Below, piece by piece: positions 1 through 64,000 of a DNA stretch of 64,000 nt. The DNA lies in the NCBI GenBank assembly GCA_964634305.1, contig CAZWLE010000004.1, forward strand, positions 35,059 to 99,058, written 5' to 3'. Positions within the stretch are counted from its first letter, which is position 1. Every line of letters starts with the position of its first letter. The DNA is from an uncultured Candidatus Saccharibacteria bacterium (lineage in GTDB: Bacteria > Patescibacteriota > Minisyncoccia > Phycocordibacterales > Phycocordibacteraceae). The position numbers and the translations under genes were made by a program. The notes beneath the pieces were generated by a model. That model was given only the letters and a program-made list of their open reading frames with translations. It was not told where the DNA came from and ran no database searches.

Positions 1-1517
1 TCTTCGCGGGTGCGTTTATGCTCATCTCGCGCGCGGTTATTCTCGCGTTTCTCATGGTGACTTCGCCAATTGGGTTTGCGGGCATGGCAGTACCGCCGTT
101 GAAGAAACTTGCTGATGATTGGTGGAGTAAGCTGTTGCACCAGGCATTCTTCGCACCAATTTTCCTCTTACTTCTCTTGGTATCACTAAAGATTACCGAG
201 GGACTTTCACAAATAAGCTCAGGGGAAGGAGGCATTGGTGGTGCCATTGCCGCAGGAAACTCGATAAACACCGGGCCGCTCATTATGTTCTGTCTTATTA
301 TCGGCTTCTTTCTTGGTGCTCTTACTCTTGCAAACCGTTTTGGTATTTACTTCTCAGATCTTGCAACGACCACTGCAGGACGCCTGTCTTTTGGTGCCAT
401 GGGTATGCTTGGCCGTAACTCAGTAGGACGCGTTGCGTTAGGACTGCGCCAGGGTCTTAATTCTAAGGATGGTGGTAAAACTCCGTTTGGTCGATTCCGT
501 GGCAGCATGTATGACGTGCTCGCCAAAGGTAACTATGATTTCCGTAGCAATAAGCTAGCGCACGATATTGGGCACCAAGTAAAAGTTGATTTTGGTCATG
601 GACAGCATGGCGGATATGAGCACATAGCGCATGAAAGGGATGAGAAGCTTGAGAAATACGGTAAGGGCCGTGAACACAATGCTGAACAAAAGAGCTTACT
701 TGGCGCTGCTGCTAAAGAAACTAACAATGCAAAGGAGGCTGCAGAAGAGGCAAAGAAGAAATATGAAGCACATGCCGAGGGCGAGGATACTGCATCTGCT
801 ACACTTGAAGAACAACTCAAGACAGCAACCGCTGCTGCAGCTACGGCCCAGAAGACTAATCAGGATCGATTTAACGCTCAAGAACAGGTGCTCGCAAAAG
901 CAGACGCTGACCTTAAGGCAGCACAGGAGCAGAGAGCCGCTTCATCTTCTAACCTTGCTGCATATGGTGTAGCTAAGGCTGCAGAAGAGAAAGCAGAGAA
1001 AGACCGCAATGAAGCGGCAGCGGCTCTGGAGGTTATTAAGGAACAAAATGAGGCACAGGCTGAACGCGACAAGATAAATCTTGAAGCACAGCAAGAAGCA
1101 CTTCGTGTAAGCCGTGAGAACTTCACAACACTTGGAAAGACGCTTTCAAAAGCAGTTAAAGATAAAACGGAGGCGTTTGAACTACAAAAGGCTGCAGAAG
1201 TAAAATTGAAGGCGGATTTGAGTCCTATTAAAGCGTTTACTGAACAGCTTGCACGAGAACAGGCAAATCCAATCATCCGTATGCTTCCTGGTAGTGAGGG
1301 CGTGACGCATGCTATCCATAATCTTGATAAGCACGCGAATTCAACAGAGAACGAGCGTTTGATGAAGAAACTTGCTGACTCAATCGACAGAGCCGGAAAA
1401 GCTACTGCCGATGCAACAAGAAGTCTTGAGCGCGAAATTGATGAGAACGCTCGTCGAGCTGCTGGTGACAGTACGGACGATCAGCACGCGACGGGTGGTG
1501 GTGACGGTCATCACTGA
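1..1517 (+). CDS. Integral membrane protein, VirB6/TrbL-like candidate, 5' end truncated by the window edge. Several hydrophobic helices are followed by a ~350-aa Ala/Glu/Lys-rich coiled-coil tail.
   Basis: The reading frame is open from position 3 with no upstream stop. The N-terminal part is hydrophobic (LAFLMVTSPIGFAG, FFAPIFLLLLLVSL, LIMFCLIIGFFLGALTLA). A long heptad-like AEEAKKK/AAQEQ region follows. The gene sits in a cluster with PrgI-like and VirB4 genes. Confidence 0.3.
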   Translation, partial: FAGAFMLISRAVILAFLMVTSPIGFAGMAVPPLKKLADDWWSKLLHQAFFAPIFLLLLLVSLKITEGLSQISSGEGGIGGAIAAGNSINTGPLIMFCLIIGFFLGALTLANRFGIYFSDLATTTAGRLSFGAMGMLGRNSVGRVALGLRQGLNSKDGGKTPFGRFRGSMYDVLAKGNYDFRSNKLAHDIGHQVKVDFGHGQHGGYEHIAHERDEKLEKYGKGREHNAEQKSLLGAAAKETNNAKEAAEEAKKKYEAHAEGEDTASATLEEQLKTATAAAATAQKTNQDRFNAQEQVLAKADADLKAAQEQRAASSSNLAAYGVAKAAEEKAEKDRNEAAAALEVIKEQNEAQAERDKINLEAQQEALRVSRENFTTLGKTLSKAVKDKTEAFELQKAAEVKLKADLSPIKAFTEQLAREQANPIIRMLPGSEGVTHAIHNLDKHANSTENERLMKKLADSIDRAGKATADATRSLEREIDENARRAAGDSTDDQHATGGGDGHH

Positions 1518-1529
1518 TAGACTATCGTT

Positions 1530-2303
1530 ATGCCTCCGGAACCTAGTACCACTCTCGATGATGCTTCGTTCGAGAACGACGTAAAGGTATTACTCGATAA
1601 TCTCCCTGCACCAGTACGAGCCTTCGTGGTGGGGAAGGGGCCAGATAAAACGGTACTAAGCCTCACACGCAAGTATCAGCTACATACTGACCAAGCGGGC
1701 GAACTGCACAAAGCACTCCTCATGATGCTTCTTGGTGTATATTCACCAAGCCGCTTCGCAACTACGCTTGAAGACAAGGATTTTTCCGAGGAAACCGTAG
1801 AAGGTATCATCGCGGACCTAAACGAACAGGTCTTTGCACCTCTTCGCAAGGAAGAAAGAGAAGAGACTGCCCCAAACAGCTCCGCCGCGAAGAAAGAACC
1901 CCTTGCGCCCGTTCCGGCTCCTCTTAACCCAATACCTCAAGCTCCTACACCGACAGCTCCTGTGGTGCCAGTTCCTACCCCAAAACCAGTGCCGCCTCCA
2001 AGTCCAGCTGTATCAGCACCACTAGCACCCCCACCAACTCCATCACCGTCATATGAGCCAACCATGCGCACCATGGCGCATGACATTGAAGGGATGAAGG
2101 ACGGCCACGCCCCAGCACCCGTACCACACCAAATACCAGGACTCGCTCATCCTGCAGTAGCGCCTGCTGTCCCTATGCCTCCAACACCCGTACCTATTAC
2201 CGTACCCCCTGTAGCTCCATCTTCAGCGCACCCGGACCCAACTGAAGTGCGTACCACCTTACAGAAATACGGCATAGACCCTTACCGAGAATCCGTCGAC
2301 TAG
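1530..2303 (+). CDS. Hypothetical protein with a ~110-aa N-terminal domain and a long Pro/Ala/Val-rich low-complexity C-terminus
   Basis: The ORF is 257 aa. The C-terminal two thirds are PxxP-like repeats (PVPAPLNPIPQAPTPTAPVVPVPTPKPVPPPSP). It is co-directional and tightly spaced within the T4SS-like cluster. Confidence 0.4.
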   Translation: MPPEPSTTLDDASFENDVKVLLDNLPAPVRAFVVGKGPDKTVLSLTRKYQLHTDQAGELHKALLMMLLGVYSPSRFATTLEDKDFSEETVEGIIADLNEQVFAPLRKEEREETAPNSSAAKKEPLAPVPAPLNPIPQAPTPTAPVVPVPTPKPVPPPSPAVSAPLAPPPTPSPSYEPTMRTMAHDIEGMKDGHAPAPVPHQIPGLAHPAVAPAVPMPPTPVPITVPPVAPSSAHPDPTEVRTTLQKYGIDPYRESVD

Positions 2304-2320
2304 ATGGTATTCTTCCAGCA

Positions 2321-2761
2321 ATGAATGGTTCCGAGAGATTAGGGCGGATTCAAGAACGAGCGCATGAGCTCAAACATGATGCAAAGCATCACGCCCACGA
2401 AAAGCATGAGGCAGAAAAGGAAGCTGGTATTGAAGCGGTGCGGAGAGATTTTCCTCGCATTGTACAAGCGATAGAAAAGCGTATGGACCGACGATTCCTC
2501 GGGTCGCGTCAGCTTGGTGCGCACATAGCAAAACAGGGAGATGGTCAGTACACCTGGGTAATGCCAAATGACTTTAAATTGTCAGTTCGCCACCCGTACC
2601 ACACTCGGTTTACTTTTAACCCTCATGGTTTTACTGAAGCATACGTAAAAGAACTCCAAAAACAGCTCGGCGAGGAGTTCTTTGTGATGGCACAAGGCCA
2701 TGCACCCGATGGAAAATTGGTGGTTTCTTGGGCACCGAAACCTTCTTCACACGGACACTAG
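2321..2761 (+). CDS. Hypothetical protein with a His/Lys-rich N-terminus
   Basis: The ORF is 146 aa, carries no recognisable motif, and keeps the cluster orientation. Confidence 0.35.
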   Translation: MNGSERLGRIQERAHELKHDAKHHAHEKHEAEKEAGIEAVRRDFPRIVQAIEKRMDRRFLGSRQLGAHIAKQGDGQYTWVMPNDFKLSVRHPYHTRFTFNPHGFTEAYVKELQKQLGEEFFVMAQGHAPDGKLVVSWAPKPSSHGH

Positions 2762-2787
2762 TACGTGGCTGCTATACTTAACCTGAT

Positions 2788-3204
2788 ATGGATTATCAGG
2801 TCCCCCAGTTCATCGAAGTAGAGGACAAGATATTTGGTCCACTCACGATAATGCAGTTTGTGTATCTCGCTGGTGGCGCGGGACTCATTGCAATACTCGT
2901 TCTCTCGCTTCCACTTTTTCTTGGCATTCTTCTCTCTATTCCTGTTGCTGGACTCGCTGGTGCGCTCGCGTTCTATAAATTGAACGGCAAGCCATTTATC
3001 CAAGTGCTTGAATCAGGATTCAATTTCTTCACGGGGAAGCGTCAGTATCTCTGGAGGAAGGTAAAAGAACCAATTGCGCCAAGTACCGTCATGCAGGCGC
3101 CTCCGCCAGTGGCTCCGCTACAAAAGGAGGGTCTCTCTCGCCGCAAGCTTGAGGACCTTGCGTGGTCACTCGACGTGAAAGATACCGGGAAGAACCCGGA
3201 ATAA
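2788..3204 (+). CDS. PrgI-family (VirB3-like) small membrane protein of Gram-positive-type T4SS
   Basis: The N-terminus (YQVPQFIEVEDKIFGPLTIMQFVYLAGGAG) matches the PrgI pattern of a conserved EDKIFG-PLT-RQF segment followed by two TM helices. The gene lies immediately upstream of VirB4. Confidence 0.5.
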   Translation: MDYQVPQFIEVEDKIFGPLTIMQFVYLAGGAGLIAILVLSLPLFLGILLSIPVAGLAGALAFYKLNGKPFIQVLESGFNFFTGKRQYLWRKVKEPIAPSTVMQAPPPVAPLQKEGLSRRKLEDLAWSLDVKDTGKNPE

Positions 3205-3207
3205 ACC

Positions 3208-3843
3208 ATGCCTGAGACCAATCCGACACAATCGTTTGTGCCCGTGAAGGAGGTCCGTAACGGGGTCATCATCCTTAAAGAGGGGGGCTACCGCGGTATC
3301 CTCATGTGTTCTTCGATAAACTTCGCCCTCAAATCAAACGATGAACAGCAGGCGGTGATTGGTGGCTTCCAGAACTTCCTCAACACGCTCGATTTCTCGG
3401 TACAGATTGTGGTGCACTCGCGTCGCATGGACATTCGTCCGTACCTCGCGCTTCTTGAGGAACGCACTGAGAGTCAGGCAACGGAGCTTATGAAGATACA
3501 GGTGCGTGAGTACATCCAGTTCATCCGTAACTTCACCGACGGTGCCGACATCATGACGAAAACTTTCTATGTCGTCGTGCCGTATGACCCAGCTACCGGC
3601 CTAAAAGTAGCGAATGCGTTGCCACTTTTTGGTGGAAAGCCAGTGAAAGAAGCAGCGGTGGGTATGACTGATTCGTTTGACGAGCATCGTATCCAGCTGG
3701 AGCAACGCATGGCACTCGTCACGTCTACGCTTATGGGCACTGGGGTGAGGGCAGTAGCACTCGGAACGGAAGAAATCATTGAGCTTCTGTACCGTTCGTT
3801 CCATCTCGGTACGCTTGAGACGCCGATAAAACTCAATAACTAA
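3208..3843 (+). CDS. VirB4/TraC/ConE N-terminal domain encoded as a separate ORF
   Basis: The segment ILKEGGYRGILMCSSINFALKSNDEQQAVIGGFQNFLNTLDFSVQIVVHSRRMDI resembles the conserved N-domain of Gram-positive VirB4 homologues (the INF-L-S-EEQ pattern). Its stop TAA is 1 nt before the ATG of the VirB4 ATPase ORF. The two ORFs total 211+606 aa, a typical VirB4 length. Confidence 0.5.
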   Translation: MPETNPTQSFVPVKEVRNGVIILKEGGYRGILMCSSINFALKSNDEQQAVIGGFQNFLNTLDFSVQIVVHSRRMDIRPYLALLEERTESQATELMKIQVREYIQFIRNFTDGADIMTKTFYVVVPYDPATGLKVANALPLFGGKPVKEAAVGMTDSFDEHRIQLEQRMALVTSTLMGTGVRAVALGTEEIIELLYRSFHLGTLETPIKLNN

Positions 3844-3844
3844 T

Positions 3845-5665
3845 ATGGCGTTCCTCGATTTCCTCAACAAAAAGAAAGAAGATGCGGCACCAACGGTTGC
3901 ACCAGTGCTTCCACAAGACATTTACGCTGAAGGCGCACTTTCGCTAGTCGACACCATAGCGCCAGACGCACTCAAAGTTGATTCAAAAGATATCGCGCTT
4001 GGTGAGAAGTACGCACGCTCGTTCTATACGATTTCTTACCCACGCTATCTCTCTGATTCGTGGTTCACGCCGGTTGTAAACCTCACCCGCGTCCTTGATG
4101 CGTCTATTTTCATCCATCCGGTTGAGACGGAAGCGGCGCTTCGTTCGTTCCAGCGCAAAGTGGCGGAAGTAGAGAGCCAGATTACTGAAAGGGCAGAGAA
4201 GGGCCTCGTACGTGACCCGATGCTCGATACGGCGTACCGCGACCTCGAGGATTTGCGCGACAGCCTGCAGCAGGCACAGGAACGTCTCTTTGAAGTAGGG
4301 CTCTACCTTACGGTGTACGGCGACACCAAGGAAGAACTCGACAAGATTGAATCGGATGTACGCGGTATTCTCGACTCCCGCCTCATTTACACAAAGCCTG
4401 CGCTCTTCCAGCAAGAGCAGGGATTCCGCTCCACCTTGCCACTCGCCCTCGACGAGCTCTCGGTCAATCAAAAACTCAATTCTTCACCGCTCTCCTCTAT
4501 ATTCCCGTTTGTTTCCTTCGACCTCACCTCTAATAACGGCATCCTCTATGGCATCAACCGTCACAACGCGTCGTTGATTCTCTTTGATCGTTTCTCGCTC
4601 GAAAACTACAACTCGGTGGTCTTTGCAAAGTCCGGTTCAGGTAAGTCATACGCAGTGAAGCTCGAAATCCTGCGCTCGTTGATGTTCGATACTAATGTCA
4701 TCGTCATCGACCCAGAACGTGAGTACGAGGCTCTCGCAGAGGCAACCGGTGGCCGTCTCTTCAACATCTCGCTCTCTTCAGAGCATCACATCAACCCATT
4801 CGACCTTCCACCGGTTAAAGAGGATGAGAATCCGTCAGATATTCTGCGCTCAAACATCATTAACCTCGTGGGTCTCTTCCGCATCATGCTCGGTGGTCTT
4901 ACCCCCGAGGAGGACGCCATTGTCGACCGCGCCATCACCGAAACCTACGCACTCAAAGACATCACGGGAGACGCGGACTTCACCGGAGTCGAGGCGCCAT
5001 TGCTTTCCGATTTTGAGAACGTGCTCTCAGGTATGGAGGGGTCACAATCCTTGGTTCAGCGTCTAAGTAAATACACGAAGGGCACTTGGTCGGGCTTCCT
5101 CAACCAGCCAACGAACGTAGACATCAATAAACAGTTCATCGTCTTCTCGGTGCGCGATATGGAGGATGAGTTGAAGCCGGTTGCGATGTACATCGTTACG
5201 CACTTCATCTGGAACGCGGTGCGCCACGACCTCAGAAAGCGCCTTCTCATCATTGACGAGGCATGGTGGATGATGAAGAGCGAGGACACCGCCTCCTTCC
5301 TCTACAGCCTCGCAAAGCGTGGTCGTAAGTACTATCTCGGCGTCTCAACGATTACCCAAGACGTCGAAGACTTCCTCCGTTCACCGTACGGCAAGCCAAT
5401 TCTCACCAACTCCTCAATACAGCTGCTGCTGAAACAATCACCAACGACTGTCGACACGCTAAAAGAAATCTTTAACCTCACTGACGAGGAGAAGTTCCTC
5501 TTGCTTGAATCAGGAGTAGGGGAGGGCCTCTTCTTTGCAGGTCTCAAGCACGTTGCGATTAAGATTGTCGCGTCCTATACCGAAGACCAAATCATTACCT
5601 CAGACCCTTCCCAGCTACTTGCGATTAAGGACGCTAAGGCACGACTCTCGGGCGGAACACCCTAA
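3845..5665 (+). CDS. virB4: Type IV secretion system ATPase VirB4/TraC/ConE family, ATPase domain
   Basis: Walker A is VVFAKSGSGKSYAVK and Walker B is RLLIIDEAWWMM. The order and spacing of motifs are typical of CagE/TrbE/VirB4 ATPases. Confidence 0.8.
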   Translation: MAFLDFLNKKKEDAAPTVAPVLPQDIYAEGALSLVDTIAPDALKVDSKDIALGEKYARSFYTISYPRYLSDSWFTPVVNLTRVLDASIFIHPVETEAALRSFQRKVAEVESQITERAEKGLVRDPMLDTAYRDLEDLRDSLQQAQERLFEVGLYLTVYGDTKEELDKIESDVRGILDSRLIYTKPALFQQEQGFRSTLPLALDELSVNQKLNSSPLSSIFPFVSFDLTSNNGILYGINRHNASLILFDRFSLENYNSVVFAKSGSGKSYAVKLEILRSLMFDTNVIVIDPEREYEALAEATGGRLFNISLSSEHHINPFDLPPVKEDENPSDILRSNIINLVGLFRIMLGGLTPEEDAIVDRAITETYALKDITGDADFTGVEAPLLSDFENVLSGMEGSQSLVQRLSKYTKGTWSGFLNQPTNVDINKQFIVFSVRDMEDELKPVAMYIVTHFIWNAVRHDLRKRLLIIDEAWWMMKSEDTASFLYSLAKRGRKYYLGVSTITQDVEDFLRSPYGKPILTNSSIQLLLKQSPTTVDTLKEIFNLTDEEKFLLLESGVGEGLFFAGLKHVAIKIVASYTEDQIITSDPSQLLAIKDAKARLSGGTP

Positions 5666-5668
5666 ACC

Positions 5669-6157
5669 ATGGCAGAAAAAGGGAAGACAGGGCAGCGCAT
5701 CGACGGACTGATGGCGACGCTGCTTATTCTGGCAGCGCTTGGCGCTGATTTCTTGCAGACCCTAGCGCTTCTTGGAGGTCCCTTCCTAGGGAGCCTTATC
5801 TCGCTTATCGCGTTTACCTTCTTTAGCTGTTGGTTTTTCATGCTCGGAGTGAGCTATCTCGATCGAAACGGAGCGGTCAAGTTTGTCATATGGATGTGCT
5901 CATTCATCGTTGAGTTCATTCCTATCCTTAACACCATCCCAGCCATAACGATGGGCGTGGTATCCCTGGTCTTGATGACCCGATTTGCCGACGGAAAGGA
6001 CAGCGCGCTCTTTAAACTCGCTCGAAGACGTCGCGCAAAGATGGATAAGGAACAGTTACATCTAGCTGAACGTCGTGCACTCGATTACCAGGCGCGTGAC
6101 GCCATGGGCGCTCAGTACCGAAGAGTAGAATCTAAACAGAACAACGACGAAGAGTAG
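5669..6157 (+). CDS. Small polytopic membrane protein, T4SS-associated by context
   Basis: The ORF is 162 aa with 3-4 predicted TM helices and a charged C-terminal tail. It starts 4 nt after the VirB4 stop. Confidence 0.4.
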   Translation: MAEKGKTGQRIDGLMATLLILAALGADFLQTLALLGGPFLGSLISLIAFTFFSCWFFMLGVSYLDRNGAVKFVIWMCSFIVEFIPILNTIPAITMGVVSLVLMTRFADGKDSALFKLARRRRAKMDKEQLHLAERRALDYQARDAMGAQYRRVESKQNNDEE

Positions 6158-6182
6158 CGCAGAGGGACGGTATACTACACGC

Positions 6183-7145
6183 ATGATTCGCATGCTTCTC
6201 GCACTCCTTTTGGTGCTTGCGCCTGCCACCCTCCACGCACAGGTACTCCCGGGCGTAAGTCCTGTGGTCATTACCCTTTCACCACAGTACCCACGTCCGT
6301 ACGAGACGGTCACGGTAAAGCTCACAAGCACCGTTTTCAGCCTTCCTGCGAGCACGGTCACTATCTACGCCAACGGTGCGGTTATCGGAGAGAACACCTC
6401 TACTGCAACCTTCCAGGCAGGAGCAGCGGGAAGTCGAACCACTATACGCGCAGTTGTATCTAACAGTGACGGCACAAACGAAGCCTCAGTCTCGGTAGTA
6501 CCTACTGATATTGCACTCATCGTTGAGCCAACCGCTACCGCGCACGCCTTCTATGACGGAGGGGTCCTCCCCGCACCCGAAGGGCAGGTACGAGTCGTCG
6601 CGCTCGCAGACTTCCGCTCAGGAGGCACAAGTATTGCTCCTTCAAATCTCATCTACACGTGGAAGCTCGGTGATAAGGAGCTCGCTGCAGAATCCGGGGC
6701 AGGGAAGAATGTACTGACGGCGACTGGCCCTACTCGCTATCGCGACGCCACGGTAAGTGTGCGGGTCGCGACGCGTGACGGCTCTATCGTTGGCTCGGCG
6801 AGTGTCGTTGTGGCTCCAGTGAATCCGCTGGTGCGTATCTACCGCAATGACCCTCTTCTTGGTATCGATTTTGCTAACGCGCTCTCTGGTACCTTCACGC
6901 TTCCCGGTACCGAGGAAGCATTCCGTGCCGTTGGTTACCATTTTGGCACCAACCCAACATTGTCCTGGACCTTAAACGGTACCGACACCGGCACTGACCC
7001 CGACCTCACCCTCCGTACTACGGGTACAGAAGAGGGAACAGCCCTCCTTGGCGTATCTGCTGATGGAAACGGGATATTCTCACATGCTGAGTCCTCGCTT
7101 ACCGTACAATTTGGAAGAGCATCAAACGCCTTATTTGGCTTCTAA
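6183..7145 (+). CDS. Secreted Thr/Ser/Gly-rich beta-rich protein with a signal peptide
   Basis: The N-terminus MIRMLLALLLVLAPATLHAQ is a signal peptide. The 320-aa protein is low in charged residues and rich in T/S/G/V. Confidence 0.45.
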   Translation: MIRMLLALLLVLAPATLHAQVLPGVSPVVITLSPQYPRPYETVTVKLTSTVFSLPASTVTIYANGAVIGENTSTATFQAGAAGSRTTIRAVVSNSDGTNEASVSVVPTDIALIVEPTATAHAFYDGGVLPAPEGQVRVVALADFRSGGTSIAPSNLIYTWKLGDKELAAESGAGKNVLTATGPTRYRDATVSVRVATRDGSIVGSASVVVAPVNPLVRIYRNDPLLGIDFANALSGTFTLPGTEEAFRAVGYHFGTNPTLSWTLNGTDTGTDPDLTLRTTGTEEGTALLGVSADGNGIFSHAESSLTVQFGRASNALFGF

Positions 7146-7147
7146 CT

Positions 7148-8056
7148 ATGAAATATTTCATCCTCCCGTCGCTTGCGCTCGCTGCACTCCTCTTCGCCCC
7201 ACAAGCGTTTGCGGCTGATGGCTTCGTGCCACTAACCAGTATCCCTGGTGTCGACAGTGTGACCGGCGCTGATTCTCTTGCTGCTTTTTTAAATAGTCTC
7301 TATAAGCTCGCTATAGGCGCTGCAGCCGTTCTTGCCGTCTTCCAGATTATCCGCGGCGGCATCATGTACATGCTTGAAGGTAGTGTGCTCGAAAAGCGCG
7401 AAGCGAAGCACCACATATTCATGGCAGTGGTTGGTCTCGTACTCGTACTTTCTCCAGCCCTCGTGTTTGGCATCATCAATCCAAAGATTCTTGATCTAAA
7501 TATTGGCACTGACCAACTCACGCCAGGGAATAGCCAAGGCGCCCCGGGGCAAGACGAAGGGCAGAGTGGGGAAGACGAAGGAACCGACAACGGAGGTGCT
7601 GCAGAGGACACAACCGTACCTCAAACGCTTGAATCCTGTGCAGAGAACCAGGGACGCTGGATTGTCAGTGCGGAGTCACCTAACGGCCGATGCATCATCG
7701 TAACCGATACCTCTGATGAGGCACTTACCGATGAAGAACAGATAGACACCACTAATGGTGTGACGGGCACGCCCTATACCGGGTCCTACACCGTGCGCGC
7801 CACCAGTAAGTTCGTAACGTATAGAACAAGAAACGTGCCAGAGTGGGGCTGTAACCTCCTCAGTTCAGTTTATTTTGACAGTGATGCCACTACTGCTGCG
7901 GTGTGCCAGGCACGTGGTGCAGAAACCGGATGGACCGCGATTAATGGAGCCGTATGTATACCGGAAGGGCAGTCACGAACTATATCTCTTACCAACGCCT
8001 GCACCGCACCAGGCACGAATGAGGTGTCGCCGCAGCAAGCAAATCGCGGTGATTAA
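7148..8056 (+). CDS. Pilin-like protein: signal peptide plus two hydrophobic helices (VirB2/TrbC-like architecture), fused to a Cys-rich C-terminal domain
   Basis: A signal peptide (MKYFILPSLALAALLFAPQAFA) is followed by two hydrophobic segments (LAIGAAAVLAVFQII, IFMAVVGLVLVLSPALVFGI). A ~150-aa domain with 8 Cys follows. Confidence 0.35.
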   Translation: MKYFILPSLALAALLFAPQAFAADGFVPLTSIPGVDSVTGADSLAAFLNSLYKLAIGAAAVLAVFQIIRGGIMYMLEGSVLEKREAKHHIFMAVVGLVLVLSPALVFGIINPKILDLNIGTDQLTPGNSQGAPGQDEGQSGEDEGTDNGGAAEDTTVPQTLESCAENQGRWIVSAESPNGRCIIVTDTSDEALTDEEQIDTTNGVTGTPYTGSYTVRATSKFVTYRTRNVPEWGCNLLSSVYFDSDATTAAVCQARGAETGWTAINGAVCIPEGQSRTISLTNACTAPGTNEVSPQQANRGD

Positions 8057-8059
8057 TAT

Positions 8060-9253
8060 ATGAGACGCATACTTGTCATCGTAGGAGCGGTCATAGCGAT
8101 ACTCATCGTCGCAACACTCGTCTATCTACTCTTCTTTCGTGGACCGAGCGGTGGCGTGTCTGCAACGCCTGGTAACCAATTCCCTGATGGAGAGGGTATA
8201 GGTATTACCGCGCCTGACGTAGGTGTCCCTCAAGACGCAGGTGACGAAGTCGCCACGAATCTTATTCGTATTACGGAAGGACCTGTTGCTTTTGGCGTTG
8301 TAGCAAGCAGTACCGTCCGTTTCCAAACGCAGGGTGAAGGCACCACAACCGAGACCGTACGTATTCCAGAGACCGAAATACGGTATATCGAACGGGCAAG
8401 TGGGAATATCTATGCCTTCCGCTTGAACGAGCGTACCCTTACGCGCCTCACCAACCGTACACTACCTGGTATACAAGAAGCGGCATGGTTTCCCGATGCG
8501 TCAGTCGCGTTCGTACGCTTTATGGACGAAGCCGATGCAACGGAAACGTATGCACTCCCTGCTGACGGGGGAGAGGGGTACGCCCTTGAACGAAACATTT
8601 CCGACCTTGCGGTGACGGACAGTTCCGTCGTTACGCTCGTCTCATCCACCAATGGCTCAGTCGCCACCGCCGCAAACGCAAGTGGTGCCAATGCACGTAC
8701 GCTCTTCTCCTCACTTCTTTCATCGCTTCGCCTGCACGCAGGAAGCGCAACGGTCTTTGCGTCAACCAAAGCAGCGTCAGCTGCTGACGGCTATCTCTTT
8801 AAGACAGGAGCTTCGTTTGAACGCATCCTCGGTCCATTGAAAGGACTCACTGCGCTTCCAAGTCCGTCTGGCACGAAGGTTATCTATAGCTATGTATCAG
8901 GAAATACGACCCGCTCTGCGCTCTACGATGTCGCAACCCACACCGCGACCACACTCCCAGTAGCTGCACTCCCTGACAAGTGTGTGTGGACTGACGACGA
9001 ACAGAGTATTTACTGCGGTATTCCGCGCACCGTAGCTGCTGGCTGGCCAGACACCTGGTACCAGGGGGCGGCGCATTTCACCGACCGTATCTGGCGCATT
9101 GATGTCGATGCACGCATTGCGTCCCTTGTGGTTGACCCAAAGCTCGTTGCTGACGCAGAAATAGACGCGGTAGCGCTTGCAATAGATTCGCGCGCTGATG
9201 CGCTCGTGTTTACGAACAAAACTGACGGGTCCCTTTGGTTGTTTGACCTCTAG
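8060..9253 (+). CDS. Membrane-anchored extracytoplasmic protein, possibly a beta-propeller-like fold
   Basis: An N-terminal TM (ILVIVGAVIAILIVATLVYLLFF) is followed by a large hydrophilic domain. This is the last gene of the co-directional cluster. Confidence 0.4.
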   Translation: MRRILVIVGAVIAILIVATLVYLLFFRGPSGGVSATPGNQFPDGEGIGITAPDVGVPQDAGDEVATNLIRITEGPVAFGVVASSTVRFQTQGEGTTTETVRIPETEIRYIERASGNIYAFRLNERTLTRLTNRTLPGIQEAAWFPDASVAFVRFMDEADATETYALPADGGEGYALERNISDLAVTDSSVVTLVSSTNGSVATAANASGANARTLFSSLLSSLRLHAGSATVFASTKAASAADGYLFKTGASFERILGPLKGLTALPSPSGTKVIYSYVSGNTTRSALYDVATHTATTLPVAALPDKCVWTDDEQSIYCGIPRTVAAGWPDTWYQGAAHFTDRIWRIDVDARIASLVVDPKLVADAEIDAVALAIDSRADALVFTNKTDGSLWLFDL

Positions 9254-9996
9254 GTTTGAGGCGCTGGAGTTCCAGACACAACCGGATACACCTTACGGAC
9301 AACAAACTCCTGTACGACCATAAACACGCTTGAGGCGATGAAGTAGAGCGCGAGCACTGCTGAGGTGTACGCGATAGCACCCACAAGAAGCGGGAAGATG
9401 TAACGCGCCTGCAGAGCAATCATGCGGGCAAACTCATCCTGCATAGATGGTGTTGCTTCCGTGCTTTTTGGTGGTACTGGGATGACATACCAGCTCTGCC
9501 AGAGCTGTGCGAGCGCCGCGACAAGCGCGAGAATGATACTAGGAGCGGCGAGCGAGAAGATACCAAGGAAGAGAGGGGAGAGCACCGCAGGCGCCTGTAC
9601 GAATGGGTAGAGGAGCGATGGGTCAGCTGAGGCAAGGGCCGTAGCGTGAAGTGCGACGTAATAGAGACCGAAGAGAATCGGAATCTGAATGAAGAGCATC
9701 AAAATAGAGGCAAAGGGCTTCACGCCATGCGCCTTATAGAGTGCGAGCATCTCGCGTGCCTGTTTCTCCTTATCATCCTTATACCGCTCCTTGAGCGCCT
9801 TTAGCTCAGGCTCAAGCACCTTCATCGCGCGCTGGGTCTTCACCGCCGAGAGGGAGAGGGGAAGGAGCACCAGCTTTACGACGACGGTCGCGGCAATAAC
9901 CGCGATACCAAGGTCACCTCCAGGAATGATATCCACGAGGAATACCAAGAGGTTGTAGATAGGGAGATAAATGAAGTGGTGAAAGAAAGAAGCCAT
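9250..9996 (-). CDS. yidC: Membrane protein insertase YidC, short form
   Basis: The segment KTQRAMKVLEPELKALKERYKDDKEKQAREMLALYKAHGVKPFAS...IQIPILFGLY is typical of YidC. The gene sits in the canonical rpmH-rnpA-yidC arrangement. Confidence 0.75.
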   Translation of the reverse strand: MASFFHHFIYLPIYNLLVFLVDIIPGGDLGIAVIAATVVVKLVLLPLSLSAVKTQRAMKVLEPELKALKERYKDDKEKQAREMLALYKAHGVKPFASILMLFIQIPILFGLYYVALHATALASADPSLLYPFVQAPAVLSPLFLGIFSLAAPSIILALVAALAQLWQSWYVIPVPPKSTEATPSMQDEFARMIALQARYIFPLLVGAIAYTSAVLALYFIASSVFMVVQEFVVRKVYPVVSGTPAPQT

Positions 9997-10001
9997 AAGT
10001 C

Positions 10002-10316
10002 CTAATGATGGGGGCGATTGAGTAGAGATTCAAGCTCGGCCTTGAGAACACCGTAGGGAAGCCCGAGACTTCCCGCACGTGCGTAGGCAATAATGGAGCG
10101 ACCAGGGGTGAGATAGGGGCGTAGGACAGCGAGCATCCGGCGCTTCAAGAGGTGTCGGTCGACCGAGCGACGGGCTACCTTCTTAGACACTACGGCAGCT
10201 GCCCCTCCTTCACGGGCAGGGACAGCAACAATAGAGAAATGGGCTGAGGATGCCCTCATACCGCTCCGGGTGTCCGGAAACCGAGCCCGGGAAAGGCGGC
10301 TCCGGCGGGGCAGCAT
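10002..10316 (-). CDS. rnpA: Ribonuclease P protein component
   Basis: It is a basic small protein (RLSRARF...VVSKKVARRSVDRHLLKRRM) located between rpmH and yidC. The true start may instead be the internal Met at about 10259. Confidence 0.6.
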   Translation of the reverse strand: MLPRRSRLSRARFPDTRSGMRASSAHFSIVAVPAREGGAAAVVSKKVARRSVDRHLLKRRMLAVLRPYLTPGRSIIAYARAGSLGLPYGVLKAELESLLNRPHH

Positions 10317-10323
10317 GCCTAAT

Positions 10324-10476
10324 TTACGCCTTACGGCTCTTGACGGTCAGCGCGGCGCGTCCTTTTCTGCGGCGACGGGTAAGAACGTTCTTCCCGGTAG
10401 GGGTTTTGCTGCGAGAAAGGAAGCCGTGGGCGCGAGCGCGCTTTCGTTTCTTCGGCTGGTACGTGCGTTTTGGCAT
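10324..10476 (-). CDS. rpmH: 50S ribosomal protein L34, missing from the ORF track because it is under 60 aa
   Basis: The reverse-strand translation is [50 protein letters not shown]-stop, a near-canonical L34 sequence. Confidence 0.85.
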
Positions 10477-10585
10477 GAAGTCGAGTGATAAATGCTATCC
10501 ACAGGATACTAACATGTTCTCCACGCCGAGCAAGAAAATAGGCCAGTTTTTAGTTATCCACAGTGGCGCGTATACTACTCCCACG
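10477..10585. promoter_or_regulatory. dnaA upstream region carrying DnaA boxes (oriC/dnaA promoter candidate)
   Basis: A perfect TTATCCACA lies at 10554-10562. CTATCCACA (one mismatch) lies at 10495-10503. A weaker TTCTCCACG lies near 10518. All sit between the divergent rpmH and dnaA. Confidence 0.6.
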
Positions 10586-11929
10586 ATGAACAAACAAGAT
10601 CCTCACGAACTTTGGGAACACATACTTTCGCAGGTAGAACTCTCCATATCACCTGCCAATTTCAACACCTGGTTTCGTGAGAGTCATATTGTAAAGATAG
10701 AAGAGGGGATTGTGTACGTAGGTGTACCGAGCCAATTCTTCCGTGATTGGTACCAGAAGAAGTTCCACGCGCTTCTCCTTAAGATTCTCCGCTCGGTCTC
10801 CTACGAGTTCCGTAATATTGAGTACCTCATCGTTAAAGATGCACGTAAGCCAAAGGTAGAGAAGCGTGAGCGCCAGAATCAGGAGTTGCCGCTCGATGAG
10901 TTCTACATAAACAAGAGCGACAACCTTAATCCTCGCTACACGTTCGATACGTTTGTCGTTGGTTCCTTCAACGAACTCGCGTACACCGCTGCTATGGCTG
11001 CTATTAAGCGCCCTGGCATCACATACAACCCACTCTTTGTGTACGGCGACACCGGACGCGGTAAGACGCACCTCATTCAGGCGGTGGGTAATCAATTCAA
11101 GAAACTCTACCCAACGCGTAAGGTCTACTATCTAACGTCAGAGAAGTTTTCCGTCGACTACACCGACTCCATAGGGCAGGGGACGGCGAACCGTTTCAAG
11201 GAGAAGTACCGTCAGTACGATCTCATCATCATGGATGACATCCAGTTCCTCGCCAAGAAGGAGAAGACGCAGGAGGAACTCTTCCACCTCTTCAACCACC
11301 TGCACGACAACAATAAGCAGATTATCTTCTCCTCAGACCGTCCTCCTCAGGCTATTCCTGATATTGCTGACCGTGTACGTGGACGTCTTCTTAGCGGCAT
11401 GACGGTGGATATTTCTGAGCCTGATACCGAGTCTCGTATCGCTATCGTGAAGAAAAAGGCAGCTCAGCACGACGTCATCCTTGCTGATGATGTGGTGGAG
11501 TACGTCGCCACCTCCGTTTCTGGCTCTATTCGAGAGCTTGAAGGCATTATTAACTCACTTGTGTGTCATGCGCAGGTAAAAGGAGTATCTCCAGACCTTG
11601 CAGAGGTACGTCAGTCACTCCGTTCTTTCTCCCGCCCTACTAAATCAGTCTCGGTTAAGCATGTGGTCTCTAAGGTGGCTGAGTTCTACGGTATCGACGA
11701 GGAGAGTATCTACGAGAAGACACGCAGAAGGGAGGTGGTACGCCCACGTCAGGTCATCATGTTCCTTCTTCGTGAGGACTTCTCCGTCTCATATCCGACG
11801 ATAGGATCAAAGCTTGGTGGTCGTGACCACACCACCGTTATTCACTCGTGCGAAAAGGTGCGTCGTGAGATGACGGATGATCTTGAACTTGCAAAAGAGA
11901 TTCAAGATATCCGCGGACTGTTGGTATAG
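10586..11929 (+). CDS. dnaA: Chromosomal replication initiator DnaA
   Basis: The N-terminal domain (LWEHILSQVELSISPANFNTWF) is followed by the AAA+ Walker A (GDTGRGKTHL) and Walker B (DLIIMDDIQF), and a C-terminal DNA-binding domain (HTTVIHSCEKV). Start was taken at ATG 10586 rather than the over-extended track start at 10250. Confidence 0.9.
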   Translation: MNKQDPHELWEHILSQVELSISPANFNTWFRESHIVKIEEGIVYVGVPSQFFRDWYQKKFHALLLKILRSVSYEFRNIEYLIVKDARKPKVEKRERQNQELPLDEFYINKSDNLNPRYTFDTFVVGSFNELAYTAAMAAIKRPGITYNPLFVYGDTGRGKTHLIQAVGNQFKKLYPTRKVYYLTSEKFSVDYTDSIGQGTANRFKEKYRQYDLIIMDDIQFLAKKEKTQEELFHLFNHLHDNNKQIIFSSDRPPQAIPDIADRVRGRLLSGMTVDISEPDTESRIAIVKKKAAQHDVILADDVVEYVATSVSGSIRELEGIINSLVCHAQVKGVSPDLAEVRQSLRSFSRPTKSVSVKHVVSKVAEFYGIDEESIYEKTRRREVVRPRQVIMFLLREDFSVSYPTIGSKLGGRDHTTVIHSCEKVRREMTDDLELAKEIQDIRGLLV

Positions 11930-12132
11930 GTGTGTAAAACCTATGGAAAACTCCCAGGAAACTATGAGGATAATTACTGAGATGATTGGGGATTCTGTTA
12001 GGTTGGGAAAAGGGGTGTTAGTAAGTTCTGTTATTAACAATAGTTTTCAACAGGGTTGTGTAGGTGGTAGGGAGAAAATAACTAAGTATGTAGGCGGTAT
12101 TACTACGTTTTCCACCTATCAACACAACTAAT
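11930..12132. promoter_or_regulatory. AT-rich dnaA-dnaN intergenic region, candidate DNA-unwinding element or second oriC half
   Basis: This ~200 nt stretch is markedly AT-rich compared with its flanks. It contains degenerate box-like TTTTCCACC and TGTGTAAAA. Confidence 0.35.
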
Positions 12133-12141
12133 ATGGGTGGT

Positions 12142-13242
12142 ATGAATATTTCTCTAGAAAAAAAAGAATTAATACAGGCAGTGGGAATTGTTTCTCGTTT
12201 CTCTGAACGAAAGACCTCAACACTTCCTGCACTTGCAGGTATCTCGATACTGGCTGAGAAAGATACCCTTACGTTCTATGCCACTAATCTTGAAACCGGT
12301 ATCAGTCTTAAGGTGCAAGGCTCAGTCCGCACTCCTGGATCTATTGTGCTTCCGGCGAATATTTTCCGAGAGATCACCAACTCCTTCTCAGGTACAGGGA
12401 CAGTTTCTTTAGAGCTTGATGGTGATGTAGTGAAAATAGCAGCAGGAACCGCAAAGACCACTATGAAAACCCTTCCTCAAGAGGATTTTCCAACCCTTCC
12501 TTCTCTTGAGACGTCTAAAATCTCCTTCACTCTCCCTGGTACGCTTCTTAAGAGCCTTATTTCAACGGTAGCGTCGTGCGCATCTCCTTCGACGGTACGT
12601 CCTGAACTTGCCAGTATCTTTATTTCCGCTGAGGGCGGCACGGTAAAGGCGGTAGCTACTGACTCATTCCGTCTTGCAGAGAAGAAAGTATCCGTGAACG
12701 CATCAGTGAAGCCGTTCTCCATGCTTATTCCTGCTAAAAACGCCCTAGATATCGCACAGACGCTTCCTGACGAGGATATTGAGGTAAATGCCGACGAACA
12801 TCAGTGCTCCTTCTCTTGGAAGGGAGGTATGGCTACGACACGTCTTGTGTCTGCACAGTACCCAGACTATGGGCAGATAATTCCAAAAACATTCGCCGCA
12901 GAAGCGACGATTCTCCGAAAAGATTTTGAGACGGCTCTTCGTCGGGCCTCTGTCTTCTCTGACGCGTTCCAAAAGGTTCGTGTGGGACTTGATGCAGGAA
13001 AGAAGCAAGTCACGCTCTCATCGCGAAATTCTGACGTTGGAGAGTCCTTAGAGAGTATTCCTGCATCAATATCAGGAGAAGTAATAGAGCTGCCGTTTAA
13101 TCATCGTTATCTTGGTGCACCACTCTCTCTTATTGGCGCCGAGAGTATCTCGCTCTCTGCTGCAGGTATCGGTCGTCCATTAGTTATGCGTGGTCAGGGT
13201 GATACGTCCTTCTTGTATCTGGTAATGCCGATGAATCAATAG
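12142..13242 (+). CDS. dnaN: DNA polymerase III beta sliding clamp
   Basis: The ~366 aa length and three-domain beta-clamp pattern fit DnaN. The gene lies directly after dnaA. The track start at 12133 is an alternative. Confidence 0.85.
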   Translation: MNISLEKKELIQAVGIVSRFSERKTSTLPALAGISILAEKDTLTFYATNLETGISLKVQGSVRTPGSIVLPANIFREITNSFSGTGTVSLELDGDVVKIAAGTAKTTMKTLPQEDFPTLPSLETSKISFTLPGTLLKSLISTVASCASPSTVRPELASIFISAEGGTVKAVATDSFRLAEKKVSVNASVKPFSMLIPAKNALDIAQTLPDEDIEVNADEHQCSFSWKGGMATTRLVSAQYPDYGQIIPKTFAAEATILRKDFETALRRASVFSDAFQKVRVGLDAGKKQVTLSSRNSDVGESLESIPASISGEVIELPFNHRYLGAPLSLIGAESISLSAAGIGRPLVMRGQGDTSFLYLVMPMNQ

Positions 13243-13244
13243 TT

Positions 13245-14282
13245 TTGATGATTAACTCAAAAACATTATTTATAGTTGGTGCTGGAGCAAGTCAGGAGGT
13301 GAAATTTCCAGCAGGGGATACTTTTAAAAAAGAAATAACCAGACGGTTAGATATCCAATATGAACATGGTTTCGAGAGAACCTCTGGTGATGAAAGGATA
13401 GACGAAGCCTTTAGAAGATTAGTAAGAGAGAAGAATCCCCAAAACCAAGACATAAACCCGTATCTAAAAGCATCTCGGAAGATAAGAGACGCTCTGCCTC
13501 AAGCGTTATCTATAGATAATGTTTTGGATGCTCATGCGGAAGACGATGAGGTCCAGCTAGCAGGAAAGCTTGGAGTTGCCCAGACAATTCTAGAGGCAGA
13601 GAGAAAAAGTTCCCTGTTCTGTGGATTTGGAGAGAAGATAAACCAGTCGAATCTTTTGGATACTTGGTATGTTCAGCTTTCTAAGCTACTTACAGAGAAT
13701 GTAAGAAAAGGAGATATTGGAGAAATCTTCGATAACGTTTCTTTCATAACTTTTAATTACGACAGATGTATCGAGCAATATCTTCCCCATGCTCTTGCGA
13801 ATTATTATTCAATCTCCTTAGAGGAGGCACGGGCGATAGTCTCCACTTTGGTGATTAAACATCCTTATGGGCAGGTCGGTAGATTAAGCGCAGAAAATCC
13901 AAGAGACATGGTCCTTTTTGGAGAAACTGAGAGGGTTGATTTAATCGCTATTTCCTCTCAGATAAAAACTTTTACACAACAAGAAGCAAACCCAGCTAAC
14001 CTGGAAGATATAAAATCATTAGTAAGAGAAGCTGAAACGATAGTGTTTTTAGGGTTTGGTTTCCATAGGATGAATATGGAGCTACTCGACCCTCAGACGT
14101 CCACAAAAGTTAAGAGAGTATTCGGTACCGCTAGAGGCATTTCAAACATGGATTGTGAAGTGGTCAAAGACGACATCATGTCCATCCTTCACCCAGAGAC
14201 TACAATTCCTAAAATCGTGATTGATAACACCTTGTCCTGTTATGGGCTTTTCGAAACACACTGGAGAAGTCTCTCTCGTTAA
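13245..14282 (+). CDS. SIR2-like (SIR2_2 / ThsA-like) domain protein with a presumed NAD+-binding or NADase fold, standalone, 345 aa
   Basis: The motifs are FIVGAGASQE (GAGxS), ITFNYDRCIEQ (the TTNYD motif), IKHPYGQ (the xHG region) and IVFLGFGFHRMN (the FVGFSF-D motif). Order and spacing match ThsA N-domain-type SIR2. The gene is visibly AT-rich relative to dnaN and the PBP gene. Confidence 0.55.
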   Translation: MMINSKTLFIVGAGASQEVKFPAGDTFKKEITRRLDIQYEHGFERTSGDERIDEAFRRLVREKNPQNQDINPYLKASRKIRDALPQALSIDNVLDAHAEDDEVQLAGKLGVAQTILEAERKSSLFCGFGEKINQSNLLDTWYVQLSKLLTENVRKGDIGEIFDNVSFITFNYDRCIEQYLPHALANYYSISLEEARAIVSTLVIKHPYGQVGRLSAENPRDMVLFGETERVDLIAISSQIKTFTQQEANPANLEDIKSLVREAETIVFLGFGFHRMNMELLDPQTSTKVKRVFGTARGISNMDCEVVKDDIMSILHPETTIPKIVIDNTLSCYGLFETHWRSLSR

Positions 14283-14285
14283 AAA

Positions 14286-16481
14286 TCAGTTCCCAAACCC
14301 TGGTGGCATTATCTCGTAGAGAATCTCCGGTTCCTCGTCCTCATCCCGGTTTCTGCGGCGGTCGTTATTGTCTTCGTTACCTTCCTCGTTTGGATTTGTC
14401 AGGTCGTTGCTGAGGGCGTACTCCCAGTACGGAGTCTGGCGGTCACTACGTGAGGTGCCGCCACCAAGTGGATTGTCCTTGTCTACAAACCAGAGAAGGT
14501 CGTGAATACCGGAGTTGTCGGTAAAGCTACCGCGAAGTGCTGCGGGTGCGTTGTCAGGAATGGCACGGCGCTCACCAAAGTATTCCTGCGGCACCTTCTG
14601 AAGGGCGAAGTCCATGTACTCACGCCATGCAGGAGCAATGATGTAGCCTGCGACCTGTTTCACCATAGGGCTGTTGTCGTTGTTACCAGCCCAGACACCA
14701 ACCGCAAGTCCTGGCGTGTAGCCAATGGTCCATGCGTCGCGGTAGTCGTTAGTGGTACCGGTCTTTGCCGCAACATCGTAGTCAGCAAAGGAGAATGGGT
14801 TGTTACCTGGATTCTCGCGGGCTGCATCGTTTGAGAGGATGTAGGAGATGTCGCGCGCGACACCCGCATCAAGTACCTGCGTTGGGTCTGCCTTGAACTC
14901 TTCGAGTACCTGACCGTCGGAATCAGTAACCTTCAAGATACCGACCGGAGGATTAAGGACGCCGTCGTTAGCGAACGCGCCATATGCACTCGTGATATCG
15001 AGGAGGCGGACTTCACCCGCACCAAGCGCAAGTGAGAGACCGTACTGCTTCGCGTCACCAAGCGTGGTGATGCCCATGCGCGTCGCAAGGTCGATAACAT
15101 TCTCGATACCGGCGATGTACATAACCTTCACGGCAGGGATGTTAATCGACTGTACGAGGGCCGTGGCAAACGTCATAGGGCCGCGGAACTTATCATCGTA
15201 GTTACCTGGTGCGTAGCACGGATACTCGCTCTGGAAGATGTCGGACGGCGCGCAGGCGGTAGAGAACTGAGTAGGGAGGTCGAAGATAATCGTGTCAGGG
15301 GTGAAGCCTTTAGCGAGTGCGGTCGCGTACACGAATGGCTTAAACGACGACCCTGGCTGACGCTCGGCTATCGCAATGTTGTAGCTACCGTCGACACTCT
15401 CATCAAAGTAATCACGTGAGCCGACCATAGAGAGAATCTGTCCGGTCTTTGGGTCAATCGCAACGAGTGCTGCGTTTGAGGCGTTGTAGCGTCCTTGGTT
15501 TGCAATCGCATACTTATTCACGACTGACTCTGCTTCACGCTGAAGGTCGACATCAAGCGTTGTCTGCACTTCAAGACCGCGCGTGACGGCGGTAGGGCCG
15601 TACTTATTCTCAAGATACTGCTCGATAAAGAAAACGAAGTGCGGCGCGATGATTGAGTTAGTGTTCTGGGGGCTCCAGGTTACTTTCTCCGCCTTTGCCG
15701 TCGCATACTCCTCGTCGGTGATGTACCCGAGCTTGTTCATGCGCTCAAGCACGTAGTCTTTGCGGATATCGAGGTCGTCACGGTTGTTACCGTACGGCGA
15801 GAAGTAGGTAGGTGCCTGAGGGAGCGCAGCAAGGTATGCCGCCTCTGCGATAGAGACATCCTTCGCAGACTTTCCAAAGTACGCACGAGTAGCAGCCTCA
15901 ATACCGTAAAGCGTGCCGCCGTACGGGGTGTTATTGAAGTAGAGTTCGAGGATTTCTTCCTTTGAGTAGCGCTGCTCAAGTTTCAAGGCGAGCACCCACT
16001 CATGCACCTTACGAATGATGCTCTTGTCGGTAGTAAGCAGGGTGTTTTTGACGACCTGCTGCGTAATGGTTGAACCACCTTGTGCGAGCGTACCAGTCGT
16101 TATGTCGACATATATTGCGCGGAGGATACCAGGGATGCTGATGCCGTTGTGGTAGTAGAAGGCAGAGTCCTCAATCGCAATCGTTGCTTTCTGAACGTTT
16201 GGCGAGATGAGGTCAAGCGGAACCATGTTCCGAGTGACGTCAGGATTGAGGTCGTAGAGCACGGTGTTGCCGGTGCGGTCGAGAATACGAGTCGACTCAC
16301 TAATCTTTCGGGTCGAAAGGGTGTCGAGGTCAGGAAGTGGAGCGAGTGCGACGTAAAGAAGAGTAGTCGCAAAGCCAATGAATACAATGCCGCCCATAAT
16401 GCAGAGCGCCCGTACCACAGGGGAGGGATGATGAAGGAAGGAGTCGATAGTCGCCTTCAGGTTGAATTTCTTCTTGGTCAT
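14286..16481 (-). CDS. Class A penicillin-binding protein (bifunctional transglycosylase/transpeptidase) with an acidic C-terminal tail
   Basis: The GT51 region is IAIEDSAFYYHNGISIPGILRA and the transpeptidase motifs are SSFKPF and KTGTT. The ORF is 731 aa. Confidence 0.8.
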   Translation of the reverse strand: MTKKKFNLKATIDSFLHHPSPVVRALCIMGGIVFIGFATTLLYVALAPLPDLDTLSTRKISESTRILDRTGNTVLYDLNPDVTRNMVPLDLISPNVQKATIAIEDSAFYYHNGISIPGILRAIYVDITTGTLAQGGSTITQQVVKNTLLTTDKSIIRKVHEWVLALKLEQRYSKEEILELYFNNTPYGGTLYGIEAATRAYFGKSAKDVSIAEAAYLAALPQAPTYFSPYGNNRDDLDIRKDYVLERMNKLGYITDEEYATAKAEKVTWSPQNTNSIIAPHFVFFIEQYLENKYGPTAVTRGLEVQTTLDVDLQREAESVVNKYAIANQGRYNASNAALVAIDPKTGQILSMVGSRDYFDESVDGSYNIAIAERQPGSSFKPFVYATALAKGFTPDTIIFDLPTQFSTACAPSDIFQSEYPCYAPGNYDDKFRGPMTFATALVQSINIPAVKVMYIAGIENVIDLATRMGITTLGDAKQYGLSLALGAGEVRLLDITSAYGAFANDGVLNPPVGILKVTDSDGQVLEEFKADPTQVLDAGVARDISYILSNDAARENPGNNPFSFADYDVAAKTGTTNDYRDAWTIGYTPGLAVGVWAGNNDNSPMVKQVAGYIIAPAWREYMDFALQKVPQEYFGERRAIPDNAPAALRGSFTDNSGIHDLLWFVDKDNPLGGGTSRSDRQTPYWEYALSNDLTNPNEEGNEDNNDRRRNRDEDEEPEILYEIMPPGFGN

Positions 16482-16745
16482 GCGGGAATCCTAGCATGAG
16501 ACGAACGAAGCGGCCCTGCATGACGCAGGGCCGCTTTGTGTGACGAGCTGCTTATACAGCGTCTTCGTTCATTTCGTCGGTGGTCTCTTCGTCGGTGACT
16601 TCCTCCTCACCGTCAACTAGATCATTTCCTAGGTCGTCGTTCATGTAACGCAAATTATTTCTCATGCCCGAAGGCGCGAACCGCTCTATATGTACCAAAT
16701 CCGTCCGGGCTAGGGAAGGGGATAGTCCAGTGCGTGGGGATAGTG

Positions 16746-17219
16746 CTAAGAGAGACGGTCGGCGAGCGCTGCAATACCGACCGCTATAGCGTCCAGCTCG
16801 TCGTCTCGACGACGCTCTTTAGGGGGAAGTGCGATGAGTTTTGGCAGCATACGCGCTATTGCCGCCTTGTCCGCGCGTCCGTCTCCCGTAACGGCAAGCT
16901 TTACGGTGCCTGGTGCGTACTCTCGAACCGATAGTCCTGCAGCACCTGCGACGGAAAGTGCTGCGCCACGTGCTTCAGCCACGCCCATAGCGGTCTTTTT
17001 ATTAGTACTAAAGAAGAGCGTCTCAAGTGCGAAGCGGTCCGGTGCGTAGTCGCGTATGGCCTTCGTGATTGCCTCAGACACCGCTGCAAGACGCATTTCC
17101 TTATCTCCCTTTGGCGGTTCAACACATTCACTCCAGACAAGCGTTGGTCGTGATGCGTCACCTTCTAGTACCGCAATACCTAAGCGATCAAACCCTGGGT
17201 CAATCGCCAATATTCTCAT
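16746..17219 (-). CDS. ruvC: Holliday junction resolvase RuvC
   Basis: The segment MRILAIDPGFDRLGIAVLEG matches RuvC. Start was taken at the internal Met, giving 158 aa. The track ORF is over-extended to 17399. Confidence 0.8.
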   Translation of the reverse strand: MRILAIDPGFDRLGIAVLEGDASRPTLVWSECVEPPKGDKEMRLAAVSEAITKAIRDYAPDRFALETLFFSTNKKTAMGVAEARGAALSVAGAAGLSVREYAPGTVKLAVTGDGRADKAAIARMLPKLIALPPKERRRDDELDAIAVGIAALADRLS

Positions 17220-17757
17220 AGCCCTCAGCGTTCGAGTACACATCCTGCGTGTCCTCATATTCATCGAGGACGGTAAGAAGGTCGACGAGCTTTGTTTCGT
17301 CGTCACCTGTGACTTCGGTAAGCGGAGGATTAGCAGTGTAGCGACCGTCCGGAGACTTAGTGAATGCCCACGCAGCGCTTCCGGGAACGCCAAGCTCATA
17401 GCCTTGCTTAGACATGAGGTGCTTTAGCTCCTGTGTCGTACGGTTTCGACTATCAGTAACGGCAGAAACAATAATCGCGACGCCGCCTGGTCCAAAGAGT
17501 TCGTAGGCAACTTGCTCAAGTGCGCCACCGTCTTTTGATGAGCCTTTTGCAAGCGCGCGGTCGATATTGTCTTTAGGCATGTTTGCCGCCTTCGCGCGCG
17601 TAATGACCGCGACAAGACTCGGGGAAGAGAGATTCCCAGCTGCCTTCTTTGCTTCTAGTGCAATCTCTTTCGCAAACTTCGAGAACACCCGGCTACGCGC
17701 AGCGTCGGTAACTGCCTTCTGTCGCTTTATCTGTGCCCACTTGCTGTGACCTGCCAT
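17200..17757 (-). CDS. yebC: YebC/PmpR family transcriptional regulator
   Basis: The N-terminus MAGHSKWAQIKRQKAVTDAARSRVFSKFAKEI is the canonical YebC start. The gene overlaps the ruvC start by 20 nt. Confidence 0.85.
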   Translation of the reverse strand: MAGHSKWAQIKRQKAVTDAARSRVFSKFAKEIALEAKKAAGNLSSPSLVAVITRAKAANMPKDNIDRALAKGSSKDGGALEQVAYELFGPGGVAIIVSAVTDSRNRTTQELKHLMSKQGYELGVPGSAAWAFTKSPDGRYTANPPLTEVTGDDETKLVDLLTVLDEYEDTQDVYSNAEGYENIGD

Positions 17758-17830
17758 GGCGCCACTATACTTGGAAAAACAGAGGAGGCGAAGTACGATG
17801 CTCCTCTAACCAGGCTAGGGAGTACAGACA

Positions 17831-18223
17831 TTGGCCCGATTAGTAAAAAATGCGTTCGATACACCTCAGTCGTGTCACGAACGCAGTCGAGTGTTTGCCA
17901 TGGGGTTTCGGGCGAGCATCCAAGGTCCCGAGGCAGCGTCATTCATGCGGAACTTCCACAGTGCCTCAAAAGAAGTGGCGCGCCTCATCGGCGATGAGTT
18001 CATGAACCTTCTCGATGACGAGGCGGAGCGCGACTTCATCGCAGGTCGACTGAAGTATGTTGCTGCGGACCTTCACATCCTTGATGGGTGTGCAAAGGCG
18101 GCGACTACGACTGACGGTCGCTGTCGTCGTATGGGGCTCGAGTGCATGGCAATCGTGCACGCTGAGCTCCAGGCGCTCCAGTCCACGCTCAGCTTGCTGC
18201 TTCCTAAGCAGGATGCGGCATAA
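17831..18223 (+). CDS. Hypothetical protein on the opposite strand between yebC and ruvB
   Basis: The ORF is 130 aa. A strong hairpin terminator directly follows it at 18228-18266. Confidence 0.35.
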   Translation: MARLVKNAFDTPQSCHERSRVFAMGFRASIQGPEAASFMRNFHSASKEVARLIGDEFMNLLDDEAERDFIAGRLKYVAADLHILDGCAKAATTTDGRCRRMGLECMAIVHAELQALQSTLSLLLPKQDAA

Positions 18224-18227
18224 GAAC

Positions 18228-18266
18228 AGTGCCGACCGCGTTAGCGGTCGGCACTAGCTTTTTATA
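18228..18266. terminator. Bidirectional rho-independent terminator
   Basis: The structure is AGTGCCGACCGC-GTTA-GCGGTCGGCACT followed by AGCTTTTTATA. It overlaps the ruvB stop codon. Confidence 0.6.
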
Positions 18267-19234
18267 TAGTTCCGGCCTTTCTCAGTAATGATGCGCCCAC
18301 GTGGAGAACGTTCGATAAACCCAAGACGAAGAAGATACGGCTCATACACATTCTCAACCGTGTCAGGGTCTTCGTGTAGTGCTGAGGCGAGGGCACGGAT
18401 GCCTGTAGGGCCACCACGAAAACCAGTCTCTAACGTTTCAAGATAGCGGCGGTCATCTTTAGTGAGTCCAAGTGGGTCGATACCAAAGAGCTCGCACGCT
18501 TTGTCACATGCTTCTTCGTCTATCGCGCGGTCGTTCACTTCTGCGTAGTCGCGTACGCGTTTAAGGAGTGCGTTTGCGACGCGTGGTGTCGCACGGCTGC
18601 GGCTCGCAATCATACGTACGACATTTGGTTGTACTTCAAGACCAAGCACTCGTGCGCTGCGAGCAACGATAGAGCGCACGTCTTCGTCGGAGTAGAAATC
18701 AAGCTGATATGTGCCACCACCAAATCGAGAACGGAGTGGCCCAGAAATCTGAGCGACGCGCGTCGTTGCGCCAACAAGCGTGAAGCGGGGAAGGGCGAGC
18801 TCAACCGTACGTGCCGATGGTCCTTTCCCAAGCACGATGTCGAGCGCCCCTGATTCAAGCGCGGGATAGAGGAGCTCTTCAATCTTGGTACCCAGACGAT
18901 GTATCTCGTCGATAAAGAGCACTGAGCCTGGCTCAAGGTTCGTCAGTATTGCCGCGAGGTCACCGGCGCGCTCGATAGCCACACCGGACGTTGTCTTAAG
19001 GGGTGCATCAAGCGTTGCGGCAACCAAATGGGCGAGTGTTGTCTTGCCGACACCGGGAGGACCGTAGAAAAGAATGTGTTCTGGCATATCCCCGCGCTTT
19101 TTGGCGGCGTCGAGGGCGACCCGAACGTTCGCTTTGACGTGTCCTTGGCCTACATATTCGTCCCAAATACCTGGTCGAAGCGCCGAGTCGAGGGAGCCGT
19201 CAGGGAAGGAGGGAGGCTGCGAAGCACTTGACAT
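18254..19234 (-). CDS. ruvB: Holliday junction helicase RuvB
   Basis: Walker A is GPPGVGKTTLA and Walker B is LFIDEIHRL. Start was taken at MSSASQPP, giving about 327 aa. The track ORF extends to 19444. Confidence 0.85.
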   Translation of the reverse strand: MSSASQPPSFPDGSLDSALRPGIWDEYVGQGHVKANVRVALDAAKKRGDMPEHILFYGPPGVGKTTLAHLVAATLDAPLKTTSGVAIERAGDLAAILTNLEPGSVLFIDEIHRLGTKIEELLYPALESGALDIVLGKGPSARTVELALPRFTLVGATTRVAQISGPLRSRFGGGTYQLDFYSDEDVRSIVARSARVLGLEVQPNVVRMIASRSRATPRVANALLKRVRDYAEVNDRAIDEEACDKACELFGIDPLGLTKDDRRYLETLETGFRGGPTGIRALASALHEDPDTVENVYEPYLLRLGFIERSPRGRIITEKGRNYIKS

Positions 19235-19436
19235 AAAGAAAGGGTATGCTAGCATTCTATCACACGCACTTTCGAGCGCGTTTTCTTTTTGCTCGCGGAT
19301 AGGACCCTCTAGGCAAGGCTTGACGGCTGAGGGCGACTCCCCAAGGACCGTCCTGGTGCCACCTCCGGGTGGAGTGCTGGGCGTATCCTCAGGCGTGTTG
19401 TTCGGCCTGGAGGGTTCTGTATACGAGCGAAGAAAC

Positions 19437-19467
19437 AAAACCACCGCCCAAAAGGCGGTGGTTTTGT
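19437..19467. terminator. Rho-independent terminator downstream of pilB
   Basis: The structure is AAAACCACCGCC-CAAAA-GGCGGTGGTTTT. Confidence 0.6.
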
Positions 19468-19492
19468 ATGCACTAAGGTGTGTAGGTGCTGT

Positions 19493-21133
19493 TTATAGCT
19501 CGACAACGCGCTTCAATTCATCAAGGGTTGTAACGCCAGCAAGTACTTTGAGGACGCCGTCCTGTGCCATGGTGAGGTACCCCTGACGGAGCACATGCTT
19601 TGCAATATCGCTTTCAGCCGGATTATCACGCAAGAAGGCACCGAGCTCGTCGTCCATGAAAATTGCTTCGTGTACACCGGTGCGTCCTTTGTAGTCGCCC
19701 TCGTAGACGGTGTCGTAGGACGCAGGAAGAAGGGACGTATCGGTACAGGTGCTCATGATGCCTTCCATGAGTTTCTTTTCTTCAGCCGTTGCCTTACGTG
19801 CTTTCTTCGTCTCTGGATTAAGGGTACGTACCAGGCGCTGTGCCATAGCAACGGAGATGGATGACGCAAAGGTTTTTGGATCGACACCGAGGTCAATCAA
19901 CCGAGGGAAGCTACCTGCTGCGTTATTAGTGTGGAGCGTCGAGAATACAAAGTGACCAGTGAGTGCTGCCTGGGTTGCGACCTCAGCCACTTCTTTATCA
20001 CGTATCTCACCAACAAGAATCACATCAGGGTCTTGGCGGAGAATAGAACGAAGACCAGAGGCGAAGGTGTAGTCCTTATGGTCGACCTGGGTCTGCACGA
20101 TGCCTGGAAGGTGATACTCAATTGGGTCTTCAATCGTGACGATTTTGATATCAGGCGTCTGAAGTTCTCGAAGGAAGGTGTAAAGAGTCGTGGTCTTTCC
20201 TGAACCGGTAGGACCGGTCGTGAGCAACATACCGTTTGGCTTACGAATCTCGGTGCGCAACCGCTCCAATAGTTTCGGATTAAACCCAGCCGACTCCGAC
20301 GTGCGATTGATTGCTTCAGGGTCGAGAATACGGAGCACAATCGCTTCACCATAGTTACCGGGAATTACTGAGGTACGTACTTCTACTTCGGTACCTTGTA
20401 CCGCAATCGTGAAGCGACCGTCTTGTGCGCGATTCTCGACGTTCAGCTTCAGTCCGGAAAGAAGCTTCACGCGAGAGTTGAGGGAACGATACGTCTTTGG
20501 GTCAAATACATACGCATCAGTGAGTAGACCATCAAGACGAAGACGCAGTTTTACCGCATGCTCTTCTGGTTCGACATGGATGTCTGAGGCATTCATTGAA
20601 AGTGCCGCCGCAATAATCGATTCAAAGATGCGGGAGACTTGTGCGAGCTTTCCACTTGCGAGCACCTCATCGAGATGTGCCTTCAAACTCTCAAGATTTG
20701 AGAACTCCTGTTCAAGTTCAGCGAGATTTTCACCGGAAATATCAAACACGCCTTCGGCGGAGACGTGCGCATAGGAGAGGTCAGCGTACCGGTCGAGCGC
20801 ATGCTTAAGGCTTTGCGCGGACACCAGATGCTTTTCGAGCGTGAATCCCCGTCCTTCAAGTTCGCTAAGCACGGTAGCAAGTGCAGGGTTCTGTGGGTTA
20901 TGGAGCGCAATCGAGAGTTTCTTTGATGCTTTATCAAACACCGCCATTTCTGCTTCGCGAGCTTTTGCTTCAGGCACAAGACGCAGTGCGTCCATGTTCA
21001 CTGGGGTGAGCGAAAGGTCGGCGTACGCAAGACCATGACGCTTCGAGAGAATTTGTGCGAGGTCTTCCTCTTCCTTAGCGCGGAGCGCGGCAAGCTTGGC
21101 GTTTTCCGCGTCCGTATCAAAATGCGCAGGCAT
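19493..21133 (-). CDS. pilB: Type IV pilus assembly / type II secretion ATPase (GspE/PilB family)
   Basis: Walker A is GPTGSGKTTTLY. The gene has a GspE N-domain, Asp and His boxes, and is 546 aa. Confidence 0.8.
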   Translation of the reverse strand: MPAHFDTDAENAKLAALRAKEEEDLAQILSKRHGLAYADLSLTPVNMDALRLVPEAKAREAEMAVFDKASKKLSIALHNPQNPALATVLSELEGRGFTLEKHLVSAQSLKHALDRYADLSYAHVSAEGVFDISGENLAELEQEFSNLESLKAHLDEVLASGKLAQVSRIFESIIAAALSMNASDIHVEPEEHAVKLRLRLDGLLTDAYVFDPKTYRSLNSRVKLLSGLKLNVENRAQDGRFTIAVQGTEVEVRTSVIPGNYGEAIVLRILDPEAINRTSESAGFNPKLLERLRTEIRKPNGMLLTTGPTGSGKTTTLYTFLRELQTPDIKIVTIEDPIEYHLPGIVQTQVDHKDYTFASGLRSILRQDPDVILVGEIRDKEVAEVATQAALTGHFVFSTLHTNNAAGSFPRLIDLGVDPKTFASSISVAMAQRLVRTLNPETKKARKATAEEKKLMEGIMSTCTDTSLLPASYDTVYEGDYKGRTGVHEAIFMDDELGAFLRDNPAESDIAKHVLRQGYLTMAQDGVLKVLAGVTTLDELKRVVEL

Positions 21134-21189
21134 GCGGGCATGATAGCACCGAGGGAGCGTGCCTTGAGGCAGATTGGTACAATGGAGGT

Positions 21190-21624
21190 ATGGACCGCCT
21201 CATACACAACCTTTCAGAACTTGAGGCAGAAGCCGTGGCACTCCTCGGACGTCTCGCGCCAAAGGCAGAGGGTGCGACCCTCATTACGCTCTCGGGTGAG
21301 CTTGGGGCAGGGAAGACGGCGTTTGCACGCGCCGTTGCCAAAGCGCTGGGTATTGAAGAGAACGTCACGAGCCCTACGTTTGTGCTCGAGAAAATCTACA
21401 AAATAGCGGAGGGCGGCTTTGAGCGTCTCGCACACATTGATGCGTATCGCTTGAAGGACGGCTCAGAACTTGCCGCGCTTGGATTTGATGAGCTCATGAG
21501 TGACCCAAAGACACTCGTGCTCCTTGAGTGGCCAGAACAAGTAGCTGACGGTCTCCCGACTGCAGACGTCGCGCTTCGTCTTGAGCCGCAAGACGACGAG
21601 TCACGCAAACTCACCTATGCCTAA
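21190..21624 (+). CDS. tsaE: tRNA threonylcarbamoyladenosine biosynthesis protein TsaE
   Basis: The P-loop LSGELGAGKTAFARAV and TSPTF motif match TsaE. The ORF is 144 aa. Confidence 0.7.
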   Translation: MDRLIHNLSELEAEAVALLGRLAPKAEGATLITLSGELGAGKTAFARAVAKALGIEENVTSPTFVLEKIYKIAEGGFERLAHIDAYRLKDGSELAALGFDELMSDPKTLVLLEWPEQVADGLPTADVALRLEPQDDESRKLTYA

Positions 21625-24004
21625 GACTCCGAAGAAAACACTGATTCTCCTTGATGCGCACGCGATTATTCATCGTGCGTACCATGCGCTCCCTGACTTC
21701 ACCTCACCAAAAGGAGAGCCAACCGGCGCACTCTATGGTCTCTCGTCGATGCTCCTGCGACTCATTAAAGATTTTGAACCGGACTACATCGCTGCGTGTT
21801 ACGACCTTCCCGGTCCAACCGTGCGTCATGAGGCGTACAAGGAGTACAAAGCAACGAGACAAAAACTCGAAGACGCGCTGACCGTACAGCTCGATTCTTC
21901 TCGGAGGGTATTCGAAGCCTTTTCTATTCCAATCTATGACCGTGCAGGATTTGAGGCGGACGACATTCTCGGCACTATCGTCGAGAAGATGAAAGACGAA
22001 AAGGATATCGATGTCATCATCGCGTCGGGTGACATGGACACGCTCCAGCTCGTCGACGACAAACACGTAAAGGTCTACACTCTCAAAAAGGGCCTCAACG
22101 ACACCATCCTCTATGACGCAAAAGCGGTAGAAGCACGGTGGGGTTTCCCACCGGAACTCATCCCTGACTACAAAGGCCTTCGTGGTGACCCGTCCGACAA
22201 TATAAAAGGAGTGCCAGGCATTGGAGAGAAGACCGCTACCGACCTTATTACCGCCTTCGGGTCTCTTGAGGATATCTACAAAGCACTCAAAAAAGACGAA
22301 CAGAAACTCCTTGATAAGGGAATCAAGGCACGCATCATCGGTCTTCTGAAAGAACACGAGGAAGACGCACGTTTTTCAAAGACGCTCGCTACCATTCGTC
22401 GTGACGCACCGATAGCGTTTCGGGTGTCTGATACGGCATGGAAAGAAAGCGCACCAAAAGACACCGTGCTGCCGCTTTTTGATGAGCTTGGATTCCGTAC
22501 GTTAAAGCCACGTGCGCTCGCATTGTTTGGTGGCATGGACGAAGAGGGAAGCGAGGAAGAGGGAGAAGAAAAAGAACTCGACGATACGCCCATCCCTGCA
22601 CAACGGTTTCGTGAAGCGCAGGTCATGCTCTGGTTGCTGCATTCCGATTTCACCAACCCATCGCTCGATGATGTTCTTGCATACGCAGGCGTGCAGGATT
22701 TTGAAGAGGCGTATACGTATCTTGAATCAAAACTGCCTGAAGCGGGACGCGTGAAAGACGTCTACTACGATATTGAAAAGCCGCTCGTGCCGGTGCTCAT
22801 GGAAATGGAAGAGCATGGCGTGAAGGTAGACCGAAAAGCCATTCTTGGCCTTGAGAAAAAATACCGTAAAGAACTTGAAGCGATTGCGGCGCGCGTCTAC
22901 GAAATGGCAGGGAAGGAGTTCAACATCTCATCGCCTAAGCAGCTTGGCGAAGTATTGTTTGATGACCTTGGTCTTGGGGTGAAAGGACAAAAGAAAACCT
23001 CAACCGGTCAGCGCTCGACGCGTGAAAGCGAACTCGAGAAACTCCGCGACCAGAGCCCCATCATCGACGACATCCTTGAGTACCGTGAGGTACAGAAACT
23101 CCTTGGTACCTATATCGAGGCCATTCCACCGCTTCTTGATGAGGATGACCGGCTGCACGCTGAGTTTATTCAGTCCGGCACTACCACGGGACGCATGGCG
23201 AGTGCCAACCCCAACCTTCAGAACATCCCGATTCGTACCGAGCGCGGAAGAAAGATTCGTGACGCTATTATCGCCTCCGAGGGATTTTCACTCGTTGCGT
23301 TGGATTATTCGCAGATAGAGCTACGTCTTGCGGCGCTGCTTTCAAAGGATGAAAAACTCTGTGACATTTTCAAAAACGGGCGAGATGTTCATACCGAAGT
23401 AGCATCGCGCGTCTTTAAGGTGCCTCCAGAAAAAGTAGATGCCGAGATGCGTCGCCGCGCAAAAGCCATCAACTTCGGCATCCTCTACGGTATGGGCGTG
23501 AACTCGCTGAAGACGTCACTTGGTACCACGATAGGGGAGGCGCATCAGTTCTACGATGAGTATTTCAATACGTTCACGACACTCGCCGCATACCTTGAGT
23601 CGACGAAAGGCTTTGCTCGTAAACACGGATACACCGAAACCTTGTTTGGCCGCCGCCGCCAATTCCCAGAGATGAAATCACCGCTTCCGTATGTGCGTGC
23701 ACAGGCAGAACGCATGGCTATTAATGCGCCGATGCAGGGCACCCAGTCAGACATTATTAAACTCGCCATGGTGAAGATAGAGACGATGCTCAAAGAACGT
23801 GGCGCGCGTGATGATGCGCATCTTTTATTGCAGATACACGACGAGCTCGTCTATGAAATACGCGAAGCACGCGTCAAAGAGCTTGCACCAGAAATTGAGC
23901 GCATCATGGAATCCATTCTGACGACTGAAGAAACAAACGGCGTACCGATAATCGCAGAGGCACGCGTCGGAAAGAACTGGGGCGAGATGCAAAAATTGTC
24001 ATAA
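21617..24004 (+). CDS. polA: DNA polymerase I (5'-3' exonuclease plus polymerase domains)
   Basis: The 5' nuclease N-terminus is LILLDAHAIIHRAYHA. Pol A motifs are DYSQIELR, RRRAKAINFGILYG and QIHDELV. The gene overlaps the tsaE end by 8 nt. Confidence 0.85.
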   Translation: MPKTPKKTLILLDAHAIIHRAYHALPDFTSPKGEPTGALYGLSSMLLRLIKDFEPDYIAACYDLPGPTVRHEAYKEYKATRQKLEDALTVQLDSSRRVFEAFSIPIYDRAGFEADDILGTIVEKMKDEKDIDVIIASGDMDTLQLVDDKHVKVYTLKKGLNDTILYDAKAVEARWGFPPELIPDYKGLRGDPSDNIKGVPGIGEKTATDLITAFGSLEDIYKALKKDEQKLLDKGIKARIIGLLKEHEEDARFSKTLATIRRDAPIAFRVSDTAWKESAPKDTVLPLFDELGFRTLKPRALALFGGMDEEGSEEEGEEKELDDTPIPAQRFREAQVMLWLLHSDFTNPSLDDVLAYAGVQDFEEAYTYLESKLPEAGRVKDVYYDIEKPLVPVLMEMEEHGVKVDRKAILGLEKKYRKELEAIAARVYEMAGKEFNISSPKQLGEVLFDDLGLGVKGQKKTSTGQRSTRESELEKLRDQSPIIDDILEYREVQKLLGTYIEAIPPLLDEDDRLHAEFIQSGTTTGRMASANPNLQNIPIRTERGRKIRDAIIASEGFSLVALDYSQIELRLAALLSKDEKLCDIFKNGRDVHTEVASRVFKVPPEKVDAEMRRRAKAINFGILYGMGVNSLKTSLGTTIGEAHQFYDEYFNTFTTLAAYLESTKGFARKHGYTETLFGRRRQFPEMKSPLPYVRAQAERMAINAPMQGTQSDIIKLAMVKIETMLKERGARDDAHLLLQIHDELVYEIREARVKELAPEIERIMESILTTEETNGVPIIAEARVGKNWGEMQKLS

Positions 24005-24280
24005 CGTATATAGTGCGCTCGGGAGGCTCTCATGGGCGAACTCGTTAACCTTGCGGTTGCACGCAAGAAGAAAGTAGATGCGCAAGCGCTCGTCGTTCAA
24101 CCCACTGTTGTACAGTGGACGCAACGAGACGAAGTGCTCAGCACCATCTTCTGGTGTGGAGTATTCGTTGGCTTCGTCGTGTGCGCGGTAGTTGGCTTCG
24201 TGGTCATCGTGGTTGCGGGATACCGGTTCGTCGAATCGTTGTTTTCGTAGCCTTCATCGACCCGTACGGTCTGACAACGT

Positions 24281-24308
24281 AAAGCGCCCCTTCGGGGGCG
24301 CTTCTTGT
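24281..24308 (+). terminator. Rho-independent terminator after the polA region
   Basis: The structure is AAAGCGCCCC-TTCG-GGGGCGCTTCTT. Confidence 0.55.
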
Positions 24309-24327
24309 ATTTGATACACTGACCGCG

Positions 24328-24981
24328 ATGATATATCTCTTCGCTGGGACCGATGTTGCGAAGACACGCGCAAAAGCGTTCGCGTGGGTGGCGGCTGCAC
24401 GTGCCAAGGCACCTGACGCACCGTATCTCCGTCTCTCTGCCGATGAGATTTCAGAGGAATCTCTTGCAGAAGCCATGGGGTCACAGGGACTCTTCTTTAA
24501 AAAAGCACTCGTATTGCTTGATGACCCGTTTTCAGAGAGTGCTGCCGGAGAAACCGTTATGGCCGTACTTCCTATGCTTGCGGAGAGTGAGAACCCGATA
24601 GCCATTCTTGCGCCAAAGCTTCTTGCGACACGTCAAAAGAAGATTGAAGCAAAAGCGGACAAAGTATTCATACATGACCTTAAGGAGAAAAAACCGGTAC
24701 GCGGATTTAATGGTGCACTCGTGAACGCGCTTGGCGCAAAAGACGGCGCAGCACTTTGGAAAGAGCTACAGAAAGCGTATCGAGAAGGAGACGCTCCAGA
24801 AGCCGTGCATGGTCTCTTACATTGGAAGGCGCGCGACATGATGCAGAAGGGAAGTCCGAAGTGGGGCAAAGACGGTGCGCGAGCACTCTCGGTGTCTCTT
24901 ATCGAACTACTCTCTGATGCACGCAGTGGCGATTTACCACTCAAAGAATCACTTGAGCGATTCGCGCTCTACCTTAAATAA
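24328..24981 (+). CDS. holA: DNA polymerase III delta subunit-like protein (short)
   Basis: The N-terminal pattern IYLFAGTD...LSADEISEESLAEAMGSQGLFFKKALVLLDDP resembles HolA. At 217 aa it is shorter than the canonical protein. Confidence 0.4.
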   Translation: MIYLFAGTDVAKTRAKAFAWVAAARAKAPDAPYLRLSADEISEESLAEAMGSQGLFFKKALVLLDDPFSESAAGETVMAVLPMLAESENPIAILAPKLLATRQKKIEAKADKVFIHDLKEKKPVRGFNGALVNALGAKDGAALWKELQKAYREGDAPEAVHGLLHWKARDMMQKGSPKWGKDGARALSVSLIELLSDARSGDLPLKESLERFALYLK

Positions 24982-25028
24982 CGAGCACCTCTGCTTCGCG
25001 GGGAGGCAGAGGTGCAGGGTAAGGTCGG

Positions 25029-25694
25029 TCAGAGTTCGAGAATCTCGGCGATGGTGTAGCGCCGATGCTCAAGCGTACGACCGTTAAGACGTTCGAGGAG
25101 CTGTTGAGCTCCGTCGACATACGGACCGTCCCCGTTCACTTTCACGTTAATCTCAAGAGAGATGCCGAGATTGCCGCGAAAGGTGAGCCAGTGATAGCCG
25201 TGGCGACGCACCCATGACTCTGGGACACCGCGTGCCACTTGCTCGGGCGGATGCCGCAGGCTGCGTATCTCGTGTGAGAGACCAACAACATCGGCCATCT
25301 TTTGCGCCGTGGCCGGTACTGTCTTTTTAGCCGGCTGATGCGACTCCATAAGCGTCGCCGTCATACCGACACCCTTAAGAGCGGCGGCGAGTGTGGGCAG
25401 CTGCTCAAGCAAGACGGCTACCGGAAGCGCCAGGTTTGTAGCTTCGATGAGTGGGAAGGTGAGCGTTTCTGGTAGACGCCATTCGAGACCGCTCGATGCT
25501 TGAATGAAGGGCGTCCCAGAGGATGCACACCAGTCCATAGCATCAGTAAGGTGCTCTCCACTGCCTGCATGAATAAGCGCCGTGTAAGTGCCCTCAATAT
25601 CTTCGAGTGTAGAAACGTCGACACGTCCGTCAAAGTGAGCCCTGAGGCTTTGGGCAAGTCGACCGGAGCCGACCAGAACTGTGCGAAGGGACAT
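25029..25694 (-). CDS. dapB: Dihydrodipicolinate reductase (DapB)-like NAD(P)-dependent oxidoreductase
   Basis: The N-terminus VLVGSGRLAQSL is a nucleotide-binding loop. ESHQPAKKTVPATAQ resembles the DapB E-HH-K-DAPSGTA motif. Confidence 0.45.
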   Translation of the reverse strand: MSLRTVLVGSGRLAQSLRAHFDGRVDVSTLEDIEGTYTALIHAGSGEHLTDAMDWCASSGTPFIQASSGLEWRLPETLTFPLIEATNLALPVAVLLEQLPTLAAALKGVGMTATLMESHQPAKKTVPATAQKMADVVGLSHEIRSLRHPPEQVARGVPESWVRRHGYHWLTFRGNLGISLEINVKVNGDGPYVDGAQQLLERLNGRTLEHRRYTIAEILEL

Positions 25695-25792
25695 TGCAAT
25701 TCCTCTGCTATTGCGTAGGGAATACTACGTGGTGCCCTCTAACATGCAACTCTCCGTAGAGTTTTTGTCCGTGATTTGCTATCGTCCCTGTA

Positions 25793-25865
25793 CGCGCCCG
25801 TAGCTCAGTCGGTAGAGCAGCTCCCTTTTAAGGAGACGGTCCCTGGTTCGAGCCCAGGCGGGCGC
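25793..25865 (+). tRNA. tRNA-Lys (anticodon TTT)
   Basis: A cloverleaf can be drawn with acceptor GCGCCCG/CGGGCGC, anticodon loop CTTTTAA and T-loop TTCGAGC. Confidence 0.8.
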
Positions 25866-25874
25866 ACCCATTGG

Positions 25875-26771
25875 TTAGTACGAAAGAGAATCGATTACTT
25901 TCCCGTCTGCATCGAGAAGCGTGATGGTCCCGTTACTGCGTGGCCAGAGCTCCTCGCTCTTTCCAAGGAAGATGCGCCAGGTACTGCTGCGGAAGCGGTC
26001 TTCATTGCGGTGCGCCGCGACACAGCCGTTGTAATCAAGATACTCTTCAGCAAAGGCGTGGCATGCTCTCGAAGCGTTATCAGGAAGGTCTGTTTCAGAA
26101 GAGCAGTAGGGAACGGTCTGCACAAAGCGACGACAAACTTCATCATTACCATCGAAGCGACGGTCATATTCTTCCCATGCGGTAGGGCAGCTTTGCGTGA
26201 GTGCCGGACGGAAGTCCTGATTTTCTTCGAGGTATCCCGTGCACTGATTTTCACGAAATGAAATACCTATCGGTGAGCGACCGGTGACGATAATAGCTTG
26301 GTCACCAGGAGCGAGCGTTATAGGAGTGAGGGTGTTTACGCGACCTGACTGAGGAACATCTGCGCCTTGCGGGAAGGACGCGCTGCCAGAAGGACTGACC
26401 AGTTTCCATCCTGCAGTCGAAAGAGAGGTGCCACTTCGTGATGAGTAAGCAATTGTTACATACTCGCTCTTAGGGTCTGAGGCTGATGTACCTGAGATAT
26501 TGCGAGAGACCGTGACTGAGCCTGCATGGGGTGATGCATCTTTTGATGACCCATTACCAAAGAACGACACGCCGCTTGGGTTTACCCCTATCGTGCCGTT
26601 CACGCTTCCATACTGTGACGCATCACCGTACGGTTGCGCCGTTTGTCCGGGACCGGTGATGGGATTCAAGTACGGTCCAGAAAAGGAGATAGGGTTGGTC
26701 GGACCGCCGCCAACAAGCCAGAGAACGAAAAAGAGTCCCAAGATGGCGAGATAACCGACAGGGTGAAGCAT
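25875..26771 (-). CDS. Secreted protein with a lamin-tail-domain-like segment
   Basis: An N-terminal TM/signal is present. EYVTIAYSSRSGTSLSTAGWKL resembles the LTD core. The protein has several Cys. Confidence 0.4.
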   Translation of the reverse strand: MLHPVGYLAILGLFFVLWLVGGGPTNPISFSGPYLNPITGPGQTAQPYGDASQYGSVNGTIGVNPSGVSFFGNGSSKDASPHAGSVTVSRNISGTSASDPKSEYVTIAYSSRSGTSLSTAGWKLVSPSGSASFPQGADVPQSGRVNTLTPITLAPGDQAIIVTGRSPIGISFRENQCTGYLEENQDFRPALTQSCPTAWEEYDRRFDGNDEVCRRFVQTVPYCSSETDLPDNASRACHAFAEEYLDYNGCVAAHRNEDRFRSSTWRIFLGKSEELWPRSNGTITLLDADGKVIDSLSY

Positions 26772-26790
26772 GCGCCCATGATAGCGCGCC

Positions 26791-28044
26791 CTAGATTAGT
26801 TTTTCGAGTTCTTCGCGCACGACGTCGGCATCACTCCACGTCTCCTTCGTGCCTCCGGCGCGCATGATGTATGGGTCAGTACCTTTTCCTGAGACGAGCA
26901 CTGTATCACCAGTAGCAGCAAGGGAGAGGGCGGTACGTATCGCTTCGCGTCGATTCATGATGATGCGTGGTGCACGCTGCATACCGGCAGCCATAGCATC
27001 GACTATCGCTTTCGGGTCTTCGTCATACGGGTCTTCGTCAGTAAGGATTACTTCCGCACACGCTTCGTCAGCGATGCGTCCCATCTCTGGACGCTTCCAT
27101 GTATCGCGGCCCCCACCGGTGTTGCCAAGCACGCAGATTTTTTTACCAGGATACGCAGCATAGAGTGCGCGTAGTGAATCAGGCGTGTGCGCGTAGTCGA
27201 CGATTGCGGCAAAGTCCTGGCCGCACTCAATGCGTTCCGCGCGTCCCGGGATGCGGCTTAGTGCTTTGAGCGCTTCTGCACTCGTTGCATACGGTACGCC
27301 GAAGAACTTCGCTGCTTTTGCAGCAGCAATTGCATTCATCACGGTAAAGTCACCCGGCTGAGGCAGAGAGAACGCAACACCGTCGAGCGTGAATGCGACA
27401 CCGGTTCCTTCTGGACGAACGTTCGATGCGTCTGTGAGTGAGAAGGGAATCTGTTCTTCGACAGAGAGTGCGAGGAAGCGGCGGCCATACTCATCGTCGT
27501 TGTTTGCGACTATCGCACGCGGACGTTTTGAGGATGCGACCAACTCCTTACCAATGCGCATCTTCGCGTTGAAGTACTGCTCCATACCGCCATGACTCTC
27601 AAGATGCTCCTTTGTAAGGTTGGTGAATACCAATGTATCGAGCGAGAGGAAGAGGTGGCGTGACTGGAGTGCGTCCTCCGAGGTGAGTTCAACGACTGCG
27701 TACTCACATTTCGCTTTCACTGCGTCAGCGAGAAAGTGCTGAATGAACCCGCGACCCGGCAAGGTCATCTTGAAACGGTTTGGTGTCTCGGTACCTGCGA
27801 TACGAAAGTGAATGGTCGACGAAAGCGCCACGCGGTTACCCGCGTGTTCAAGGATGGCGGCAATCATTTCAGTTACCGATGATTTACCTTTGGTGCCGGT
27901 AACGCCAATGACGCGTAGTTTTTTCGACGGCATGCCGTATAGAGTCGCACTCTGCCACGCAAGCAGGAAATGATAGGGCGCAACGAGTGCCCGATAGACG
28001 AAGCGGGGAAGGACTGCCTCAATAGCTCGCTTGAGCGGGTCCAT
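26791..28044 (-). CDS. murE: Mur ligase family protein (MurE-like UDP-MurNAc-tripeptide synthetase)
   Basis: The P-loop is GVTGTKGKSSVT, with Mur ligase middle and C-terminal domains. Start was taken at MDPLKRAI, which abuts the ruvA stop. Confidence 0.6.
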   Translation of the reverse strand: MDPLKRAIEAVLPRFVYRALVAPYHFLLAWQSATLYGMPSKKLRVIGVTGTKGKSSVTEMIAAILEHAGNRVALSSTIHFRIAGTETPNRFKMTLPGRGFIQHFLADAVKAKCEYAVVELTSEDALQSRHLFLSLDTLVFTNLTKEHLESHGGMEQYFNAKMRIGKELVASSKRPRAIVANNDDEYGRRFLALSVEEQIPFSLTDASNVRPEGTGVAFTLDGVAFSLPQPGDFTVMNAIAAAKAAKFFGVPYATSAEALKALSRIPGRAERIECGQDFAAIVDYAHTPDSLRALYAAYPGKKICVLGNTGGGRDTWKRPEMGRIADEACAEVILTDEDPYDEDPKAIVDAMAAGMQRAPRIIMNRREAIRTALSLAATGDTVLVSGKGTDPYIMRAGGTKETWSDADVVREELEKLI

Positions 28045-28045
28045 A

Positions 28046-28594
28046 CTATTTAGCAGAAAGAGCTGCCTTAAGACGCGCATCTTTGCCAGAAACTGATGCG
28101 GGGATACGAGCAACTGCTTTGCGTGCTTCGCGCTCGGTATACCCAAGCGCTACCAGCGTATCGAATACATCCGCATCATCGTCGGACACCACCCCTTTAT
28201 CTGAGCCTATCTTCTCGCTTATCTCGACGATAATTTTCTCTGCCGACTTCTTTCCAAGACCGACGACGCGGGTAAGGTACTGAAGGTCACGCTTACCAAT
28301 GGCTGCTTCAATATTCTCGCGGGGTGCGCGACGCAGGAGTGACATGGCCGTCTTTGGTCCTATACCCGAGACCGATAGGGTAAGTTCAAAGAAGCGACGG
28401 TCTTCTGCGTCCGTAAATCCATACAGGTCGATGCCGTCCTGTTTAACGGCCATGTGGGTGAGGAGGGTAATACTCTCACCGACAGTGAACGATTCCGGGG
28501 TGGCGACGGTCGCGAGCACGCCCCAGCCAGACACATCAATCACGATGCCAGTCGGCTCAAGCGAGAGGACGGTGCCGCGGAGCGTTCGTATCAT
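28046..28594 (-). CDS. ruvA: Holliday junction DNA helicase RuvA
   Basis: The N-terminus MIRTLRGTVLSLEPTGIVIDVSGWG matches RuvA. HhH motifs LLSVSGIGPKTAM are present. The ORF is 182 aa. Confidence 0.85.
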   Translation of the reverse strand: MIRTLRGTVLSLEPTGIVIDVSGWGVLATVATPESFTVGESITLLTHMAVKQDGIDLYGFTDAEDRRFFELTLSVSGIGPKTAMSLLRRAPRENIEAAIGKRDLQYLTRVVGLGKKSAEKIIVEISEKIGSDKGVVSDDDADVFDTLVALGYTEREARKAVARIPASVSGKDARLKAALSAK

Positions 28595-28651
28595 GTGGGT
28601 ATCCTAGCACTCCTTGCATCTACGGGCCCTTTGCCGTACTGTAGCCCTCAC

Positions 28652-28894
28652 ATGGCAATCACTAAGTCCGCAAAGAAAGCACACCGCGCATCCCTCCGGA
28701 AGCGCGTCGTTAACGTACGCCGCGCAAAGGCCTTGAAGGAAACCACCAAGGACGCACGTAAGGAGATGACCGCCGAGTCACTTGCGAAGGCCTACCAGGC
28801 TATCGATAAGGCAGCAAAGCGCGGCATCATCAAGAAGAACGCCGCGTCTCGCAAGAAGTCACGTCTTGCAAAGGCCATCGCAAAGAAAGCCTAA
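28652..28894 (+). CDS. rpsT: 30S ribosomal protein S20
   Basis: The sequence MAITKSAKKAHRASLRKRVVNVRRAKALKE... matches S20. Start was taken at ATG 28652. Confidence 0.85.
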   Translation: MAITKSAKKAHRASLRKRVVNVRRAKALKETTKDARKEMTAESLAKAYQAIDKAAKRGIIKKNAASRKKSRLAKAIAKKA

Positions 28895-28901
28895 AGAAAC
28901 A

Positions 28902-28932
28902 CCGCCCCAGTTACCCGGGGCGGTTTTCGTTT
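28902..28932. terminator. Bidirectional rho-independent terminator between rpsT and the patatin-like gene
   Basis: The structure is CCGCCCC-AGTTACCC-GGGGCGG followed by TTTTCGTTT. Confidence 0.6.
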
Positions 28933-28950
28933 AGGTGCGCAGCGAACTCG

Positions 28951-29862
28951 TTATGCCAGCAATGCGTCGAACTCACGTTCGGCGTTGCGGGCAGTTTGTT
29001 CGAGCGTGGCGGCATTTTGTTCGAGCGACTTAATGTTGCCGCTCCACGAGATGGCCCAGTTACAGGCGGTTTGCCTCCGCAAGTAGGCGAGCTCTTCCTC
29101 GAACCGCGTCGCGCGTGACGCGAACGTATCCAGCACGACTTGTGGGAGGCTGCGGGACACGTGCGGCAACCAGCGCGATAATCCTTCGTCCTTTGACTGG
29201 TACGGGCGGTTAGCTAGCACCAGTATGTCCGTTGGATGATAGCGTTCGATGACTGCGCGTGCCGGGAAGGGAAACCCGCCATCGCCGTCCATATACCGAC
29301 GCCCGTTGATGACGACGTCTGCGTGCGAGAGGCCGGGAGCTGCGATAGAGGCGCGCATGGCTTCCACCATGTCCGTCTCTTTCACATCAAGAAAAACACC
29401 TTCGCCTGTTTCGGCACACGTCACGCCTGCGTAGTAGGCAGTTCGCGAGCGACGCACCGCGTCTTGGTCAAGACCAATCTTTCGCGGTGTCTCGCCGCGA
29501 AAGACGGATGCGAGGAAATCGATATCCATCGCGAATCCACCAGTGAGTGCGCGACGAATCGACAGGAATGCTGACGTCACACATTCGTTCCAGTAGACGC
29601 TGATGCCGTCACGGATTTGTCCGGCGCCGCCATAGAGTGTTGGCGGGATGCCGGTAGAGAGCCCAAACGCATAATCGAATGCCGACATGAGGTCGCGGGC
29701 ATAGAGCGCCGCAATCTTGCCGCCGGCGTCGACGCCGCGCATGAGTCCGCTCAAGACGATGAGTGCTGGCCGAATTTCTTCGTGTCGCGCGTCACCTGCC
29801 TTCAGCAGGTCACGTTTCTCAGCAAGACGCGCAAGCGTCTCGGGGTTGCCTTCGAAGAACAT
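28951..29862 (-). CDS. Patatin-like phospholipase
   Basis: It has a G-rich oxyanion loop (VLSGLMRGVDAGG), a GxSxG nucleophile elbow (FGLSTG) and the DGG/DGD catalytic Asp motif (YMDGDGG). Confidence 0.6.
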   Translation of the reverse strand: MFFEGNPETLARLAEKRDLLKAGDARHEEIRPALIVLSGLMRGVDAGGKIAALYARDLMSAFDYAFGLSTGIPPTLYGGAGQIRDGISVYWNECVTSAFLSIRRALTGGFAMDIDFLASVFRGETPRKIGLDQDAVRRSRTAYYAGVTCAETGEGVFLDVKETDMVEAMRASIAAPGLSHADVVINGRRYMDGDGGFPFPARAVIERYHPTDILVLANRPYQSKDEGLSRWLPHVSRSLPQVVLDTFASRATRFEEELAYLRRQTACNWAISWSGNIKSLEQNAATLEQTARNAEREFDALLA

Positions 29863-29867
29863 GAGAA

Positions 29868-30377
29868 ATGCCTTTCGTACTGTTTCTCGTCCCTAACGGT
29901 ATGCAGGGGACATGCGTAAGTCAAATCGGGTGCTATGCTGCCGGCATGGAAACAACACCCAAGAAAGAAGCGTCCTTCGCAGAGCTTCTTATCACGTTCT
30001 GGCTAAGCTCATGGTTTTCGCTCCCACTCATTGTCTTCTTGGTGATTGTGGTCCCTGCAGCCTTTTTTGTGCCTGAACCGTTTCTTACCGGACTCGTGGT
30101 AGTGGTAGGACTCGTAACCCTTTGGTTTAGTCCGCGGTTCGGAGCGCACTACATCAATAAGCGCTATGTGGTACCAGACCACGCCAAGATTCTTAAATGG
30201 ACCCTTATATGGAATGTCGTGTTTTCTGCGCTCGGTATCGTGCTTGCGGTAAATAGTTTTGTTGAGCTGGCATATACCTTTCCAGTAGCAATGCTTGCTA
30301 TGGACGTCGTGTACAACGTGCTTACGGTTGTGGTGATTTACTACGCAAGCAAACGCGCGCTTCTTGGTACGTACTAA
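29868..30377 (+). CDS. Hypothetical polytopic membrane protein
   Basis: The ORF is 169 aa with 4 predicted TM helices. Confidence 0.35.
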   Translation: MPFVLFLVPNGMQGTCVSQIGCYAAGMETTPKKEASFAELLITFWLSSWFSLPLIVFLVIVVPAAFFVPEPFLTGLVVVVGLVTLWFSPRFGAHYINKRYVVPDHAKILKWTLIWNVVFSALGIVLAVNSFVELAYTFPVAMLAMDVVYNVLTVVVIYYASKRALLGTY

Positions 30378-30381
30378 GTAG

Positions 30382-30453
30382 TGCTCCTGGCAGGAATCGA
30401 ACCTGCATCTTCTCCTTCGGAGGGAAATATCCTATCCATTGAACGACAGGAGC
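30382..30453 (-). tRNA. tRNA-Arg (anticodon CCG, tentative)
   Basis: The reverse complement folds with acceptor GCTCCTG/CAGGAGC, T-loop TTCGATT and anticodon loop CTCCGAA. The D-arm is shared with the neighbouring tRNA. Confidence 0.6.
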
Positions 30454-30516
30454 GTGGAAGGGTTATAGCATGAACGCTTGCGAAGCAGCCGCCGGAACGA
30501 TAGAGTCACCTCTAAC

Positions 30517-30591
30517 GCTCTCGTCGTTCAATGGATAGGACGCTAGCTTGCGGAGCTGGTAATGTAGGTTCGATTCCTACCGAGAGCACCA
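30517..30591 (+). tRNA. tRNA-Arg (anticodon GCG as read; ACG not excluded), with encoded CCA
   Basis: The fold has acceptor GCTCTCG/CGAGAGC, D-arm GTTCAATGGATAGGAC, anticodon loop TTGCGGA and T-loop TTCGATT. Confidence 0.6.
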
Positions 30592-30600
30592 GAAGAGAAC

Positions 30601-30625
30601 AGCCGCCTTCGAGGGCGGCTGTTCT
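30601..30625. terminator. Hairpin between the tRNA-Arg pair and the downstream minus-strand gene
   Basis: The structure is AGCCGCC-TTCGAG-GGCGGCT. Confidence 0.4.
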
Positions 30626-30628
30626 CCG

Positions 30629-31129
30629 TTAGAGACGGAAGAGGTCGACGACGCGGTCAAAGACAGAGTGTTCGTGCTTGCCGTCAGGAAGATGGAGCGA
30701 CATATATTCGTATACCGCCATAGGGTCCTCTCCAACGATAGGAATAAGAAGATGGGGAGCGAGGAGGTTGCGCGTCTTTACTGAAAGGGAAGGAGGCAAT
30801 GTCTCGTCTATATACTCGAGTACCGAGAAATGCAGCATGCTCTCAAACGGATAGAGATTCTCATCAATCGCAACACCATCTTCGTAGATAGCGAAGCGAT
30901 GGACGCGCGGACGCTTAGCAGCAGCAATCGCTATCGCGCCCGCAGCCGTTGCGATAACAAGCGCGAGCAGAACGTTACCAAAAAGAATCGCAGCAATAGC
31001 AGCAGCGGTTGCAATGATGCCAAGCGCCCAATACCAATCGGCGCCTTTCTCTTCAAAACGATATTCACGTCCTTCCCACGTAAATACAGGAACGCGAGCC
31101 ATGCGTAGATGATAGCACTCGGTAAACAC
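30629..31129 (-). CDS. Hypothetical membrane protein
   Basis: The ORF is 166 aa with two central Ala-rich TM helices. Confidence 0.35.
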   Translation of the reverse strand: MFTECYHLRMARVPVFTWEGREYRFEEKGADWYWALGIIATAAAIAAILFGNVLLALVIATAAGAIAIAAAKRPRVHRFAIYEDGVAIDENLYPFESMLHFSVLEYIDETLPPSLSVKTRNLLAPHLLIPIVGEDPMAVYEYMSLHLPDGKHEHSVFDRVVDLFRL

Positions 31130-31163
31130 AAAACAGACGCACGTGCGTCTGTTTTGTTAGATG

Positions 31164-31248
31164 CGGAGGAGGTGAGATTCGAACTCACGACAGGTTGCCC
31201 CGTGCTTGTTTTCAAGACAAGTGCCTTAGACCACTCGGCCACTCCTCC
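31164..31248 (-). tRNA. tRNA-Ser (anticodon TGA), long variable arm
   Basis: The 85-nt reverse complement folds with acceptor GGAGGAG/CTCCTCC, anticodon loop CTTGAAA, long variable arm, T-loop TTCGAAT and discriminator G. Confidence 0.8.
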
Positions 31249-31252
31249 GTTG

Positions 31253-31612
31253 TTATGCGTCTTTGTTTCTGCTCCCCAGGATTGATGAATCAAGCCCGAG
31301 GCGCACCCGCCACTCATGCAACTGGGGGAAGAGATAGGTCGTACCTGCCTGGTTGTTGTCTTTCTGGAACCAGGCAAGGTAGATAATCTCAAGCACTCCC
31401 ACCGTATTGAAGAGCACGAGGGCGATAAACCAGAGTCGCTGCTTGTTGCGCGCCGCGTACCAGAGGCCAAGCGCTTTAAAAGCCAGCGACCAGATACTTA
31501 TAAAGAAGAACAGGATAAAAAGAAAGGCCGCGTCAAAGGTGAACGCGCTGCCGGCGGGGCCGAGGAAGGGGTCCTGAAGGAGGGAGCTCCACATATATAG
31601 GGAGAGTAGCAC
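31253..31612 (-). CDS. Small hypothetical membrane protein
   Basis: The ORF is 119 aa with 2-3 TM helices. Confidence 0.35.
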   Translation of the reverse strand: MLLSLYMWSSLLQDPFLGPAGSAFTFDAAFLFILFFFISIWSLAFKALGLWYAARNKQRLWFIALVLFNTVGVLEIIYLAWFQKDNNQAGTTYLFPQLHEWRVRLGLDSSILGSRNKDA

Positions 31613-31631
31613 ATAGTATAGGATAGGGGAG

Positions 31632-32024
31632 ATGCGCTATCTCGGTATCGACTACGGCTCAGGCAAGGTGGGTCTCGCGCTCTCTGATGAAGCAGGGAGC
31701 ATGGGGTTCCCTAAAGAAACGGTACGCAATGACGTAAAGCTCATAGAGTATGTCCGGACGCTTGCTGCTAAGGAAGATGTAGGGGCGGTCGTGATAGGGG
31801 AGTCGCGGATGCTCGACGGCACTGAAAATCCTATTGCCGCAAAAGCGCGCGCATTTGGCGCGCAGCTCTCGGAAGAGAGTGGGTTGCCGGTCTATTACGA
31901 GAGCGAGGTGCTCACGACCCAAGAAGCACGTCGTGCACCGGACGGCACGCGCGGAAGTGGTGATGTAGATGCGTCCGCTGCGGCGCTTATCCTTACTAGT
32001 TATCTTTCTCGAAGCCATGAGTGA
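31632..32024 (+). CDS. ruvX: Putative pre-16S rRNA nuclease / Holliday junction resolvase-like YqgF (RuvX)
   Basis: The N-terminus is MRYLGIDYGSGKVGLALSD. The ORF is 130 aa. Confidence 0.75.
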   Translation: MRYLGIDYGSGKVGLALSDEAGSMGFPKETVRNDVKLIEYVRTLAAKEDVGAVVIGESRMLDGTENPIAAKARAFGAQLSEESGLPVYYESEVLTTQEARRAPDGTRGSGDVDASAAALILTSYLSRSHE

Positions 32025-32358
32025 TGAACGTATTTCTATAGACGACCTTTCAAAGGTTGAAGTGAGTATTGGCACCGTCAAAGCGGCTGAACGTGTGCCA
32101 GAGACCGACAAGCTTATTAAATGTCTCGTCGATTTTGGGGAAGAGAGCGGGCCACGCACGATTGTGTCCGGCATCGCGCTTTATGTGCCTGAACCAGAAA
32201 CCCTTATCGGTCGTCAGTTGGCGTACGTCACGAACCTCGCGCCAAGAACCATCAAAGGCATTGAATCAAACGGTATGCTCTTTGCGGTTGGCTCTGGCGA
32301 CACGTTTGCCTTTCTCACGCCGGATAGACCGGTACCACCAGGTACGGGCGCTCATTAA
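32017..32358 (+). CDS. csaA: Standalone tRNA-binding domain protein (CsaA/Trbp111, EMAP-like OB fold)
   Basis: The sequence LSKVEVSIGTVKAAERVPETDKLIKCLVDFGEESGPRTIVSGIA...SNGMLFA is the Myf-domain pattern otherwise found at the MetG C-terminus. Start was taken at MSDERISIDD. Confidence 0.6.
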   Translation: MSDERISIDDLSKVEVSIGTVKAAERVPETDKLIKCLVDFGEESGPRTIVSGIALYVPEPETLIGRQLAYVTNLAPRTIKGIESNGMLFAVGSGDTFAFLTPDRPVPPGTGAH

Positions 32359-32385
32359 CGAGTAACAGGAGGGTATACTCTACGC

Positions 32386-33468
32386 ATGACCGCTCTTTCG
32401 CGCGTTCTTCGCGTCGAATTTCCACCACCCTCATATCTTGCGCCTGCAACGGCAGGTATCGATATCTCCACGAGTGGTATCAAGATTGCAAAACTCGTTG
32501 AAAAAGCACACGGCCTTGAGCTCGCTGATTATGCAGAGCTTCCCCTTCCGACCGGTACGGTCGTTGATGGTGAGATTCGTGACCCTGCAGCGGTAGTGCA
32601 AGGGTTGAAAGAACTCGCCGCAAAGCATCACCTTAAAGTCGCGAGCATCGCACTCCCAGAATCCCGAGGCTATCTCTTTGAAGCGGAAGCTGAGGGTGCC
32701 TCCATGGACGAGGCGAAAGTCGCTATCGAGCGCCGCCTCGATGAATATGTGCCACTTCCTGCAAATGATGTCGCGTTTGCGATTGCACCGCTCCCTAAAA
32801 AGGACGCGACACAGCATGTGGTGGGGGTAGGGTACGCGCGTCGTGTCGTTGACGATTCTCTTGCTGCACTCGATGAAGCGGGGATACGTGCACGTGCGAT
32901 TGAAAGTGAGACCTTTGCACTGCCCCGTGCACTTCTCCCACACGGAAACAACGAGACGGTACTCATTATTGATATCGGTAAGACAACGACGAAACTCTTA
33001 GTGGCCACGAGTCGTCTGCCACGATACGTCACCACGCTTGATATTGGTGGTCACGCACTCACGCTTGCCGTAGAGAAACACTTTGGGGTGTCAGAAGAAG
33101 AAGCAAAGCGTGTGAAAGCAGAGCGCGGTATCGTGCCTGGTTCTGGTAACGAAGAGTATCTTGCGGCGATGCTTTCAACCGTGTCGGTGATACGCGATGA
33201 AATCGCCAAGCGTCTTGAGTACTGGCAGTCGCGTCCTGAGACCACCGCCGGAAACGATGCTGTAACGCGCGCGATACTTGTTGGTGGTAATGCAACGGTA
33301 CTTGGTCTTCCTGAGTATTTGCAGACGTCATTGAAAGTCCCCGTAGAACTTGGGGATGTGTTTGCTAACTTTGCGCCGCGTGAGATATGGCTTCCACCGC
33401 TTGAGTACACCGAGTCACTCGCGTACGGCACGGCGATAGGCCTCGCGCTTCGAGACTATGTCAACTGA
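32386..33468 (+). CDS. pilM: Type IV pilus assembly protein PilM (actin-like ATPase fold)
   Basis: The ORF is 360 aa with the GIDISTSGIKIAKL N-terminal motif and the FtsA/PilM fold pattern. pilN/pilO-like genes follow. Confidence 0.7.
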   Translation: MTALSRVLRVEFPPPSYLAPATAGIDISTSGIKIAKLVEKAHGLELADYAELPLPTGTVVDGEIRDPAAVVQGLKELAAKHHLKVASIALPESRGYLFEAEAEGASMDEAKVAIERRLDEYVPLPANDVAFAIAPLPKKDATQHVVGVGYARRVVDDSLAALDEAGIRARAIESETFALPRALLPHGNNETVLIIDIGKTTTKLLVATSRLPRYVTTLDIGGHALTLAVEKHFGVSEEEAKRVKAERGIVPGSGNEEYLAAMLSTVSVIRDEIAKRLEYWQSRPETTAGNDAVTRAILVGGNATVLGLPEYLQTSLKVPVELGDVFANFAPREIWLPPLEYTESLAYGTAIGLALRDYVN

Positions 33469-34009
33469 ACTTACTAATCTTTTGCCTCACGCACGACAGC
33501 TCACGGAGAAGCGTGAGTATCTTGTACGTCTTGCGACGCTTTCCTGCATAGTGGCGACGTTTGTCGTAGTGGTGCACGGGGCACTATTGGTACCGTCGTA
33601 TCTGTATCTCTCTGAACAGGTTGGTCTCGAGCGTGCACGTATTGCTGAACTCGACGCGGCGCTCGCGCTAAGTGGGGAAGGGGAACTCTCAACGCGTGTC
33701 AGCACCTTGAAAGCGGATGCGGCGCGGTTGAGTGCGGTGAGCACCTCACCTGCAGCAACGACGGTGCTGCGTGCAGTCCTCGCACTTCCCTCAAATGGCA
33801 TTACGCTTTCTGCATTCACGTTCCATGCGCCACCTGAAGGACGTATCTCGGTAACTGGAACGGCTGCGACGCGTGAGTCACTTCGTCAGTACGCTGCAGC
33901 ACTCGAAACGCTTACATTCGCAGAGAGTACCGACTTACCACTCTCGGCTTATGCACGGGAGAGTGATATTCCATTTACGATTACGCTCACCGGTCCTCTT
34001 ACGCCATGA
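33458..34009 (+). CDS. pilN: PilN-like bitopic membrane protein
   Basis: It has a short cytoplasmic N-terminus, one TM (LSCIVATFVVVVHGALLVPSYLYL), and a periplasmic coiled-coil plus domain. It overlaps the pilM end. Confidence 0.5.
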   Translation: MSTELTNLLPHARQLTEKREYLVRLATLSCIVATFVVVVHGALLVPSYLYLSEQVGLERARIAELDAALALSGEGELSTRVSTLKADAARLSAVSTSPAATTVLRAVLALPSNGITLSAFTFHAPPEGRISVTGTAATRESLRQYAAALETLTFAESTDLPLSAYARESDIPFTITLTGPLTP

Positions 34010-34521
34010 ACACGTCTTTCATACATCTAGGCATTGCTGCACTAGTACTCGTGCTTGCTGCGGGCGGGTACGCACTTGGCTTTCACATGGTGTCTGAAGC
34101 AAAGGCGGAAGCTACGACGCTTGCAGGAGAAATAGCGGCTAAAGAAGCAGCGCAGGCACGCGGCGCAGGCGCACGCGCACGCTTGCTTGAGGTGGCGTCA
34201 GACGAAACATTCCTCGCGTCGCACTTTGTCGCCACTGCTGACATCGTGTCGTTTCTTGAGGACCTTGAAGGTGCAGGAGATGCGTTTGGGGCAGTAGTAT
34301 CTGTCGCGTCAGTATCAGGAGACGAAGCGAATCAGGGAGGACGCATCACGCTCTCGCTTTCTATTCGTGGTTCATTCGATGCGGTCATGCGTACACTTGG
34401 GGTGCTTGAACACGGACGCTATGTTCTCTCGTCTCGCGACTTGGTGTGGAGCGGTGGCGCAGAAGGAGAGTGGGCGGTGACCGGCACGTTCGTTGCAGAA
34501 ACTAAAACCACTACACCATGA
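34006..34521 (+). CDS. pilO: PilO-like bitopic membrane protein
   Basis: It has one N-terminal TM (IAALVLVLAAGGYALGF) followed by a coiled-coil region. It overlaps the pilN end by 4 nt. Confidence 0.45.
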   Translation: MNTSFIHLGIAALVLVLAAGGYALGFHMVSEAKAEATTLAGEIAAKEAAQARGAGARARLLEVASDETFLASHFVATADIVSFLEDLEGAGDAFGAVVSVASVSGDEANQGGRITLSLSIRGSFDAVMRTLGVLEHGRYVLSSRDLVWSGGAEGEWAVTGTFVAETKTTTP

Positions 34522-34823
34522 CCTTGCCTCCAGCCCTACAAAAGATTTTGAAGAAACTGCGGCTTGGCGGCCACAGCGGACACGCTGACCCGGCACGTGA
34601 CTGGGCACTCCTTCTCTCTCTTGCACTCGTAGTCATCATTGCAAGCGTTGCGTGGAATGTGTGGTTCTTCTTTGAAGTATTGAACGCGCAGCCAGTCGTT
34701 GAAGCGCCTGCGACCGAGGAAGAAACAGATACGGTGGCGCCCCTACGAACACTCTTCGAAGAGCGAGCAGCAGAGGAAGCCCGCTATCGAAACGAGTATC
34801 GTTTCGTTGACCCGGGCAACTAA
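34518..34823 (+). CDS. Small membrane protein, last gene of the pilMNO cluster
   Basis: The ORF is 101 aa with one TM (LLLSLALVVIIASVAWNVWFFF). It overlaps pilO by 4 nt. Confidence 0.35.
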   Translation: MTLPPALQKILKKLRLGGHSGHADPARDWALLLSLALVVIIASVAWNVWFFFEVLNAQPVVEAPATEEETDTVAPLRTLFEERAAEEARYRNEYRFVDPGN

Positions 34824-34841
34824 GGCGGATAGGCTACAGGG

Positions 34842-34913
34842 GCCTCCATAGCTCAATGGATAGAGCTGCGGACTTCTAAGCCGTCGATGTTGGTTCGATT
34901 CCAGCTGGAGGCA
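34842..34913 (+). tRNA. tRNA-Arg (anticodon TCT)
   Basis: The fold has acceptor GCCTCCA/TGGAGGC, D-arm GCTCAATGGATAGAGC, anticodon loop CTTCTAA (as in argU-type tRNAs) and T-loop TTCGATT. One mismatch sits at the anticodon stem closing pair. Confidence 0.65.
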
Positions 34914-34928
34914 CAAGCAGAGATGAAT

Positions 34929-35013
34929 GGGCATGTGGCGGAATTGGTATACGCGTACGTCTCAGAAGCGTATGGAGCAATCCTTGGAGGTTCGAGTCCT
35001 CTCATGCCCACCA
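34929..35013 (+). tRNA. tRNA-Leu (anticodon CAG) with encoded CCA
   Basis: The fold has acceptor GGGCATG/CATGCCC, anticodon loop CTCAGAA, long variable arm and T-loop TTCGAGT. Confidence 0.8.
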
Positions 35014-35018
35014 GATAG

Positions 35019-35047
35019 AAAAACCGAATGTTCTGCGTTCGGTTTTT
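35019..35047. terminator. Rho-independent terminator after the tRNA-Arg/tRNA-Leu pair
   Basis: The structure is AAAAACCGAA-TGTTCTGCG-TTCGGTTTTT. Confidence 0.6.
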
Positions 35048-35053
35048 CTATAC

Positions 35054-36895
35054 ATGACGCGCTTCTCTCGTATTAGCCGATGCTACACTCTCTGTATGAG
35101 TGAGCGGTACGAAGCGCCGAAGAGTAGAAGTGAATACAAAGAGCCCGCTGGTTTCTATGACTATGCGACGCAAACTGCGCGCATCCGCACTGAGTTGCTG
35201 TGGAAACAAATTCAACTAGCAGCGGCAAAAGCACCTCTTGCATACGACAAGATGATAGATAGAGGTGCACTTACCAAAAACCAACTTGAGAGTGCCGAAC
35301 ATAATCTTCTTCGAAATGCGAAGAAGCCTGATGGGTATATCACTCCTCGGGATGTTGCGAAGAGAGAACGGATTGCTGGATATGTTGATGCCAGGGATGC
35401 GCGTGTGGGAACTGATAAGACCCGAGAACTTTCAGCGTATCTTCGTTCAACTGCTGAGCTCTATAGAGCAAACGTAGACCATCTTGCGAAAGATTTCGAC
35501 CATACGCTCGTCATCCCTACCGTGCTTACGGAAGTAGAACAACAAGTTGATAGAGCGTTTCTGCCACAAGAGCTCGAAGCATCTAAAACTCTCAGGGCAT
35601 TTGTTAGCGAGTTTAAGGATAAGATGGCCAAGTCACGTGCTCAGTTTGCATCGGTCATTGCTGCATATCCCACCGATATGCGCTCTTCGGAATATGACGA
35701 TAAGAAGAAAGAGACGCAAATAATGCGAGACAGCAAACGGTCAAAGGCCATGCTGACTTCAATCTCATCTTTGTCTAAAGAAATGCAGGGAGTAGATACC
35801 ATATACGAAGACATTATTACTCGCCTCAGTGCTGCAGAGACAAAGGCGCGCAAGAAACCGCAACCTTCTGAAGAAACCGTGCCACTCTCTGCACAGACAC
35901 GTGCAGCATCGGGCGCGCTTGATGCTCTTCCGGATGCGGAAGTACGCTCACTTACTCGTTTTAAAAATCTGTTGCAACAGGAGCGGATTAATAATATCCG
36001 TCAGTACGCCATTACGTACAAAGAACTGATTCGAGCATTCGAAACACACATCAAGACTGGCAAGAAACTGCGCGCGGCAGAAATACATCTTGGCAGAATG
36101 TTAGCGGTCCGTACGGGTCTGCATGCCCAGAGAGAATCAAAGCGGGACAAGATAGGTGAACTTATGCAAGTCGAAGGTGCGTGGTTGAGTCAGAAAGCAA
36201 ATCAGCGCAATGGGCAGGATGATTTTGTTGGTGCATATCTAGGAAACCTGAATGGCCATACTCCTCCCGTTGAAAAAGCGAACAATGGGTGGAGCTTAGG
36301 TTTAGAAGAAATAGGAAAGCGACCAGAAAATGACATCGTTGACATAGTGATGGGCATGCGAAATCGCGCGTTGCTTCCAGAAGACCTAGTTGAGGAAGGG
36401 GAAGAACCAGTTGAATCTGATGAAGATATAGAAACGGCTGAACCGACGCTGGAGGTAATAGATACGCCAACAGAGCCAAAACGTCCACAACCACCCGTCA
36501 AACAGAATGAGCCTATACCGGTAGAACTGGCGCCTATAGTCGCTGAATCAGCCAAGGAAGAATCGAAACCTAAGGTTCTAGTTCCGAAACCAGCAGAGAA
36601 AAAGAAAGGAAACAAAGAAAAAACAGCTAATCTAGAGAAGAAACGAAAGATACTGCGAGGAGTAATAGGGAAACTAAAGGAAGAAAAACTTCCCAAGCCA
36701 AGATCTAGAAATTCATGGGCTGAGGTTGTTAACGCTTTCAAAAAGGAAAAATTGCCTGAAGAAGCGATGCAAGCGGTACAAGAATATATCAATAGTCAGG
36801 AAGCTCTTCGACAAGGACTTAACATCAAATTTGGTCCAAACGGTCGTAAGTTTCTCATTGATGTATTAGAACAGGTCGAGCAAACGCTCGTATAG
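35054..36895 (+). CDS. Large hypothetical, highly charged (Lys/Glu-rich) alpha-helical protein on a lower-GC, tRNA-flanked segment
   Basis: The 613-aa ORF has no recognisable catalytic motif and a KKxK-rich C-terminus. The segment is visibly lower in GC than its neighbours. It is bounded by tRNA-Leu(CAG) on the left and a perfect hairpin plus tRNA-Val on the right. Confidence 0.5.
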   Translation: MTRFSRISRCYTLCMSERYEAPKSRSEYKEPAGFYDYATQTARIRTELLWKQIQLAAAKAPLAYDKMIDRGALTKNQLESAEHNLLRNAKKPDGYITPRDVAKRERIAGYVDARDARVGTDKTRELSAYLRSTAELYRANVDHLAKDFDHTLVIPTVLTEVEQQVDRAFLPQELEASKTLRAFVSEFKDKMAKSRAQFASVIAAYPTDMRSSEYDDKKKETQIMRDSKRSKAMLTSISSLSKEMQGVDTIYEDIITRLSAAETKARKKPQPSEETVPLSAQTRAASGALDALPDAEVRSLTRFKNLLQQERINNIRQYAITYKELIRAFETHIKTGKKLRAAEIHLGRMLAVRTGLHAQRESKRDKIGELMQVEGAWLSQKANQRNGQDDFVGAYLGNLNGHTPPVEKANNGWSLGLEEIGKRPENDIVDIVMGMRNRALLPEDLVEEGEEPVESDEDIETAEPTLEVIDTPTEPKRPQPPVKQNEPIPVELAPIVAESAKEESKPKVLVPKPAEKKKGNKEKTANLEKKRKILRGVIGKLKEEKLPKPRSRNSWAEVVNAFKKEKLPEEAMQAVQEYINSQEALRQGLNIKFGPNGRKFLIDVLEQVEQTLV

Positions 36896-36912
36896 CCAGA
36901 TAGTGATTTGAA

Positions 36913-36950
36913 AACAGAACCCAGACACGAGTGTCTGGGTTCTGTTGTTT
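36913..36950. terminator. Strong rho-independent terminator, a 16-bp perfect stem
   Basis: The structure is AACAGAACCCAGACAC-GAG-GTGTCTGGGTTCTGTT followed by GTTT. Confidence 0.65.
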
Positions 36951-37025
36951 GGTGCGCGCTGAGGGACTCGAACCCCCGACCATCCCGGTGTAAACGGGGT
37001 GCTCTACCAACTGAGCTAAGCGCGC
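36950..37025 (-). tRNA. tRNA-Val (anticodon TAC) with encoded CCA
   Basis: The reverse complement is GCGCGCTTAGCTCAGTTGGTAGAGCACCCCGTTTACACCGGGATGGTCGGGGGTTCGAGTCCCTCAGCGCGCACCA. Confidence 0.8.
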
Positions 37026-37055
37026 GTAGAGAGACCATACCGCAAACACGGTATA

Positions 37056-37337
37056 GTGAAAAGTATGGAGCGTCTCGAAGCCTCGGTCTCGGGAAGGGTG
37101 CAGGTAGTCATGTATAGGGACTTTACCTGTCGCAATGCCCGGGCACTTGGCCTTGTGGGGACCGTCAAAAACGAGAAAGACGGGACGGTGACGGTCGTAG
37201 CAGAGGGGGATCGCTCGAAACTCGACGAGTTGGCGCTTCGGCTCTGGAAGGGACCGCTGCTAGCGAAGGTCGATATGGTGAAAACATCTTTCTCATCTGC
37301 AACAGGTGAGTTTGAGAAATTTCGTATCGTCTATTGA
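37056..37337 (+). CDS. acyP: Acylphosphatase
   Basis: VSGRVQVVMYRDF is the V-GxVQGV-FR motif. GTVKNEKDGTVTVVAEG is the G-V-N-DG-V motif. The ORF is 93 aa. Confidence 0.75.
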   Translation: MKSMERLEASVSGRVQVVMYRDFTCRNARALGLVGTVKNEKDGTVTVVAEGDRSKLDELALRLWKGPLLAKVDMVKTSFSSATGEFEKFRIVY

Positions 37338-37368
37338 GCCGTAGCGGCATACAAGGTACGGTACGCAC

Positions 37369-38112
37369 ATGGAACTCCCCATCATCTATGAAGACGACGA
37401 CATCGTCGCGGTTGATAAGCCCGCGGGCGTCATGGTGCATGCGGATGGTCGTTCAACAGAAGAGACCGCAAGCGATTGGTTTGCAGCACACTACCCAGCG
37501 AGCGCTGAGGTAGGGGAGACGCAGCGGTTGCAGGACGGCACTGAGGTGAAGCGTCCCGGCGTGGTGCATCGACTCGACCGAGATACGTCGGGGGTGCTCG
37601 TGTTTGCGAAGACACAGGAAGCCCATGCATTTTTGAAAGCAGCCTTTCAGGCGCGAGAGGCACACAAAACCTACTTGGCGTTTGTGTATGGCACGCTGAC
37701 AGAACCGAAAGGCGTTATTGAATTTTCAATCGGACGTTCACGTAAGGATTTCCGCCTCCGTTCCGCTCAGCCAAAAGCAAAAGGGACGCTCCGTGAAGCC
37801 ATTACTCGCTATGAGGTGCTCGCTGAGGATAAGGAAGGGAAGTACACCCTTCTTAAGGTAATGCCGGAGACAGGACGCACGCATCAGATACGCGTTCACT
37901 TGAAGGCGATTCATCATCCCGTGGTCGCAGACCCGCTCTACGCTCCAGGCCGAGACAACACCCTGCGGCTCCCGCACCTCGCGCTTCACGCCTTCCGGCT
38001 CGATATCCCGCTGCCGTCAGGAGAGCGGAAAACCCTAGAGGCGCCCTTCCCAGAGGACCTCGCCCCGGGCCTCGCGGCGTTCCCGGACCCCGGCATCGTT
38101 GCCTCCCTGTAG
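37369..38112 (+). CDS. RluA-family pseudouridine synthase
   Basis: The catalytic motif is HRLDRDTSGVLVFAKT. The C-terminus carries GRTHQIRVH. Confidence 0.8.
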   Translation: MELPIIYEDDDIVAVDKPAGVMVHADGRSTEETASDWFAAHYPASAEVGETQRLQDGTEVKRPGVVHRLDRDTSGVLVFAKTQEAHAFLKAAFQAREAHKTYLAFVYGTLTEPKGVIEFSIGRSRKDFRLRSAQPKAKGTLREAITRYEVLAEDKEGKYTLLKVMPETGRTHQIRVHLKAIHHPVVADPLYAPGRDNTLRLPHLALHAFRLDIPLPSGERKTLEAPFPEDLAPGLAAFPDPGIVASL

Positions 38113-38139
38113 ACTGCGTGCTAGAGTACGCCAACTTAT

Positions 38140-38661
38140 ATGGCAGGCATCATCACTCCGGTTAAGACGGAAGAGCGCACCAAACTCGGCATTCGCCCGG
38201 GTGACACCGTGCGTGTTCACCAGAAGATTGTTGAAAAGGGTAAGACGCGTACCCAGGTATTCGAGGGTCTCGTCATTGCAACCAAGCACGGTAACGAGGC
38301 AGGTGCTTCCTTCACCGTCCGCGCCAACATGTCAGGCATCGGTGTCGAGCGTATCTTCCCGCTCTTCGCTCCATTCATCGAGAAGATTGAGATTGTGAAG
38401 CGTTCTAAGGTTCGCCGCGCAAAGCTCTACTTCATCCGTGAGAAGGTGGCTCGTGAGGTTCGCCGCCAGCTCCGCAACATGCGCATGATGAACACTTCTA
38501 CAGATGATTTCATCGAGAAGGAGACCTCAGTCGCTGATGCTGAAATCGACGCAGATGTCGCAGCAGTTGAAGCTGACATTGAAGAGGCAGTTGCTGCAGC
38601 AGAAGCATCCGTTGCTGAAGAGGGCGGGGAAGTGAAGGAAGAAGAGAAGGCGACCGCGTAA
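38140..38661 (+). CDS. rplS: 50S ribosomal protein L19 with an acidic Ala/Glu-rich C-terminal extension
   Basis: The L19 core is GDTVRVHQKIVEKGKTRTQVFEGLVIA...RRAKLYFIRE. A ~50-aa acidic tail follows. Confidence 0.85.
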   Translation: MAGIITPVKTEERTKLGIRPGDTVRVHQKIVEKGKTRTQVFEGLVIATKHGNEAGASFTVRANMSGIGVERIFPLFAPFIEKIEIVKRSKVRRAKLYFIREKVAREVRRQLRNMRMMNTSTDDFIEKETSVADAEIDADVAAVEADIEEAVAAAEASVAEEGGEVKEEEKATA

Positions 38662-38672
38662 GTTTGTGTAAA

Positions 38673-38710
38673 AGAAGCCGGCCCGCTATAGTAGGCGGGC
38701 CGGCTTCTTT
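38673..38710 (+). terminator. Strong rho-independent terminator after rplS
   Basis: The structure is AAGAAGCCGGCCCGC-TATAGTA-GGCGGGCCGGCTTCTTT. Confidence 0.65.
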
Positions 38711-38728
38711 ATAAGGCCAGCAGTACCT

Positions 38729-38810
38729 GCCCAGGTGGTGAAATTGGTATACACGTATCCTTGAGGTGGATATGCCGCAAGGTGTGGAGGTTCGAGTCCT
38801 CTCCTGGGCA
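38729..38810 (+). tRNA. tRNA-Leu (anticodon GAG), long variable arm
   Basis: The fold has acceptor GCCCAGG/CCTGGGC, anticodon stem-loop TATCC-TTGAGGT-GGATA and T-loop TTCGAGT. Confidence 0.8.
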
Positions 38811-38816
38811 CAGAAA

Positions 38817-38850
38817 AAGAAAAACCAGAGTATGCTCTGGTTTTTCTTTT
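38817..38850 (+). terminator. Rho-independent terminator after tRNA-Leu(GAG)
   Basis: The structure is AAAACCAGAG-TATG-CTCTGGTTTT followed by TCTTTT. Confidence 0.6.
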
Positions 38851-38899
38851 GCACTCTTATCCTCTTTTTCATACTGACTTCATCTGCGACTATAGGCAC

Positions 38900-39097
38900 A
38901 TGAAGCAGCGTCTCCTTAAATCTGCCGCCGTGTCGCTTGAGTGGCGTCTCATTGCGTTCATCATTACCGAGCTCTTTTTCTGGGCGACGACCGGTCACTT
39001 CTGGCAGGCAACGATTCTTGCGGTACAACTCCAGCTTATCCTTCTCGTTGCTCATTTTGGTTGGTTTTTTGTGCGCGAAACGAAAACGCAGCAATAG
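38900..39097 (+). CDS. Small hypothetical membrane protein
   Basis: The ORF is 65 aa from the internal Met (MKQRLLK) with two hydrophobic helices. Confidence 0.3.
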   Translation: MKQRLLKSAAVSLEWRLIAFIITELFFWATTGHFWQATILAVQLQLILLVAHFGWFFVRETKTQQ

Positions 39098-39154
39098 CAC
39101 CACCTCGTTGCTCGTGGTATAAGTGCGAAACGTAGCGGGTTTCGCTACAGACAT

Positions 39155-39228
39155 GGCGGCCTTAGCTCAGCTGGTAGAGCTCTGGTTTGTGGTACCAGCG
39201 GTCGCGGGTTCGAGCCCCGCAGGTCGCC
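39155..39228 (+). tRNA. tRNA-His (anticodon GTG) with genome-encoded G-1
   Basis: G at 39155 precedes acceptor GCGGCCT/AGGTCGC. The discriminator C can pair with G-1. The anticodon stem-loop is CTGGT-TTGTGGT-ACCAG and the T-loop is TTCGAGC. Confidence 0.85.
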
Positions 39229-39235
39229 CCGAAAG

Positions 39236-39260
39236 TAAAAACGCCGGAAGGCGTTTTTGC
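39236..39260 (+). terminator. Rho-independent terminator after tRNA-His
   Basis: The structure is AAAAACGCC-GGAA-GGCGTTTTT. Confidence 0.55.
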
Positions 39261-39313
39261 GTTTACTTATCACCCGTGCTTTTATACGCCTCCACCAGAA
39301 CGAGAGGTTACAC

Positions 39314-39538
39314 ATGACCGAACAGGACTGGGAAGAGCTCTATGCTGCGGCCGAGTGGAGCGAGTACATGCGTGCCGTCTTCAAGAAGGTTCGTGAGGCC
39401 GGGTCGCAAGGTGTAGTCCTGGACCATCAGGTATTTCTGAAAGCAGCGCAGATTCTTCGCTTAAGCGAATTTCCGTTCGAGCTGGTTAAGAAACCACGCC
39501 TTCTTGGTGTTGAACGCTGTATCATCAAACGGAAATAG
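39314..39538 (+). CDS. Small hypothetical protein
   Basis: The ORF is 74 aa from the internal Met MTEQDWEELY. A GGGAGG...CCTCCC hairpin follows at about 39553-39580. Confidence 0.3.
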   Translation: MTEQDWEELYAAAEWSEYMRAVFKKVREAGSQGVVLDHQVFLKAAQILRLSEFPFELVKKPRLLGVERCIIKRK

Positions 39539-39598
39539 CGGCGAGAGCGAGAAACGGGAGGCTCCGAAAGGACCCTCCCGTTTTGCTATACTCCCCGC

Positions 39599-39976
39599 AT
39601 GGCTACCTTCATAGATGAATTCAAAGCATTCGCACTCCGCGGTAATGCGCTCGACCTCGCCATTGGTGTGGTCATTGGTGCTGCATTTAATAGCATCGTG
39701 AACTCGCTCGTCGCGGACATCATGACGCCACCCCTGTCTCTTCTCACTGGTGGCATTAACTTCGCTGACCTCGCTATTCCCGTAGGGACGACCGATGCGG
39801 TCATTCGCTACGGTCTGTTTATTCAGTCGATGATAAGTTTCCTTATCACAGCATTCGCACTCTTCCTTCTCGTTCGCTTCATCCACAAGTTTATACATTC
39901 AACGCCACCGCCTGCAGCGGTCAAACCAGCGGAGCTTCTTGTGTTGGAAGAGATTCGCGATTCGTTGAAGAAATAA
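39599..39976 (+). CDS. mscL: Large-conductance mechanosensitive channel MscL
   Basis: The N-terminus MATFIDEFKAFALRGNALDLAIGVVIGAAFNSIVNSLVADIMTP is the canonical MscL start. Confidence 0.85.
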   Translation: MATFIDEFKAFALRGNALDLAIGVVIGAAFNSIVNSLVADIMTPPLSLLTGGINFADLAIPVGTTDAVIRYGLFIQSMISFLITAFALFLLVRFIHKFIHSTPPPAAVKPAELLVLEEIRDSLKK

Positions 39977-39986
39977 TCTGTCATCT

Positions 39987-40646
39987 ATGAAATCACTCAT
40001 TGCCGGTATCGTCGTTATTCTCCTTATTGGTATTGGTGGGTTCGTGTACCGCAACGTAAAGGAGCGCACCGGACAGCCAGAACCTATGGCCTGCACCATG
40101 GAGGCGAAAGTATGTCCCGACGGTTCGTCAGTGGGAAGACAGGGACCAGCGTGTGAATTTGCTGCGTGTCCGCCACCAAACGTTGAAGTAGCGGAAGCAG
40201 GTGTCGCGTTTGCGCTCCCCGACGGATACGTGGCTGACGAAAATGCGTATGGCGCTGATGTGACGGTACTCGGTGCGTTCACCAAGTCATCGCTCTCCGG
40301 GAATCCTCCACACACTATTATCGTTCGCCGCTACCCAATCGCAGCAGGGAAGACCGCCAACGAAACGATTATTGAAAACACGCGGTTCTCACCATCAGAC
40401 CTTCCGGCTGATTCCATGGATGACTTCAAGCCACTCTTCGTGAACGGTAAGACGTTCCAGTCAGTGGTGATTGAGCGCTTCGAGGCGCAGGTACACAGTG
40501 CGTACTACCTTGCACGCCCAACTGATGTTCTTCGCTTTGAAGTCATCGAACATGATGTAACGGAGTGGATGAACCCAGACCTTGTTGTTGCCGACCTTCC
40601 GCAGCACAAGGCGCTCCTTGAGATGCTTGCAACGCTTCAGCCATAG
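39987..40646 (+). CDS. Secreted or membrane-anchored hypothetical protein
   Basis: An N-terminal TM/signal is present (LIAGIVVILLIGIGGFVY). Two Cys pairs lie near the N-terminus. Confidence 0.4.
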   Translation: MKSLIAGIVVILLIGIGGFVYRNVKERTGQPEPMACTMEAKVCPDGSSVGRQGPACEFAACPPPNVEVAEAGVAFALPDGYVADENAYGADVTVLGAFTKSSLSGNPPHTIIVRRYPIAAGKTANETIIENTRFSPSDLPADSMDDFKPLFVNGKTFQSVVIERFEAQVHSAYYLARPTDVLRFEVIEHDVTEWMNPDLVVADLPQHKALLEMLATLQP

Positions 40647-40648
40647 GT

Positions 40649-41047
40649 ATGGGACTTGAAGGTTTGAATGAACAGGAGATAGCGGAGCGTGCTGCACGTC
40701 GAAGACAGGAGCGCGAACAGGAACGTCTTGCGGTGTCAGGGGCCGGTTACTCTCCCGCAGAGCTTCCCGTGGCACTCAACATTAAGAAAGTGCGCGATGC
40801 GTGGTATTCCTCTGCGCAGGCTGAGCAGGTGAACAATCGTATAGCTGATTGGGCGAAAGAGCTCACGGAGCAATATCAGAAGCTCGGGAAGGACCCACTT
40901 CGCCACAAGTACTTCCATGCACTTATTGGTAGTACACCTACGGCAGGTGCAGAATATGATGCAAACCCTGATTTACCTGAGGCTGAGAATTCAGTGCTTG
41001 CCCTCGTTGAACGATTGAAGAAGGAATTTGGTGAACCAAAGGCTTAA
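40649..41047 (+). CDS. Hypothetical protein
   Basis: The ORF is 132 aa and hydrophilic. It starts 3 nt after the upstream gene. Confidence 0.35.
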   Translation: MGLEGLNEQEIAERAARRRQEREQERLAVSGAGYSPAELPVALNIKKVRDAWYSSAQAEQVNNRIADWAKELTEQYQKLGKDPLRHKYFHALIGSTPTAGAEYDANPDLPEAENSVLALVERLKKEFGEPKA

Positions 41048-41847
41048 CCTTCGTGCGCGGTTTCTAGTGCTGGCTCATCGTGATGACCAGGCGCCTCAAT
41101 CCCAAGGAGTCCCATCATGGCAGCAATACCGACAAGAATAGCAATGAACTGTAATGCTGACCGCTTACCGCTGGTTGTTTTGTGTAGTTCTGGGACAAGG
41201 TCAGCGAGTGCGATGTAGATGAATGCGCCGGCGGTGAATGCCGCGATAAGGGGGATAAGTGCTTCGTGTGCCTCGCCAAGCAAGAACGCAAGACCAAGAC
41301 CCGCAAAGGCGGTGAGCGCTGACACAAAATTCAAGAAGAGCGCTTTCATGCGTGAGTAGCCTGCGTGGAGTAAGAGACCAAAGTCACCAACTTCCTGTGG
41401 AATCTCGTGAAGCGCAATTGCGATAGTCGTTGCAATACCAAGTTCGGTGGAAACCATGAACGCGGCTCCTATTGCAAGACCGTCGACAAGGTTGTGTACC
41501 GCGTCTGAACTTAGTACCAATGCACCAACCGGATGGATGCGATTGTGCTCAGGGGAGTACTCATCATCACCGTGGCTGTGGTGCCAGTGGAGGTACTTTT
41601 CAAGAAGGAAGAAGGCGAGCACGCCGCCGAGCGCTGCGAGCGCTACCGAACTTGCGGCTGCCTCGGCAAATGCCTCAGGGAGCAAGTGAATAAAGGCATC
41701 ACCAAGCAGAGCGCCCGCTGCGAGCGAGATGAGCAGGAACAATACTTTTCTAAGAAGGTCTTGGCGAACGGAAAGTCCAGCAAGCCCAAGAAGTGATATG
41801 AGGGATACGGCGCCTACTGCAAGCACGCCTTCTATAAATGGGGTCAT
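41044..41847 (-). CDS. zupT: ZIP family metal (zinc) transporter, ZupT-like
   Basis: The ZIP signature is HEIPQEVGDFGLLLHAGYS and the His-rich loop is HWHHSHGDDEYSPEH. Start was taken at MTPFIEG, giving 268 aa. The track ORF is over-extended to 42072. Confidence 0.7.
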   Translation of the reverse strand: MTPFIEGVLAVGAVSLISLLGLAGLSVRQDLLRKVLFLLISLAAGALLGDAFIHLLPEAFAEAAASSVALAALGGVLAFFLLEKYLHWHHSHGDDEYSPEHNRIHPVGALVLSSDAVHNLVDGLAIGAAFMVSTELGIATTIAIALHEIPQEVGDFGLLLHAGYSRMKALFLNFVSALTAFAGLGLAFLLGEAHEALIPLIAAFTAGAFIYIALADLVPELHKTTSGKRSALQFIAILVGIAAMMGLLGIEAPGHHDEPALETAHEG

Positions 41848-41877
41848 GTGCGGAGTGTAATGCCTACCTGTTCTAGA

Positions 41878-41892
41878 TGCAAGTCGTTTGCA
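41878..41892. promoter_or_regulatory. Palindromic operator candidate in the divergent zupT / fur-family regulator promoter region
   Basis: TGCAAGTCGTTTGCA (TGCAA-N5-TTGCA) lies immediately upstream of the regulator start and within the ~50-nt divergent intergenic region. Confidence 0.4.
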
Positions 41893-41899
41893 TGTAAAA

Positions 41900-42337
41900 A
41901 TGACAGAAAGCAGGTATGATAGGCCGATGGTTGCAGTTACCGAACTCCTCCGAGGAGCGTCACTTCGTGCCACACCCCAACGGGTGCGGGTACTTGAGCT
42001 ACTTGGACGGCAGAAGAAACCAATTTCTGTGGAAGCGCTAGTTACATCCGGAAAGGGAGCGTTTGATACCACAACGGCGTACCGCGCACTCGATGTGCTA
42101 ACGCGCGGCGGCCTTGTACGCCGTATTAATCTTGATCGGGAGCGTGCATTGTACGAAATTGCTGGTGAACATCATCACCACGCAGTCTGTCGTTTTTGCG
42201 GAACGATACGAGACATATCAGCGTGTGTGCCGATTGGACTATCTGCCCGTGTCTGCGCCTCGTCAGGATTCGCGTCTATAGATTCCCACTCCCTTGAATT
42301 CTATGGAATGTGCACGTCATGTGCTGCGAAAGCATGA
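41900..42337 (+). CDS. zur: Fur family metalloregulator, probably Zur by context
   Basis: A winged-helix N-terminus is followed by HHHHAVCRFCG and a second Cys pair (CTSC), matching Fur/Zur metal sites. The gene is divergent from a ZIP zinc transporter. Confidence 0.65.
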   Translation: MTESRYDRPMVAVTELLRGASLRATPQRVRVLELLGRQKKPISVEALVTSGKGAFDTTTAYRALDVLTRGGLVRRINLDRERALYEIAGEHHHHAVCRFCGTIRDISACVPIGLSARVCASSGFASIDSHSLEFYGMCTSCAAKA

Positions 42338-43410
42338 AAGCGTTATTCATAGCAATCGCGTTTTTTGCATTTCCAGCCTTCGGCGCGGCGCAGACAACAG
42401 ACATATACAAAGCAGTCGTACTCGATGTGCTGCTTGAAGGTGAGTATGCAGTGCCGGCAACAAGTCTTGATGCAAAGTATCAAGCACTGTCCGTCAAAAT
42501 ACTTGATGGGGTACGTGAAGGACAGATTGTTTCAGTTACAAACGATTCACCCTACCAACTCCAAGAAGGAGAACAGTTTTACCTACACCACCTTTTTGCT
42601 GAAGATGGGTCGGATGTATGGGCAGTGGGAGAGCCAGACCGAAGCGTTCCTCTCCTTGCGCTCACCGTCATATTCGTCCTCGCTACAGTTATAGCGGGCG
42701 GTATGGCTGGGGTGCGTGCCATCATATCGTTAGCGGGAAGTTTCGTTATTATCCTCGTAGGACTACTTCCAGTACTTCTTTCAGGAGCCCCTCCCGTTCT
42801 TACCTGTATAGGATTTGCAGTCCTCATACTCGTGTTTTCAATGTTTGTCACCCATGGGTGTAATAAACCCACATTCGTAGCTCTTCTTGGCAGCTTTGCA
42901 GCGCTTCTGCTTGCCGCACTAATTGCTGAAGCTGCAGTGGCTGCGGCGCACCTCTCTGGTTTTGTATCTGATGAGGCAGTGTTCCTTAATTTTGAGACGG
43001 GCGGAACCTTAGATCTTGAAGCTCTTCTCCTTGGAAGTATTCTTATTGGTATCGTTGGAGTACTAAACGACATTAGTGTGTCGCAGGTACATACGGTTGG
43101 GGAGATAACGCATGCCAATCCTGCACTCTCACGACGTGAGGTTTTTGCACGCGCGATGAAAGTGGGAAGGGAACATCTTGGAGCAGTTGTAAATACACTG
43201 CCGCTTGCATATGCGGGCGCGGCTCTCCCGCTGTTACTGCTTTTTGCTGATTCTGGTTCGTCGTTCGCCTTTATCGCAAACAGAGAGACGTTTGCGTCTG
43301 AGATTATCCGCATCCTGGCAGGAGGTATAGGTCTAGCGCTCTCCGGAGCTGTAGCAACCATTCTTGCCGCTTATTTTCTTGTCACCAAAAGGCCCCCAGA
43401 GGCGTCGTGA
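42310..43410 (+). CDS. YibE/F-like polytopic membrane protein
   Basis: A signal peptide and ~100-aa extracytoplasmic domain are followed by 6-7 TM helices. The ORF is 366 aa. Confidence 0.4.
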   Translation: MHVMCCESMKALFIAIAFFAFPAFGAAQTTDIYKAVVLDVLLEGEYAVPATSLDAKYQALSVKILDGVREGQIVSVTNDSPYQLQEGEQFYLHHLFAEDGSDVWAVGEPDRSVPLLALTVIFVLATVIAGGMAGVRAIISLAGSFVIILVGLLPVLLSGAPPVLTCIGFAVLILVFSMFVTHGCNKPTFVALLGSFAALLLAALIAEAAVAAAHLSGFVSDEAVFLNFETGGTLDLEALLLGSILIGIVGVLNDISVSQVHTVGEITHANPALSRREVFARAMKVGREHLGAVVNTLPLAYAGAALPLLLLFADSGSSFAFIANRETFASEIIRILAGGIGLALSGAVATILAAYFLVTKRPPEAS

Positions 43411-43437
43411 TAAAGTGTCCCTACTAACCAATAATCC

Positions 43438-44238
43438 ATGAATGAATCATCCGTAGAGATGTTCCTCCGAGCCACGAAGCCGGTCCGTTATGCGGCCGCT
43501 GCGGCGCTTGGCGTGCTTGCTTTGTTCCTTCTCGCACTCGCTGTGAGTGCGTGGATGAACGTCGGCCGTTCCGAATTTTATCCGACCAAGACCATTACGG
43601 TTGAAGGTACGGGTACCGGTACCGCGATTCCAAATCTCGCGACCGTCTCGTTCTCTATTACTGAAGAGGCAACGACGGTTGCTGATGCACAGGGTAAGGC
43701 AACCGCTAAGACGGACGCTGCACTTGCGGCAGTCTCTGGTCTTGGTATCGAGGAAACTGACGTAAAGACTATTTCGTACAACGTCTATCCAAAGTACGAG
43801 AACGTGTACTGTGCGAGCGGCTACTGCCCAGAAATGCGCAGCCCGAAGATTATCGGCTACGAAGTATCTCAGACCGTCGAAGTGAAGGTTCGGGATACGG
43901 GGAAGGCGGGAGATGTACTCCAGGCACTTGGTAGCCTTAACGTACAGAACATCTCCGGACCGAACTTCACCGTCGACGAGGATGAGGACATCAAGAGTGT
44001 TGCCCGTGAGGAAGCTATTGCTGAGGCAAAGGCCAAGGCGAAGACGCTTGCGAAGGAGCTCGGTGTCTCTCTTGGTAGCGTCGTCTCGTACTACGAGAAC
44101 CCAGGCTACATGCCGTACTACGGCTATGGCGGCGAGGGTAAGGCCATGGACGTAGCGGTTGCACAGTCTGCTCCAGCACTCCCAACGGGGGAGCAGGAGA
44201 CGAGTGTGACTGTGTCTATCACTTACGAGATTCACTAA
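43438..44238 (+). CDS. SIMPL-domain (DUF541) periplasmic protein
   Basis: The SIMPL pattern is ITVEGTGTGTAIPNLATVSFSITEEATTVADAQGKATAKTDAALAAV...ISGPNFTV. An N-terminal TM is present. Confidence 0.6.
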   Translation: MNESSVEMFLRATKPVRYAAAAALGVLALFLLALAVSAWMNVGRSEFYPTKTITVEGTGTGTAIPNLATVSFSITEEATTVADAQGKATAKTDAALAAVSGLGIEETDVKTISYNVYPKYENVYCASGYCPEMRSPKIIGYEVSQTVEVKVRDTGKAGDVLQALGSLNVQNISGPNFTVDEDEDIKSVAREEAIAEAKAKAKTLAKELGVSLGSVVSYYENPGYMPYYGYGGEGKAMDVAVAQSAPALPTGEQETSVTVSITYEIH

Positions 44239-44253
44239 GAGTCTTTCGTGAAC

Positions 44254-44287
44254 GAAAAAGCCCCGTAGATACGGGGCTTTTTCGTTA
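44254..44287 (+). terminator. Rho-independent terminator after the SIMPL gene
   Basis: The structure is AAAAAGCCCCGTA-GAT-ACGGGGCTTTTT. Confidence 0.65.
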
Positions 44288-44360
44288 ATTGACGTATGCT
44301 AGTCTCCTGGTATACTTGTCGGCATAAGCGCCCCGAGGGGCGTTTTAAAATACCCGACGC

Positions 44361-44549
44361 ATGAAATCCTTCATCAGCTATCTCAAGAACGTTCGCGGCG
44401 AGCTCGCGCATGTCGTGTGGCCAAAGCCACGTCAGGCCCTTATTCATACGGGTTTGATTATCGTCATGTCTGCAATCGCTGCACTCTTCATCGGTCTTTC
44501 CGACTACGGTCTGACCTCGCTCGTGAATGTACTCATCTCAGGCCGCTAA
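44361..44549 (+). CDS. secE: Preprotein translocase subunit SecE
   Basis: The 62-aa ORF has YLKNVRGELAHVVWPKPRQ followed by a single TM. It lies directly upstream of nusG, the canonical arrangement. Confidence 0.75.
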   Translation: MKSFISYLKNVRGELAHVVWPKPRQALIHTGLIIVMSAIAALFIGLSDYGLTSLVNVLISGR

Positions 44550-44550
44550 T

Positions 44551-45120
44551 ATGGACACTCGCACCGCCCCTCAGTTTGACGAGAATGCTGCAAACAGCGA
44601 ACCACGCTGGTACACCATTCATACCTACGCAGGCTACGAGAACGCTGTTGAGCGTAACTTGAAGCAGCGCATTGAAAGCCTTGGTATGCAGCACAAAATC
44701 TTTGAAGTCGTGGTACCGACTGAGAAGAAGGTGCGCGTGAAGGCAGGGAAGCGTGTGGTTGAGGAAGAGAAAATCTACCCTGGCTACATTCTCGTGAAGA
44801 TGATTGTTGATGAGGATTCGTGGTTTGTCGTTCGTAACACCCCTCGCGTTACCGGCTTTGTCGGTTCTGGCACCACCCCTGTTCCTATGGAAGAGGCAGA
44901 AGTGAACACTCTTATGAAGCGTATGGATGCGGAAGCACCTAAGCACCGTATCGACCTTCAGAAGGATGACCCCGTCGTCATTAACGACGGTCCGTTTAAA
45001 GACCTTGAGGGTAAGGTGGGTGAAATCGACGAGGACCGTGGAAAGGTTAAGGTTATGGTCGCCATGTTCGGCCGTGAGACCCCGGTTGAGCTTGATTTCT
45101 TGCAGATACGCAAGCTCTAA
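44551..45120 (+). CDS. nusG: Transcription termination/antitermination factor NusG
   Basis: The NGN domain is WYTIHTYAGYENAVERNL and the KOW domain is GKVGEIDEDRGKVKVMVAMFGRETPVEL. Start was taken at MDTRTAP, just after the secE stop. Confidence 0.85.
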   Translation: MDTRTAPQFDENAANSEPRWYTIHTYAGYENAVERNLKQRIESLGMQHKIFEVVVPTEKKVRVKAGKRVVEEEKIYPGYILVKMIVDEDSWFVVRNTPRVTGFVGSGTTPVPMEEAEVNTLMKRMDAEAPKHRIDLQKDDPVVINDGPFKDLEGKVGEIDEDRGKVKVMVAMFGRETPVELDFLQIRKL

Positions 45121-45143
45121 GATAGATTCCTAAGCACAGATAT

Positions 45144-45563
45144 ATGCCAAAAGTCGTAAAGAAAATTAAGCTCCAGATTGCCGCAGGTAAGGCTACCCCT
45201 GCGCCTCCTGTTGGTACCGTACTTGGTCCTGCTGGCGTTAACATTGCTGACTTCGTCAACAAGTTCAACGAGCAGACCCGCGACAAGATGGGAGACATCA
45301 TCCCAGTCGACATGTCGGTCTACGAGGACCGTACGTTTACCTTCGTCCTCAAGACCCCTCCAGCGTCTCGCCTTATCTTGAAGAAGATGGGTATCGACAA
45401 GGGTTCTCAGAAGCCAGGCAGCAAGTCAGGCGGCACCATCACCAAGGCTCAGGTCCGTGAGATTTCTGAGCAGAAGATGCCAGACCTCAACGCAGCGTCT
45501 CCTGAAGCGGCAGACCGCATCATCGAAGGTACTGCTCGTTCGATGGGTATCCAGGTTAAATAA
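45144..45563 (+). CDS. rplK: 50S ribosomal protein L11
   Basis: The N-terminus [45 protein letters not shown] is canonical L11. Confidence 0.9.
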
Positions 45564-45574
45564 ACCGACCTAAA

Positions 45575-45608
45575 GAAAAAGCCCCGCACTGCGGGGCTTT
45601 TTCTTTAT
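45575..45608. terminator. Rho-independent terminator directly after rplK
   Basis: The structure is AAAAAGCCCCGC-ACT-GCGGGGCTTTTTCTTT. Confidence 0.65.
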
Positions 45609-46099
45609 CTCTCTAGCGTCACGTATTCGTACGGTGGATTATGTTCCGGATGCAACTCCTGCTCGACCATCTTCGTGAACTCGGGATATTCAGGAAAGTG
45701 CACATCGCCATCGCTGTCATCGTCGACGAGAGTAAGCATGAGGCGGTCGATGTAAGGAAGTGCGGCGGCAAAGATACCGCTTCCGCCTATGATAAAAATC
45801 TCATCCGCTCCTGGAGCGTTCTTTGCTTCTTCAATAGCTGCCTCTACTGAGGTAACGACTGTAGCTCCTGGCGCATCATAGTCAGCGTTGCGTGAGACCA
45901 CGATGTTGGTGCGCTTTGGTAAGGGGCGACGTTCTGCAGGGAGAGATTCCCAGGTGAGACGACCCATGATGATTGGATGTTCGCGCGTTACGTTTCGGAA
46001 GCGTTCGAGATCAGCGGGAATATCCCAGACGAGGTCATTGTCTTTACCCAGGACGCGCGTGCGCTTACCAATAGCAGCGATAGCAGAGATGCGGCTCAT
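45605..46099 (-). CDS. folA: Dihydrofolate reductase
   Basis: The N-terminus ISAIAAIGKRTRVLGKDNDLVWDIPADLERFRNVTREHPIIMGRLTWESLP matches DHFR. The C-terminus has IFIIGGSGIF. Confidence 0.8.
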   Translation of the reverse strand: MSRISAIAAIGKRTRVLGKDNDLVWDIPADLERFRNVTREHPIIMGRLTWESLPAERRPLPKRTNIVVSRNADYDAPGATVVTSVEAAIEEAKNAPGADEIFIIGGSGIFAAALPYIDRLMLTLVDDDSDGDVHFPEYPEFTKMVEQELHPEHNPPYEYVTLER

Positions 46100-46410
46100 A
46101 GTTCGTAGAGAGGAAAGATATCATATGCGATGTCCTCGTAGGGATGCACCGCTTTCAAAGCATCAAGAACAGCGCGTACATATTGCTCTTCCACTTGGCA
46201 CTCAACGCGCTCTTCTTCTACCTCTTCGCTTTTCCCAACCTCGCCAATGGCAGGGTCTGCTCCGGGAAGGGGAGTGAAGCGTCCGATGCCGCGTGAGCTA
46301 AAGCTAGCGAACGAGTATTTATCGGATTTGCCGGCGCCAGCTTCGCCCACCGCCTGCCGGACTCGTTCCGCATCAGCGACGGGAACTGTGTATACGAGCT
46401 TGAACTTCAT
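46096..46410 (-). CDS. Small hypothetical protein within the folate/thymidylate operon
   Basis: The 104-aa ORF overlaps its neighbours by 4 nt on both sides. No motif was recognised. Confidence 0.4.
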   Translation of the reverse strand: MKFKLVYTVPVADAERVRQAVGEAGAGKSDKYSFASFSSRGIGRFTPLPGADPAIGEVGKSEEVEEERVECQVEEQYVRAVLDALKAVHPYEDIAYDIFPLYEL

Positions 46411-46919
46411 GTACCTACTATACGTGTCGACTTGTATACACGCACGCCGGACGGACTTACGACTGCCACCGTATCCATAGGTTGGTCCCAGGATTCGCGC
46501 ACTAACGGCATCTCTGAAAACTGCGTCTCATAGCAAAAACCAACCCGAAACCATTGCTTCGGCACTTCTGCAAGAAAACGGTCATACCATCCACCACCTC
46601 TTCCGTGCCGGGTACCTAATGCGTCGAACGAACGGCCAGGTACGAAAATAACAGTAGGTATATCTCCCATAGCGTCTTGTGCTCGCTTCGCTTCTGCAAT
46701 GGGGTCGAGTGATGCGCGTGGCGCAATCTCATATGTCGTCGCTCCCTCGGGAAGAGTCACATAGTCACGAAAGGGAACTTCTGCTTTGAGCGGAACGTAT
46801 GTGATAAAGGCGCCATACGGCGCCAGTATCGTGGTTATTTCGTTTTCTTGTGCCACGGATGTTTCTTTTTCGTATCCTTGTCCGTCCAAAGGCGAGGGAG
46901 CATCATCTCCGGTTTCCAC
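46407..46919 (-). CDS. 5-formyltetrahydrofolate cyclo-ligase (MTHFS)
   Basis: The nucleotide-binding motif GRGGGWYDRFL matches the G-GGGYYDR signature. The AxYxP...E N-terminal pattern is present. The ORF is 170 aa. Confidence 0.65.
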   Translation of the reverse strand: METGDDAPSPLDGQGYEKETSVAQENEITTILAPYGAFITYVPLKAEVPFRDYVTLPEGATTYEIAPRASLDPIAEAKRAQDAMGDIPTVIFVPGRSFDALGTRHGRGGGWYDRFLAEVPKQWFRVGFCYETQFSEMPLVRESWDQPMDTVAVVSPSGVRVYKSTRIVGT

Positions 46920-47539
46920 TCACGAGCGAGCTTCTTTACGTCCGTTGAGCTCGAGTACTTACCGCTTGCGGCATAATCAGCACCCTCGATGACACCAGTC
47001 TCAAAGAAGACGAGCTGTGCGATGCGACGACCAACCACAAGGGGAATGATGTAGTTTTTGGAGTTGTTCGTAATCTCCATGGTCCAGCGATTGATGTAGC
47101 CGACGTCACCCCATCCTGCACACTTACATACTTCGATGAATGAGCGGCCGAGTGAGCTGCGTGCCTTCATCATAGTCGTGATGTGATTCTTGCCACCGAT
47201 GAATTCCTGCGTGTGCGCAAGAATGGTTTCTCCGGGACGAAGGACGATGACTTTGTCGTCGGGGCGGATGCCACCCTTCCAATCAAAGTTGTATTTCTTG
47301 AATGCTTCCGCCGCAGGAACAGCACGCTCTACCTTGTCAGCGCCCCATACGTGTTCAATGTGTGCTTTATCCCAAATGTTATAGAGCGCGTGGTTGTACT
47401 TAGGTGGCTGCTCTCGGAAAAAGTATTCACCGAGCGTGACGTCGTATGAGGACGTAGCGAGGTGACCGCGGTCGAACGGGGAAATAATAATGTCGCCCTT
47501 CTTCATTTCTTCCTGAATGCGTTTGTCGGAAAGTGCCAT
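46835..47539 (-). CDS. dcd: dCTP deaminase (dUTPase superfamily) with a Lys-rich C-terminal tail
   Basis: The motif KARSSLGRSF is the Dcd signature. The tail overlaps the 5-FCL start by 85 nt. Confidence 0.7.
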   Translation of the reverse strand: MALSDKRIQEEMKKGDIIISPFDRGHLATSSYDVTLGEYFFREQPPKYNHALYNIWDKAHIEHVWGADKVERAVPAAEAFKKYNFDWKGGIRPDDKVIVLRPGETILAHTQEFIGGKNHITTMMKARSSLGRSFIEVCKCAGWGDVGYINRWTMEITNNSKNYIIPLVVGRRIAQLVFFETGVIEGADYAASGKYSSSTDVKKLAREWKPEMMLPRLWTDKDTKKKHPWHKKTK

Positions 47540-47550
47540 AATGAGCTCGA

Positions 47551-48384
47551 TTATACGGCCATCGGCGCCTTTATCGTAGGGTGGCTCTCATACCCCTCGA
47601 GCTCTATGTCCTCCATGGTGAAGCCGTTGATATCTTTTACCTCGGGATTCAGTTTGAGCGTTGGCGGAGGAAATGCGTCGCGTCCGAGCTGTTCGTTCAC
47701 CGCGTCGAAGTGATTCTTATAGATGTGGGTGTCACCAAGCGAATGCACAAACTCATGTGCCTTAAGACCGGTGACCTGCGCGACCATATGGAGGAAGAGG
47801 GAATAGGAAGCGATGTTGAACGGCACGCCAAGGAACATGTCGCAGCTGCGCTGATGCATAAAGAGGGAGAGCTTTCCGTCAGCGACAAAGAATTGCATGA
47901 ACATATGGCACGGCGGGAGTGCCATAAGGTCGAGCTCTCCAGGATTCCAGGCAGTAACGATGAGGCGACGACTGGTTGGGTTCTCTTTAATTTCTTTGAT
48001 GAGATTCGCTATCTGGTCGACTTCGGTGCCGTCAGGACGCATCCAATGGCGCCACTGCACACCGTATACACGGCCGAGGTCGCCAGGGAATTTCGCCTTG
48101 TCTTTCCAGTAGGGCGCGTCTGCGTTCGCACTCCATATGGTTTTCTCACTCGCGTTTAACTCCTTAAGACGGTTCTCGTCACCGGTGCCTTCAAGAAACC
48201 ATAAGAGTTCGCTCTTCACCGCCTTCCACGCAAGCTTCTTTGTGGTGAGGGCAGGGAAGCCGTCTGCCATATTGAATCGCATCGTCTGTCCAAAGAGCGC
48301 GCGCGTGCCCGTTCCGGTGCGGTCGTCGCGGTCGACGCCTTCATCCATGACTTTCTTGAGAAGTTCGAGGTATGCCTTTTCCAT
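47551..48384 (-). CDS. thyA: Thymidylate synthase ThyA
   Basis: Near-canonical motifs are GVDRDDRTGTGTRALFG, LPPCH-F-QFFV and DMFLGVPFNIASYSLFLHMVAQV. Start was taken at MEKAYLELL. Confidence 0.9.
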   Translation of the reverse strand: MEKAYLELLKKVMDEGVDRDDRTGTGTRALFGQTMRFNMADGFPALTTKKLAWKAVKSELLWFLEGTGDENRLKELNASEKTIWSANADAPYWKDKAKFPGDLGRVYGVQWRHWMRPDGTEVDQIANLIKEIKENPTSRRLIVTAWNPGELDLMALPPCHMFMQFFVADGKLSLFMHQRSCDMFLGVPFNIASYSLFLHMVAQVTGLKAHEFVHSLGDTHIYKNHFDAVNEQLGRDAFPPPTLKLNPEVKDINGFTMEDIELEGYESHPTIKAPMAV

Positions 48385-48406
48385 GGCGCCTAGTATACTT
48401 GCCGCC

Positions 48407-49090
48407 ATGCAAAAGGGCATATTGGTCGTCATCGACGGCATCGACGGTTCCGGGAAAGCAACCCAGGCACGGTTGCTTGCCGAGCGTCTTGAGAAGGAAG
48501 GACATGCGGTAGAGCGTATCGATTTCCCACGCTACGACGCACCGATGTTTGGTGAATTTTTGGGTGAGTGTCTTGCGGGAAAGCACGGGGACTTCCTTCA
48601 CCTCGACCCAAAGATTGCCTCGACCCTTTACGCACTCGACCGTTTTGAGGCCTCCCCACAAATTCGTACCTGGCTTGAGGAAGGGAAGGTAGTTGTCGCT
48701 GACCGTTTTGCGTCATCGAATCAGATTCACCAAGGCGGAAAGATAGTCGATGCAAGCCGCCGCGAAGCGTTTCTCGATTGGATAGGAAACATGGAGCATG
48801 AGGTACTTGGCGTGCCACGGCCTGATGCGGTCGTGTACCTGCGCGTCCCTGTTGAGGTGTCGTTGTCACTTCTTGCCAAGGAACGTGAGGCAAAGAATAA
48901 GGCGCTCGAAGGAGAAGCGCAGGATGTCGTCGAGAAGGACCGTATGTACCTCGAGCGCTCTATGGAATCGGCTGAGCATCTCTCCCATGAGCCAAACTGG
49001 CATGCGGTTGAGTGCGTTGAGGGCGAGGTACTTCGTACCCCTGAGGTCATTCACGAGGATGTGTATAAGGTAGTGAGCGGATTGCTATAG
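48407..49090 (+). CDS. tmk: Thymidylate kinase
   Basis: The N-terminus MQKGILVVIDGIDGSGKATQARLL carries the P-loop. A DRF motif is present. An alternative start lies at 48383. Confidence 0.8.
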   Translation: MQKGILVVIDGIDGSGKATQARLLAERLEKEGHAVERIDFPRYDAPMFGEFLGECLAGKHGDFLHLDPKIASTLYALDRFEASPQIRTWLEEGKVVVADRFASSNQIHQGGKIVDASRREAFLDWIGNMEHEVLGVPRPDAVVYLRVPVEVSLSLLAKEREAKNKALEGEAQDVVEKDRMYLERSMESAEHLSHEPNWHAVECVEGEVLRTPEVIHEDVYKVVSGLL

Positions 49091-49151
49091 TTTCTCCATG
49101 GTATAGCGCGCCTCCCATTGAAAAGATTTATTTACGTAACGAAGGAGGCCT

Positions 49152-50411
49152 ATGTACGACCACATCAAAAAGCAGGATAAAGAGGTATACGACGCAATAG
49201 AAGGGGAGGAAGGACGCGAGCGCACGGGGCTTGAGCTCATTCCGTCTGAAAACTACGTATCGCTTGCGGTGCGCGAAGCAATGGGCAGCGTGCTCACGAA
49301 CAAATACTCAGAAGGGTACCCAGGTAAGCGCTACTACGGTGGCCAGACATACACTGATGTCGTTGAAGACCTCGCACGTGACCGCGCGAAGGAATTATTC
49401 GGTGCGCAGTTTGCAAACGTACAGCCACACGCAGGTGCACCAGCAAACATCGGTATGTACTTCGCCCTCCTTGAGCCAGGCGACACGGTTATGGGTATGG
49501 ACCTCTCACACGGTGGTCACCTCACGCACGGACATCCCGTCACCTACCTCACTAAAATCTTCAACTTCATCCGCTACAAGATGAAGGATGTCGATACGGG
49601 TGAAATCGATTACGACGAAATGCGTGCGGTCGCTAAAGAGCACAAGCCAAAGATTCTTCTTGCCGGATACTCTGCATACCCACGTGAACTCGACTACGCA
49701 AAGTTTGTCGACATCGCACGCGAAGTCGGCGCGATTGCAGTAATGGATGTGGCGCACATCGCGGGACTCATTGCCGGTAAGGCGGTAAAGAATCCGTTTG
49801 ATTATGGATTTGATGTCATGACGACCACCACGCACAAGACGCTTCGTGGTCCGCGCGGCGGCATGATTCTTACGCGTGAGAGTGAAGAGATTGCAAAAAA
49901 GATTGATAAGTCAGTCTTCCCAGGTCTGCAGGGTGGCCCATTGATGCACATGATTGCCGCAAAGGCCGTCTGTTTTGGCGAGGCGCTGCAGCCGTCATTT
50001 CAGACCTATGCTGCTCAGGTCGTGAAAAATGCTGCGGCTATGGCGGACGTATTCAACAAGGACGGTGCACGTCTTATCACCGGCGGCACCTCAAATCACC
50101 TCATTCTCGCGGATGTATGGTCGTCCTACGAAATCTCTGGCGGTGATGCGGAGAAGTTGCTCGACGAAGCGGGTATCACCCTCAACAAGAATTCCATTGC
50201 CGACGACACGCGTAAGCCAATGGACCCATCGGGTATTCGCTTCGGCACGCCAGCTATTACCACGCGCGGCTTCAAGGAAGCAGAATGTGCCCGTGTCGCA
50301 GAGCTCATGATTGAAGTCATGCGCAAACGTGATGACACAACGGTCGCGGCGACCAAGGCAGAGATAGCAAAAATAGCTGAGGCGCATCCGGTTCCAGAGG
50401 TGTTTGTGTAA
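49152..50411 (+). CDS. glyA: Serine hydroxymethyltransferase
   Basis: The sequence LELIPSENYVS...TTTTHKTLRGPRGG carries the PLP-lysine motif. The ORF is 419 aa. Confidence 0.9.
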   Translation: MYDHIKKQDKEVYDAIEGEEGRERTGLELIPSENYVSLAVREAMGSVLTNKYSEGYPGKRYYGGQTYTDVVEDLARDRAKELFGAQFANVQPHAGAPANIGMYFALLEPGDTVMGMDLSHGGHLTHGHPVTYLTKIFNFIRYKMKDVDTGEIDYDEMRAVAKEHKPKILLAGYSAYPRELDYAKFVDIAREVGAIAVMDVAHIAGLIAGKAVKNPFDYGFDVMTTTTHKTLRGPRGGMILTRESEEIAKKIDKSVFPGLQGGPLMHMIAAKAVCFGEALQPSFQTYAAQVVKNAAAMADVFNKDGARLITGGTSNHLILADVWSSYEISGGDAEKLLDEAGITLNKNSIADDTRKPMDPSGIRFGTPAITTRGFKEAECARVAELMIEVMRKRDDTTVAATKAEIAKIAEAHPVPEVFV

Positions 50412-50470
50412 AGTTCGATAGAACGTATAGTGCGGGTCTGGCACACAGTGTGCCGTGAGAGGAGCTTGAA

Positions 50471-50743
50471 ATGGCCGATAAAGAAACGCTGCTGCACTGT
50501 TCTTTCTGCGGAAAATCGCAAAAAGAAGTCAAGCACCTTATTGCCGGTCCGTCGGCGACGGCTGTTTGCGACGAATGTGTCGCCCTGTGTGTCGATATTC
50601 TGAAGGAGCTTCGTACCAAGGAGGAGAAAATCGCCGAGAAACAGGGTGAAATCAGAAACCTCGAAAAGCAAGCACGTGAACTCGCGGGAGTGAGCGATTT
50701 GCTTACGAGGGCTCGCGCAGATCTTGCTGCATTGCAAAAGTAA
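50471..50743 (+). CDS. Standalone ClpX-type C4 zinc-finger (ZBD) protein with a C-terminal coiled coil
   Basis: [38 protein letters not shown] matches the ClpX N-terminal zinc-binding domain (C-x2-C...C-x2-C). The ORF is only 90 aa with no AAA+ module. Confidence 0.55.
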
Positions 50744-50852
50744 CGCAATCAAGCGGTGGTGGATACGGCAGTGCACAGACGCCCGGACCAAGGTCCGGGC
50801 GTTTTGTCTTTAGTAACAGCACGTCCTGATGCTATTTGCTACACTCCTTTGC

Positions 50853-52496
50853 ATGGAAGAGCAGATACGAGATGCCGTACGGAAAGCGCTTGCTGCGGCA
50901 GGTGCGGATGCTGTATTTGCAGTGGAGCGTCCTGCGGACGCCTCACATGGTGACTATGCAACGAATGCAGCCCTCGCTGCTGCAAAAGCGCTCGGTAAAA
51001 ACCCAAAGGCACTTGCTGAGGAGCTTGCGCCAGCAATACAGAACGCGCTCGGTGACGTAGTCTCAGATGTATCTGTTGCCGGACCCGGGTTCATTAACAT
51101 CACACTCTCACCCGAAACAGTACGTGCAGAGATAGCGCGTGCTGCGGAAGAAGGAACGACGTGGGGGAAGGGAACCGTGAATGACGGTAAGCGCATTATC
51201 GTTGAGTATTCCTGCCCGAATCCGTTTAAGGAGATGCACATCGGTCATCTCATGTCGACGATTATTGGTGAAGCAGTCTCGCGTGTTATTGAAGGGTCGG
51301 GAGCAACGGTCACTCGTGATTCGTATGGCGGGGATGTTGGTCCGCATGTTGCGAAAGCGCTCTGGGCACTACGGAAGGATGGGGTCACCGATGTAGCGAG
51401 CGCGAGCGAAGTGGATGCAGCGTATGCGCGTGGCAGCCGTGCGTACGCAGAAGACGAAGAGGCAAAGGCAGAAATCGATGCACTCAATGTCGCTATCTAC
51501 AAAGCGGAAGATTCGGCACTCATGGATTTGTGGGGTAAGTGTCGCGAGGTATGTCTTGAAGCATTTCGTGCACTCTACGCAAAACTCGGTACGAAATTCG
51601 ATTACTTCTTTTTTGAAAGTGACACCGCTCCTATTGGTACCGAGATAGTGAAAGACGGACTTCTGCGTGGCGTGTTTGAAGAGAGTGACGGTGCGGTTAT
51701 CTATAAAGGAGAGAAGAAGGGACTCCATACGCTCGTATTCCTTACGTCAAAAGGAACGCCAACCTACGAAGCAAAAGAGCTCGGCCTCGCGTTTTATAAG
51801 GAAGAGCGCATTCCATCGGACGAGTCGTACATCCTTACTGCAGCTGAGCAGGTAGGGCACTTTAATGTGGTAAAAGCGGCGCTCGAAGACATTGCGCCGC
51901 TAGTGGGTGCGAAGACGCATCACATACCGCATGGCTTCATGCGTCTTACCACCGGAAAGATGTCGAGTCGCGAAGGTAACACGGTGACGGCGGTCGCACT
52001 CTTACAAGAACTTTTTGATAAAGCGGCAGAGAGAAATGATGACCCAGTAATTGCAGAGCAGGTAGGTATCGCAGCGGTGAAGTACATGATTTTGCGCCAA
52101 GCATCAGGTGGCGACATCATCTATGACGCAGAACAGTCCCTCTCTCTTGAAGGTGATTCAGGTCCATACCTCCAGTACGCACTTGTACGTGCGCGCAAAA
52201 TCCTCGCGTATGGAGAAGGGAAGGGTGGGAGCGAAGAACCAGCACTGCCATACCCGATTGAGCGACTCATCATTCGTTTCCCTGAAGTAACGGCGCGCGC
52301 GGCAAGAGAGAAAGCGCCGCACCACATTGCGCAGTACCTCACAGAACTCGCTGCATCATGGAATTCGTTTTATGCGAGTGAGCAGGTGCTAGGCAGCCCT
52401 GAAGAAGCGTACAAACAGCGTGTCGCAAAAGCATTTGCAACGACTATGGAGAACGGGCTCGCGCTACTTGGGATACCCGCTCCAGAAAAAATGTAA
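50853..52496 (+). CDS. argS: Arginyl-tRNA synthetase
   Basis: The class I HIGH motif is PNPFKEMHIGHLMSTIIG and the KMSK variant is GKMSSREGN. The gene has the Arg-RS N-terminal add-1 pattern and a DALR C-terminus. Start was taken at MEEQIRDAV. Confidence 0.85.
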   Translation: MEEQIRDAVRKALAAAGADAVFAVERPADASHGDYATNAALAAAKALGKNPKALAEELAPAIQNALGDVVSDVSVAGPGFINITLSPETVRAEIARAAEEGTTWGKGTVNDGKRIIVEYSCPNPFKEMHIGHLMSTIIGEAVSRVIEGSGATVTRDSYGGDVGPHVAKALWALRKDGVTDVASASEVDAAYARGSRAYAEDEEAKAEIDALNVAIYKAEDSALMDLWGKCREVCLEAFRALYAKLGTKFDYFFFESDTAPIGTEIVKDGLLRGVFEESDGAVIYKGEKKGLHTLVFLTSKGTPTYEAKELGLAFYKEERIPSDESYILTAAEQVGHFNVVKAALEDIAPLVGAKTHHIPHGFMRLTTGKMSSREGNTVTAVALLQELFDKAAERNDDPVIAEQVGIAAVKYMILRQASGGDIIYDAEQSLSLEGDSGPYLQYALVRARKILAYGEGKGGSEEPALPYPIERLIIRFPEVTARAAREKAPHHIAQYLTELAASWNSFYASEQVLGSPEEAYKQRVAKAFATTMENGLALLGIPAPEKM

Positions 52497-52546
52497 TGTG
52501 CTAGGCTCCTCTGTACGGAGCATATCCGCTCTTGAGGAGGTGACCC

Positions 52547-52726
52547 ATGGACGGTGCTGACCGACCAGTAGAGGAACCAACCCTCAGTAAGAATCCTGAG
52601 CCAATCTTTCTACCGTTTTCCCGCGAACATCTCGATGCCACTGTGTATGGCTATGAGCGGGTTGAGCGTGAACGTACGCAACAAGAAGCGTACCTGAAAC
52701 AGCTGTTGGCTCTGCTGTTCTTCTGA
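52547..52726 (+). CDS. Small hypothetical protein (59 aa) absent from the ORF track
   Basis: ATG lies 7 nt downstream of GGAGG. The translation is MDGADRPVEEPTLSKNPEPIFLPFSREHLDATVYGYERVERERTQQEAYLKQLLALLFF. A strong hairpin follows. Confidence 0.4.
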   Translation: MDGADRPVEEPTLSKNPEPIFLPFSREHLDATVYGYERVERERTQQEAYLKQLLALLFF

Positions 52727-52729
52727 GGA

Positions 52730-52760
52730 CAGGCCCGCACGCACGTGCGGGCCTGTTTCC
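52730..52760 (+). terminator. Rho-independent terminator before ileS
   Basis: The structure is CAGGCCCGCACG-CA-CGTGCGGGCCTG followed by TTTCCTTTT. Confidence 0.6.
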
Positions 52761-52790
52761 TTTTCTCTGAGCCGCCTATAGGATAGGGAA

Positions 52791-55598
52791 ATGGCTGAAA
52801 ACGGGCAGAAATCTGAGCATGCTACGCGCGAGGAAGCGACGCTCGCGTGGTGGCAGGAACAGAAGATTTTTCAAAAGACGCTCGAAAAACCAGCGCCCAA
52901 AGGCGACTACGTCTTTTATGACGGTCCACCATTTGCGACCGGTCTTCCACACTACGGACACATCGTTGCGTCCGTTCAAAAGGATGCGATTCCGCGTTAC
53001 TTCACGATGCGTGGGTACCGCGTACCGCGCATCTGGGGTTGGGACTGTCACGGTCTTCCGATTGAGAACATCGTTGAGAAGGAATTAGGGTTTAAGCACA
53101 AGAAGGACATTAAGGAGTACGGCATCGCAAAATTTAACGAGCGATGTCGAGAACAGGTCATGGCGTACGCTGCCGAGTGGGAGAAGGTGATTCCTCGCAT
53201 CGGACGCTTCGTCGACATGCAGCACCCGTACCGCACCATGGACAAGTCGTTTATGGAAAGTGTGTGGTGGGTGTTTAAGCAGTTGTTTGATAAAGGACTT
53301 GTGTACGAGGACTACCGCTCGATGCACATTTGTACGCGCTGCGAGACGACGCTTTCGCAAGCAGAAGTGTCGGAAGGGTACAAAGACGTAAAAGATATTG
53401 CAGTTACGGTGAAGTTCAAGCTAACGAATGCCGACACGCTCGGTGTGTCGGGTGATGTCTTCATGCTCGCGTGGACAACCACGCCGTGGACGTTGCCGGG
53501 CAATGTCGCACTCGCCGTCGGAAACGATATTACGTACGGTCTCTACGAAAAGGAGGGAGCACAGGTGATTGTGGCTGTAAGCCGCGAAGCAGCGGTAGGA
53601 GTCGATACGCCAACAAAGACCTGGAGGGGAAGTGAGCTCGTCGGTCTTTCATATGAACCACTCTTTGATTACTACGCATCCGACGCTACGCTCAAAAACC
53701 GTGAGAACGGCTGGAAGGTATATGCAGCTGATTTCATCACGGACGATAGTGGTACGGGTATCGCGCATGAAGCACCAGCCTTTGGCGCGGATGACTGGGA
53801 GCTCTTGAAGAAAGAGAATCTTCCGTTTGTGCAGCATGTTGCGTTCGACGGCACGATGAAGCCTGAAGTACGTGACTTCGCGGGTCTTGAAGTGAAGCCG
53901 CGTTCAGATGATGACCGCGAGCGTCTTGGCACCGATATTGCCGTACTTAAGTATCTGCAGGACCACGGCTTATTCTTTGCTAAAGAAAACATCACGCACT
54001 CGTATCCGCATTGTTGGCGTTGCGATACGCCGCTTCTTAACTATGCTACGTCGTCGTGGTTTGTATCAGTCACAAAGATTAAGAACAATCTTCTTGAGAA
54101 CGCGAAGAAAGTTAATTGGTCACCCGCACATATAAAGGAAGGTCGCTTTGGTAAATGGCTCGAAGGCGCACGTGACTGGTCTATCTCCCGTCAGCGTTTC
54201 TGGGCAAGCGTGATTCCACTCTGGGTGTGTGAGCAGTGTAAAGCGCAGAGAGTATTTGGTAGCGCTGCTGAACTTGAAGAAGCGAGTGGAACGAAGATAG
54301 ATGACCTCCATAAGCACATCGTTGATGAGGTGACGGTCTCCTGTTCCTGTGGAGGCGTGATGCACCGCATTCCTGATGTTCTTGATACCTGGTTTGACTC
54401 CGGGTCTATGCCGTATGGCTCGCGTCACTACCCGTTTGAGAACAAAAAAGAATTTGATGCGGTGTTTCCTGCACAGTTCATTGCGGAAGGTCTCGACCAG
54501 ACGCGCGCCTGGTTCTACTACCTGCATGTATTGGCAGGCGGTCTCTTTGGTAAGAGCGCGTTCCAGAACGTCATCGTGAACGGCATCGTGCTCGCAGAAG
54601 ACGGTCGCAAGATGTCTAAGAAGCTCAATAACTACCCAGACCCGATGCAGGTAGTAGAGCGATACGGTGCTGACGCGCTCCGCTTCTACCTCCTCTCATC
54701 ACCGGTCGTACAGGCAGAGAACCTCGCGTTTTCAGAAGCGGGTGTCGACGAAGTAGCGAAGAAGAACGTCGGACGCATGATGAACGTCCTCGCGTTCTAT
54801 CAGCTCTATGAAAACGATACGGCGCCGTCAGATAAGAGCCAGAATATCCTCGACCGCTGGTTGCTTGCGCGCCTTAATGAGTTGGTACACGAGACGACAA
54901 ACGGCTATGAACGCTATCAGCTTGATAGTGCGACACGTCCACTCTCACTCTTTATTGATGATGTGTCGACGTGGTATCTGCGTCGTTCACGTGACCGGTT
55001 TAAGGAAGAAGGGAATGACACTGCAGAGGCGCTTGCGACCATGCGCTACGTACTGCGTACCACTGCAACCGTTATGGCACCTGTCATGCCGTTTCTTGCT
55101 GACGAGCTCTACCGCGCAACACGCACGGATAGTGACCCAGAAAGTGTGCACTTAGCATCGTGGCCAGACGCACAGAAGGCATCCTGGCTCGAGTCACTCT
55201 TTGCGAAAAAGAGCACACTGGTCGCTGACATGCAGCGCACGCGCACGCTTGCGTCCGAAGCACTCATGCTTCGGCAGAAAGCGAATGTGAAAGTACGCCA
55301 ACCACTCGCGTCGCTCTCTGTCCCTGGCACGCTTTTCGCTGAACTCTCAGCGATACTCGCTGACGAGGTAAATGTACGAGAGATACGTGAGAATGCAGCA
55401 GAACTCTCACTTGATACGGCACTTACGCCAGAACTTATCGCTGCTGGTGATGAACGTGAGAAAGCACGTGCAGTTGCCGATGCGCGTAAGCAACTAAATC
55501 TCTCACCAAAAGATACGGTGACCGTAGCGTGGGGAAGTGGTCCGTACTCGGTCGAACTCTCGAGCGGTACGGTTGCGTTCTCTGTTACTAAGGTGTGA
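52791..55598 (+). CDS. ileS: Isoleucyl-tRNA synthetase
   Basis: HIGH is PFATGLPHYGHIV and KMSKS is KMSKKLNN. The editing domain and WCISRQR-type motif (WSISRQRFW) are present. The ORF is 935 aa. Confidence 0.9.
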   Translation: MAENGQKSEHATREEATLAWWQEQKIFQKTLEKPAPKGDYVFYDGPPFATGLPHYGHIVASVQKDAIPRYFTMRGYRVPRIWGWDCHGLPIENIVEKELGFKHKKDIKEYGIAKFNERCREQVMAYAAEWEKVIPRIGRFVDMQHPYRTMDKSFMESVWWVFKQLFDKGLVYEDYRSMHICTRCETTLSQAEVSEGYKDVKDIAVTVKFKLTNADTLGVSGDVFMLAWTTTPWTLPGNVALAVGNDITYGLYEKEGAQVIVAVSREAAVGVDTPTKTWRGSELVGLSYEPLFDYYASDATLKNRENGWKVYAADFITDDSGTGIAHEAPAFGADDWELLKKENLPFVQHVAFDGTMKPEVRDFAGLEVKPRSDDDRERLGTDIAVLKYLQDHGLFFAKENITHSYPHCWRCDTPLLNYATSSWFVSVTKIKNNLLENAKKVNWSPAHIKEGRFGKWLEGARDWSISRQRFWASVIPLWVCEQCKAQRVFGSAAELEEASGTKIDDLHKHIVDEVTVSCSCGGVMHRIPDVLDTWFDSGSMPYGSRHYPFENKKEFDAVFPAQFIAEGLDQTRAWFYYLHVLAGGLFGKSAFQNVIVNGIVLAEDGRKMSKKLNNYPDPMQVVERYGADALRFYLLSSPVVQAENLAFSEAGVDEVAKKNVGRMMNVLAFYQLYENDTAPSDKSQNILDRWLLARLNELVHETTNGYERYQLDSATRPLSLFIDDVSTWYLRRSRDRFKEEGNDTAEALATMRYVLRTTATVMAPVMPFLADELYRATRTDSDPESVHLASWPDAQKASWLESLFAKKSTLVADMQRTRTLASEALMLRQKANVKVRQPLASLSVPGTLFAELSAILADEVNVREIRENAAELSLDTALTPELIAAGDEREKARAVADARKQLNLSPKDTVTVAWGSGPYSVELSSGTVAFSVTKV

Positions 55599-56161
55599 GA
55601 CCTCGGTACGGCACTCCCGGTATTGTTCTCGCACGCACTACGCTTGCGGAAGCAAGCGCGCTCGTTTCAATTCTCACGCCAGAATTTGGATTAGTGAAAG
55701 CGCGCGCTCAGGGCGTTAAAAAGCCGGGCGCAAAGCTCGCTCCTGCACTCCAGACGCTTGCGGAGAGCGACATGATATTTGTGCGCGGGAAAGACGGATG
55801 GCGATTGCCGGGAGCGAACCTTGATAAGAACTGGGCGACAGTGCTCGCGCCAGCTGCGCGTCAGCGTGCCGGACGACTCGCACTTCTCATGCTTCGCCTC
55901 ATGCGCGGCGAATCATCAGATGCGGCACCTTATTTCATACTCAAAGGATTTCTTGAAGTACTGCCGACGCTTGATGAAACACATGCAGATGCAGCAGAGA
56001 CGCTTGCGGCACTTCGTATTCTGCGTGCGCTCGGATTTGATGCAGGCACCATGCCAGGCACGGAAGGAGAGTATGACGAGGAGACGCTCACAGCAGTTAT
56101 CGCGGATAGAAAGAACATTATTCTTCGCGTGAATCGTGGTATTGAAGCATCAGGATTGTAG
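55595..56161 (+). CDS. recO: DNA repair protein RecO (short, no zinc finger)
   Basis: The N-terminal OB pattern is GIVLARTTLAEASALVSILTPEFGLVKARAQGVKK. It overlaps the ileS end by 4 nt. Confidence 0.55.
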   Translation: MRPRYGTPGIVLARTTLAEASALVSILTPEFGLVKARAQGVKKPGAKLAPALQTLAESDMIFVRGKDGWRLPGANLDKNWATVLAPAARQRAGRLALLMLRLMRGESSDAAPYFILKGFLEVLPTLDETHADAAETLAALRILRALGFDAGTMPGTEGEYDEETLTAVIADRKNIILRVNRGIEASGL

Positions 56162-56184
56162 CTGCGCGGTATACTACGCACAGC

Positions 56185-58056
56185 ATGCCTGGTACTGAAG
56201 AAGACCCGCTTGAGCGGCTGCGCAGAAAGCTGTACGGAAATAAGGCGGTATCACGTACGCCTGAAGCCGGATTGTCTTCCGTGCAGCCTGGCGCTCCTGA
56301 ACGCTGGAGTGTGCCGCAGCCGGTGCCTGCCGCGCCGCGCAAAATTTCTGGACCCGCACTCTTTCTCGGGATTGCGGTCGGAGTGTTTATCATCGCGGGC
56401 ATTATCTCTGCCGTAACGCTCTATCTTGGGGGTCGTTCCGTGTCTGCCGACCGTGTCGCGATTGCGGTTGAAGGTCCAACAACGGTTGCAGGTGCTGAAG
56501 CGGTGTCGCTCTTGGTCACCATTAAAAACGATAATCCTGTGGCGATTACCGACGTGAGCATGACGCTCATGTTTCCGGACGGCACCACCGAAGCAGGGGA
56601 CACGTCGGTAGCACTCGCGCAGCACACTGAATCACTCGGTGATATCGCCCCCGGAGAAACGGTACGCAGGACGGTGCGCGCTACATTCTTTGGTACGGAA
56701 AATCAGAACGTGAGCATTCCTATTACCGTTGAATACCGGACGAGCAACTCAAACGCGGTGTTTGTGAAGAAGGATACGTATGCGTTTACGATTTCAACTT
56801 CTCCGGTGGGACTTTCAATCACTACACTTTCCGAAGTCATCTCAGGGCAATCTATGACACTCACCGTGCTCGTTCGTTCTAATGCGTCGGCGCCGCTCGA
56901 GAATGTGGCCGTGCGTGCTACGTATCCCCAAGGATTTGTGCCGCAGAGCACGACACCTGAAGCCATACAGGGAAATCTTTTTGTGCTGGGGACGCTACAG
57001 GAAGGCGAAGAACGAGAGATACGGGTGACGGGTACACTTTTAGGACAAGATGGTGATGAGCGCGTATTTCGATTTGAGAGTGGCGCACTTCGCTCCGAGA
57101 GTTCACGCGAGATAGCAACGCCGTACACCGAAAAAGATGCACCGGTTACGGTCGTAAAACCGTTCTTTGCCGTCAATCTCTCGTTAAATGGTAGTAACGA
57201 GCAAGAGGTAGTTGTTGAGGGTGGCGAGCAAGTCTCAGGCTCCGTGCGATGGACGAATGCGCTCTCGTCAGCCATTCGTGACGGTGCCATTTCTATCGCG
57301 CTCTCCGGTGAGGCGCTTGATACCGGTACGATAGTAGCCACCAACGGGTTCTATCGTTCTGCGGACAAAACGATTCGCTATGACCGCGATACCACCCAAG
57401 GCCTCGACCTTCTTAATCCGGGCGACACCGGAAACGGCACGTTCTCATTTATGGTGAAAGACGCTGACGCATTACGTGCGCTCCGTAACCCAACTATTAC
57501 GCTTACCATCTCCGTCGCAGGGCGTCGTATCGGTGAGAACAATGTAGCTGAGAGTGTGAACTCAACTTTGGTACGTACGCTTAAGGTGGCGACTGACGTC
57601 TCCTTTGAAATGGATGCGGTACGTACGGTTGGCCCGTACGAAAACACGGGACCCTGGCCGCCACGTGCTGAAACCGAGAGCACCTATACCATTCGTCTCT
57701 CTGCTGCTAATACCGTGAACTCAGTCGCACGCACGGCTGCAAAAATGACGCTCCCGTCCTATGTTCGCTTTACCGGCAAAAGTGATGCCGGCATTACCTA
57801 CAACGAATCGACTCGTGAGGTCACGTGGACGGTAGGCGACCTTGCGCCAGCCGGCTCAAAAGCAGCTGCCTTCCAGGTCGCGCTCTTGCCGAGTGCGTCG
57901 CAGCAAGGTACAACTCCCGTACTGGTCTCTGGTGCCGTACTTACCGGGTTCGACCGATTTGTGCAGGAGGATGTGCAAGACACTGCTCCCTCGGTCGACA
58001 CTGCGATAAGTGAGGACCCGGCGTATTCGTCCGGAAAGGGGACCGTCACTCCATGA
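56185..58056 (+). CDS. Membrane-anchored surface protein with repeated beta-sandwich (CARDB/DUF11-like) modules
   Basis: An N-terminal TM (LFLGIAVGVFIIAGIISAVTLYL) is followed by a ~540-aa Thr/Val/Ser-rich extracytoplasmic region with several ~100-aa repeats. The gene overlaps the glyQS start by 4 nt. Confidence 0.45.
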   Translation: MPGTEEDPLERLRRKLYGNKAVSRTPEAGLSSVQPGAPERWSVPQPVPAAPRKISGPALFLGIAVGVFIIAGIISAVTLYLGGRSVSADRVAIAVEGPTTVAGAEAVSLLVTIKNDNPVAITDVSMTLMFPDGTTEAGDTSVALAQHTESLGDIAPGETVRRTVRATFFGTENQNVSIPITVEYRTSNSNAVFVKKDTYAFTISTSPVGLSITTLSEVISGQSMTLTVLVRSNASAPLENVAVRATYPQGFVPQSTTPEAIQGNLFVLGTLQEGEEREIRVTGTLLGQDGDERVFRFESGALRSESSREIATPYTEKDAPVTVVKPFFAVNLSLNGSNEQEVVVEGGEQVSGSVRWTNALSSAIRDGAISIALSGEALDTGTIVATNGFYRSADKTIRYDRDTTQGLDLLNPGDTGNGTFSFMVKDADALRALRNPTITLTISVAGRRIGENNVAESVNSTLVRTLKVATDVSFEMDAVRTVGPYENTGPWPPRAETESTYTIRLSAANTVNSVARTAAKMTLPSYVRFTGKSDAGITYNESTREVTWTVGDLAPAGSKAAAFQVALLPSASQQGTTPVLVSGAVLTGFDRFVQEDVQDTAPSVDTAISEDPAYSSGKGTVTP

Positions 58057-59384
58057 CACACGACATACCAACGCTTGAAGATATTGTCTCGCTCGCAAAG
58101 CGACGCGGCTTTATTTATCCCGGCTCCGATATCTACGGTGGCCTTGCGGGTACCTATGACTACGGTCCACTTGGTGTTGCACTGAAGGATAAGGTGAAGC
58201 GTCTTTGGTGGCGCACCTTTGTCGAAGACCCGGAAAACATGTACGGCGTCGACGCAGCGATTCTCATGAATCCAAAGGCATGGGAAGCGTCCGGCCATGT
58301 CTCTGGTTTTAACGACCCTATGGTTGAGTGCTCTGCTTGTAAGAACCGCTTCCGTACTGACCATGTCGAAGATCTTTCGACGTGTCCGTCCTGCAAGAAG
58401 AAGGGAACCCTTGGCGAGTCTCGTCAGTTCAACATGATGTTCCGCACCCAGGCAGGTGCATCAGAGAGCGAGAGCGCGCTCGTATACCTTCGTCCGGAAA
58501 CGGCCGGCGGTATGTTCGTGAATTTCAAAAACATTCTCGACAGCTTCCATCCAAAGATGCCGTTTGGTATGGCGCAGATTGGTAAGGCGTTTCGTAACGA
58601 GATTGCGCCACGTGACTTCACGTTCCGTGTTCGTGAGTTTGAGCAGATGGAAATTGAATACTTTGTTGACCCACGCGACGAGAAGGCGATAGACGCTTCT
58701 TTTGATGAGTGGCATGACGCACAGATGCGCTTCCTTAAGGCGGTAGGGGTCGATGCAGGGAAGCTTCATAAGATTGATGTGCCTGCTGAAGACCGCGCCC
58801 ACTACTCAAAGCGCAGTGTCGATATTGAGTTTGATTTCCCGTTTGGTCAGAAGGAGCTTCTCGGTCTTGCATACCGCACCGACTACGACCTTTCACGCCA
58901 CTCTGAATACTCAGGTACCTCACTCCATTACTTTGATGAAGCAACGGGCGATAAGTTCATCCCGCACGTTATTGAACCAACGTTTGGTCTTGACCGCCTT
59001 ATTCTCGCTATCCTTTGTTCTGCATACGCCGAAGACGGAGAAGGGGAGGACAAGCGTGTGTTCCTCAAGTTGCCGCCAGCAATCGCACCAATACGTGCAG
59101 CAGTATTCCCGCTCTTGAAGAACAAGCCAGAACTCGTTGCGAAGGCACGCGAGGTATACGCCGCACTCAAGGCTGCAGGTATTACGGTTGCATTTGATGA
59201 CAACGGTAACGTCGGTAAACGGTACCGTCGTCAGGACGAAATCGGTACGCCGCACTGCATCACTATCGACTTCGACACCCTTGGCGAGAATCCTGACCTT
59301 CTCGACACGGTCACGGTCCGTGACCGCGACACCGGTGAGCAGCAGCGTATTGTTATCGCTGAGCTCTCAACGCTCCTTCGCTAG
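58053..59384 (+). CDS. glyQS: Glycyl-tRNA synthetase (alpha2 dimeric type)
   Basis: The N-terminus is LAKRRGFIYPGSDIYGGLAGTYDYGPLG. Class II motifs are present. The ORF is 443 aa. Confidence 0.85.
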   Translation: MTHDIPTLEDIVSLAKRRGFIYPGSDIYGGLAGTYDYGPLGVALKDKVKRLWWRTFVEDPENMYGVDAAILMNPKAWEASGHVSGFNDPMVECSACKNRFRTDHVEDLSTCPSCKKKGTLGESRQFNMMFRTQAGASESESALVYLRPETAGGMFVNFKNILDSFHPKMPFGMAQIGKAFRNEIAPRDFTFRVREFEQMEIEYFVDPRDEKAIDASFDEWHDAQMRFLKAVGVDAGKLHKIDVPAEDRAHYSKRSVDIEFDFPFGQKELLGLAYRTDYDLSRHSEYSGTSLHYFDEATGDKFIPHVIEPTFGLDRLILAILCSAYAEDGEGEDKRVFLKLPPAIAPIRAAVFPLLKNKPELVAKAREVYAALKAAGITVAFDDNGNVGKRYRRQDEIGTPHCITIDFDTLGENPDLLDTVTVRDRDTGEQQRIVIAELSTLLR

Positions 59385-59387
59385 CGC

Positions 59388-59786
59388 ATGATGCACATTC
59401 CGTATGCACTTAATGCTTCTCCAATCCATGGAGTAGGCGTGTTCGCTACGACCGACCTCTCTAAGGGAACACTCCTGTATACGCCAAGTCCGCTTCTTGA
59501 TGTAAATCTAACGCAAGAAGAGTTTGATTCGCTCTCGGAAAACGAACAGAAAGAAGTGCAGTGGTGGGGGTTCTTTGATACAGCGACCAACCGCTGGCAT
59601 GTCGATTTTGACGTGACTCACTTTATAAATCACGCGACTAACGCCACGATTACCCAAGATACCGAGTCTAAAGAGACTCGTCTTATTGCTGCACGCGACA
59701 TTAAGGTAGGTGAGGAGCTGACGCAGAATTATCTTGAGTTTGAATCTGAGGAAGATTTGCGGCGTCGTGGCATAGTGCTCGAATAA
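59388..59786 (+). CDS. SET-domain protein (putative protein lysine methyltransferase)
   Basis: The G-rich SAM loop is IHGVGVFA. NHATNAT is the NHSCxPN-type pseudoknot motif. The ELTQNY C-terminal motif is present. The ORF is 132 aa. Confidence 0.55.
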   Translation: MMHIPYALNASPIHGVGVFATTDLSKGTLLYTPSPLLDVNLTQEEFDSLSENEQKEVQWWGFFDTATNRWHVDFDVTHFINHATNATITQDTESKETRLIAARDIKVGEELTQNYLEFESEEDLRRRGIVLE

Positions 59787-59821
59787 CCGCCGCTCTGCGG
59801 CGTTTGTGCTAGTATCCCCGT

Positions 59822-60841
59822 ATGGATAAAGGCCACTCAATCTCTATCTCAACGGGCACCATGGTACGTGTATTGGTTGTTGCTGCGGCTGCCTGGGCCC
59901 TCTGGCAGCTCTCGACCTTGGTACTGCTCCTTCTCTCTGCGGTGGTTATTGCCTCAGCGGTTGAGCCTGGTGTTGAGTTCTTCCTCAAGCGTCGCTTTCC
60001 TCGTGCACTCGCAGTTGTTTCAGTCTATGTGCTTGTGTTGCTCGTGCTTATCGCGCTCGTCTGGGCCTTTATACCGCCACTGCTCGCTGAAACGGTAGCC
60101 GCGCTCGCTATTCTGCCGCAATACGTAAATCAAGTAGGTAATCTGCCGCTTCTCCAGGGTGTAGGGGTCGGACCGTCGACCCTCGACAACATTCTTTCGC
60201 TTCAGACGGCGTTTGCTGACACGGGTGCAGGTGTCTTCCGCTTCATTTCCTCTTTCTTCGGCGGTGTCTTCTACTTCCTACTCACCATTGTTATCTCTAT
60301 TTACTTCTCCTTGCAGGAGACGGGTGTCGATGACTTCCTTCGTCTTATCACGCCTGCCGAGCATCGTGAGTATGTGCAGAACCTCTGGAAGCGCTCCCAG
60401 AAGAAGATTGGTCTTTGGATGCAAGGTCAGCTATTGCTCTCGGTCATCATTACCGTGCTCCTCTATCTTCTCCTTTCCCTCGTTGGCGTTCCGTACGCAC
60501 TTCTCCTCGCTATCTTTGCTGGGGTCATGGAGCTCATACCGGTGTTTGGATCATTTGTTGCCGCAGTACCAGGTATTGTCGTAGCGCTTACGACGGGTGA
60601 CCTTACGCTTGTTGGTATCGTTGCGGCCATTTATCTCATCGTGAATCAGTTCCAGGCACACCTCATCTATCCATTGGTGGTTAAAAAGATTGTGGGTGTT
60701 CCGCCAATCCTTGTGATTATCGCCCTCATTGCTGGTGGTCAGCTCGCGGGCTTCCTTGGCGTCTTGCTTTCCGTGCCTATCGCAGCGTGCGTACAGGAGT
60801 TTGTGAACGACCTTCAGAAGCGTCGTGCTCCTGCTGCGTAG
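59822..60841 (+). CDS. AI-2E family transporter (PerM/YhhT-like)
   Basis: The ORF is 339 aa with 8 TM helices and the ELIPVFGS...P conserved segment. Confidence 0.75.
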   Translation: MDKGHSISISTGTMVRVLVVAAAAWALWQLSTLVLLLLSAVVIASAVEPGVEFFLKRRFPRALAVVSVYVLVLLVLIALVWAFIPPLLAETVAALAILPQYVNQVGNLPLLQGVGVGPSTLDNILSLQTAFADTGAGVFRFISSFFGGVFYFLLTIVISIYFSLQETGVDDFLRLITPAEHREYVQNLWKRSQKKIGLWMQGQLLLSVIITVLLYLLLSLVGVPYALLLAIFAGVMELIPVFGSFVAAVPGIVVALTTGDLTLVGIVAAIYLIVNQFQAHLIYPLVVKKIVGVPPILVIIALIAGGQLAGFLGVLLSVPIAACVQEFVNDLQKRRAPAA

Positions 60842-62278
60842 ATGAAGCGCTATCTCACCACTACGCTTCCGTATGTAAACGCCGACCCTCATATCGGCTT
60901 TGCGCTCGAGGTCGTCCAGGCTGATGCGCTCGCTCGCTCCTGGCGTGCGAAAGGTGATGATGTTTTCTATTTCCTTGGTACCGATGAGCATGGCCAGAAA
61001 ATCTTGCAGGCCGCAGAAAAGGAAGGGAAGCCAGTGAAAGAGTATGTCGACCACTACGCAAATGAAGTAACGAAGCTCGAAGCTGCGCTCCATCTCCAGC
61101 TCGATGGTCATGTGCGCACGACCGACGCTGCGCACTATGTCGCTGCACAGGAGATGTGGAAGCGCTGCGAAGCGGCCGGTGACATCTATAAAAAAACCTA
61201 CACTGGTCTCTATTGTGTGGGATGTGAAGCGTATAAAACGGAGAAGGAACTTGAAGACGGTAAATGTGTGTTGCACCCATCACTCACACCTGAGGAAATT
61301 GCGGAAGAAAATTATTTCTTCCGCTACTCAAAGTATGAGAAGCAGTTGCTCGCCTATCTTTCAAACGAACAATCCATCATCCCTGACTGGAGAAGGGAAG
61401 AGGCTATTAATTTTGTAAAAAACGGATTGGAGGATTTCAGTATTTCGCGTGAACAGCGTCGTCTTTCGTGGGGTGTTCCTGTACCAGGCGACGACAGTCA
61501 GGTGATGTACGTCTGGTTTGATGCGCTCACCAGTTACATCTCAGTACTCGGATGGCCCGAGGATGCAGAAGGACGGTTCCAGACGTTTTGGAATGAAGGA
61601 AAGGTCGTGCAGGTGGCGGGTAAAGACCAAGTACGCTTCCAGTCACTCATGTGGCAGGCGATGCTCTTCTCAGCAGGGATAAAGAATACCGACCAGGTGT
61701 TCTATCACGGCTTTATTAATTCCGGTGGGCAGCGCATGAGCAAATCACTCGGCAATGTTATTAGTCCGTACGAGCTGGTAAAGAAGTACGGTACCGATGC
61801 AACGCGCTACATGCTCCTTCGCCACGTGCACCCGGTTGAAGACTCAGATGTTACTTGGGAGCGTCTTGATGAGTGGTACACCGCAAATCTCGTTAATGGT
61901 CTCGGGAATCTTGTTGCGCGCGTGATGAAACTCGCAGAAGACAATCTTCCTGCACCGGTTGTCCTTACTGATGCTGACCTCACGGTTGAAGAAGCGTTTA
62001 ATACGAAGCTACAGGCATTTGCGTTCAACGAGGCAATGGACCTCGTGTTCGAGCACATAGGGAAGGGGGATGAATACATGACGACCAAGGAGCCGTACAA
62101 GAAAGTGAAAGTTGAAGAGACCAGAGCTGAAGGGGTGGCAGACATCGAGAAGCTCGTACGTCATCTGGCGAAGGTGGCCGTCCACCTTGGTCCTCTTATG
62201 CCAACCACTGCCGCCGCTATCATTGCTGCAGTAAAGGAAAACAAGAAGCCGGAGAATCTTTTCCCGCGGTTGGGATAA
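60842..62278 (+). CDS. metG: Methionyl-tRNA synthetase, short form lacking the C-terminal tRNA-binding domain
   Basis: HIGH is PYVNADPHIGFA, KMSKS is RMSKSLGN, and the zinc knuckle is CVGCEAYKTEKELEDGKC. At 478 aa it ends right after the anticodon-binding domain. Confidence 0.9.
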   Translation: MKRYLTTTLPYVNADPHIGFALEVVQADALARSWRAKGDDVFYFLGTDEHGQKILQAAEKEGKPVKEYVDHYANEVTKLEAALHLQLDGHVRTTDAAHYVAAQEMWKRCEAAGDIYKKTYTGLYCVGCEAYKTEKELEDGKCVLHPSLTPEEIAEENYFFRYSKYEKQLLAYLSNEQSIIPDWRREEAINFVKNGLEDFSISREQRRLSWGVPVPGDDSQVMYVWFDALTSYISVLGWPEDAEGRFQTFWNEGKVVQVAGKDQVRFQSLMWQAMLFSAGIKNTDQVFYHGFINSGGQRMSKSLGNVISPYELVKKYGTDATRYMLLRHVHPVEDSDVTWERLDEWYTANLVNGLGNLVARVMKLAEDNLPAPVVLTDADLTVEEAFNTKLQAFAFNEAMDLVFEHIGKGDEYMTTKEPYKKVKVEETRAEGVADIEKLVRHLAKVAVHLGPLMPTTAAAIIAAVKENKKPENLFPRLG

Positions 62279-62282
62279 ATAT

Positions 62283-62316
62283 TGACTTTTCTTTCAAATA
62301 GTGCTTATATATTTCC
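62283..62316 (+). promoter_or_regulatory. Sigma70-like promoter candidate for the orphan small gene
   Basis: TTGACT, then a 17-nt spacer, then TTATATAT (-10-like), lies about 40 nt upstream of ATG 62357. Confidence 0.4.
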
Positions 62317-62356
62317 GGGTATTGGTGTGGGTATTTTTAAACCTTAGGGGATTTAA

Positions 62357-62596
62357 ATGTCACACCACGAACACTACAGCCTGCGCGAACGCGTCAATCA
62401 ACGCGTGCGCTTCAACCAATGGTGGCGGGACGAGATTGCGTTCCCAAAACGCTGGGACGCAGCTCTCTCGCGGCACACCATTGACCATGCGCTCACGCAG
62501 CAGGCCGAGGTCATGCGGAATCCAGCCGGACGCGTCGCACACGGGCTTACTCCCGTGAGCCACGCGCTCGACCGGGTCATCGCAGGGCTCAAATAA
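62357..62596 (+). CDS. Orphan small basic protein (79 aa, His/Arg-rich)
   Basis: It has its own promoter-like element and a downstream hairpin terminator. It is GC-richer than its flanks. No motif was recognised. Confidence 0.4.
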   Translation: MSHHEHYSLRERVNQRVRFNQWWRDEIAFPKRWDAALSRHTIDHALTQQAEVMRNPAGRVAHGLTPVSHALDRVIAGLK

Positions 62597-62603
62597 AAAG
62601 AAG

Positions 62604-62644
62604 GACCGCGCAAGGAGGAAACTCCAAGCGCGGTCTGCTTTTAT
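62604..62644 (+). terminator. Hairpin terminator after the orphan gene; the tatD ribosome-binding site lies in its loop
   Basis: The structure is GACCGCGC-AAGGAGGAAACTCCAA-GCGCGGTC followed by TGCTTTT. Confidence 0.5.
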
Positions 62645-62658
62645 GCTAGGGTAGCGAC

Positions 62659-63444
62659 ATGAAGTATTTTGATGCGCACTGCCACGTGCAGTTTGACGCG
62701 TATGACGAGGACCGTGACGCGGTACTGGCCTCGATGCGTGAGGCTGCGGTGGGTGGCGTTATCGTTGGTACTGACCGTACGACGTCACGCCTTGCGGTTA
62801 AGGCTGCTGACGGCGTTACGCTTTTTGCCTCTATTGGCCTGCATCCAAACGACAAGCCAGGCGAAGGATTTGATGATGCGTACTATGCGGCGCTTGCTAC
62901 AGACCCGAAGGTGGTGGCGATAGGGGAGTGTGGTCTTGATTATTTTCGTCCGGAGAATCCTGAGGCAGAGAAAGCACGCCAAAAGGACGTGTTTGCCCGT
63001 CACCTCGCGCTCGCAAAAAGCACCGATAAGCCACTCATCATTCACGCGCGTCCTTCAAAAGGGTCTATGGATGCGTACGAGGATGCGCTCGACATGATTG
63101 AAGCCGAAGGGGGGCTTTCGGGTGACTTTCACTTTTTTGTGGGTGACGTAGCAACCGCAAAGCGTATAGTGGCGCTTGGCTTTACCGTTTCGTACACGGC
63201 CGTTCTCACGTTCACGAACGATTATGACGAAGTGGTTCGTTCACTACCGCTTGAGAGCATGCTCGCGGAAACCGACGCGCCGTATGTCGCTCCAGCCCCA
63301 AATCGCGGAAAGCGGAATACGCCGCTGGCAACCATAGACGTCGTATCGGCGATAGCACGTATCAGAGGGGAAGATGAGGGCATGGTTCGAGAGACCCTCC
63401 TCCGGAACGCAGAACGCGTCTTCGGTATCTCGTTGCAGGGCTAA
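62659..63444 (+). CDS. tatD: TatD-family metal-dependent DNase/hydrolase
   Basis: The N-terminus is MKYFDAHCHVQFD. Conserved GLHP and ECGLDYF segments and DAP-type C-terminal motifs are present. The ORF is 261 aa. Confidence 0.85.
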   Translation: MKYFDAHCHVQFDAYDEDRDAVLASMREAAVGGVIVGTDRTTSRLAVKAADGVTLFASIGLHPNDKPGEGFDDAYYAALATDPKVVAIGECGLDYFRPENPEAEKARQKDVFARHLALAKSTDKPLIIHARPSKGSMDAYEDALDMIEAEGGLSGDFHFFVGDVATAKRIVALGFTVSYTAVLTFTNDYDEVVRSLPLESMLAETDAPYVAPAPNRGKRNTPLATIDVVSAIARIRGEDEGMVRETLLRNAERVFGISLQG

Positions 63445-63470
63445 AGGCCCCATGCTAAGCTAGCCCCACT

Positions 63471-63962
63471 ATGGCTAAGAAGGATATTGAGGAGCGCGAT
63501 GGCGCCGAGACGGTAGACGCGGACCACGCTGAACAGCGTGTGTACGAGCTCGGGTTCCATATCGACGCTGACCTCCCAGCAGAGGAGGCAAAGAAGACCT
63601 ACCAGGCTATCCGTGGCGCTATTGCGGCTAAGGGTACGGTGGTTGCTGAGGGTGAGCCTCAGAAGATTCAGCTCGCCTACACCATTTCTCGCTCAGAGAG
63701 CGCAGGTCGCCGTGATTTTGATGCAAGCTTCTTTGCATGGGTAGCCTACGAGGCTGACGGTAAGGCACATGCAGCAGTACTGGAGATGATTCAGGAAGAG
63801 CGCCGCGTGTTCCGCTTTATCGACCTCCGCACTACCAAGGAAGAGGCCCAGCACTCCGCTGAGATGCACGAGCTCATGGCCAAGGCGAGCGTCGCCGAAG
63901 AGATCGAGCCGGAGGCGTCTGACGCAGAACTCGACGCCGCCCTCAAGGAGGCAGCCGTCTAA
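63471..63962 (+). CDS. rpsF: 30S ribosomal protein S6 with an acidic C-terminal tail
   Basis: The S6 core (YELGFHIDADL...RGAIAAKGTVVAEGEPQKIQLAYTI) is followed by a Glu/Ala-rich extension. Confidence 0.75.
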   Translation: MAKKDIEERDGAETVDADHAEQRVYELGFHIDADLPAEEAKKTYQAIRGAIAAKGTVVAEGEPQKIQLAYTISRSESAGRRDFDASFFAWVAYEADGKAHAAVLEMIQEERRVFRFIDLRTTKEEAQHSAEMHELMAKASVAEEIEPEASDAELDAALKEAAV

Positions 63963-63972
63963 GACTCCTACG

Positions 63973-64000
63973 AAAACCGCCCCAGAGGGCGGTTTTCGCT
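63973..64000 (+). terminator. Rho-independent terminator after rpsF
   Basis: The structure is AAAACCGCCC-CAGA-GGGCGGTTTT. Confidence 0.6.

Follow-up and report, generated by a model that had tools for sequence, protein, structure and literature searches.

The ten-gene cluster at positions 1–9253 of the window (the whole 64 kb stretch of DNA that was analysed) is a real type IV secretion system (T4SS)-like locus, placed next to the replication origin in a genome of the Paceibacteria (candidate phyla radiation). It is very probably (probability about 0.85) the form that the "Patescibacteria T4SS" takes in Paceibacteria, a chromosomal system passed on vertically and derived from a monoderm (MPF_FATA) conjugation apparatus that lost its DNA-processing partners; this identity is drawn from curated profiles and relatives of solved structure. 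The locus was rightly recognised but is not new: the conserved relaxase-free system was described in 2023 (Wang et al.) and 2025 (Quinonero-Coronel et al.). Added here are a protein with three predicted Ig-like domains (g8), a predicted membrane-anchored β-propeller (g10) and a hypervariable orphan C-terminal domain on the pilin (g9).

Locus organisation and origin context

g1, 3 (cut)–1517, +: 3′ part (about two-thirds) of a probable "extended" VirB6/TrbL-like polytopic membrane protein
g2, 1530–2303, +: Pro-rich, with Pro at 50 of its 257 residues, and lacking a TM segment
g3, 2321–2761, +: 146-aa His/Glu/Lys-rich orphan ORF
g4, 2788–3204, +: PrgI/VirB3-like small membrane protein
g5, 3208–3843, +: TrsD-like protein, homologous to the N-terminal domain of VirB4 and encoded separately
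g6, 3845–5665, +: VirB4 ATPase of MPF_FATA/CD1110 type, without its own N-terminal domain
g6 Walker A (AKSGSGKS), residues 261–268, nt 4625–4648
g6 Walker B (LLIIDE), residues 467–472, nt 5243–5260
g7, 5669–6157, +: small membrane protein with several TM segments and a charged tail at its C-terminus
g8, 6183–7145, +: secreted protein, three predicted tandem Ig/FnIII-like β-sandwich domains
g9, 7148–8056, +: VirB2-type T4SS pilin, fused at its C-terminus to an orphan domain of 175 aa
Hypervariable DNA segment, 7528–8149, no strand: pilin C-terminal domain and first ∼30 g10 codons, with conserved flanks
g10, 8060–9253, +: TM anchor (residues 2–26), disordered linker, then predicted extracellular β-propeller
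yidC, 9250–9996, −: context, outside the machine
rnpA, 10002–10316, −: context, outside the machine
rpmH, 10324–10476, −: context, outside the machine
DnaA boxes, 10495–10503 and 10554–10562: context, outside the machine
dnaA, ∼10595–11929, +: context, outside the machine

The ten ORFs are co-directional and tightly packed, as the original prediction had stated; from g1 to g10 the spacings are 12, 17, 26, 3, 1, 3, 25, 2 and 3 nt (range 1–26 nt). The block stops, convergently as described, where the 3′ end of g10 overlaps that of yidC by 4 nt; rpmH lies 1,071 nt from the block end, not the 600 nt given originally. The sign of the GC skew switches in the yidC–dnaA region (9250–11929). Base composition is native, as had been supposed, with a cluster G+C of 0.49–0.545 against about 0.51–0.57 across most of the window. 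The type IV pilus genes pilB and pilM are also encoded in the window.

Core secretion components

All T4SS assignments made from the letters withstood profile testing: PrgI, VirB4 and the pilin scored above their cut-offs, and some orthologues of g1 matched TrbL. The product of g4 matched PrgI PF12666 (E=4×10−8, 34.1 bits, cut-off 27); it has a single strong hydrophobic stretch and was found in 76 of 81 related loci, immediately 5′ of TrsD–VirB4. The VirB4 ATPase g6 carries both predicted Walker motifs, and matched NCBIfam conju_CD1110 (NF045971) with 386.9 bits (cut-off 325), PF19044 (E=3×10−26) and the solved VirB4 structures PDB 4AG5 (E=4×10−46) and TrwK (E=4×10−11). At least 8000 g6 homologues were found; among the 120 matches listed, identity was 84–100 %, length was 586–615 aa, and all named sources were Patescibacteria-group or unclassified MAGs. 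The closest plasmid or non-CPR relatives were CD1110-family VirB4 proteins of Firmicutes and Actinobacteria (33–36 % identity).

The proposed split of VirB4 is confirmed by the sharing out of one model, conju_CD1110, of which g5 matches positions 2–119 (E=1×10−5) and g6 positions 184–733. Further NCBIfam matches of g5 were VirB4_plasma (E=2.2×10−8, model positions 102–233) and TrsD (E=2.4×10−4), and its orthologue in locus L001 carries PF26593 (TraC-like). A frameshift as the origin of the split was ruled out, since all relatives have g5 as a gene of its own (211 aa).

The frame of g1 is open from nt 3 with no stop codon before nt 18, and its 5′ end lies outside the window. The visible part comprises the last three TM segments and an Ala/Glu/Lys-rich tail of ∼300 aa, coiled-coil-like and His-rich at its end. 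The window fragment alone, cut at the edge, gave no TrbL match. At full length (700–850 aa) the orthologues matched TrbL in 8 of 40 cases at E<0.01 (best 1.9×10−7), and TrbL_4 in one; that of L001 reached E=4.4×10−5 and 23.8 bits against PF04610 (cut-off 25.9; profile positions 27–213 of 215). A profile search with the VirB6-like protein against PDB sequences found nothing. The probable VirB6 identity of g1 is thus drawn from sub-threshold or minority profile matches.

Accessory and envelope proteins

g2 is a conserved protein, predicted to be accessory, with homologues in 27 of 81 loci that always follow the VirB6-like gene and precede PrgI. Its N-terminal domain is helical; the protein carries the conserved motifs RTMAHD.E.MKDGH and KYGIDPY, is 30 % identical over its full length to L002 6767–7651, and matched neither Pfam nor NCBIfam. 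For g3, no homologue was found in the 81 loci and no family match in Pfam or NCBIfam; its slot is empty in L001 and holds an unrelated 405-aa DnaJ-domain protein in L002.

Membrane or export features were seen in g7 (polytopic TM segments), g8 (signal-peptide-like N-terminus) and g10 (N-terminal TM anchor). g7 is 69 % identical to its counterpart in the close relative L082 and BLAST-detectable in only 14 loci; its position is kept while its sequence diverges fast. An ORF of ∼100–620 aa (mostly 110–280) occupies the VirB4–g8 interval in about 58 of 79 loci, with two to four TM-like segments in nearly all cases. AlphaFold2 models confidently predict g8 and g10 to be extracellular β-structures. 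That of g8 (mean pLDDT 92.6, pTM 0.80) gave Foldseek PDB matches to Hoc, titin FnIII tandems and the SiiE adhesin (E about 1×10−7); the gene was found in 79 of 81 loci, and no Pfam family scored above cut-off. The g10 model (mean pLDDT 90.4, pTM 0.82) matched WD40, TolB and oligogalacturonate-lyase propellers (E about 1×10−9); since the TM score was about 0.5, the matches point to a generic fold. g10 was found in 66 of 81 loci, mostly immediately before yidC, and in some the best pilin match comes after it; its homologues are all annotated "hypothetical", none with a Pfam domain.

Pilin and hypervariable domain

Residues 1–127 of g9 consist of a signal peptide and two TM helices, and the predicted VirB2-like pilin scored above the PF18895 cut-off (33.4 bits, cut-off 26.6; TrbC/VirB2 E=5×10−4). 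The pilin fusion, originally termed Cys-rich, has six Cys, all within the C-terminal domain. In the comparison with L082, identity is 88 % over the N-terminal 127 aa, and the C-terminal domain gives no alignment. Among pilin pairs, 14 of 1326 were alignable in the C-terminal part, against 1609 of 1891 in the N-terminal part. The C-terminal 143 aa, searched against 1.84×10^9 representatives, returned only the self-match. At the DNA level, blastn against L082 aligned window positions 5155–7527 (77.6 % identity) and 8150–10500 (82.5 %), and gave no alignment for the intervening 7528–8149.

The hypervariable domain, the Ig-like g8 and the propeller g10 all look like components of adhesins, and could suggest an organelle for adhesion only, in which a VirB2-type filament attaches to the host through a variable domain at its tip or side and no substrate passes. 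We consider this quite improbable, because the extreme conservation of VirB4 and the retained VirB6 channel subunit suggest that translocation was kept; moreover, type IV pili, represented here by pilB and pilM, have already been implicated in Saccharimonadia adhesion (PMC10633639).

Conservation and absence of mobility genes

The comparison set comprised 81 related Paceibacteria loci from different species. The order PrgI–TrsD–VirB4–(g7)–g8–pilin–g10–yidC–rnpA–rpmH–dnaA–dnaN was kept in nearly all loci long enough to show it, and the site beside yidC–rnpA–rpmH–dnaA is fixed in dozens of species. In one sub-lineage the cluster is divided into two halves. Median identities were 75 % for VirB4, 55 % for DnaA, 43 % for YidC and 39 % for DnaN; VirB4 was conserved above DnaA in 53 of 56 loci, which argues for strong purifying selection on a core function and, together with the kept gene order, for a vertically inherited core locus rather than an ICE.

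In agreement with the original prediction, a scan of 40 other ORFs of the window, which took in nearly all the non-nested ones of 150 aa or more, found no relaxase, coupling protein or integrase; the genes that recur within about 9 kb upstream of the cluster in 44 related genomes include none either. An ordinary conjugative element (ICE or integrated plasmid), with relaxase, T4CP and integrase just outside the window, would suit the family of this VirB4, CD1110, whose name comes from conjugative elements. This reading is hardly credible and was effectively rejected on these grounds: the lack of such genes among those recurring upstream in the 44 loci; the flanks of the syntenic relatives, where the cluster begins after uvrD–rsmA with two unknown proteins and a full-length VirB6-like gene (uvrD, (ubiA), rsmA, two unknown proteins and VirB6 in L001 and L002); the fixed chromosomal site; the native composition; and a VirB4 divergence that tracks the housekeeping genes at a slower pace. 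VirD4 homologues occur in most Patescibacteria genomes, usually distant from virB4 (PMC12102498), and a coupling protein may lie elsewhere in this genome, beyond the visible 64 kb. In the locus itself, no VirB8-like or VirB1-like component and no hydrolase was identified.

Comparison with known systems

No essential difference separates the locus from the Paceibacteria arrangement of the Patescibacteria T4SS (Quinonero-Coronel et al. 2025, Microb Genom, PMC12102498). Both have a VirB4 nested in MPF_FATA with an adjacent TrsD; PrgI/VirB3, VirB6 and a VirB2-like pilin near virB4, without relaxase or nearby T4CP; and a chromosomal site close to dnaA, dnaN, rnpA, rpmH and ksgA. The novelty implied originally therefore falls away, these features (split VirB4 included) all being in that paper. 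Absent from its main text are the three-Ig-domain g8, the β-propeller g10, the conservation of VirB4 above DnaA, a single pilin with a hypervariable C-terminal domain (versus pilin arrays) and the two-half cluster of one sub-lineage.

The T4SS of Southlakia epibionticum ML1 (SEML1_0006–0019; Wang et al. 2023, Cell, PMC10633639) shares the origin-proximal chromosomal locus, Gram-positive-like subunits, VirB2-like pilins, the lack of a recognisable relaxase or coupling protein and a proposed non-conjugative role. It differs in its class (Saccharimonadia), in an array of six divergent pilins and in peptidase/lysozyme genes downstream of virB4, whereas the present locus lacks a hydrolase and has a single pilin whose C-terminal domain is variable. 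Essentiality was shown there; the present locus is known from sequence. The picture of a native, origin-proximal, non-conjugative module of a reduced-genome episymbiont, drawn in the original prediction, agrees with the published view (PMC12102498, PMC10633639).

Monoderm MPF_FATA conjugative systems (C. difficile CTn2/CD1110 family, pCF10 PrgH–PrgL, pGO1 Trs) share a VirB4 above the CD1110 equivalog cut-off, PrgI and TrsD homologues and the lack of outer-membrane core components. By contrast, the locus is not on a mobile element, its VirB4 is only 33–36 % identical to theirs, and it lacks a relaxase, T4CP, VirB1-like hydrolase, VirB8-like protein and PrgB-type surface adhesin; it has a VirB2-type pilin, which the Gram-positive systems lack. 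B. pertussis Ptl, Brucella VirB, H. pylori ComB and archaeal Ced were likewise repurposed from conjugation with no relaxase or T4CP in the locus, but are diderm MPF_T-type or archaeal with other subunit sets.

Proposed mechanism and substrate

The following mechanism is tentative as a whole. VirB4/TrsD would dock onto PrgI and VirB6 at the cytoplasmic membrane, and ATP hydrolysis would pull the pilin from the membrane for polymerisation into a putative surface tube. Given VirB2 topology with both pilin termini facing outward, the strain-specific C-terminal domain would sit on the tube's outer face, where it could act as a host-recognition surface; a globular domain of 175 aa attached to each subunit may, for steric reasons, fit poorly into a VirB2-type helical filament. 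g8 and g10 could form a cell-wall-spanning scaffold or serve as adhesins. The proposed role of the machine is contact-dependent exchange with a host cell, by effector export or import of host macromolecules, and not conjugation.

Export alone would deliver epibiont proteins into or onto the host to subvert it, with the pilus-like parts only as a conduit; such export was suggested for the Saccharimonadia T4SS, which "may instead export proteins" (Wang et al. 2023, PMC10633639). It fits the absence of relaxase and T4CP from the locus, and effector systems that lack a T4CP are known, Ptl and Brucella VirB among them (PMC12102498, PMC12857230). We regard it as rather unlikely: no effector candidates with recognisable toxin or enzyme domains occur in or beside the cluster, and the conserved accessory proteins all look structural. 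It is also a sub-case of the exchange model, inseparable from import on sequence alone.

Import alone, in which the metabolically reduced epibiont draws in host RNA, nucleotides or DNA through a T4SS-derived tube, is unlikely; such a conduit would be comparable to the DNA importers ComB and Ced, with nutrition as its purpose. A review speculates on "uptake of various molecules" (PMC12857230), recJ and comEC lie immediately 5′ of PrgI in one sub-lineage, and a central role in nutrition would be consistent with VirB4 being conserved above DnaA. However, the cluster has no nuclease or nucleic-acid-binding component, and its NCBIfam CedB match (38.9 bits, cut-off 700) is, like that to CedD, far below cut-off. 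DNA uptake, as suggested originally, is further disfavoured by the same review (summarising Wang 2023): deletion of comEC in S. epibionticum abolished competence and spared viability, so the essentiality of the T4SS in Saccharimonadia is independent of ComEC-linked DNA uptake.

Contact-dependent exchange, our preferred reading, is in keeping with the finding that S. epibionticum requires the T4SS and its pilins for epibiotic growth (PMC10633639), an essentiality known only in Saccharimonadia. In a cultivated member, tubular structures, possibly T4SS pili, were seen at the parasite–host interface (bioRxiv 10.64898/2026.06.21.733656).

Gene organisation of the block

The genes g1–g10 (window 1–9253) are ten plus-strand ORFs separated by 1–26 nt, with a G+C content of 0.49–0.545 that is near the value of the remaining window, in agreement with the original prediction of a co-directional, tightly packed block of native G+C content. 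The first gene, g1, is open past the window edge without an upstream stop codon, and the block and the convergent yidC overlap by 4 nt at their 3′ ends. The distance from the block to rpmH had been put at 600 nt and was measured as 1,071 nt. The block is followed by:

9250–9996, minus strand: yidC
10002–10316, minus strand: rnpA
10324–10476, minus strand: rpmH
about 10595–11929, plus strand: dnaA
12133–13242, plus strand: dnaN

The GC skew changes sign at the yidC–dnaA junction (window −0.041 on the left, +0.040 on the right), as does the GC3 skew of plus-strand genes (−0.124 left, +0.007 right), and the same sign change was found at the junction in about 38 of 49 related loci. DnaA boxes are located at 10495 and 10554, in the rpmH–dnaA gap; three of the eight matches of the DnaA-box search lie around dnaA, and window-wide enrichment was absent. 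[quoted passage not shown] Essential loci that are supposedly highly expressed do not usually have this orientation. By segment, GC skew is negative across the T4SS operon (1–9253) and positive from dnaA on (10595–64000). A consensus scan for promoters and terminators was uninterpretable, because promoter-like sites were rarer than in shuffled controls and terminator-like sites, at about twice the shuffled mean, were scattered within genes on both strands.

VirB4, TrsD and PrgI

Profile searches were run for the PrgI-family protein and for the split VirB4 ATPase with Walker A and B motifs that had been proposed, and both proteins matched above cut-off. The product of g4 reached 34.1 bits against PrgI (PF12666; cut-off 27), and that of g6 reached 386.9 bits against NCBIfam NF045971 (VirB4-like conjugal transfer ATPase, CD1110 family; cut-off 325). 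Further matches of g6 were obtained with PF19044, AAA_10 and DUF87 and with solved VirB4 structures (4AG5, E=4e-46; TrwK, E=4e-11); Walker A (AKSGSGKS) occupies residues 261–268 and Walker B (LLIIDE) residues 467–472. These matches identify PrgI and VirB4, and from its profile hits VirB4 is assigned to the MPF_FATA/CD1110 type, MPF_FATA being the monoderm conjugation class.

The preceding gene, g5 (211 aa), is identified as TrsD-like; it covers positions 2–119 of the CD1110 model, and g6 covers positions 184–733. Since the two proteins cover different stretches of one model, VirB4 is judged from profile coverage to be genuinely divided over two genes. The g5 product also matches the VirB4_plasma and TrsD models, its orthologue in the related locus L001 is TraC-like (PF26593), and a separate TrsD-like protein adjoins virB4 in 79 of the 81 related Paceibacteria loci. 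An origin of the split by frameshift or pseudogene formation was excluded: the 120 homologues listed are 586–615 aa long, and the 211-aa partner is separate in every relative. A phmmer search with TrsD against PDB sequences returned no relatives.

VirB6-like protein and neighbouring genes

The VirB6/TrbL-like assignment of g1 stood in part: some orthologues match TrbL, and the window copy, whose 5′ end lies beyond the window, gave no profile match itself. Full-length orthologues are 700–850 aa long, and their TrbL/VirB6 match spans nearly the whole profile. TrbL was matched at E<0.01 by eight of 40 orthologues (best 1.9e-7) and TrbL_4 by one; the L001 copy reached E=4.4e-5 and 23.8 bits, just below the cut-off of 25.9. 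When a profile of the 40 orthologues was compared with PDB sequences, low-complexity and coiled-coil noise alone was returned, with no match to VirB6 or TrwI. A VirB6-like identity of g1 is probable, not proven, on these matches.

The Pro-rich g2 has a conserved helical N-terminal domain and two short conserved motifs. Among the cluster proteins and the upA and upB proteins, which are encoded upstream of the VirB6-like gene in relatives, no profile match to a VirB1-like hydrolase or a VirB8-like protein was obtained. Within the operon, g3 (2321–2761) is an orphan ORF of 146 aa, rich in His, Glu and Lys, without a homologue in the 81 related loci; the slot it fills is vacant in L001 and taken by a DnaJ-domain protein in L002, and a relationship of g3 to the latter was rejected on comparison.

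Conservation of the locus and absence of mobility genes

A check of cluster conservation gave a fixed gene order across related loci, PrgI–TrsD–VirB4–(g7)–g8–pilin–g10–yidC–rnpA–rpmH–dnaA–dnaN being kept in virtually all loci whose length allows it to be seen. Median identities to the window were 75% for VirB4, 68% for L34, 56% for TrsD, 55% for DnaA, 49% for PrgI, 43% for YidC, 39% for DnaN, 32% for g8 and 30% for g10. In 53 of the 56 loci of related species VirB4 identity exceeded that of DnaA, and VirB4 was far above DnaN and YidC; its identity was 72–90% in 80 GTDB species loci. The 120 VirB4 matches listed were 84–100% identical, and the source names given were all of the Patescibacteria group or unclassified MAGs. 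The best VirB4 relatives in 72,556 plasmids were CD1110-family ATPases from Firmicutes and Actinobacteria with 33–36% identity. On similarity alone, the window VirB4 is placed inside the monophyletic Patescibacteria clade.

The upstream flank was judged from the loci of syntenic relatives. In L001 (742-kb contig) and L002 (VirB4 90% identical to the window) the order is uvrD, (ubiA), rsmA/ksgA, upA (about 335 aa), upB (about 480 aa), full-length VirB6-like gene and g2; clustering of 208 upstream ORFs from 44 loci into families gave rsmA, uvrD, upA and upB as the recurrent ones. In a second sub-lineage tpiA, pgk, recJ, comEC and an M50 peptidase gene stand directly before PrgI. The T4SS cluster is bipartite, since these other genes replace the upstream half next to PrgI, the upA–upB–VirB6–g2 half being away from PrgI in this sub-lineage. 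In its loci (L012–L030 and L061, about 1–9000; VirB4 79–82% identical to the window) tpiA–pgk–recJ–comEC–M50 peptidase take the place of upA/upB, the VirB6-like gene and g2, and the core half adjoins competence and DNA-processing genes.

The absence of relaxase, VirD4 and integrase from the window, as originally predicted, was confirmed: no relaxase, coupling protein (T4CP) or integrase was found in the ten cluster proteins and 40 other ORFs of the 64-kb window, the latter representing almost every non-nested ORF of 150 aa or longer and consisting of housekeeping, type IV pilus (T4P) or unassigned genes. The view that the block is not an ICE was upheld upstream as well, where none of the three was present among the recurrent families of the 44 loci. 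An ICE or conjugative element was ruled out by the absence of these genes from the window and the relatives' flanks, by the native G+C content and by the fixed synteny. From the fixed order, the conservation of VirB4 and the mobility genes not being found, it follows that the relaxase-free cluster is a vertically inherited, chromosomal core locus under strong constraint. The comparison thereby defines a near-invariant Paceibacteria core of six to seven genes, PrgI–TrsD–VirB4–(g7)–g8–pilin–g10, beside yidC and dnaA, and VirB4 constrained more strongly than DnaA gives a sharper picture for Paceibacteria.

g7 and the extracellular partners g8 and g10

A small polytopic membrane protein is encoded by g7. 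It is BLAST-detectable in 14 loci only; its slot holds an ORF of about 100–620 aa (mostly 110–280 aa) in about 58 of 79 loci, nearly all with two to four TM-like segments. The AlphaFold2 model of g8 (76-sequence alignment; mean pLDDT 92.6) consists of a signal peptide and three tandem Ig/FnIII-like β-sandwiches, for which the nearest solved folds were Hoc, titin FnIII tandems and the SiiE adhesin. That of g10 (62 sequences; mean pLDDT 90.4) begins with a TM helix at the N-terminus, which a disordered linker joins to a β-propeller of the generic WD40/TolB-like type. Fold searches with both gave generic Ig-tandem and β-propeller folds only and no T4SS component; neither modelled fold is that of a known T4SS subunit. 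Both proteins are extracellular, and they are conserved, Paceibacteria-wide partners of the T4SS core.

Pilin and its variable C-terminal domain

The VirB2-like pilin anticipated at g9 was recovered with 33.4 bits against T4SS_pilin (PF18895; cut-off 26.6) and is identified as such; the TrbC/VirB2 match was weak, and phmmer with the pilin core against PDB sequences found no relatives. Sequence comparison indicates a modular pilin, whose core is conserved and whose C-terminal domain is strain-specific. The N-terminal domain is conserved in 61 loci (1609 of 1891 pairs alignable), and over its first ~127 residues the identity to L082, a close relative, is 88%. Lengths of the C-terminal extension run from about 10 to more than 400 aa across genomes, and an alignment was obtained for only 14 of 1326 pairs (~1%; 52 loci). 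Nucleotide similarity between the window and L082 stops at 7527 and is back from 8150; the sharp fall in identity is situated at the junction of core and C-terminal domain (window 7528–8149, L082 2376–2913). The window domain contains six Cys residues, and a search among 1.84 billion cluster representatives returned itself as the only homologue. Such a pattern resembles that of cassette replacement or of diversifying selection in an extreme form.

From VirB2 topology the C-terminal domain would face outward. It stands out as the fast-evolving and likely host-facing part of the Paceibacteria T4SS, and a role in host recognition may be envisaged. We consider it unlikely, at a probability of roughly 0.15, that a disulfide-bonded, strain-specific C-terminal domain of the single Paceibacteria pilin, swapped as a cassette, decorates the T4SS pilus along its length and sets host range while the pilus imports host macromolecules (e.g. 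RNA). If true, a filament-displayed host-recognition module would be combined with a conjugation-derived import machine, a combination for which no paper was found in the literature searched. The cassette-like pattern of the pilin is the sole lead that might merit follow-up, and the domain offers a concrete target for structural and genetic work once Paceibacteria co-culture is tractable.

Relation to known systems and proposed mechanism

A T4SS of Patescibacteria was surveyed in 3,035 Patescibacteria genomes by Quinonero-Coronel et al. 2025 (PMC12102498), who described a monophyletic VirB4 clade nested within MPF_FATA, TrsD as the commonest associated component, PrgI/VirB3, VirB6 and VirB2-like pilins close to virB4, relaxases that are almost absent, and T4CP homologues in most genomes, mostly distant from virB4; in Paceibacteria the locus is near dnaA, dnaN, rnpA, rpmH and ksgA. 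The window shares with this system the VirB4 type, a separate TrsD, PrgI, a pilin, the origin-proximal chromosomal site and the lack of a nearby relaxase. Wang et al. 2023 (PMC10633639) found the equivalent locus SEML1_0006–0019, in which neither coupling proteins nor relaxases are recognisable, to be indispensable for epibiotic growth, a requirement shown in S. epibionticum only. The original interpretation was therefore correct and its finding already known from these two papers; the window holds no new kind of system. An ATPase of the type used in archaeal Ced DNA import was not recovered, the profile matches being far below the cut-offs (CedB 38.9 bits vs 700, CedD 15.5 vs 600).

A 2025 review (PMC12857230) considers a possible pilus and a possible uptake or exchange conduit and notes that the T4SS is essential irrespective of ComEC. 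A 2026 preprint (bioRxiv 10.64898/2026.06.21.733656) describes tubular structures at the parasite–host interface, which may be T4SS pili, and also reports host RNA uptake. In the mechanism proposed here, the ATPase complex would dock on PrgI and VirB6 and polymerise the pilin into a surface tube carrying the variable domain, with g8 and g10 as scaffold or adhesin. The machine would serve contact-dependent exchange with the host rather than conjugation. The Patescibacteria T4SS, essential, relaxase-free and pilin-bearing in a monoderm, is at present regarded as one of the most intriguing members of its superfamily that await an explanation, and it probably plays a central part in the way a very large bacterial radiation lives as episymbionts.

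Other genes in the window

T4P genes were found at three positions:

19493–21133, minus strand; 32386–33468, plus strand; 33458–34521, plus strand: PilB-type T2SSE ATPase and pilM

They are followed by two small ORFs, possibly pilN/pilO. With pilB-type and pilM genes present, T4P and T4SS are both encoded within 35 kb of the origin.

An ORF of 345 aa directly after dnaN (13245–14282) has a weak, below-cut-off SIR2_2 match (E=2.7e-4) and may be an inserted defence-type gene. It is situated in bin 12001–14000, the one bin of low G+C in the window (0.439 vs about 0.51–0.57), and L001 has a 114-aa gene at the post-dnaN position. Two further ORFs, of 613 and 623 aa, lie at 35054–36895 and 56185–58056 (both plus strand); the former has no Pfam family, and the latter, with DUF11/NPCBM-associated repeats, is likely a surface protein. 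A compact thymidylate/folate cluster, in which the thymidylate kinase-like protein carries an N-terminal extension of about 100 aa, is located as follows:

45605–50411: DHFR (minus), dCTP deaminase-like (minus), ThyA (minus), thymidylate kinase-like (plus), SHMT (plus)

Follow-up and report, generated by a model that had tools for sequence, protein, structure and literature searches.

Immune SIR2 proteins, or "sirims", have been defined by the lack of a zinc module, by a central sheet of at least seven strands in place of exactly six, and by a defence-enriched neighbourhood (10.1101/2024.09.18.613514). AbiH, a single-gene abortive-infection protein, has a predicted Sir2-like fold without the zinc module and has been proposed to deplete NAD (10.1101/2024.09.18.613514; PMC13064643), and for ThsA, Avs5 and FAM118 filamentation is a prerequisite for activity (PMC12700824). 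The CPR/Patescibacteria have few recognisable defences, yet are under heavy phage pressure (PMC12259885). Here we describe a gene for a Sir2-like protein of 344 amino acids in a 64-kb stretch of DNA (hereafter the window) from a Paceibacterota genome, and compare it with the systems of this type that have been described.

AbiH of Lactococcus (PF14253) is about 346 aa long, near the size of the Sir2-like protein, and resembles it in being a single gene with no partner that is accessory or mobile, with the caveat that the NAD-depletion mechanism of AbiH is itself a proposal. We regard the Sir2-like family as distinct from AbiH because PF14253 went unmatched by the protein at E ≤ 1 and was matched by only one of 33 relatives (E 1e-3), as judged by HMM-to-sequence comparison. 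DSR1 and DSR2 are likewise single-gene SIR2 NADase defences whose SIR2 domains match the protein by Foldseek at E values of 1e-4 to 1e-3; the DSR2 chains matched, however, are about 915–995 residues long and possess a large C-terminal region that senses the phage tail tube protein, and no such region is present here. KomC of the Kongming system (8zsf, 9v0g) has 264 aa and acts with KomA and KomB, neither of which is found at this locus, and KomC has no counterpart of the helical insertion (about 80–110 residues) and C-terminal extension of the Sir2-like protein. ThsA has a C-terminal SLOG (or Macro) domain and a ThsB/TIR partner, whereas Pfam detects no SLOG or Macro domain in the Sir2-like protein, in which the Sir2 fold plus its insertions covers the full length. 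The SIR2 subunits of SIR2-HerA need an adjacent HerA ATPase, with which they form a dodecamer-hexamer complex; no HerA gene is present in the window or recurs next to 83 family loci, and sequence identity to the SIR2-HerA/Nezha structures (PsSIR2 8w9l, E. coli 8sub/8j4u) is only 10–13%. Both the APAZ fusion and the adjacent short pAgo of SPARSA (short pAgo, SIR2-APAZ) are absent. The vertebrate stand-alone immune sirtuins FAM118B/FAM118A (SIRanc; 9r0p) are eukaryotic and need partnership between paralogues, and the sequence identity, at about 14%, comes with no evidence of a specific relationship. Finally, classical sirtuins (PF02146; CobB/SIRT) differ in matching PF02146 and in having a Zn-binding small domain, which the Sir2-like protein lacks. 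A sequence-only reading of the window had described the gene as an orphan, and that description holds: of the 52 ORFs in the window that reach 150 aa, none is a candidate TIR (or ThsB), SLOG, HerA or pAgo partner.

The coding sequence, of the stand-alone SIR2_2 or "sirim" type, runs from 13248 to 14282 on the + strand (344 codons and a stop). Initiation at an in-frame TTG, at 13245, would instead give 345 aa, and the ATG at 13248 is the likely start because the family alignment begins there (M-x-x-x-K-T-x-F-x-x-GAGxS). Directly upstream on the same strand lies dnaN, encoding the beta clamp (12142–13242, +; Pfam DNA_pol3_beta domains 1–3), whose homologues are 366 aa long and named Candidatus Paceibacterota, and whose stop codon (13240–13242) is separated from the Sir2-like ATG by a 5-nt spacer. 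On the other side is a convergent gene for a class A penicillin-binding protein, PBP1A (14286–16481, − strand; Pfam Transgly plus Transpeptidase), with its stop codon at 14286–14288, 3 nt from that of the Sir2-like gene. Between the two lies a slot of 1043 nt (13243–14285; 0.40 G+C), and it had been noticed from the sequence that an intact ORF fills this gap, as the coordinates and the Pfam identities of both neighbours now confirm.

An AlphaFold2 (AF2) model of the protein (pLDDT 92.7, pTM 0.91) adopts a Sir2 fold and finds solved Sir2 structures by Foldseek, with defence SIR2s first (E ~1e-4) and CobB and sirtuins behind (E ~5e-3), in line with the fold first suggested by motifs. DSSP assigns eight strands (residues 6–10, 37–39, 43–46, 164–168, 202–204, 264–268, 290–294 and 322–326), a count made over the whole model, with the membership of an extra hairpin in the central sheet being a separate matter. 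When a family profile was compared with the PDB, the KomC NADase was the top match (E 0.002, three motifs in register), while phmmer with the single sequence found nothing there beyond noise (HU-alpha, E ~1). The claim that the domain is of SIR2_2 type stands in part: the protein is a Sir2-fold, non-deacetylase "sirim" type with its NAD-pocket motifs intact, but its match to Pfam SIR2_2 (PF13289; 21.5 bits, E 2.7e-4, residues 165–277) falls below the gathering score of 24.5. SIR2_2 is nonetheless the sole recurrent Pfam match of the family, being found in 17 of 33 members at E ≤ 0.01, and a precomputed PF13289 assignment exists for only two of 120 homologues. Integrase_Zn (E 0.037) and TMP-TENI (E 0.13) were rejected as Pfam noise, NCBIfam returned nothing meaningful for the protein, and the best PADLOC models reached only E ~0.005 (Aga_SIR2, E 0.0056 over 33 residues). 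No signal peptide or transmembrane segment was detected, the maximum 19-residue hydropathy being 0.78. As modelled, the product is a cytoplasmic enzyme with one domain, which has the Sir2 (DHS-like NAD-binding) fold and is of the zinc-less SIR2_2/"sirim" type known from anti-phage NADases.

The sequence-only reading had also named four motifs in a given order, VGAGAS (residues 10–15), TFNYDRCIEQ (168–177), HPYG (205–208) and FLGFGFHRMN (267–276), and all four occur in that order and are near-invariant in 120 homologues. G11-A12-G13-A14-S15 (13278–13292, +) forms the Gly-rich NAD-phosphate loop after strand beta1, with G11, A12, G13 and S15 invariant (120/120); it is in register with GAGVS of KomC and falls, in the model, between a strand at residues 6–10 and a helix at 12–18. 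The segment F169-N170-Y171-D172-R173-C174-I175-E176 (13752–13775, +), equivalent to the sirtuin "TQNID" and the SIR2_2 "TTNYD", aligns with TTNYDRWIE of KomC and lies where the Pfam SIR2_2 match begins. H205-P206-Y207-G208 (13860–13871, +) follows the strand at 202–204 and supplies the putative catalytic histidine, H205, at a distance of 35 residues from N170, as compared with 39 in KomC (N107 to H146, the entry being named KomC(H146N)). The last of the four, F267-L268-G269-F270-G271-F272-H273-R274-M275-N276 (14046–14075, +), makes up a strand (264–268 in the model) and a loop that correspond to the "GTS" region of sirtuins; it aligns with FIGYSLSDIN of KomC and includes G269, F270 and N276, invariant in all 120. 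Thus GAGxS, N-x-D and the histidine each come after a predicted strand and in the canonical Sir2 order, and the predicted NAD pocket does contain a conserved Asn (N170, like D172, in 120/120) and His (114/120). The H205 position is occupied by R in five homologues and by Y in one, and these six of 120 count against a defence role.

Other conserved positions belong to the family alone. S88-I89-D90-N91 (13509–13520, +) is a family-specific motif within the helical insertion (residues ~49–160), conserved at S in 119, I in 118, D in 120 and N in 111 of the 120 homologues, and we infer only that it is placed near the putative NAD pocket. The family-specific invariant residues comprise SIDN together with GK, E118, W140, R173, TF-E and T-x-x-G-x-S-x-x-D.

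The family itself is large (2884 matches; 10,099 representative clusters at 50% identity), its best 150 representatives are full length, at about 320–380 aa with extremes of 267 and 381, and the members examined are always stand-alone and about 345 aa long. The closest homologue is 59% identical, and the nearest named relatives, at 45–47%, are from Alphaproteobacteria. When three ORFs on either side were clustered for 83 loci, no neighbour cluster, ThsB/TIR included, was found in more than five, and the 450-nt flanks contained no conserved small ORF or non-coding element. In 80 genomes the genes next door serve, in the great majority, housekeeping or metabolic functions; a Pfam and PADLOC scan of 148 immediate neighbours matched a handful to defence models, among them Drt8, SoFic, a type IV REase and a type I S subunit, which falls short of demonstrating enrichment in defence islands. 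Plasmid copies occur only on conjugative or mobilisable megaplasmids of Rhizobium/Agrobacterium, where Fic, restriction endonuclease, helicase, HipA, IS66 and DGQHR genes are the neighbours; two of the plasmid contexts have a defence-like or accessory appearance. A BFVD viral fold search returned nothing at E ≤ 1e-3 and a tblastn search of 50,697 phage records was likewise empty, so neither a phage-borne homologue nor a counter-defence mimic is in evidence; nor did the literature yield experimental data on any family member. The family behaves as an accessory gene: single, AT-rich and patchy in its distribution.

The inference that we favour is that the protein serves in defence or as an NADase, in the manner of AbiH, itself Sir2-like and encoded by a single gene. 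We put at about one in two the probability that the locus encodes a stand-alone, acquired Sir2-type protein that would cleave NAD+ upon infection, as do AbiH, DSR, ThsA, KomC and SIR2-HerA. Such a protein would bind NAD+ and, once triggered by infection, cleave it as an NADase, possibly with ADP-ribosyl transfer, leading to abortive infection or growth arrest. Because a separate sensor domain or partner is absent, the trigger would have to be sensed by the protein itself, perhaps through the helical insertion or the C-terminal beta-alpha units. A change in oligomeric state would be the most plausible means of activation, since a filament or oligomer gates the activity of ThsA, Avs5, KomC and FAM118B. 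Transcription would probably come by read-through from dnaA-dnaN, with translation coupled to that of dnaN across the 5-nt spacer, and constitutive synthesis of this kind would mean that the protein must be kept auto-inhibited. As a counterpoint, a toxic NADase made constitutively along with replication genes would need that auto-inhibition to be tight. It is possible, if rather doubtful, that the family is a new and essentially unannotated single-gene anti-phage system spreading as one-gene AT-rich islets across many bacterial phyla, with its invariant residues serving as a built-in sensor or oligomerisation switch and, at this locus, with effector dosage following replication-gene expression.

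Should the defence reading be true, this would be a minimal one-protein NAD-depletion module, with sensing and killing accommodated within about 345 residues, and a good model for the off/on switching of Sir2 effectors. As the family lies below Pfam and PADLOC detection, it would also represent a pool of candidate immune genes missed by present pipelines. There is another side: a SIR2_2 score below threshold, weak PADLOC matches, the failure to match AbiH PF14253, mostly housekeeping neighbours and slot cargo that is not recognisably defensive all count against a defence role.

Should it be wrong, the protein would be an accessory NAD-dependent enzyme and an ordinary find. In fold the protein stands as close to deacylases as to NADases, so that its structure does not reveal the chemistry, and the reaction could be that of an NADase, an ADP-ribosyltransferase or another NAD-dependent enzyme. 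A regulatory ADP-ribosyltransferase, a deacylase or a small-molecule or nucleic-acid enzyme, encoded by an accessory gene with no part in defence, is an alternative explanation that we consider rather unlikely. Canonical deacylases need a zinc module and Cys tetrad (PMC12700824), but the Zn-binding tetrad is absent from the Sir2-like protein, whose four cysteines (125, 174, 303 and 331) form no CxxC pair and of which only C174 and C331 are conserved. In addition, classical SIR2 (PF02146) was matched by none of 33 members while SIR2_2 was matched, defence NADases are preferred by Foldseek as well as by the profile search of the PDB, and patchy AT-rich single-gene islets and plasmid accessory regions are atypical for a housekeeping gene.

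Seven related Paceibacterota genomes, with dnaN 64–70% identical to that of the window, keep the frame dnaA-dnaN-[slot]-PBP1A-ruvC, and the slot differs in all seven, being empty in one (L090) and otherwise occupied by NUDIX, SDR or unknown genes. The Sir2-like gene is at this site in none of them. Since the frame is kept and no relative has the gene, we conclude that it was acquired into a variable hotspot, and the foreign insertion proposed from the sequence is thereby upheld. It also shows a route of acquisition in CPR/Patescibacteria, by which single genes are dropped into a hypervariable slot after dnaN. Direct repeats do not flank the slot, no tRNA is near it, and the window contains no integrase. 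Nor is the slot recognisable as a defence island, as the cargo in relatives consists of NUDIX, SDR and small unknown genes with one weak match to a PADLOC candidate model.

Base composition tells a more complicated story. A hand count of about 35% G+C for the first 100 nt proved accurate (0.35 exactly), and the gene as a whole, with a G+C of 0.403 where the 50 other window ORFs average 0.53 (sd 0.032; z = −4.9; GC3 0.365, z = −2.7), is lower in GC than any other 1038-nt stretch of the window, among the lowest 7 of 6297 sliding positions. Slot G+C is also below that of the flanks in three of four relatives examined. Low G+C had been read as a sign of recent acquisition, and here the sequence-only reading fails, for the trait is family-wide: in 75 of 76 loci the gene has a lower G+C than its flanks, with a mean difference of −0.115, the trough reaches no more than about 250 nt beyond the gene in either direction, and a GC3 deficit (mean −0.165) is present in 71 of 77 loci. 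Given that members of the family are richer in AT than the host genome nearly everywhere, composition alone is unable to prove recent transfer.

A selfish or toxic element, such as an addiction toxin without a recognisable antitoxin, or else a decaying, silent or neutral passenger, would also show foreign composition, rapid turnover of the slot among relatives and a closest homologue no nearer than 59% identity, and would fit the failure to find a promoter, Shine-Dalgarno sequence or TATACT box belonging to the gene. We consider this improbable, given that the ORF is intact with every family-invariant residue retained, that purifying selection is strong across thousands of family members, and that no antitoxin-like small ORF is conserved alongside. 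It is very unlikely that the gene is native and vertically inherited, its low GC being an origin-proximal or family-intrinsic composition. The AT-richness of the family in nearly every genome and the low GC3 of the neighbouring dnaN (0.408; GC 0.473) are consistent with such an origin, but none of the seven syntenic relatives has the gene, the slot being empty in one and filled with unrelated genes in the others, and the nearest named protein relatives are alphaproteobacterial. The modest GC of dnaN does explain why the upstream edge of the GC trough is blunter than the downstream edge.

CPR organisms are thought to be episymbionts (PMC12259885), and it had been suggested that the protein might be used against a host cell. 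That a sensor-less NADase is deployed by an episymbiotic CPR cell against its host bacterium is extremely improbable, for although the source genome is that of a CPR bacterium and Type IV pilus or T2SS-like genes lie elsewhere in the window, the protein has no signal peptide or transmembrane segment and its gene is not linked to secretion genes, the family, always solo, shows no toxin-immunity pair, and an episymbiont-specific weapon is not expected of a family that lives mostly in free-living Proteobacteria, its 80 best genome loci being mostly from Proteobacteria, with Nitrospira, Planctomycetes and others, and none from named Patescibacteria.

Lastly, the tight packing of the gene had been taken to leave no room for a promoter or terminator of its own. 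The spacers of 3–5 nt bear this out, but it is nothing special, as the slot cargo of relatives is packed equally tightly. A promoter scan gave four sites where 5.5 were expected, none attributable to the Sir2-like gene, and dnaN is probably the source of its transcription, with which it would be co-transcribed. Terminator-like hairpins are more frequent than chance predicts (15 as against 5.7), none of them within the spacers, and those within coding sequence are weak, as exemplified by one at 13196–13210 on the + strand, at the 3′ end of dnaN, and another at 14005–13991 on the − strand.

The Sir2-like gene (window 13245 with a TTG start, or 13248 with an ATG, to 14282, plus strand; 345 or 344 aa) had been described in the sequence-only reading as lying directly after dnaN and up against a convergent PBP gene, and ORF and Pfam scans bear this out: dnaN (12133/12142-13242), in which Pfam recognises each of the three beta-clamp domains, is separated from it by 5 nt, and the gene for the class A PBP, PBP1A (14286-16481, opposite strand; Pfam Transgly and Transpeptidase), by 3 nt. 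Since the family alignment starts at the ATG, 13248 is the probable start codon.

It is very likely that the encoded protein is of the Sir2 type in fold and enzyme class. The Pfam SIR2_2 model, to which it had been assigned from motifs, did match (E 2.7e-4), at a score of 21.5 bits that stays under the gathering score of 24.5 bits; the best PADLOC SIR2 model gave an E of about 0.005, and neither NCBIfam nor a single-sequence search of the PDB returned anything. The family itself is large, with 2884 homologues at E<=1e-3, nearly all full-length (about 340-360 aa) and almost all lacking a Pfam assignment, and an exhaustive profile search over representatives clustered at 50% identity gave 10,099 clusters, 3083 of them at E<=1e-30, with the top 150 all full length and single-domain. 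Among 33 relatives, SIR2_2 was the sole recurrent Pfam family (17/33 at E<=0.01), the classical SIR2 family matched none, and AbiH matched one marginally (E 1e-3). When the family profile was compared with PDB sequences, the best match was KomC, a SIR2 NADase, in register at GAGxS, TNYDR and the F/I-G-Y/F-S strand-loop. Fold-match values ran from PsSIR2, the SIR2 of SIR2-HerA (14.4), through ThsA (13.1), archaeal Sir2 (12.9), Nezha SIR2 (12.8), KomC (12.4 / 11.9), FAM118B (11.2), SIRT1, 2, 4, 6 and 7 (9.8-10.9) and Avs5 (10.0-10.2) to SirTM (8.6-8.9) and the first non-Sir2 fold (8.5), and Foldseek, in agreement, gave defence SIR2s better E values (about 1e-4) than CobB and the sirtuins (about 5e-3). 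As several Sir2 clades lie at the same distance, the earlier description of the protein as ThsA-like is too specific.

All four motifs previously recognised (VGAGAS, TFNYDRCIEQ, HPYG and FLGFGFHRMN) are present in that order, and in the structure model a predicted beta strand precedes each NAD-pocket motif, sirtuin-fashion. A conserved His and Asn in the pocket, the check proposed earlier, were looked for: N170 and D172 are found in 120/120 homologues, as are each of G11, A12, G13 and S15 and also G269, F270 and N276, while H205 is found in 114/120, the remainder being five Arg and one Tyr. The distance from N to H is 35 residues, similar to the 39 in KomC (N107 to H146). The six His205 variants (P0032, P0055, P0069 and others, in alignment A1 and the 120-sequence alignment) retain N170, D172 and GAGxS, and two of the Arg variants carry a His one position before (IHRPYG); they may represent a register shift of the putative catalytic residue or a catalytically divergent sub-clade. 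The window protein has no CxxC pair or Cys tetrad, and therefore no zinc module, nor does it have a signal peptide or TM segment. Published criteria separate immune SIR2 (SIR2_2) proteins, or sirims, from deacetylase sirtuins by three features, namely accessory strands, conservation of the NAD pocket and the lack of a zinc module (10.1101/2024.09.18.613514; PMC12700824), and judged by its residues the protein falls on the immune side.

Names of dnaN homologues place the window genome in Candidatus Paceibacterota (Patescibacteria/CPR), the closest dnaN being 70% identical, and seven relatives keep the frame yidC-(rnpA-rpmH)-dnaA-dnaN-[slot]-PBP1A-ruvC-yebC-ruvB. The content of the slot is different: a NUDIX gene in two (L084 and L092), a 96-aa unknown ORF in L085, an SDR gene plus a 74-aa ORF in L086, three unknown ORFs in each of L087 and L091, and nothing in L090, where 5 nt separate dnaN from PBP1A; all seven unknown ORFs in L085, L087 and L091 are small. 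The dnaN-PBP1A junction in Paceibacterota is a hypervariable cargo slot inside a conserved frame. Synteny, proposed earlier as a check for insertion, supports it, for none of the seven relatives carries the Sir2-like gene there and the protein's 80 best genome loci include no Patescibacteria, so that horizontal transfer into a variable hotspot is highly probable. The closest named hosts of homologues are Alphaproteobacteria (45-47% identity); identity rises to 58-59% in the best metagenomic relatives. No integration scar, tRNA near the slot or integrase was found, and no integrase, tRNA or repeat accounts for slot turnover. The relatives' cargo is spaced by 0-40 nt, as tightly as the window gene, so the packing, once read as a lack of room for a promoter or terminator, is a property of the slot and not of the gene.

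Base composition agrees with the earlier count of about 35% G+C over the first 100 nt (recount, 35%). Over its length the gene has a G+C of 0.403 against a mean of 0.53 (sd 0.032) for 50 other window ORFs (z = -4.9), the lowest of any 1038-nt stretch in the 64-kb window, and its GC3 is 0.365 (z = -2.7), as the suggested windowed GC and codon-usage comparison brought out. Since dnaN is somewhat AT-rich too (GC 0.473, GC3 0.408), the step is sharp toward PBP and more gradual toward dnaN, and low GC3 by itself does not reliably mark foreign DNA here. Two further ORFs, 18-1517 (+), which has no Pfam match, and 42310-43410 (+), a YibE/F-like membrane protein, likewise have a GC3 of only 0.40-0.41, where the window averages 0.54. 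A 613-aa ORF at 35054-36895 (+), without a Pfam match (G+C 0.462, GC3 0.402) and flanked by tRNA-Arg/tRNA-Leu (34842-35013) and tRNA-Val (36950-37025, minus strand), may also have been acquired. Slot cargo was AT-richer than its flanks in 3/4 relative loci tested. Across the family, the gene falls below its flanks in G+C at 75/76 loci (mean -0.115), with the greatest deficit at third codon positions (-0.165; 71/77 loci), so the single-gene AT-rich island is typical of the entire family; averaged over 66 loci, the trough covers the gene (-0.121) and about 250 nt per side, no wider. This pattern suggests that the gene is often transferred solo, that its composition persistently fails to ameliorate, or both; it gives no date for the acquisition in the window genome.

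The Sir2-like gene has no promoter-like site of its own, Shine-Dalgarno sequence or TATACT box, and its expression is therefore likely to depend on read-through from dnaN with translational coupling. Several other window genes (e.g., 6183 and 32386) have a TATACT box 7-9 nt before the ATG and no Shine-Dalgarno, which suggests leaderless or very short-leader mRNAs; such a box also lies near 10565-10580, ahead of dnaA. Terminator-like hairpins in window 9900-16700 numbered 15, against 5.7 +/- 2.6 expected from shuffled sequence, several being intragenic and on both strands, some of them in or near the Sir2-like gene (e.g., + 13196-13210, + 13913-13935, - 14005-13991, - 13506-13489).

That the gene is an orphan holds both locally and elsewhere: no TIR, SLOG, HerA, pAgo or other recognisable partner was found among the 52 window ORFs of 150 aa or more, whose PADLOC matches are generic cross-matches in line with Pfam's identification of PolA, TatD and AAA ATPase genes, and at 83 loci in other genomes no neighbour family recurs in more than 5. 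The 450-nt flanks of these loci hold no small ORF or non-coding element whose conservation extends past close relatives. The 148 immediate neighbours match 110 different Pfam families, each in at most two of them; a few are defence or mobile genes (Drt8, SoFic, a type IV REase, a type I S subunit, two integrases). No family member was found in phage records or viral structure predictions.

The comparisons demonstrate that the protein has a Sir2 fold, keeps its NAD pocket intact and lacks both zinc module and partner, and that its gene is an accessory, mobile one in a hotspot behind dnaN. By analogy with the NAD+ cleavers DSR2, ThsA, KomC, the SIR2 of SIR2-HerA and, as proposed, AbiH, the protein would bind and cleave NAD+ upon a trigger, leading to abortive infection or growth arrest. 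It would sense the trigger itself, probably through a change of oligomeric state, as suggested by ThsA, Avs5 and FAM118B, which must form filaments or oligomers to be active (PMC12700824). We give this complete defence-NADase account a probability of roughly 0.5; it stays within what is known of how Sir2 immune effectors work. The main competitor, an NAD-dependent enzyme that acts on a specific substrate outside immunity, is rather unlikely, and draws on the mostly housekeeping or metabolic character of the immediate neighbours and on many residues invariant in this family only (S88-I-D-N91, G106-K107, E118, S121, W140, R173, C174, E176, T241-F242, T294, S299, D302, C331), most of them belonging to the helical insertion (about 49-160) or to the C-terminal beta-alpha units. 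It is improbable that the gene is a selfish, toxic or silent passenger, and very improbable that it is native to the window lineage, against which the slot comparison speaks. Least credible is a weapon against a host cell, proposed at first sight, given neither secretion signal nor secretion linkage and a family distributed in free-living bacteria; the initial observation stands, and its interpretation is supported in part, for the Sir2 type, orphan state and acquisition.

The nearest functional analogue to the defence NADase envisaged here is AbiH, a single-gene Sir2-like Abi protein of similar length whose HMM the window protein does not match. The nearest structures are the SIR2 of SIR2-HerA, ThsA and KomC, whose partners (HerA; SLOG and ThsB; KomA/B, respectively) are absent, and DSR proteins are three times larger. 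For these reasons the protein is best placed in a large and distinct clade of stand-alone proteins inside the SIR2_2/sirim radiation, one for which a literature search found no characterising paper. Bench work is warranted by the size of this unannotated family, its steady behaviour as a one-gene islet and the existence of the dnaN/PBP1A hotspot in CPR genomes. All plasmid-borne members found sit on megaplasmids of Rhizobium and Agrobacterium, among them A. fabrum C58 pAt, in accessory regions with Fic, restriction endonuclease, helicase, HipA, IS66 and a DGQHR protein, and some copies are annotated 'SIR2 family protein'. Agrobacterium fabrum C58 offers a tractable system for probing the family's function; its pAt copy, ATU_RS24105 (record 33565-34740), is a distant member (29% identity) that carries a hypothetical annotation and shares its accessory region with Fic, restriction endonuclease and helicase genes.

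Follow-up and report, generated by a model that had tools for sequence, protein, structure and literature searches.

The window analysed in this work is a 64,000-nucleotide stretch of DNA from an uncultured CPR lineage, in which a tRNA-Arg(TCT)/tRNA-Leu(CAG) pair is separated from a convergent tRNA-Val(TAC) by a single gene. This gene is an open reading frame (ORF) on the plus strand (35054..36895, 613 aa from its first ATG), and other than shadow ORFs in its other frames no further sizeable ORF is found in the region 35014-36949. The original prediction for this region, which was made from the sequence of the window, described a lone gene located between the tRNA pair and a 16-bp perfect hairpin followed by tRNA-Val, and the ORF, all three tRNAs and the hairpin (36913-36946) are all found at their coordinates. 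It also assigned a terminator to each of tRNA-Arg and tRNA-Leu, which was not correct: a single hairpin (35015-35051) follows the pair and none is present in the 14-nt gap between them. The hairpin located beyond the ORF is probably a bidirectional terminator. The non-coding DNA at the two ends of the segment amounts to about 40 nt and 55 nt and contains no pseudogene debris. The positions and some characteristics of the different features are summarized in Table 1.

Table 1. Features of the tRNA-Arg to tRNA-Val interval (positions in the window; residue numbers refer to the 599-aa protein)
Feature	Position	Strand	Characteristics
tRNA-Arg(TCT)	34842..34914	+	Conserved left anchor of the slot; follows the p101 gene in 67/67 related loci with a definable slot
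tRNA-Leu(CAG)	34929..35013	+	14 nt past tRNA-Arg; present in the slot of many related loci, not all
Hairpin, 14-bp stem	35015..35051		A-tract on the left, T-tract on the right (ATAGAAAAACCGAA...TTCGGTTTTTCTAT)
Putative inserted cassette, ~1.9 kb	35052..36949	+	Promoter, ORF and own hairpin; missing from 107/107 related loci
Extended -10-like box, TGcTACACT	35081..35089	+	6 nt upstream of ATG 35096; function here putative
Orphan protein gene, 599 aa from preferred start	35096..36895	+	
N-terminal region, aa 1-385	35096..36250	+	Long helices predicted with low confidence; mildly basic
Acidic Pro-rich segment, aa 426-500	36371..36595	+	Predicted disordered
Lys-rich basic helix, aa 501-535	36596..36700	+	Net charge +9, 12 Lys
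C-terminal helical domain, aa 536-599	36701..36892	+	
16-bp perfect hairpin (AACAGAACCCAGACAC/GTGTCTGGGTTCTGTT)	36913..36946		Separates the orphan gene from the convergent tRNA-Val
tRNA-Val(TAC)	36950..37025	-	Conserved right anchor of the slot

The true start of the orphan gene is most likely its second ATG, at 35096, giving a protein of 599 aa rather than the 613 aa that are encoded from the upstream in-frame ATG at 35054. This start is preferred because the NCBI-sourced protein record P0001 is 599 aa long and starts at 35096, and because this ATG is preceded by the TGnTAnnnT-N6-ATG arrangement that is typical of the genome (here TGcTACACT-N6-ATG). This leaderless-type arrangement is present at 13 of the 50 gene starts in the window versus 4.7% of background ATGs (p = 4e-7), and a scan for consensus sigma-70 promoters identified none in the region. 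Three terminator-like matches from the same scan are located on the minus strand inside the ORF, no more than expected by chance. Of the six frames, only the annotated one has a positive codon LLR (+0.09, versus -0.29 or less in the other five), and the GC1 > GC2 pattern of the ORF agrees with that of real genes. The orphan ORF is a real gene with a native promoter arrangement.

By sequence, the product of this gene is a true singleton ORFan. A search of 5.8 billion clusters returned only the protein itself, in an unnamed cluster with a single member, and an exhaustive phmmer scan of 1.84 billion cluster representatives likewise recovered the self-match only. No trace of the protein was detected by tblastn and phmmer in 107 related loci, nor was it matched in phage and plasmid collections (tblastn) or in a scan of IMG/VR. 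Searches of Pfam gave sub-threshold noise only (Retrotrans_gag, E = 0.19; PIN_8, E = 0.3), the best match among PDB sequences had E = 0.44, and a minor tail protein family in PHROGs was also sub-threshold (E = 0.032), with no match to a recombinase in that collection. Two more specific identities were considered and rejected, viz. a MafI family immunity protein (NF033691, NCBIfam), which reached 20 bits, below the cut-off of 31, over a 31-residue helical stretch with none passing alone, and an anti-phage defence protein, for which the PADLOC models gave no family at E <= 1. The protein had originally been described as having no recognisable domain, and the Pfam, NCBIfam, PDB, PHROG, PADLOC and fold searches, all without a significant match, bear this out.

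The orphan protein has a mass of 67.7 kDa and a pI of 8.95 and it contains no Cys. It had been characterized as highly charged; its fraction of K+R+E+D residues is indeed elevated (0.32 versus 0.23 +/- 0.06, z 1.7), but only moderately, and the L19 and PolA proteins of the window are similar. The KKxK-rich segment noted near its C-terminus (AEKKKGNKEKTANLEKKRKILRG) is present and starts at base 36593, one residue upstream of the Lys-rich helix, which holds most of it, while a net charge of -12 is found across aa 426-470. Neither heptad periodicity (the peak power at period 3.5 was equalled in 26/300 shuffles) nor internal repeats (best segment pair z 2.8, equalled in 8/300 shuffles, 10 comparisons) are significant, and a canonical coiled-coil or repeat-module scaffold was rejected on this basis. 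The full-length single-sequence AF2 model of the protein is poor (mean pLDDT 45); the C-terminal domain together with the Lys-rich helix is modelled as a 4-helix unit with pLDDT of about 70-88 (domain model pLDDT 70), and Foldseek comparison of the C-terminal domain with PDB and BFVD retrieved generic helical bundles only (best E = 1.3 and 0.7, respectively). These models and properties suggest a soluble, cytoplasmic, non-enzymatic product of modular helical design, in which a helical N-terminal region, an acidic disordered linker and the Lys-rich helix would precede a small 4-helix C-terminal domain. Our best guess, which we hold with low confidence and which draws on the layout of charges and on low-confidence single-sequence models, is that it may act in binding or as a scaffold, contacting a polyanionic partner such as nucleic acid through its Lys-rich helix and C-terminal domain. 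The protein has no signal peptide or transmembrane segment and its gene has no secretion-related context, which does not favour the lineage-specific effector that had been suggested.

The base composition of the orphan gene is not uniform with that of the window, and in this regard the original prediction of a segment richer in AT than its neighbours is upheld by the GC values of the individual genes and by windowed tetranucleotide analysis. Its GC content is 0.462 versus a mean of 0.532 for the 49 other ORFs in the window (z -2.3) and its GC3 is 0.402 versus 0.547 in the other genes (z -2.0). The tetranucleotide distance of the 2-kb window 35001-37000 ranks 6 of about 125 (raw z 2.6), and the deviation becomes modest once base composition is normalised (z 1.8). 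The GC deficit resides in synonymous sites, since the amino acids of the protein combined with the codon choice of the host lead to an expected GC content of 0.519. However, the core gene dnaN has an equally low GC3 (0.408) and a few other genes are low as well; composition alone is hence weak evidence for a foreign origin.

The comparison with related genomes is more informative. Our comparison set consisted of 107 related Patescibacteria loci, in 67 of which the interval occupied by the orphan gene (hereafter the slot) could be defined. The backbone pilM-pilN-pilO-p101-tRNA-Arg-[tRNA-Leu]-[slot]-tRNA-Val-acyP-rluA-L19 retains its order and orientation in dozens of these loci; the gaps inside the operon are tight (medians 5-93 bp) and the distance from p101 to acyP spans 267-3356 bp. 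The slot is empty (<200 bp) in 24 of the 67 loci, contains 200-700 bp in 20 and at least 700 bp in the remaining 23. The proteins encoded in it are, except for one 3-member family, mutually unrelated by all-versus-all BLASTP, and they include a large serine recombinase with an ABC ATPase, NrdAB (ribonucleotide reductase), a GHKL ATPase with an HTH protein, an SPFH protein and a PIF1 helicase, as well as other charged orphans. The orphan gene of the window is missing from all 107 loci and is thus not a gene conserved in place across the lineage. In the closest relatives (L004/L005, pilM 80%) the slot is occupied by a gene of 411-417 aa in the opposite orientation, the slot of L002 (pilM 74%) is empty and that of L009 (pilM 73%) holds a different, 556-aa gene; a PilM-based scan of metagenomes recovered no relative above 72%. 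In empty sites (e.g. L036 and L075), one bidirectional terminator is located between tRNA-Leu and tRNA-Val, and because the hairpin at 35015-35051 matches this single one in type and is almost identical to it in sequence, it most simply corresponds to the ancestral shared terminator. The tRNA-Leu and tRNA-Val of the window are closer to those of distant genomes than to those of the nearest ones, and control tRNAs likewise track the backbone poorly.

We consider it likely that, in this Parcubacteria/Paceibacterota (CPR) genome, an accessory cassette with a single gene (~35052-36949) has been inserted into the conserved cluster formed by tRNA-Arg(TCT), tRNA-Leu(CAG) and tRNA-Val(TAC), and that the slot is an integrase-less hotspot of gene turnover. 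The cassette is interpreted as acquired cargo because the slot is conserved, its contents are variable and the orphan is absent elsewhere, and this comparative evidence is stronger than the compositional evidence. Its origin would be that of an ordinary accessory-gene insertion. In the ancestral state, the cluster would have been compact, with one bidirectional terminator separating tRNA-Leu from the convergent tRNA-Val; cargo would then have been gained in the tRNA interval, differing from genome to genome. In the present genome the cargo would have come to lie between the ancestral terminator and tRNA-Val, bringing a leaderless-type promoter and its own hairpin. The source may have been horizontal transfer from a lower-GC donor with the same promoter grammar, either another Patescibacterium or its poorly sampled mobile elements, and it was probably recombination within the conserved flanks, not a site-specific integration event, that brought the DNA in. 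The view of the original prediction that the gene is horizontally acquired, tRNA-flanked cargo is supported by the comparison of the 107 loci (24/67 slots empty, others with unrelated genes), although its compositional argument is weak by itself; the tRNA-bounded island that was envisaged is more accurately an insertion within a conserved tRNA cluster and not a classical integration into a tRNA 3' end. It had also noted the lack of an integrase and of direct repeats. Our searches agree on both points: Pfam, NCBIfam and PHROG reveal no integrase, transposase or recombinase at the locus, and a repeat search over 34500-37400, which included repeats matching the ends of tRNA-Leu and tRNA-Val, found only short imperfect families at chance level and no att-like repeat.

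Possible links between the orphan and other slot proteins were also examined. Membership in the L004/L005/L015 family was hinted at by a Smith-Waterman z of 3.4, together with a look-alike 'G[KR]RP...D[VI][DE]' motif; this assignment was rejected on the basis of an hhalign probability of 0.1 and a family HMM score of -0.7 bits, which is equalled by 23% of shuffled decoys. With the 532-aa slot protein of L006, the orphan can be aligned collinearly over ~100 aa at 26% identity, including a common W-E-FK-E-LP-E-Y motif that is located in the C-terminal domain of the orphan (aa 536-599). In a tail-versus-tail Smith-Waterman comparison the score was attained by 2/5000 shuffles, the HMMER domain p is 0.0012 and the pairwise BLASTP E is 0.003, values that become marginal once corrected for about 43 comparisons. 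The match was not reported by phmmer at E<10 among 15,195 local ORFs, and a joint C-terminal profile of the two proteins gathered no further member from these ORFs; its search against the database yielded zero matches and is uninformative because its own seeds were missed as well. Both genes share the slot and the orientation (tRNA-Leu+ -> ORF+ -> tRNA-Val-), and in both proteins a K-rich stretch precedes a helical domain at the C-terminus that carries the motif, whereas the first ~400 aa cannot be aligned and the host genome of L006 is distant (pilM 61%). The L006 protein is itself nearly an orphan, with a 91% near-copy (P0002). The relationship of the two proteins may be regarded as a marginal lead.

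This lead bears on the alternative that the slot at first contained one charged helical protein and that the orphan is a fast-evolving ancient resident gene, which together with the L006 protein would constitute a pair of highly diverged positional orthologues lost or replaced in many lineages. The agreement in position, orientation and layout (including a helical N-region), the statistics of the pairwise alignment, the near-orphan status of the L006 protein and the comparable charge of many slot proteins (K+R+E+D 0.32-0.35) are all consistent with it. However, this similarity is marginal after correction and was missed by phmmer, the joint profile gathers no other protein, and among the nearest relatives the slot holds an unrelated family on the opposite strand or is empty. 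Further, the neighbouring p101, which is also fast-evolving, retains 28-53% identity across the same genomes, and the GC3 deficit speaks against a long residence; we therefore consider this alternative unlikely. A more elaborate proposal, that the orphan and the L006 protein are survivors of a hyper-variable family (Lys-rich helix plus conserved C-terminal 4-helix domain) that resides in Paceibacteria at the tRNA slot immediately after the type IV pilus (pilMNO) operon and diversifies by an arms race (e.g. episymbiont-host/phage interaction or handling of pilus-acquired DNA), appears very improbable, but if it were true the tRNA cluster would serve specifically for the capture and exchange of such genes, independently of an integrase.

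The two other alternatives concern the integrity of the segment. It could be the degraded remnant of a prophage or integrative element once located at the tRNA genes, with its integrase and att sites eroded, as the tRNA adjacency, the slot of L029 (a large serine recombinase with further cargo) and the weak PHROG match to a minor tail protein family might suggest. An integrase, a transposase and att-like repeats are all absent, however, no match was found in the phage, plasmid, IMG/VR or BFVD searches, and the cassette, with one ORF, promoter and terminator and without debris, is compact and intact, making this origin rather doubtful. The un-ameliorated GC3 is at odds with an old insertion, and the earlier suggestion of an old, degraded insertion likewise does not accord with an intact promoter, 599-codon ORF and hairpin and a GC3 still far from that of the other genes in the window. 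It is hardly credible, lastly, that there is no genuine foreign gene here, i.e. that the ORF is spurious or de novo or the product of an assembly chimera at the tRNA genes, and the GC dip a local variation from Lys/Glu-rich codons. Singleton ORFs in MAGs are frequently artefactual, tRNA genes are classic chimera junctions, a K/E-rich composition favours A-rich codons and the GC3 of dnaN is as low; against this, a chance open frame of 599-613 codons at 46% GC is essentially impossible (rough estimate about 1e-13), the codon signal is frame-specific with GC1 > GC2 as in real genes, the amino-acid content accounts for only ~0.013 of the GC deficit of 0.07, and both promoter and terminator are present. 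A chimera would need two independent joins, because conserved synteny continues on both flanks.

The preferred reading, viz. an accessory cassette in a turnover slot, has close parallels among known systems. Fewer than half of the hotspots of horizontal gene transfer (HGT) encode an integrase, many have no recognisable mobile elements and recombination in the flanks has been proposed for them (Oliveira, Touchon, Cury and Rocha, 2017; PMC5635113). The present locus shares with these hotspots conserved syntenic bounds, a fixed interval with unrelated accessory families in different genomes and empty states, the presence of tRNA genes, the lack of an integrase or mobile-element gene in this genome and, in the slots of relatives, functions such as recombinase, helicase, ATPase and nucleotide metabolism; it differs in that those hotspots were defined within species pangenomes, whereas our comparison is made between species, genera and families in a clade of uncultured CPR (best relative, pilM 80%). 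Classical tRNA-linked islands and prophages, in which a tyrosine integrase acts at a tRNA 3' end, resemble it in tRNA adjacency, lower GC than the host and sporadic distribution. In contrast to them, the locus has no integrase, duplicated tRNA 3' end or attL/attR repeat, its insertion measures 1.9 kb with a single gene, and it lies between two tRNA genes adjoining a terminator hairpin.

CPR genomes are tiny and little is known of their gene gain. The locus represents a clean and well-delimited case in which genes turn over within a conserved cluster of tRNAs of an uncultured CPR lineage. The slot, which is empty in some genomes and variously filled in others, could be used as a natural marker locus in studies of horizontal transfer among Paceibacteria. 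The orphan protein itself is one more long, expressed-looking addition to the CPR 'dark matter', which opens no specific biological question and is unsurprising to specialists. Like other CPR ORFans it is a hydrophilic, helical protein without homologue or domain, encoded in a small, streamlined genome with many hypothetical proteins, and it differs from them in its length, which is unusual for a singleton (599 aa), in its clear modular layout and in its own expression signals.

Comparison with related loci provides the decisive evidence on the origin of the orphan gene located between tRNA-Leu(CAG) and tRNA-Val(TAC). Using an L19 probe (one genome per GTDB species) and a PilM probe (JGI metagenomes), we obtained 107 related loci (L numbers below), all from Patescibacteria (viz. 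Parcubacteria/Paceibacterota and Kaiserbacteria-like), the nearest of which exhibit 80% identity in PilM and 90–92% in L19. The conserved order is pilM-pilN-pilO-p101-tRNA-Arg(TCT)-[tRNA-Leu(CAG)]-[slot]-tRNA-Val(TAC)-[acyP]-...-rluA-L19. Within the pil operon, as between rluA and L19, gaps are short (medians 5–93 bp); the distance from p101 to acyP varies from 267 to 3356 bp. The slot, measured as the non-tRNA DNA between tRNA-Arg and tRNA-Val and definable in 67 loci, is empty (<200 bp) in 24, 200–700 bp long in 20 and at least 700 bp (up to 5.2 kb) in 23.

The cargo of these slots is mutually unrelated, except for one three-member family (L004/L005/L015). L029 carries a large serine recombinase and an ABC ATPase, L068 a class I ribonucleotide reductase, L072 a GHKL ATPase plus an HTH protein, L046 an SPFH protein and L079 a PIF1 helicase, and several other slots encode domain-less, highly charged proteins of 400–725 aa on either strand. 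Even the slots of the closest relatives disagree, with a 411–417-aa gene on the opposite strand in L004/L005, a different 556-aa gene in L009 and an empty slot in L002. The gene itself was not found in the related loci, whose slots are empty or hold other cargo, and no similar cargo was detected there at the tblastn or phmmer level. We consider it fairly likely that the gene is an accessory orphan cassette, horizontally acquired into an integrase-less turnover hotspot within a conserved tRNA cluster; this much of the original prediction of horizontal cargo is favoured.

Features of the locus and of the compositionally deviant region around dnaA
Feature	Position	Strand	Remarks
dnaA	10250-11929
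dnaN	12133-13242
345-aa gene	13245-14282		GC 0.403, lowest in the window
PilM	32386-33468		upstream flank
two PilN/PilO-like membrane proteins, then 101-aa membrane protein (p101)			upstream flank
tRNA-Arg(TCT)	34842-34914	+	ARAGORN and Rfam
tRNA-Leu(CAG)	34929-35013	+	ARAGORN and Rfam
hairpin after tRNA-Leu	35015-35051		14-bp stem
orphan ORF, long form	35054..36895	+	613 aa; only long ORF of the segment
hairpin between ORF and convergent tRNA-Val	36913-36946		16 bp, perfect
tRNA-Val(TAC)	36950-37025	-	ARAGORN and Rfam
acylphosphatase (acyP)	37056-37337		downstream flank
RluA-type pseudouridine synthase (rluA)	37369-38112		downstream flank
ribosomal protein L19	38140-38661		downstream flank

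Where the slot is empty, tRNA-Leu and tRNA-Val converge on a spacer of 38–63 bp, which folds as a single A-tract/stem/T-tract hairpin, a predicted bidirectional terminator. The spacer of one such locus, L036 (AAGAAAAGACCGAATGCTTGGCATTCGGTTTTTTCTTTG), is nearly identical in sequence to the hairpin after tRNA-Leu in the window (GATAGAAAAACCGAATGTTCTGCGTTCGGTTTTTCTATAC), and on the simplest reading of these sequences an insert of about 1.9 kb (35052-36949), comprising the ORF with a promoter and another hairpin, would have separated the ancestral terminator from tRNA-Val. The right border, a perfect hairpin followed by tRNA-Val, is as originally described; the claim that tRNA-Arg and tRNA-Leu each have a terminator does not hold, since the two are only 14 nt apart and a single hairpin serves the pair. 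Searches of the locus bore out the observation that no integrase or direct repeats are visible, as neither an integrase nor an att-like duplication of a tRNA end was found, and this argues against a degraded integrative element, so that the "old, degraded insertion" of the original prediction is quite unlikely. In a study of HGT hotspots (PMC5635113), fewer than half encode an integrase, 29% contain tRNA or tmRNA genes, in many no mobile element is recognisable, and conserved flanks are the proposed sites of recombination; the slot in the window, a tRNA site with no integrase, fits this description. On the favoured reading, the cassette probably entered by recombination in the conserved flanks, and the probable donor is a Patescibacterium of lower GC, or an unsampled mobile element of such a bacterium, probably with the same leaderless promoter grammar.

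The lower GC content of the segment is upheld by a proper count: the gene has a GC of 0.462, compared with 0.532 ± 0.031 in the other 49 long ORFs of the window (z -2.3), and a GC3 of 0.402, compared with 0.547 ± 0.071 (z -2.0), while GC1 and GC2 lie inside 1 SD. Its amino acids combined with the window's synonymous codon preferences give an expected GC of 0.519; hence synonymous sites account for the deficit, which does not simply follow from Lys/Glu richness. Tetranucleotide usage agrees in part, as the raw distance of 35001-37000 ranks sixth of ~125 2-kb windows (z 2.6), exceeded only around 10.5–15 kb, but the deviation becomes modest after normalisation for base composition (z 1.8; correlation z -0.9). 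The 10.5–15 kb region carries dnaA, dnaN and a SIR2-like gene, and because the core gene dnaN has a GC3 of 0.408, low GC3 alone does not prove that a gene of this genome is foreign.

The protein is an orphan without a recognisable domain, as was originally noted: no significant match was obtained in Pfam, NCBIfam, PDB sequences, PHROGs or PADLOC, it matched itself alone in a word-indexed search of 5.8 billion clusters and in an exhaustive phmmer scan of 1.84 billion representatives, and neither tblastn against phage and plasmid collections nor an IMG/VR scan revealed a relative. It could alternatively be an ancient, very fast-evolving resident gene with an orthologue in L006, whose 532-aa slot protein has the same position and orientation and is 26% identical over the last ~100 residues, with matching hydrophobic spacing in a basic helix, the motif W-E-FK-E-LP-E-Y and terminal helices that resemble each other. 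The full-length score gives p ~0.01 against local-composition shuffles, the HMMER domain p is 0.0012, the pairwise BLASTP E is 0.003, and the tail-versus-tail score, a comparison chosen post hoc, was reached by 2 of 5000 shuffles. However, the likeness is marginal after correction for ~43 comparisons and a profile built from both proteins finds no additional member, which makes a resident origin unlikely. The L006 protein is itself nearly an orphan. We rejected a second apparent link, which pointed to the family of L004/L005/L015.

An artefact or spurious ORF is highly improbable, as by our estimate an open frame of 600 codons at 46% GC is not due to chance and the codon log-likelihood is positive (+0.09) in the annotated frame only (≤ -0.29 in the other five). 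Shine-Dalgarno-like motifs are rare in the window (7/50 genes), and a TAnnnT box, commonly with TGn in front (TGnTAnnnT), lies 5–8 nt before 13 of 50 gene starts compared with 4.7% of all ATGs (p = 4e-7), which suggests that leaderless transcripts are widespread in this genome; boxed starts include 6183, 16481-, 21133-, 26771-, 32386, 59822 and 62659. The first ATG of the orphan gene (35054) is 3 nt past the hairpin and has no such box, the second (35096) is preceded by TGcTACACT-N6, and the NCBI-sourced record of the protein (P0001, 599 aa) starts there; the gene is therefore taken as 35096..36895, with a predicted promoter of genome-typical type downstream of the tRNA terminator.

The 599-aa protein (67.7 kDa, pI 8.95, no Cys) has no transmembrane segment (maximum Kyte-Doolittle value 0.72), and no signal peptide was seen on inspection of its N-terminus. 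Residues 1–385 are mildly basic and predicted, with low model confidence, to form long helices; they are followed by an acidic, Pro-rich, predicted disordered region (426–470, net charge -12), a Pro-rich stretch (471–500), a Lys-rich helix (501–535, net charge +9), which contains most of the Lys-rich segment originally reported near the C-terminus, and a helical domain (536–599). The final ~100 residues are modelled as a 4-helix unit (pLDDT 70, pTM 0.56), for which fold searches against PDB and BFVD returned only generic helical bundles (best E 1.3 and 0.7). No internal repeats were found and heptad periodicity is not significant (26/300 shuffles reach the same value). Most likely, the product is soluble and helical, with a binding or scaffold role and no enzymatic activity, and a polyanion, e.g. 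nucleic acid, may be contacted through its Lys-rich helix and C-terminal bundle; confidence in both proposals is low because they are based only on charge layout and weak models. Accessory ORFans in hotspots are a known phenomenon; the protein is new in sequence, and nothing suggests a system of a novel type. A lineage-wide tRNA-cluster hotspot adjoining a pilus operon is neat but unsurprising.

Among the slots scanned with Pfam, only that of L029 (L029:3637-9032, 5.2 kb) has a recognisable mobility gene, a Resolvase + Recombinase + Zn_ribbon_recom serine recombinase, besides its ABC-type ATPase and a 377-aa protein with no assigned role. The L068 slot (L068:5024-8884) encodes a ribonucleotide reductase large subunit with ATP-cone and a small subunit; thus, a metabolic gene pair also occurs as slot cargo. 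Many related loci (including L012, L024, L033, L037, L038, L052, L054, L056, L057, L060 and L062) lack tRNA-Leu(CAG) in the Arg-Val cluster, tRNA-Val is on the opposite strand in L034, L058, L068, L073, L076 and L080, and tRNA-Leu in L019 and L079; hence, the tRNA cluster itself has been rearranged over time. In a test of flank incongruence, the nearest matches of the window's tRNA-Leu and tRNA-Val are in genomes with only 60–67% PilM identity: they are 94–99% identical to the L073/L075 copies, though PilM is only 64–65% identical, and just 87% identical to those of L004/L005. Across the loci, slot-tRNA identity is uncorrelated with PilM identity (rho 0.04–0.13), and control tRNAs from other places in the loci also track the backbone poorly, with weak to moderate correlation (rho 0.07–0.52); the mismatch may reflect tRNA gene exchange, or just noise.

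Other variation was observed nearby. In most relatives, acyP and rluA (median gap 704 bp) flank a gene for a UppS-type cis-prenyltransferase (e.g. L060:8532-9215 and L004:7522-9203, the latter locus also with a polyprenyl synthase); in the window acyP and rluA are 31 bp apart (37337-37369) and uppS is absent from the whole 64 kb by tblastn. A second variable interval, L19 to p219, spans 811–5609 bp in 65 relatives and 1329 bp in the window (38661-39987), where it contains tRNA-Leu(GAG) and tRNA-His. L19 is 173 aa long here, compared with a Pfam domain of 111 positions, and has an acidic, Ala/Glu-rich C-terminal extension of ~60 residues; tail length differs between relatives, the L19 match commonly ending near residue ~124. 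Within the window, composition deviates most at 10250-14282 (GC 0.40–0.47), where the 345-aa gene, whose sole domain match is a weak SIR2_2 (E = 2.7e-4, below cut-off), may have been acquired as a SIR2-type defence gene adjoining replication-origin genes. Many syntenic loci (L001, L005–L009, L011, L013 and others) have records titled "uncultured Candidatus Saccharibacteria" and share a Parcubacteria/Paceibacterota-type backbone with others whose titles name Paceibacterota or Kaiserbacteria, and L034 is titled Bacillota despite its syntenic backbone; these discordant titles are probably taxonomic mislabels in public records.
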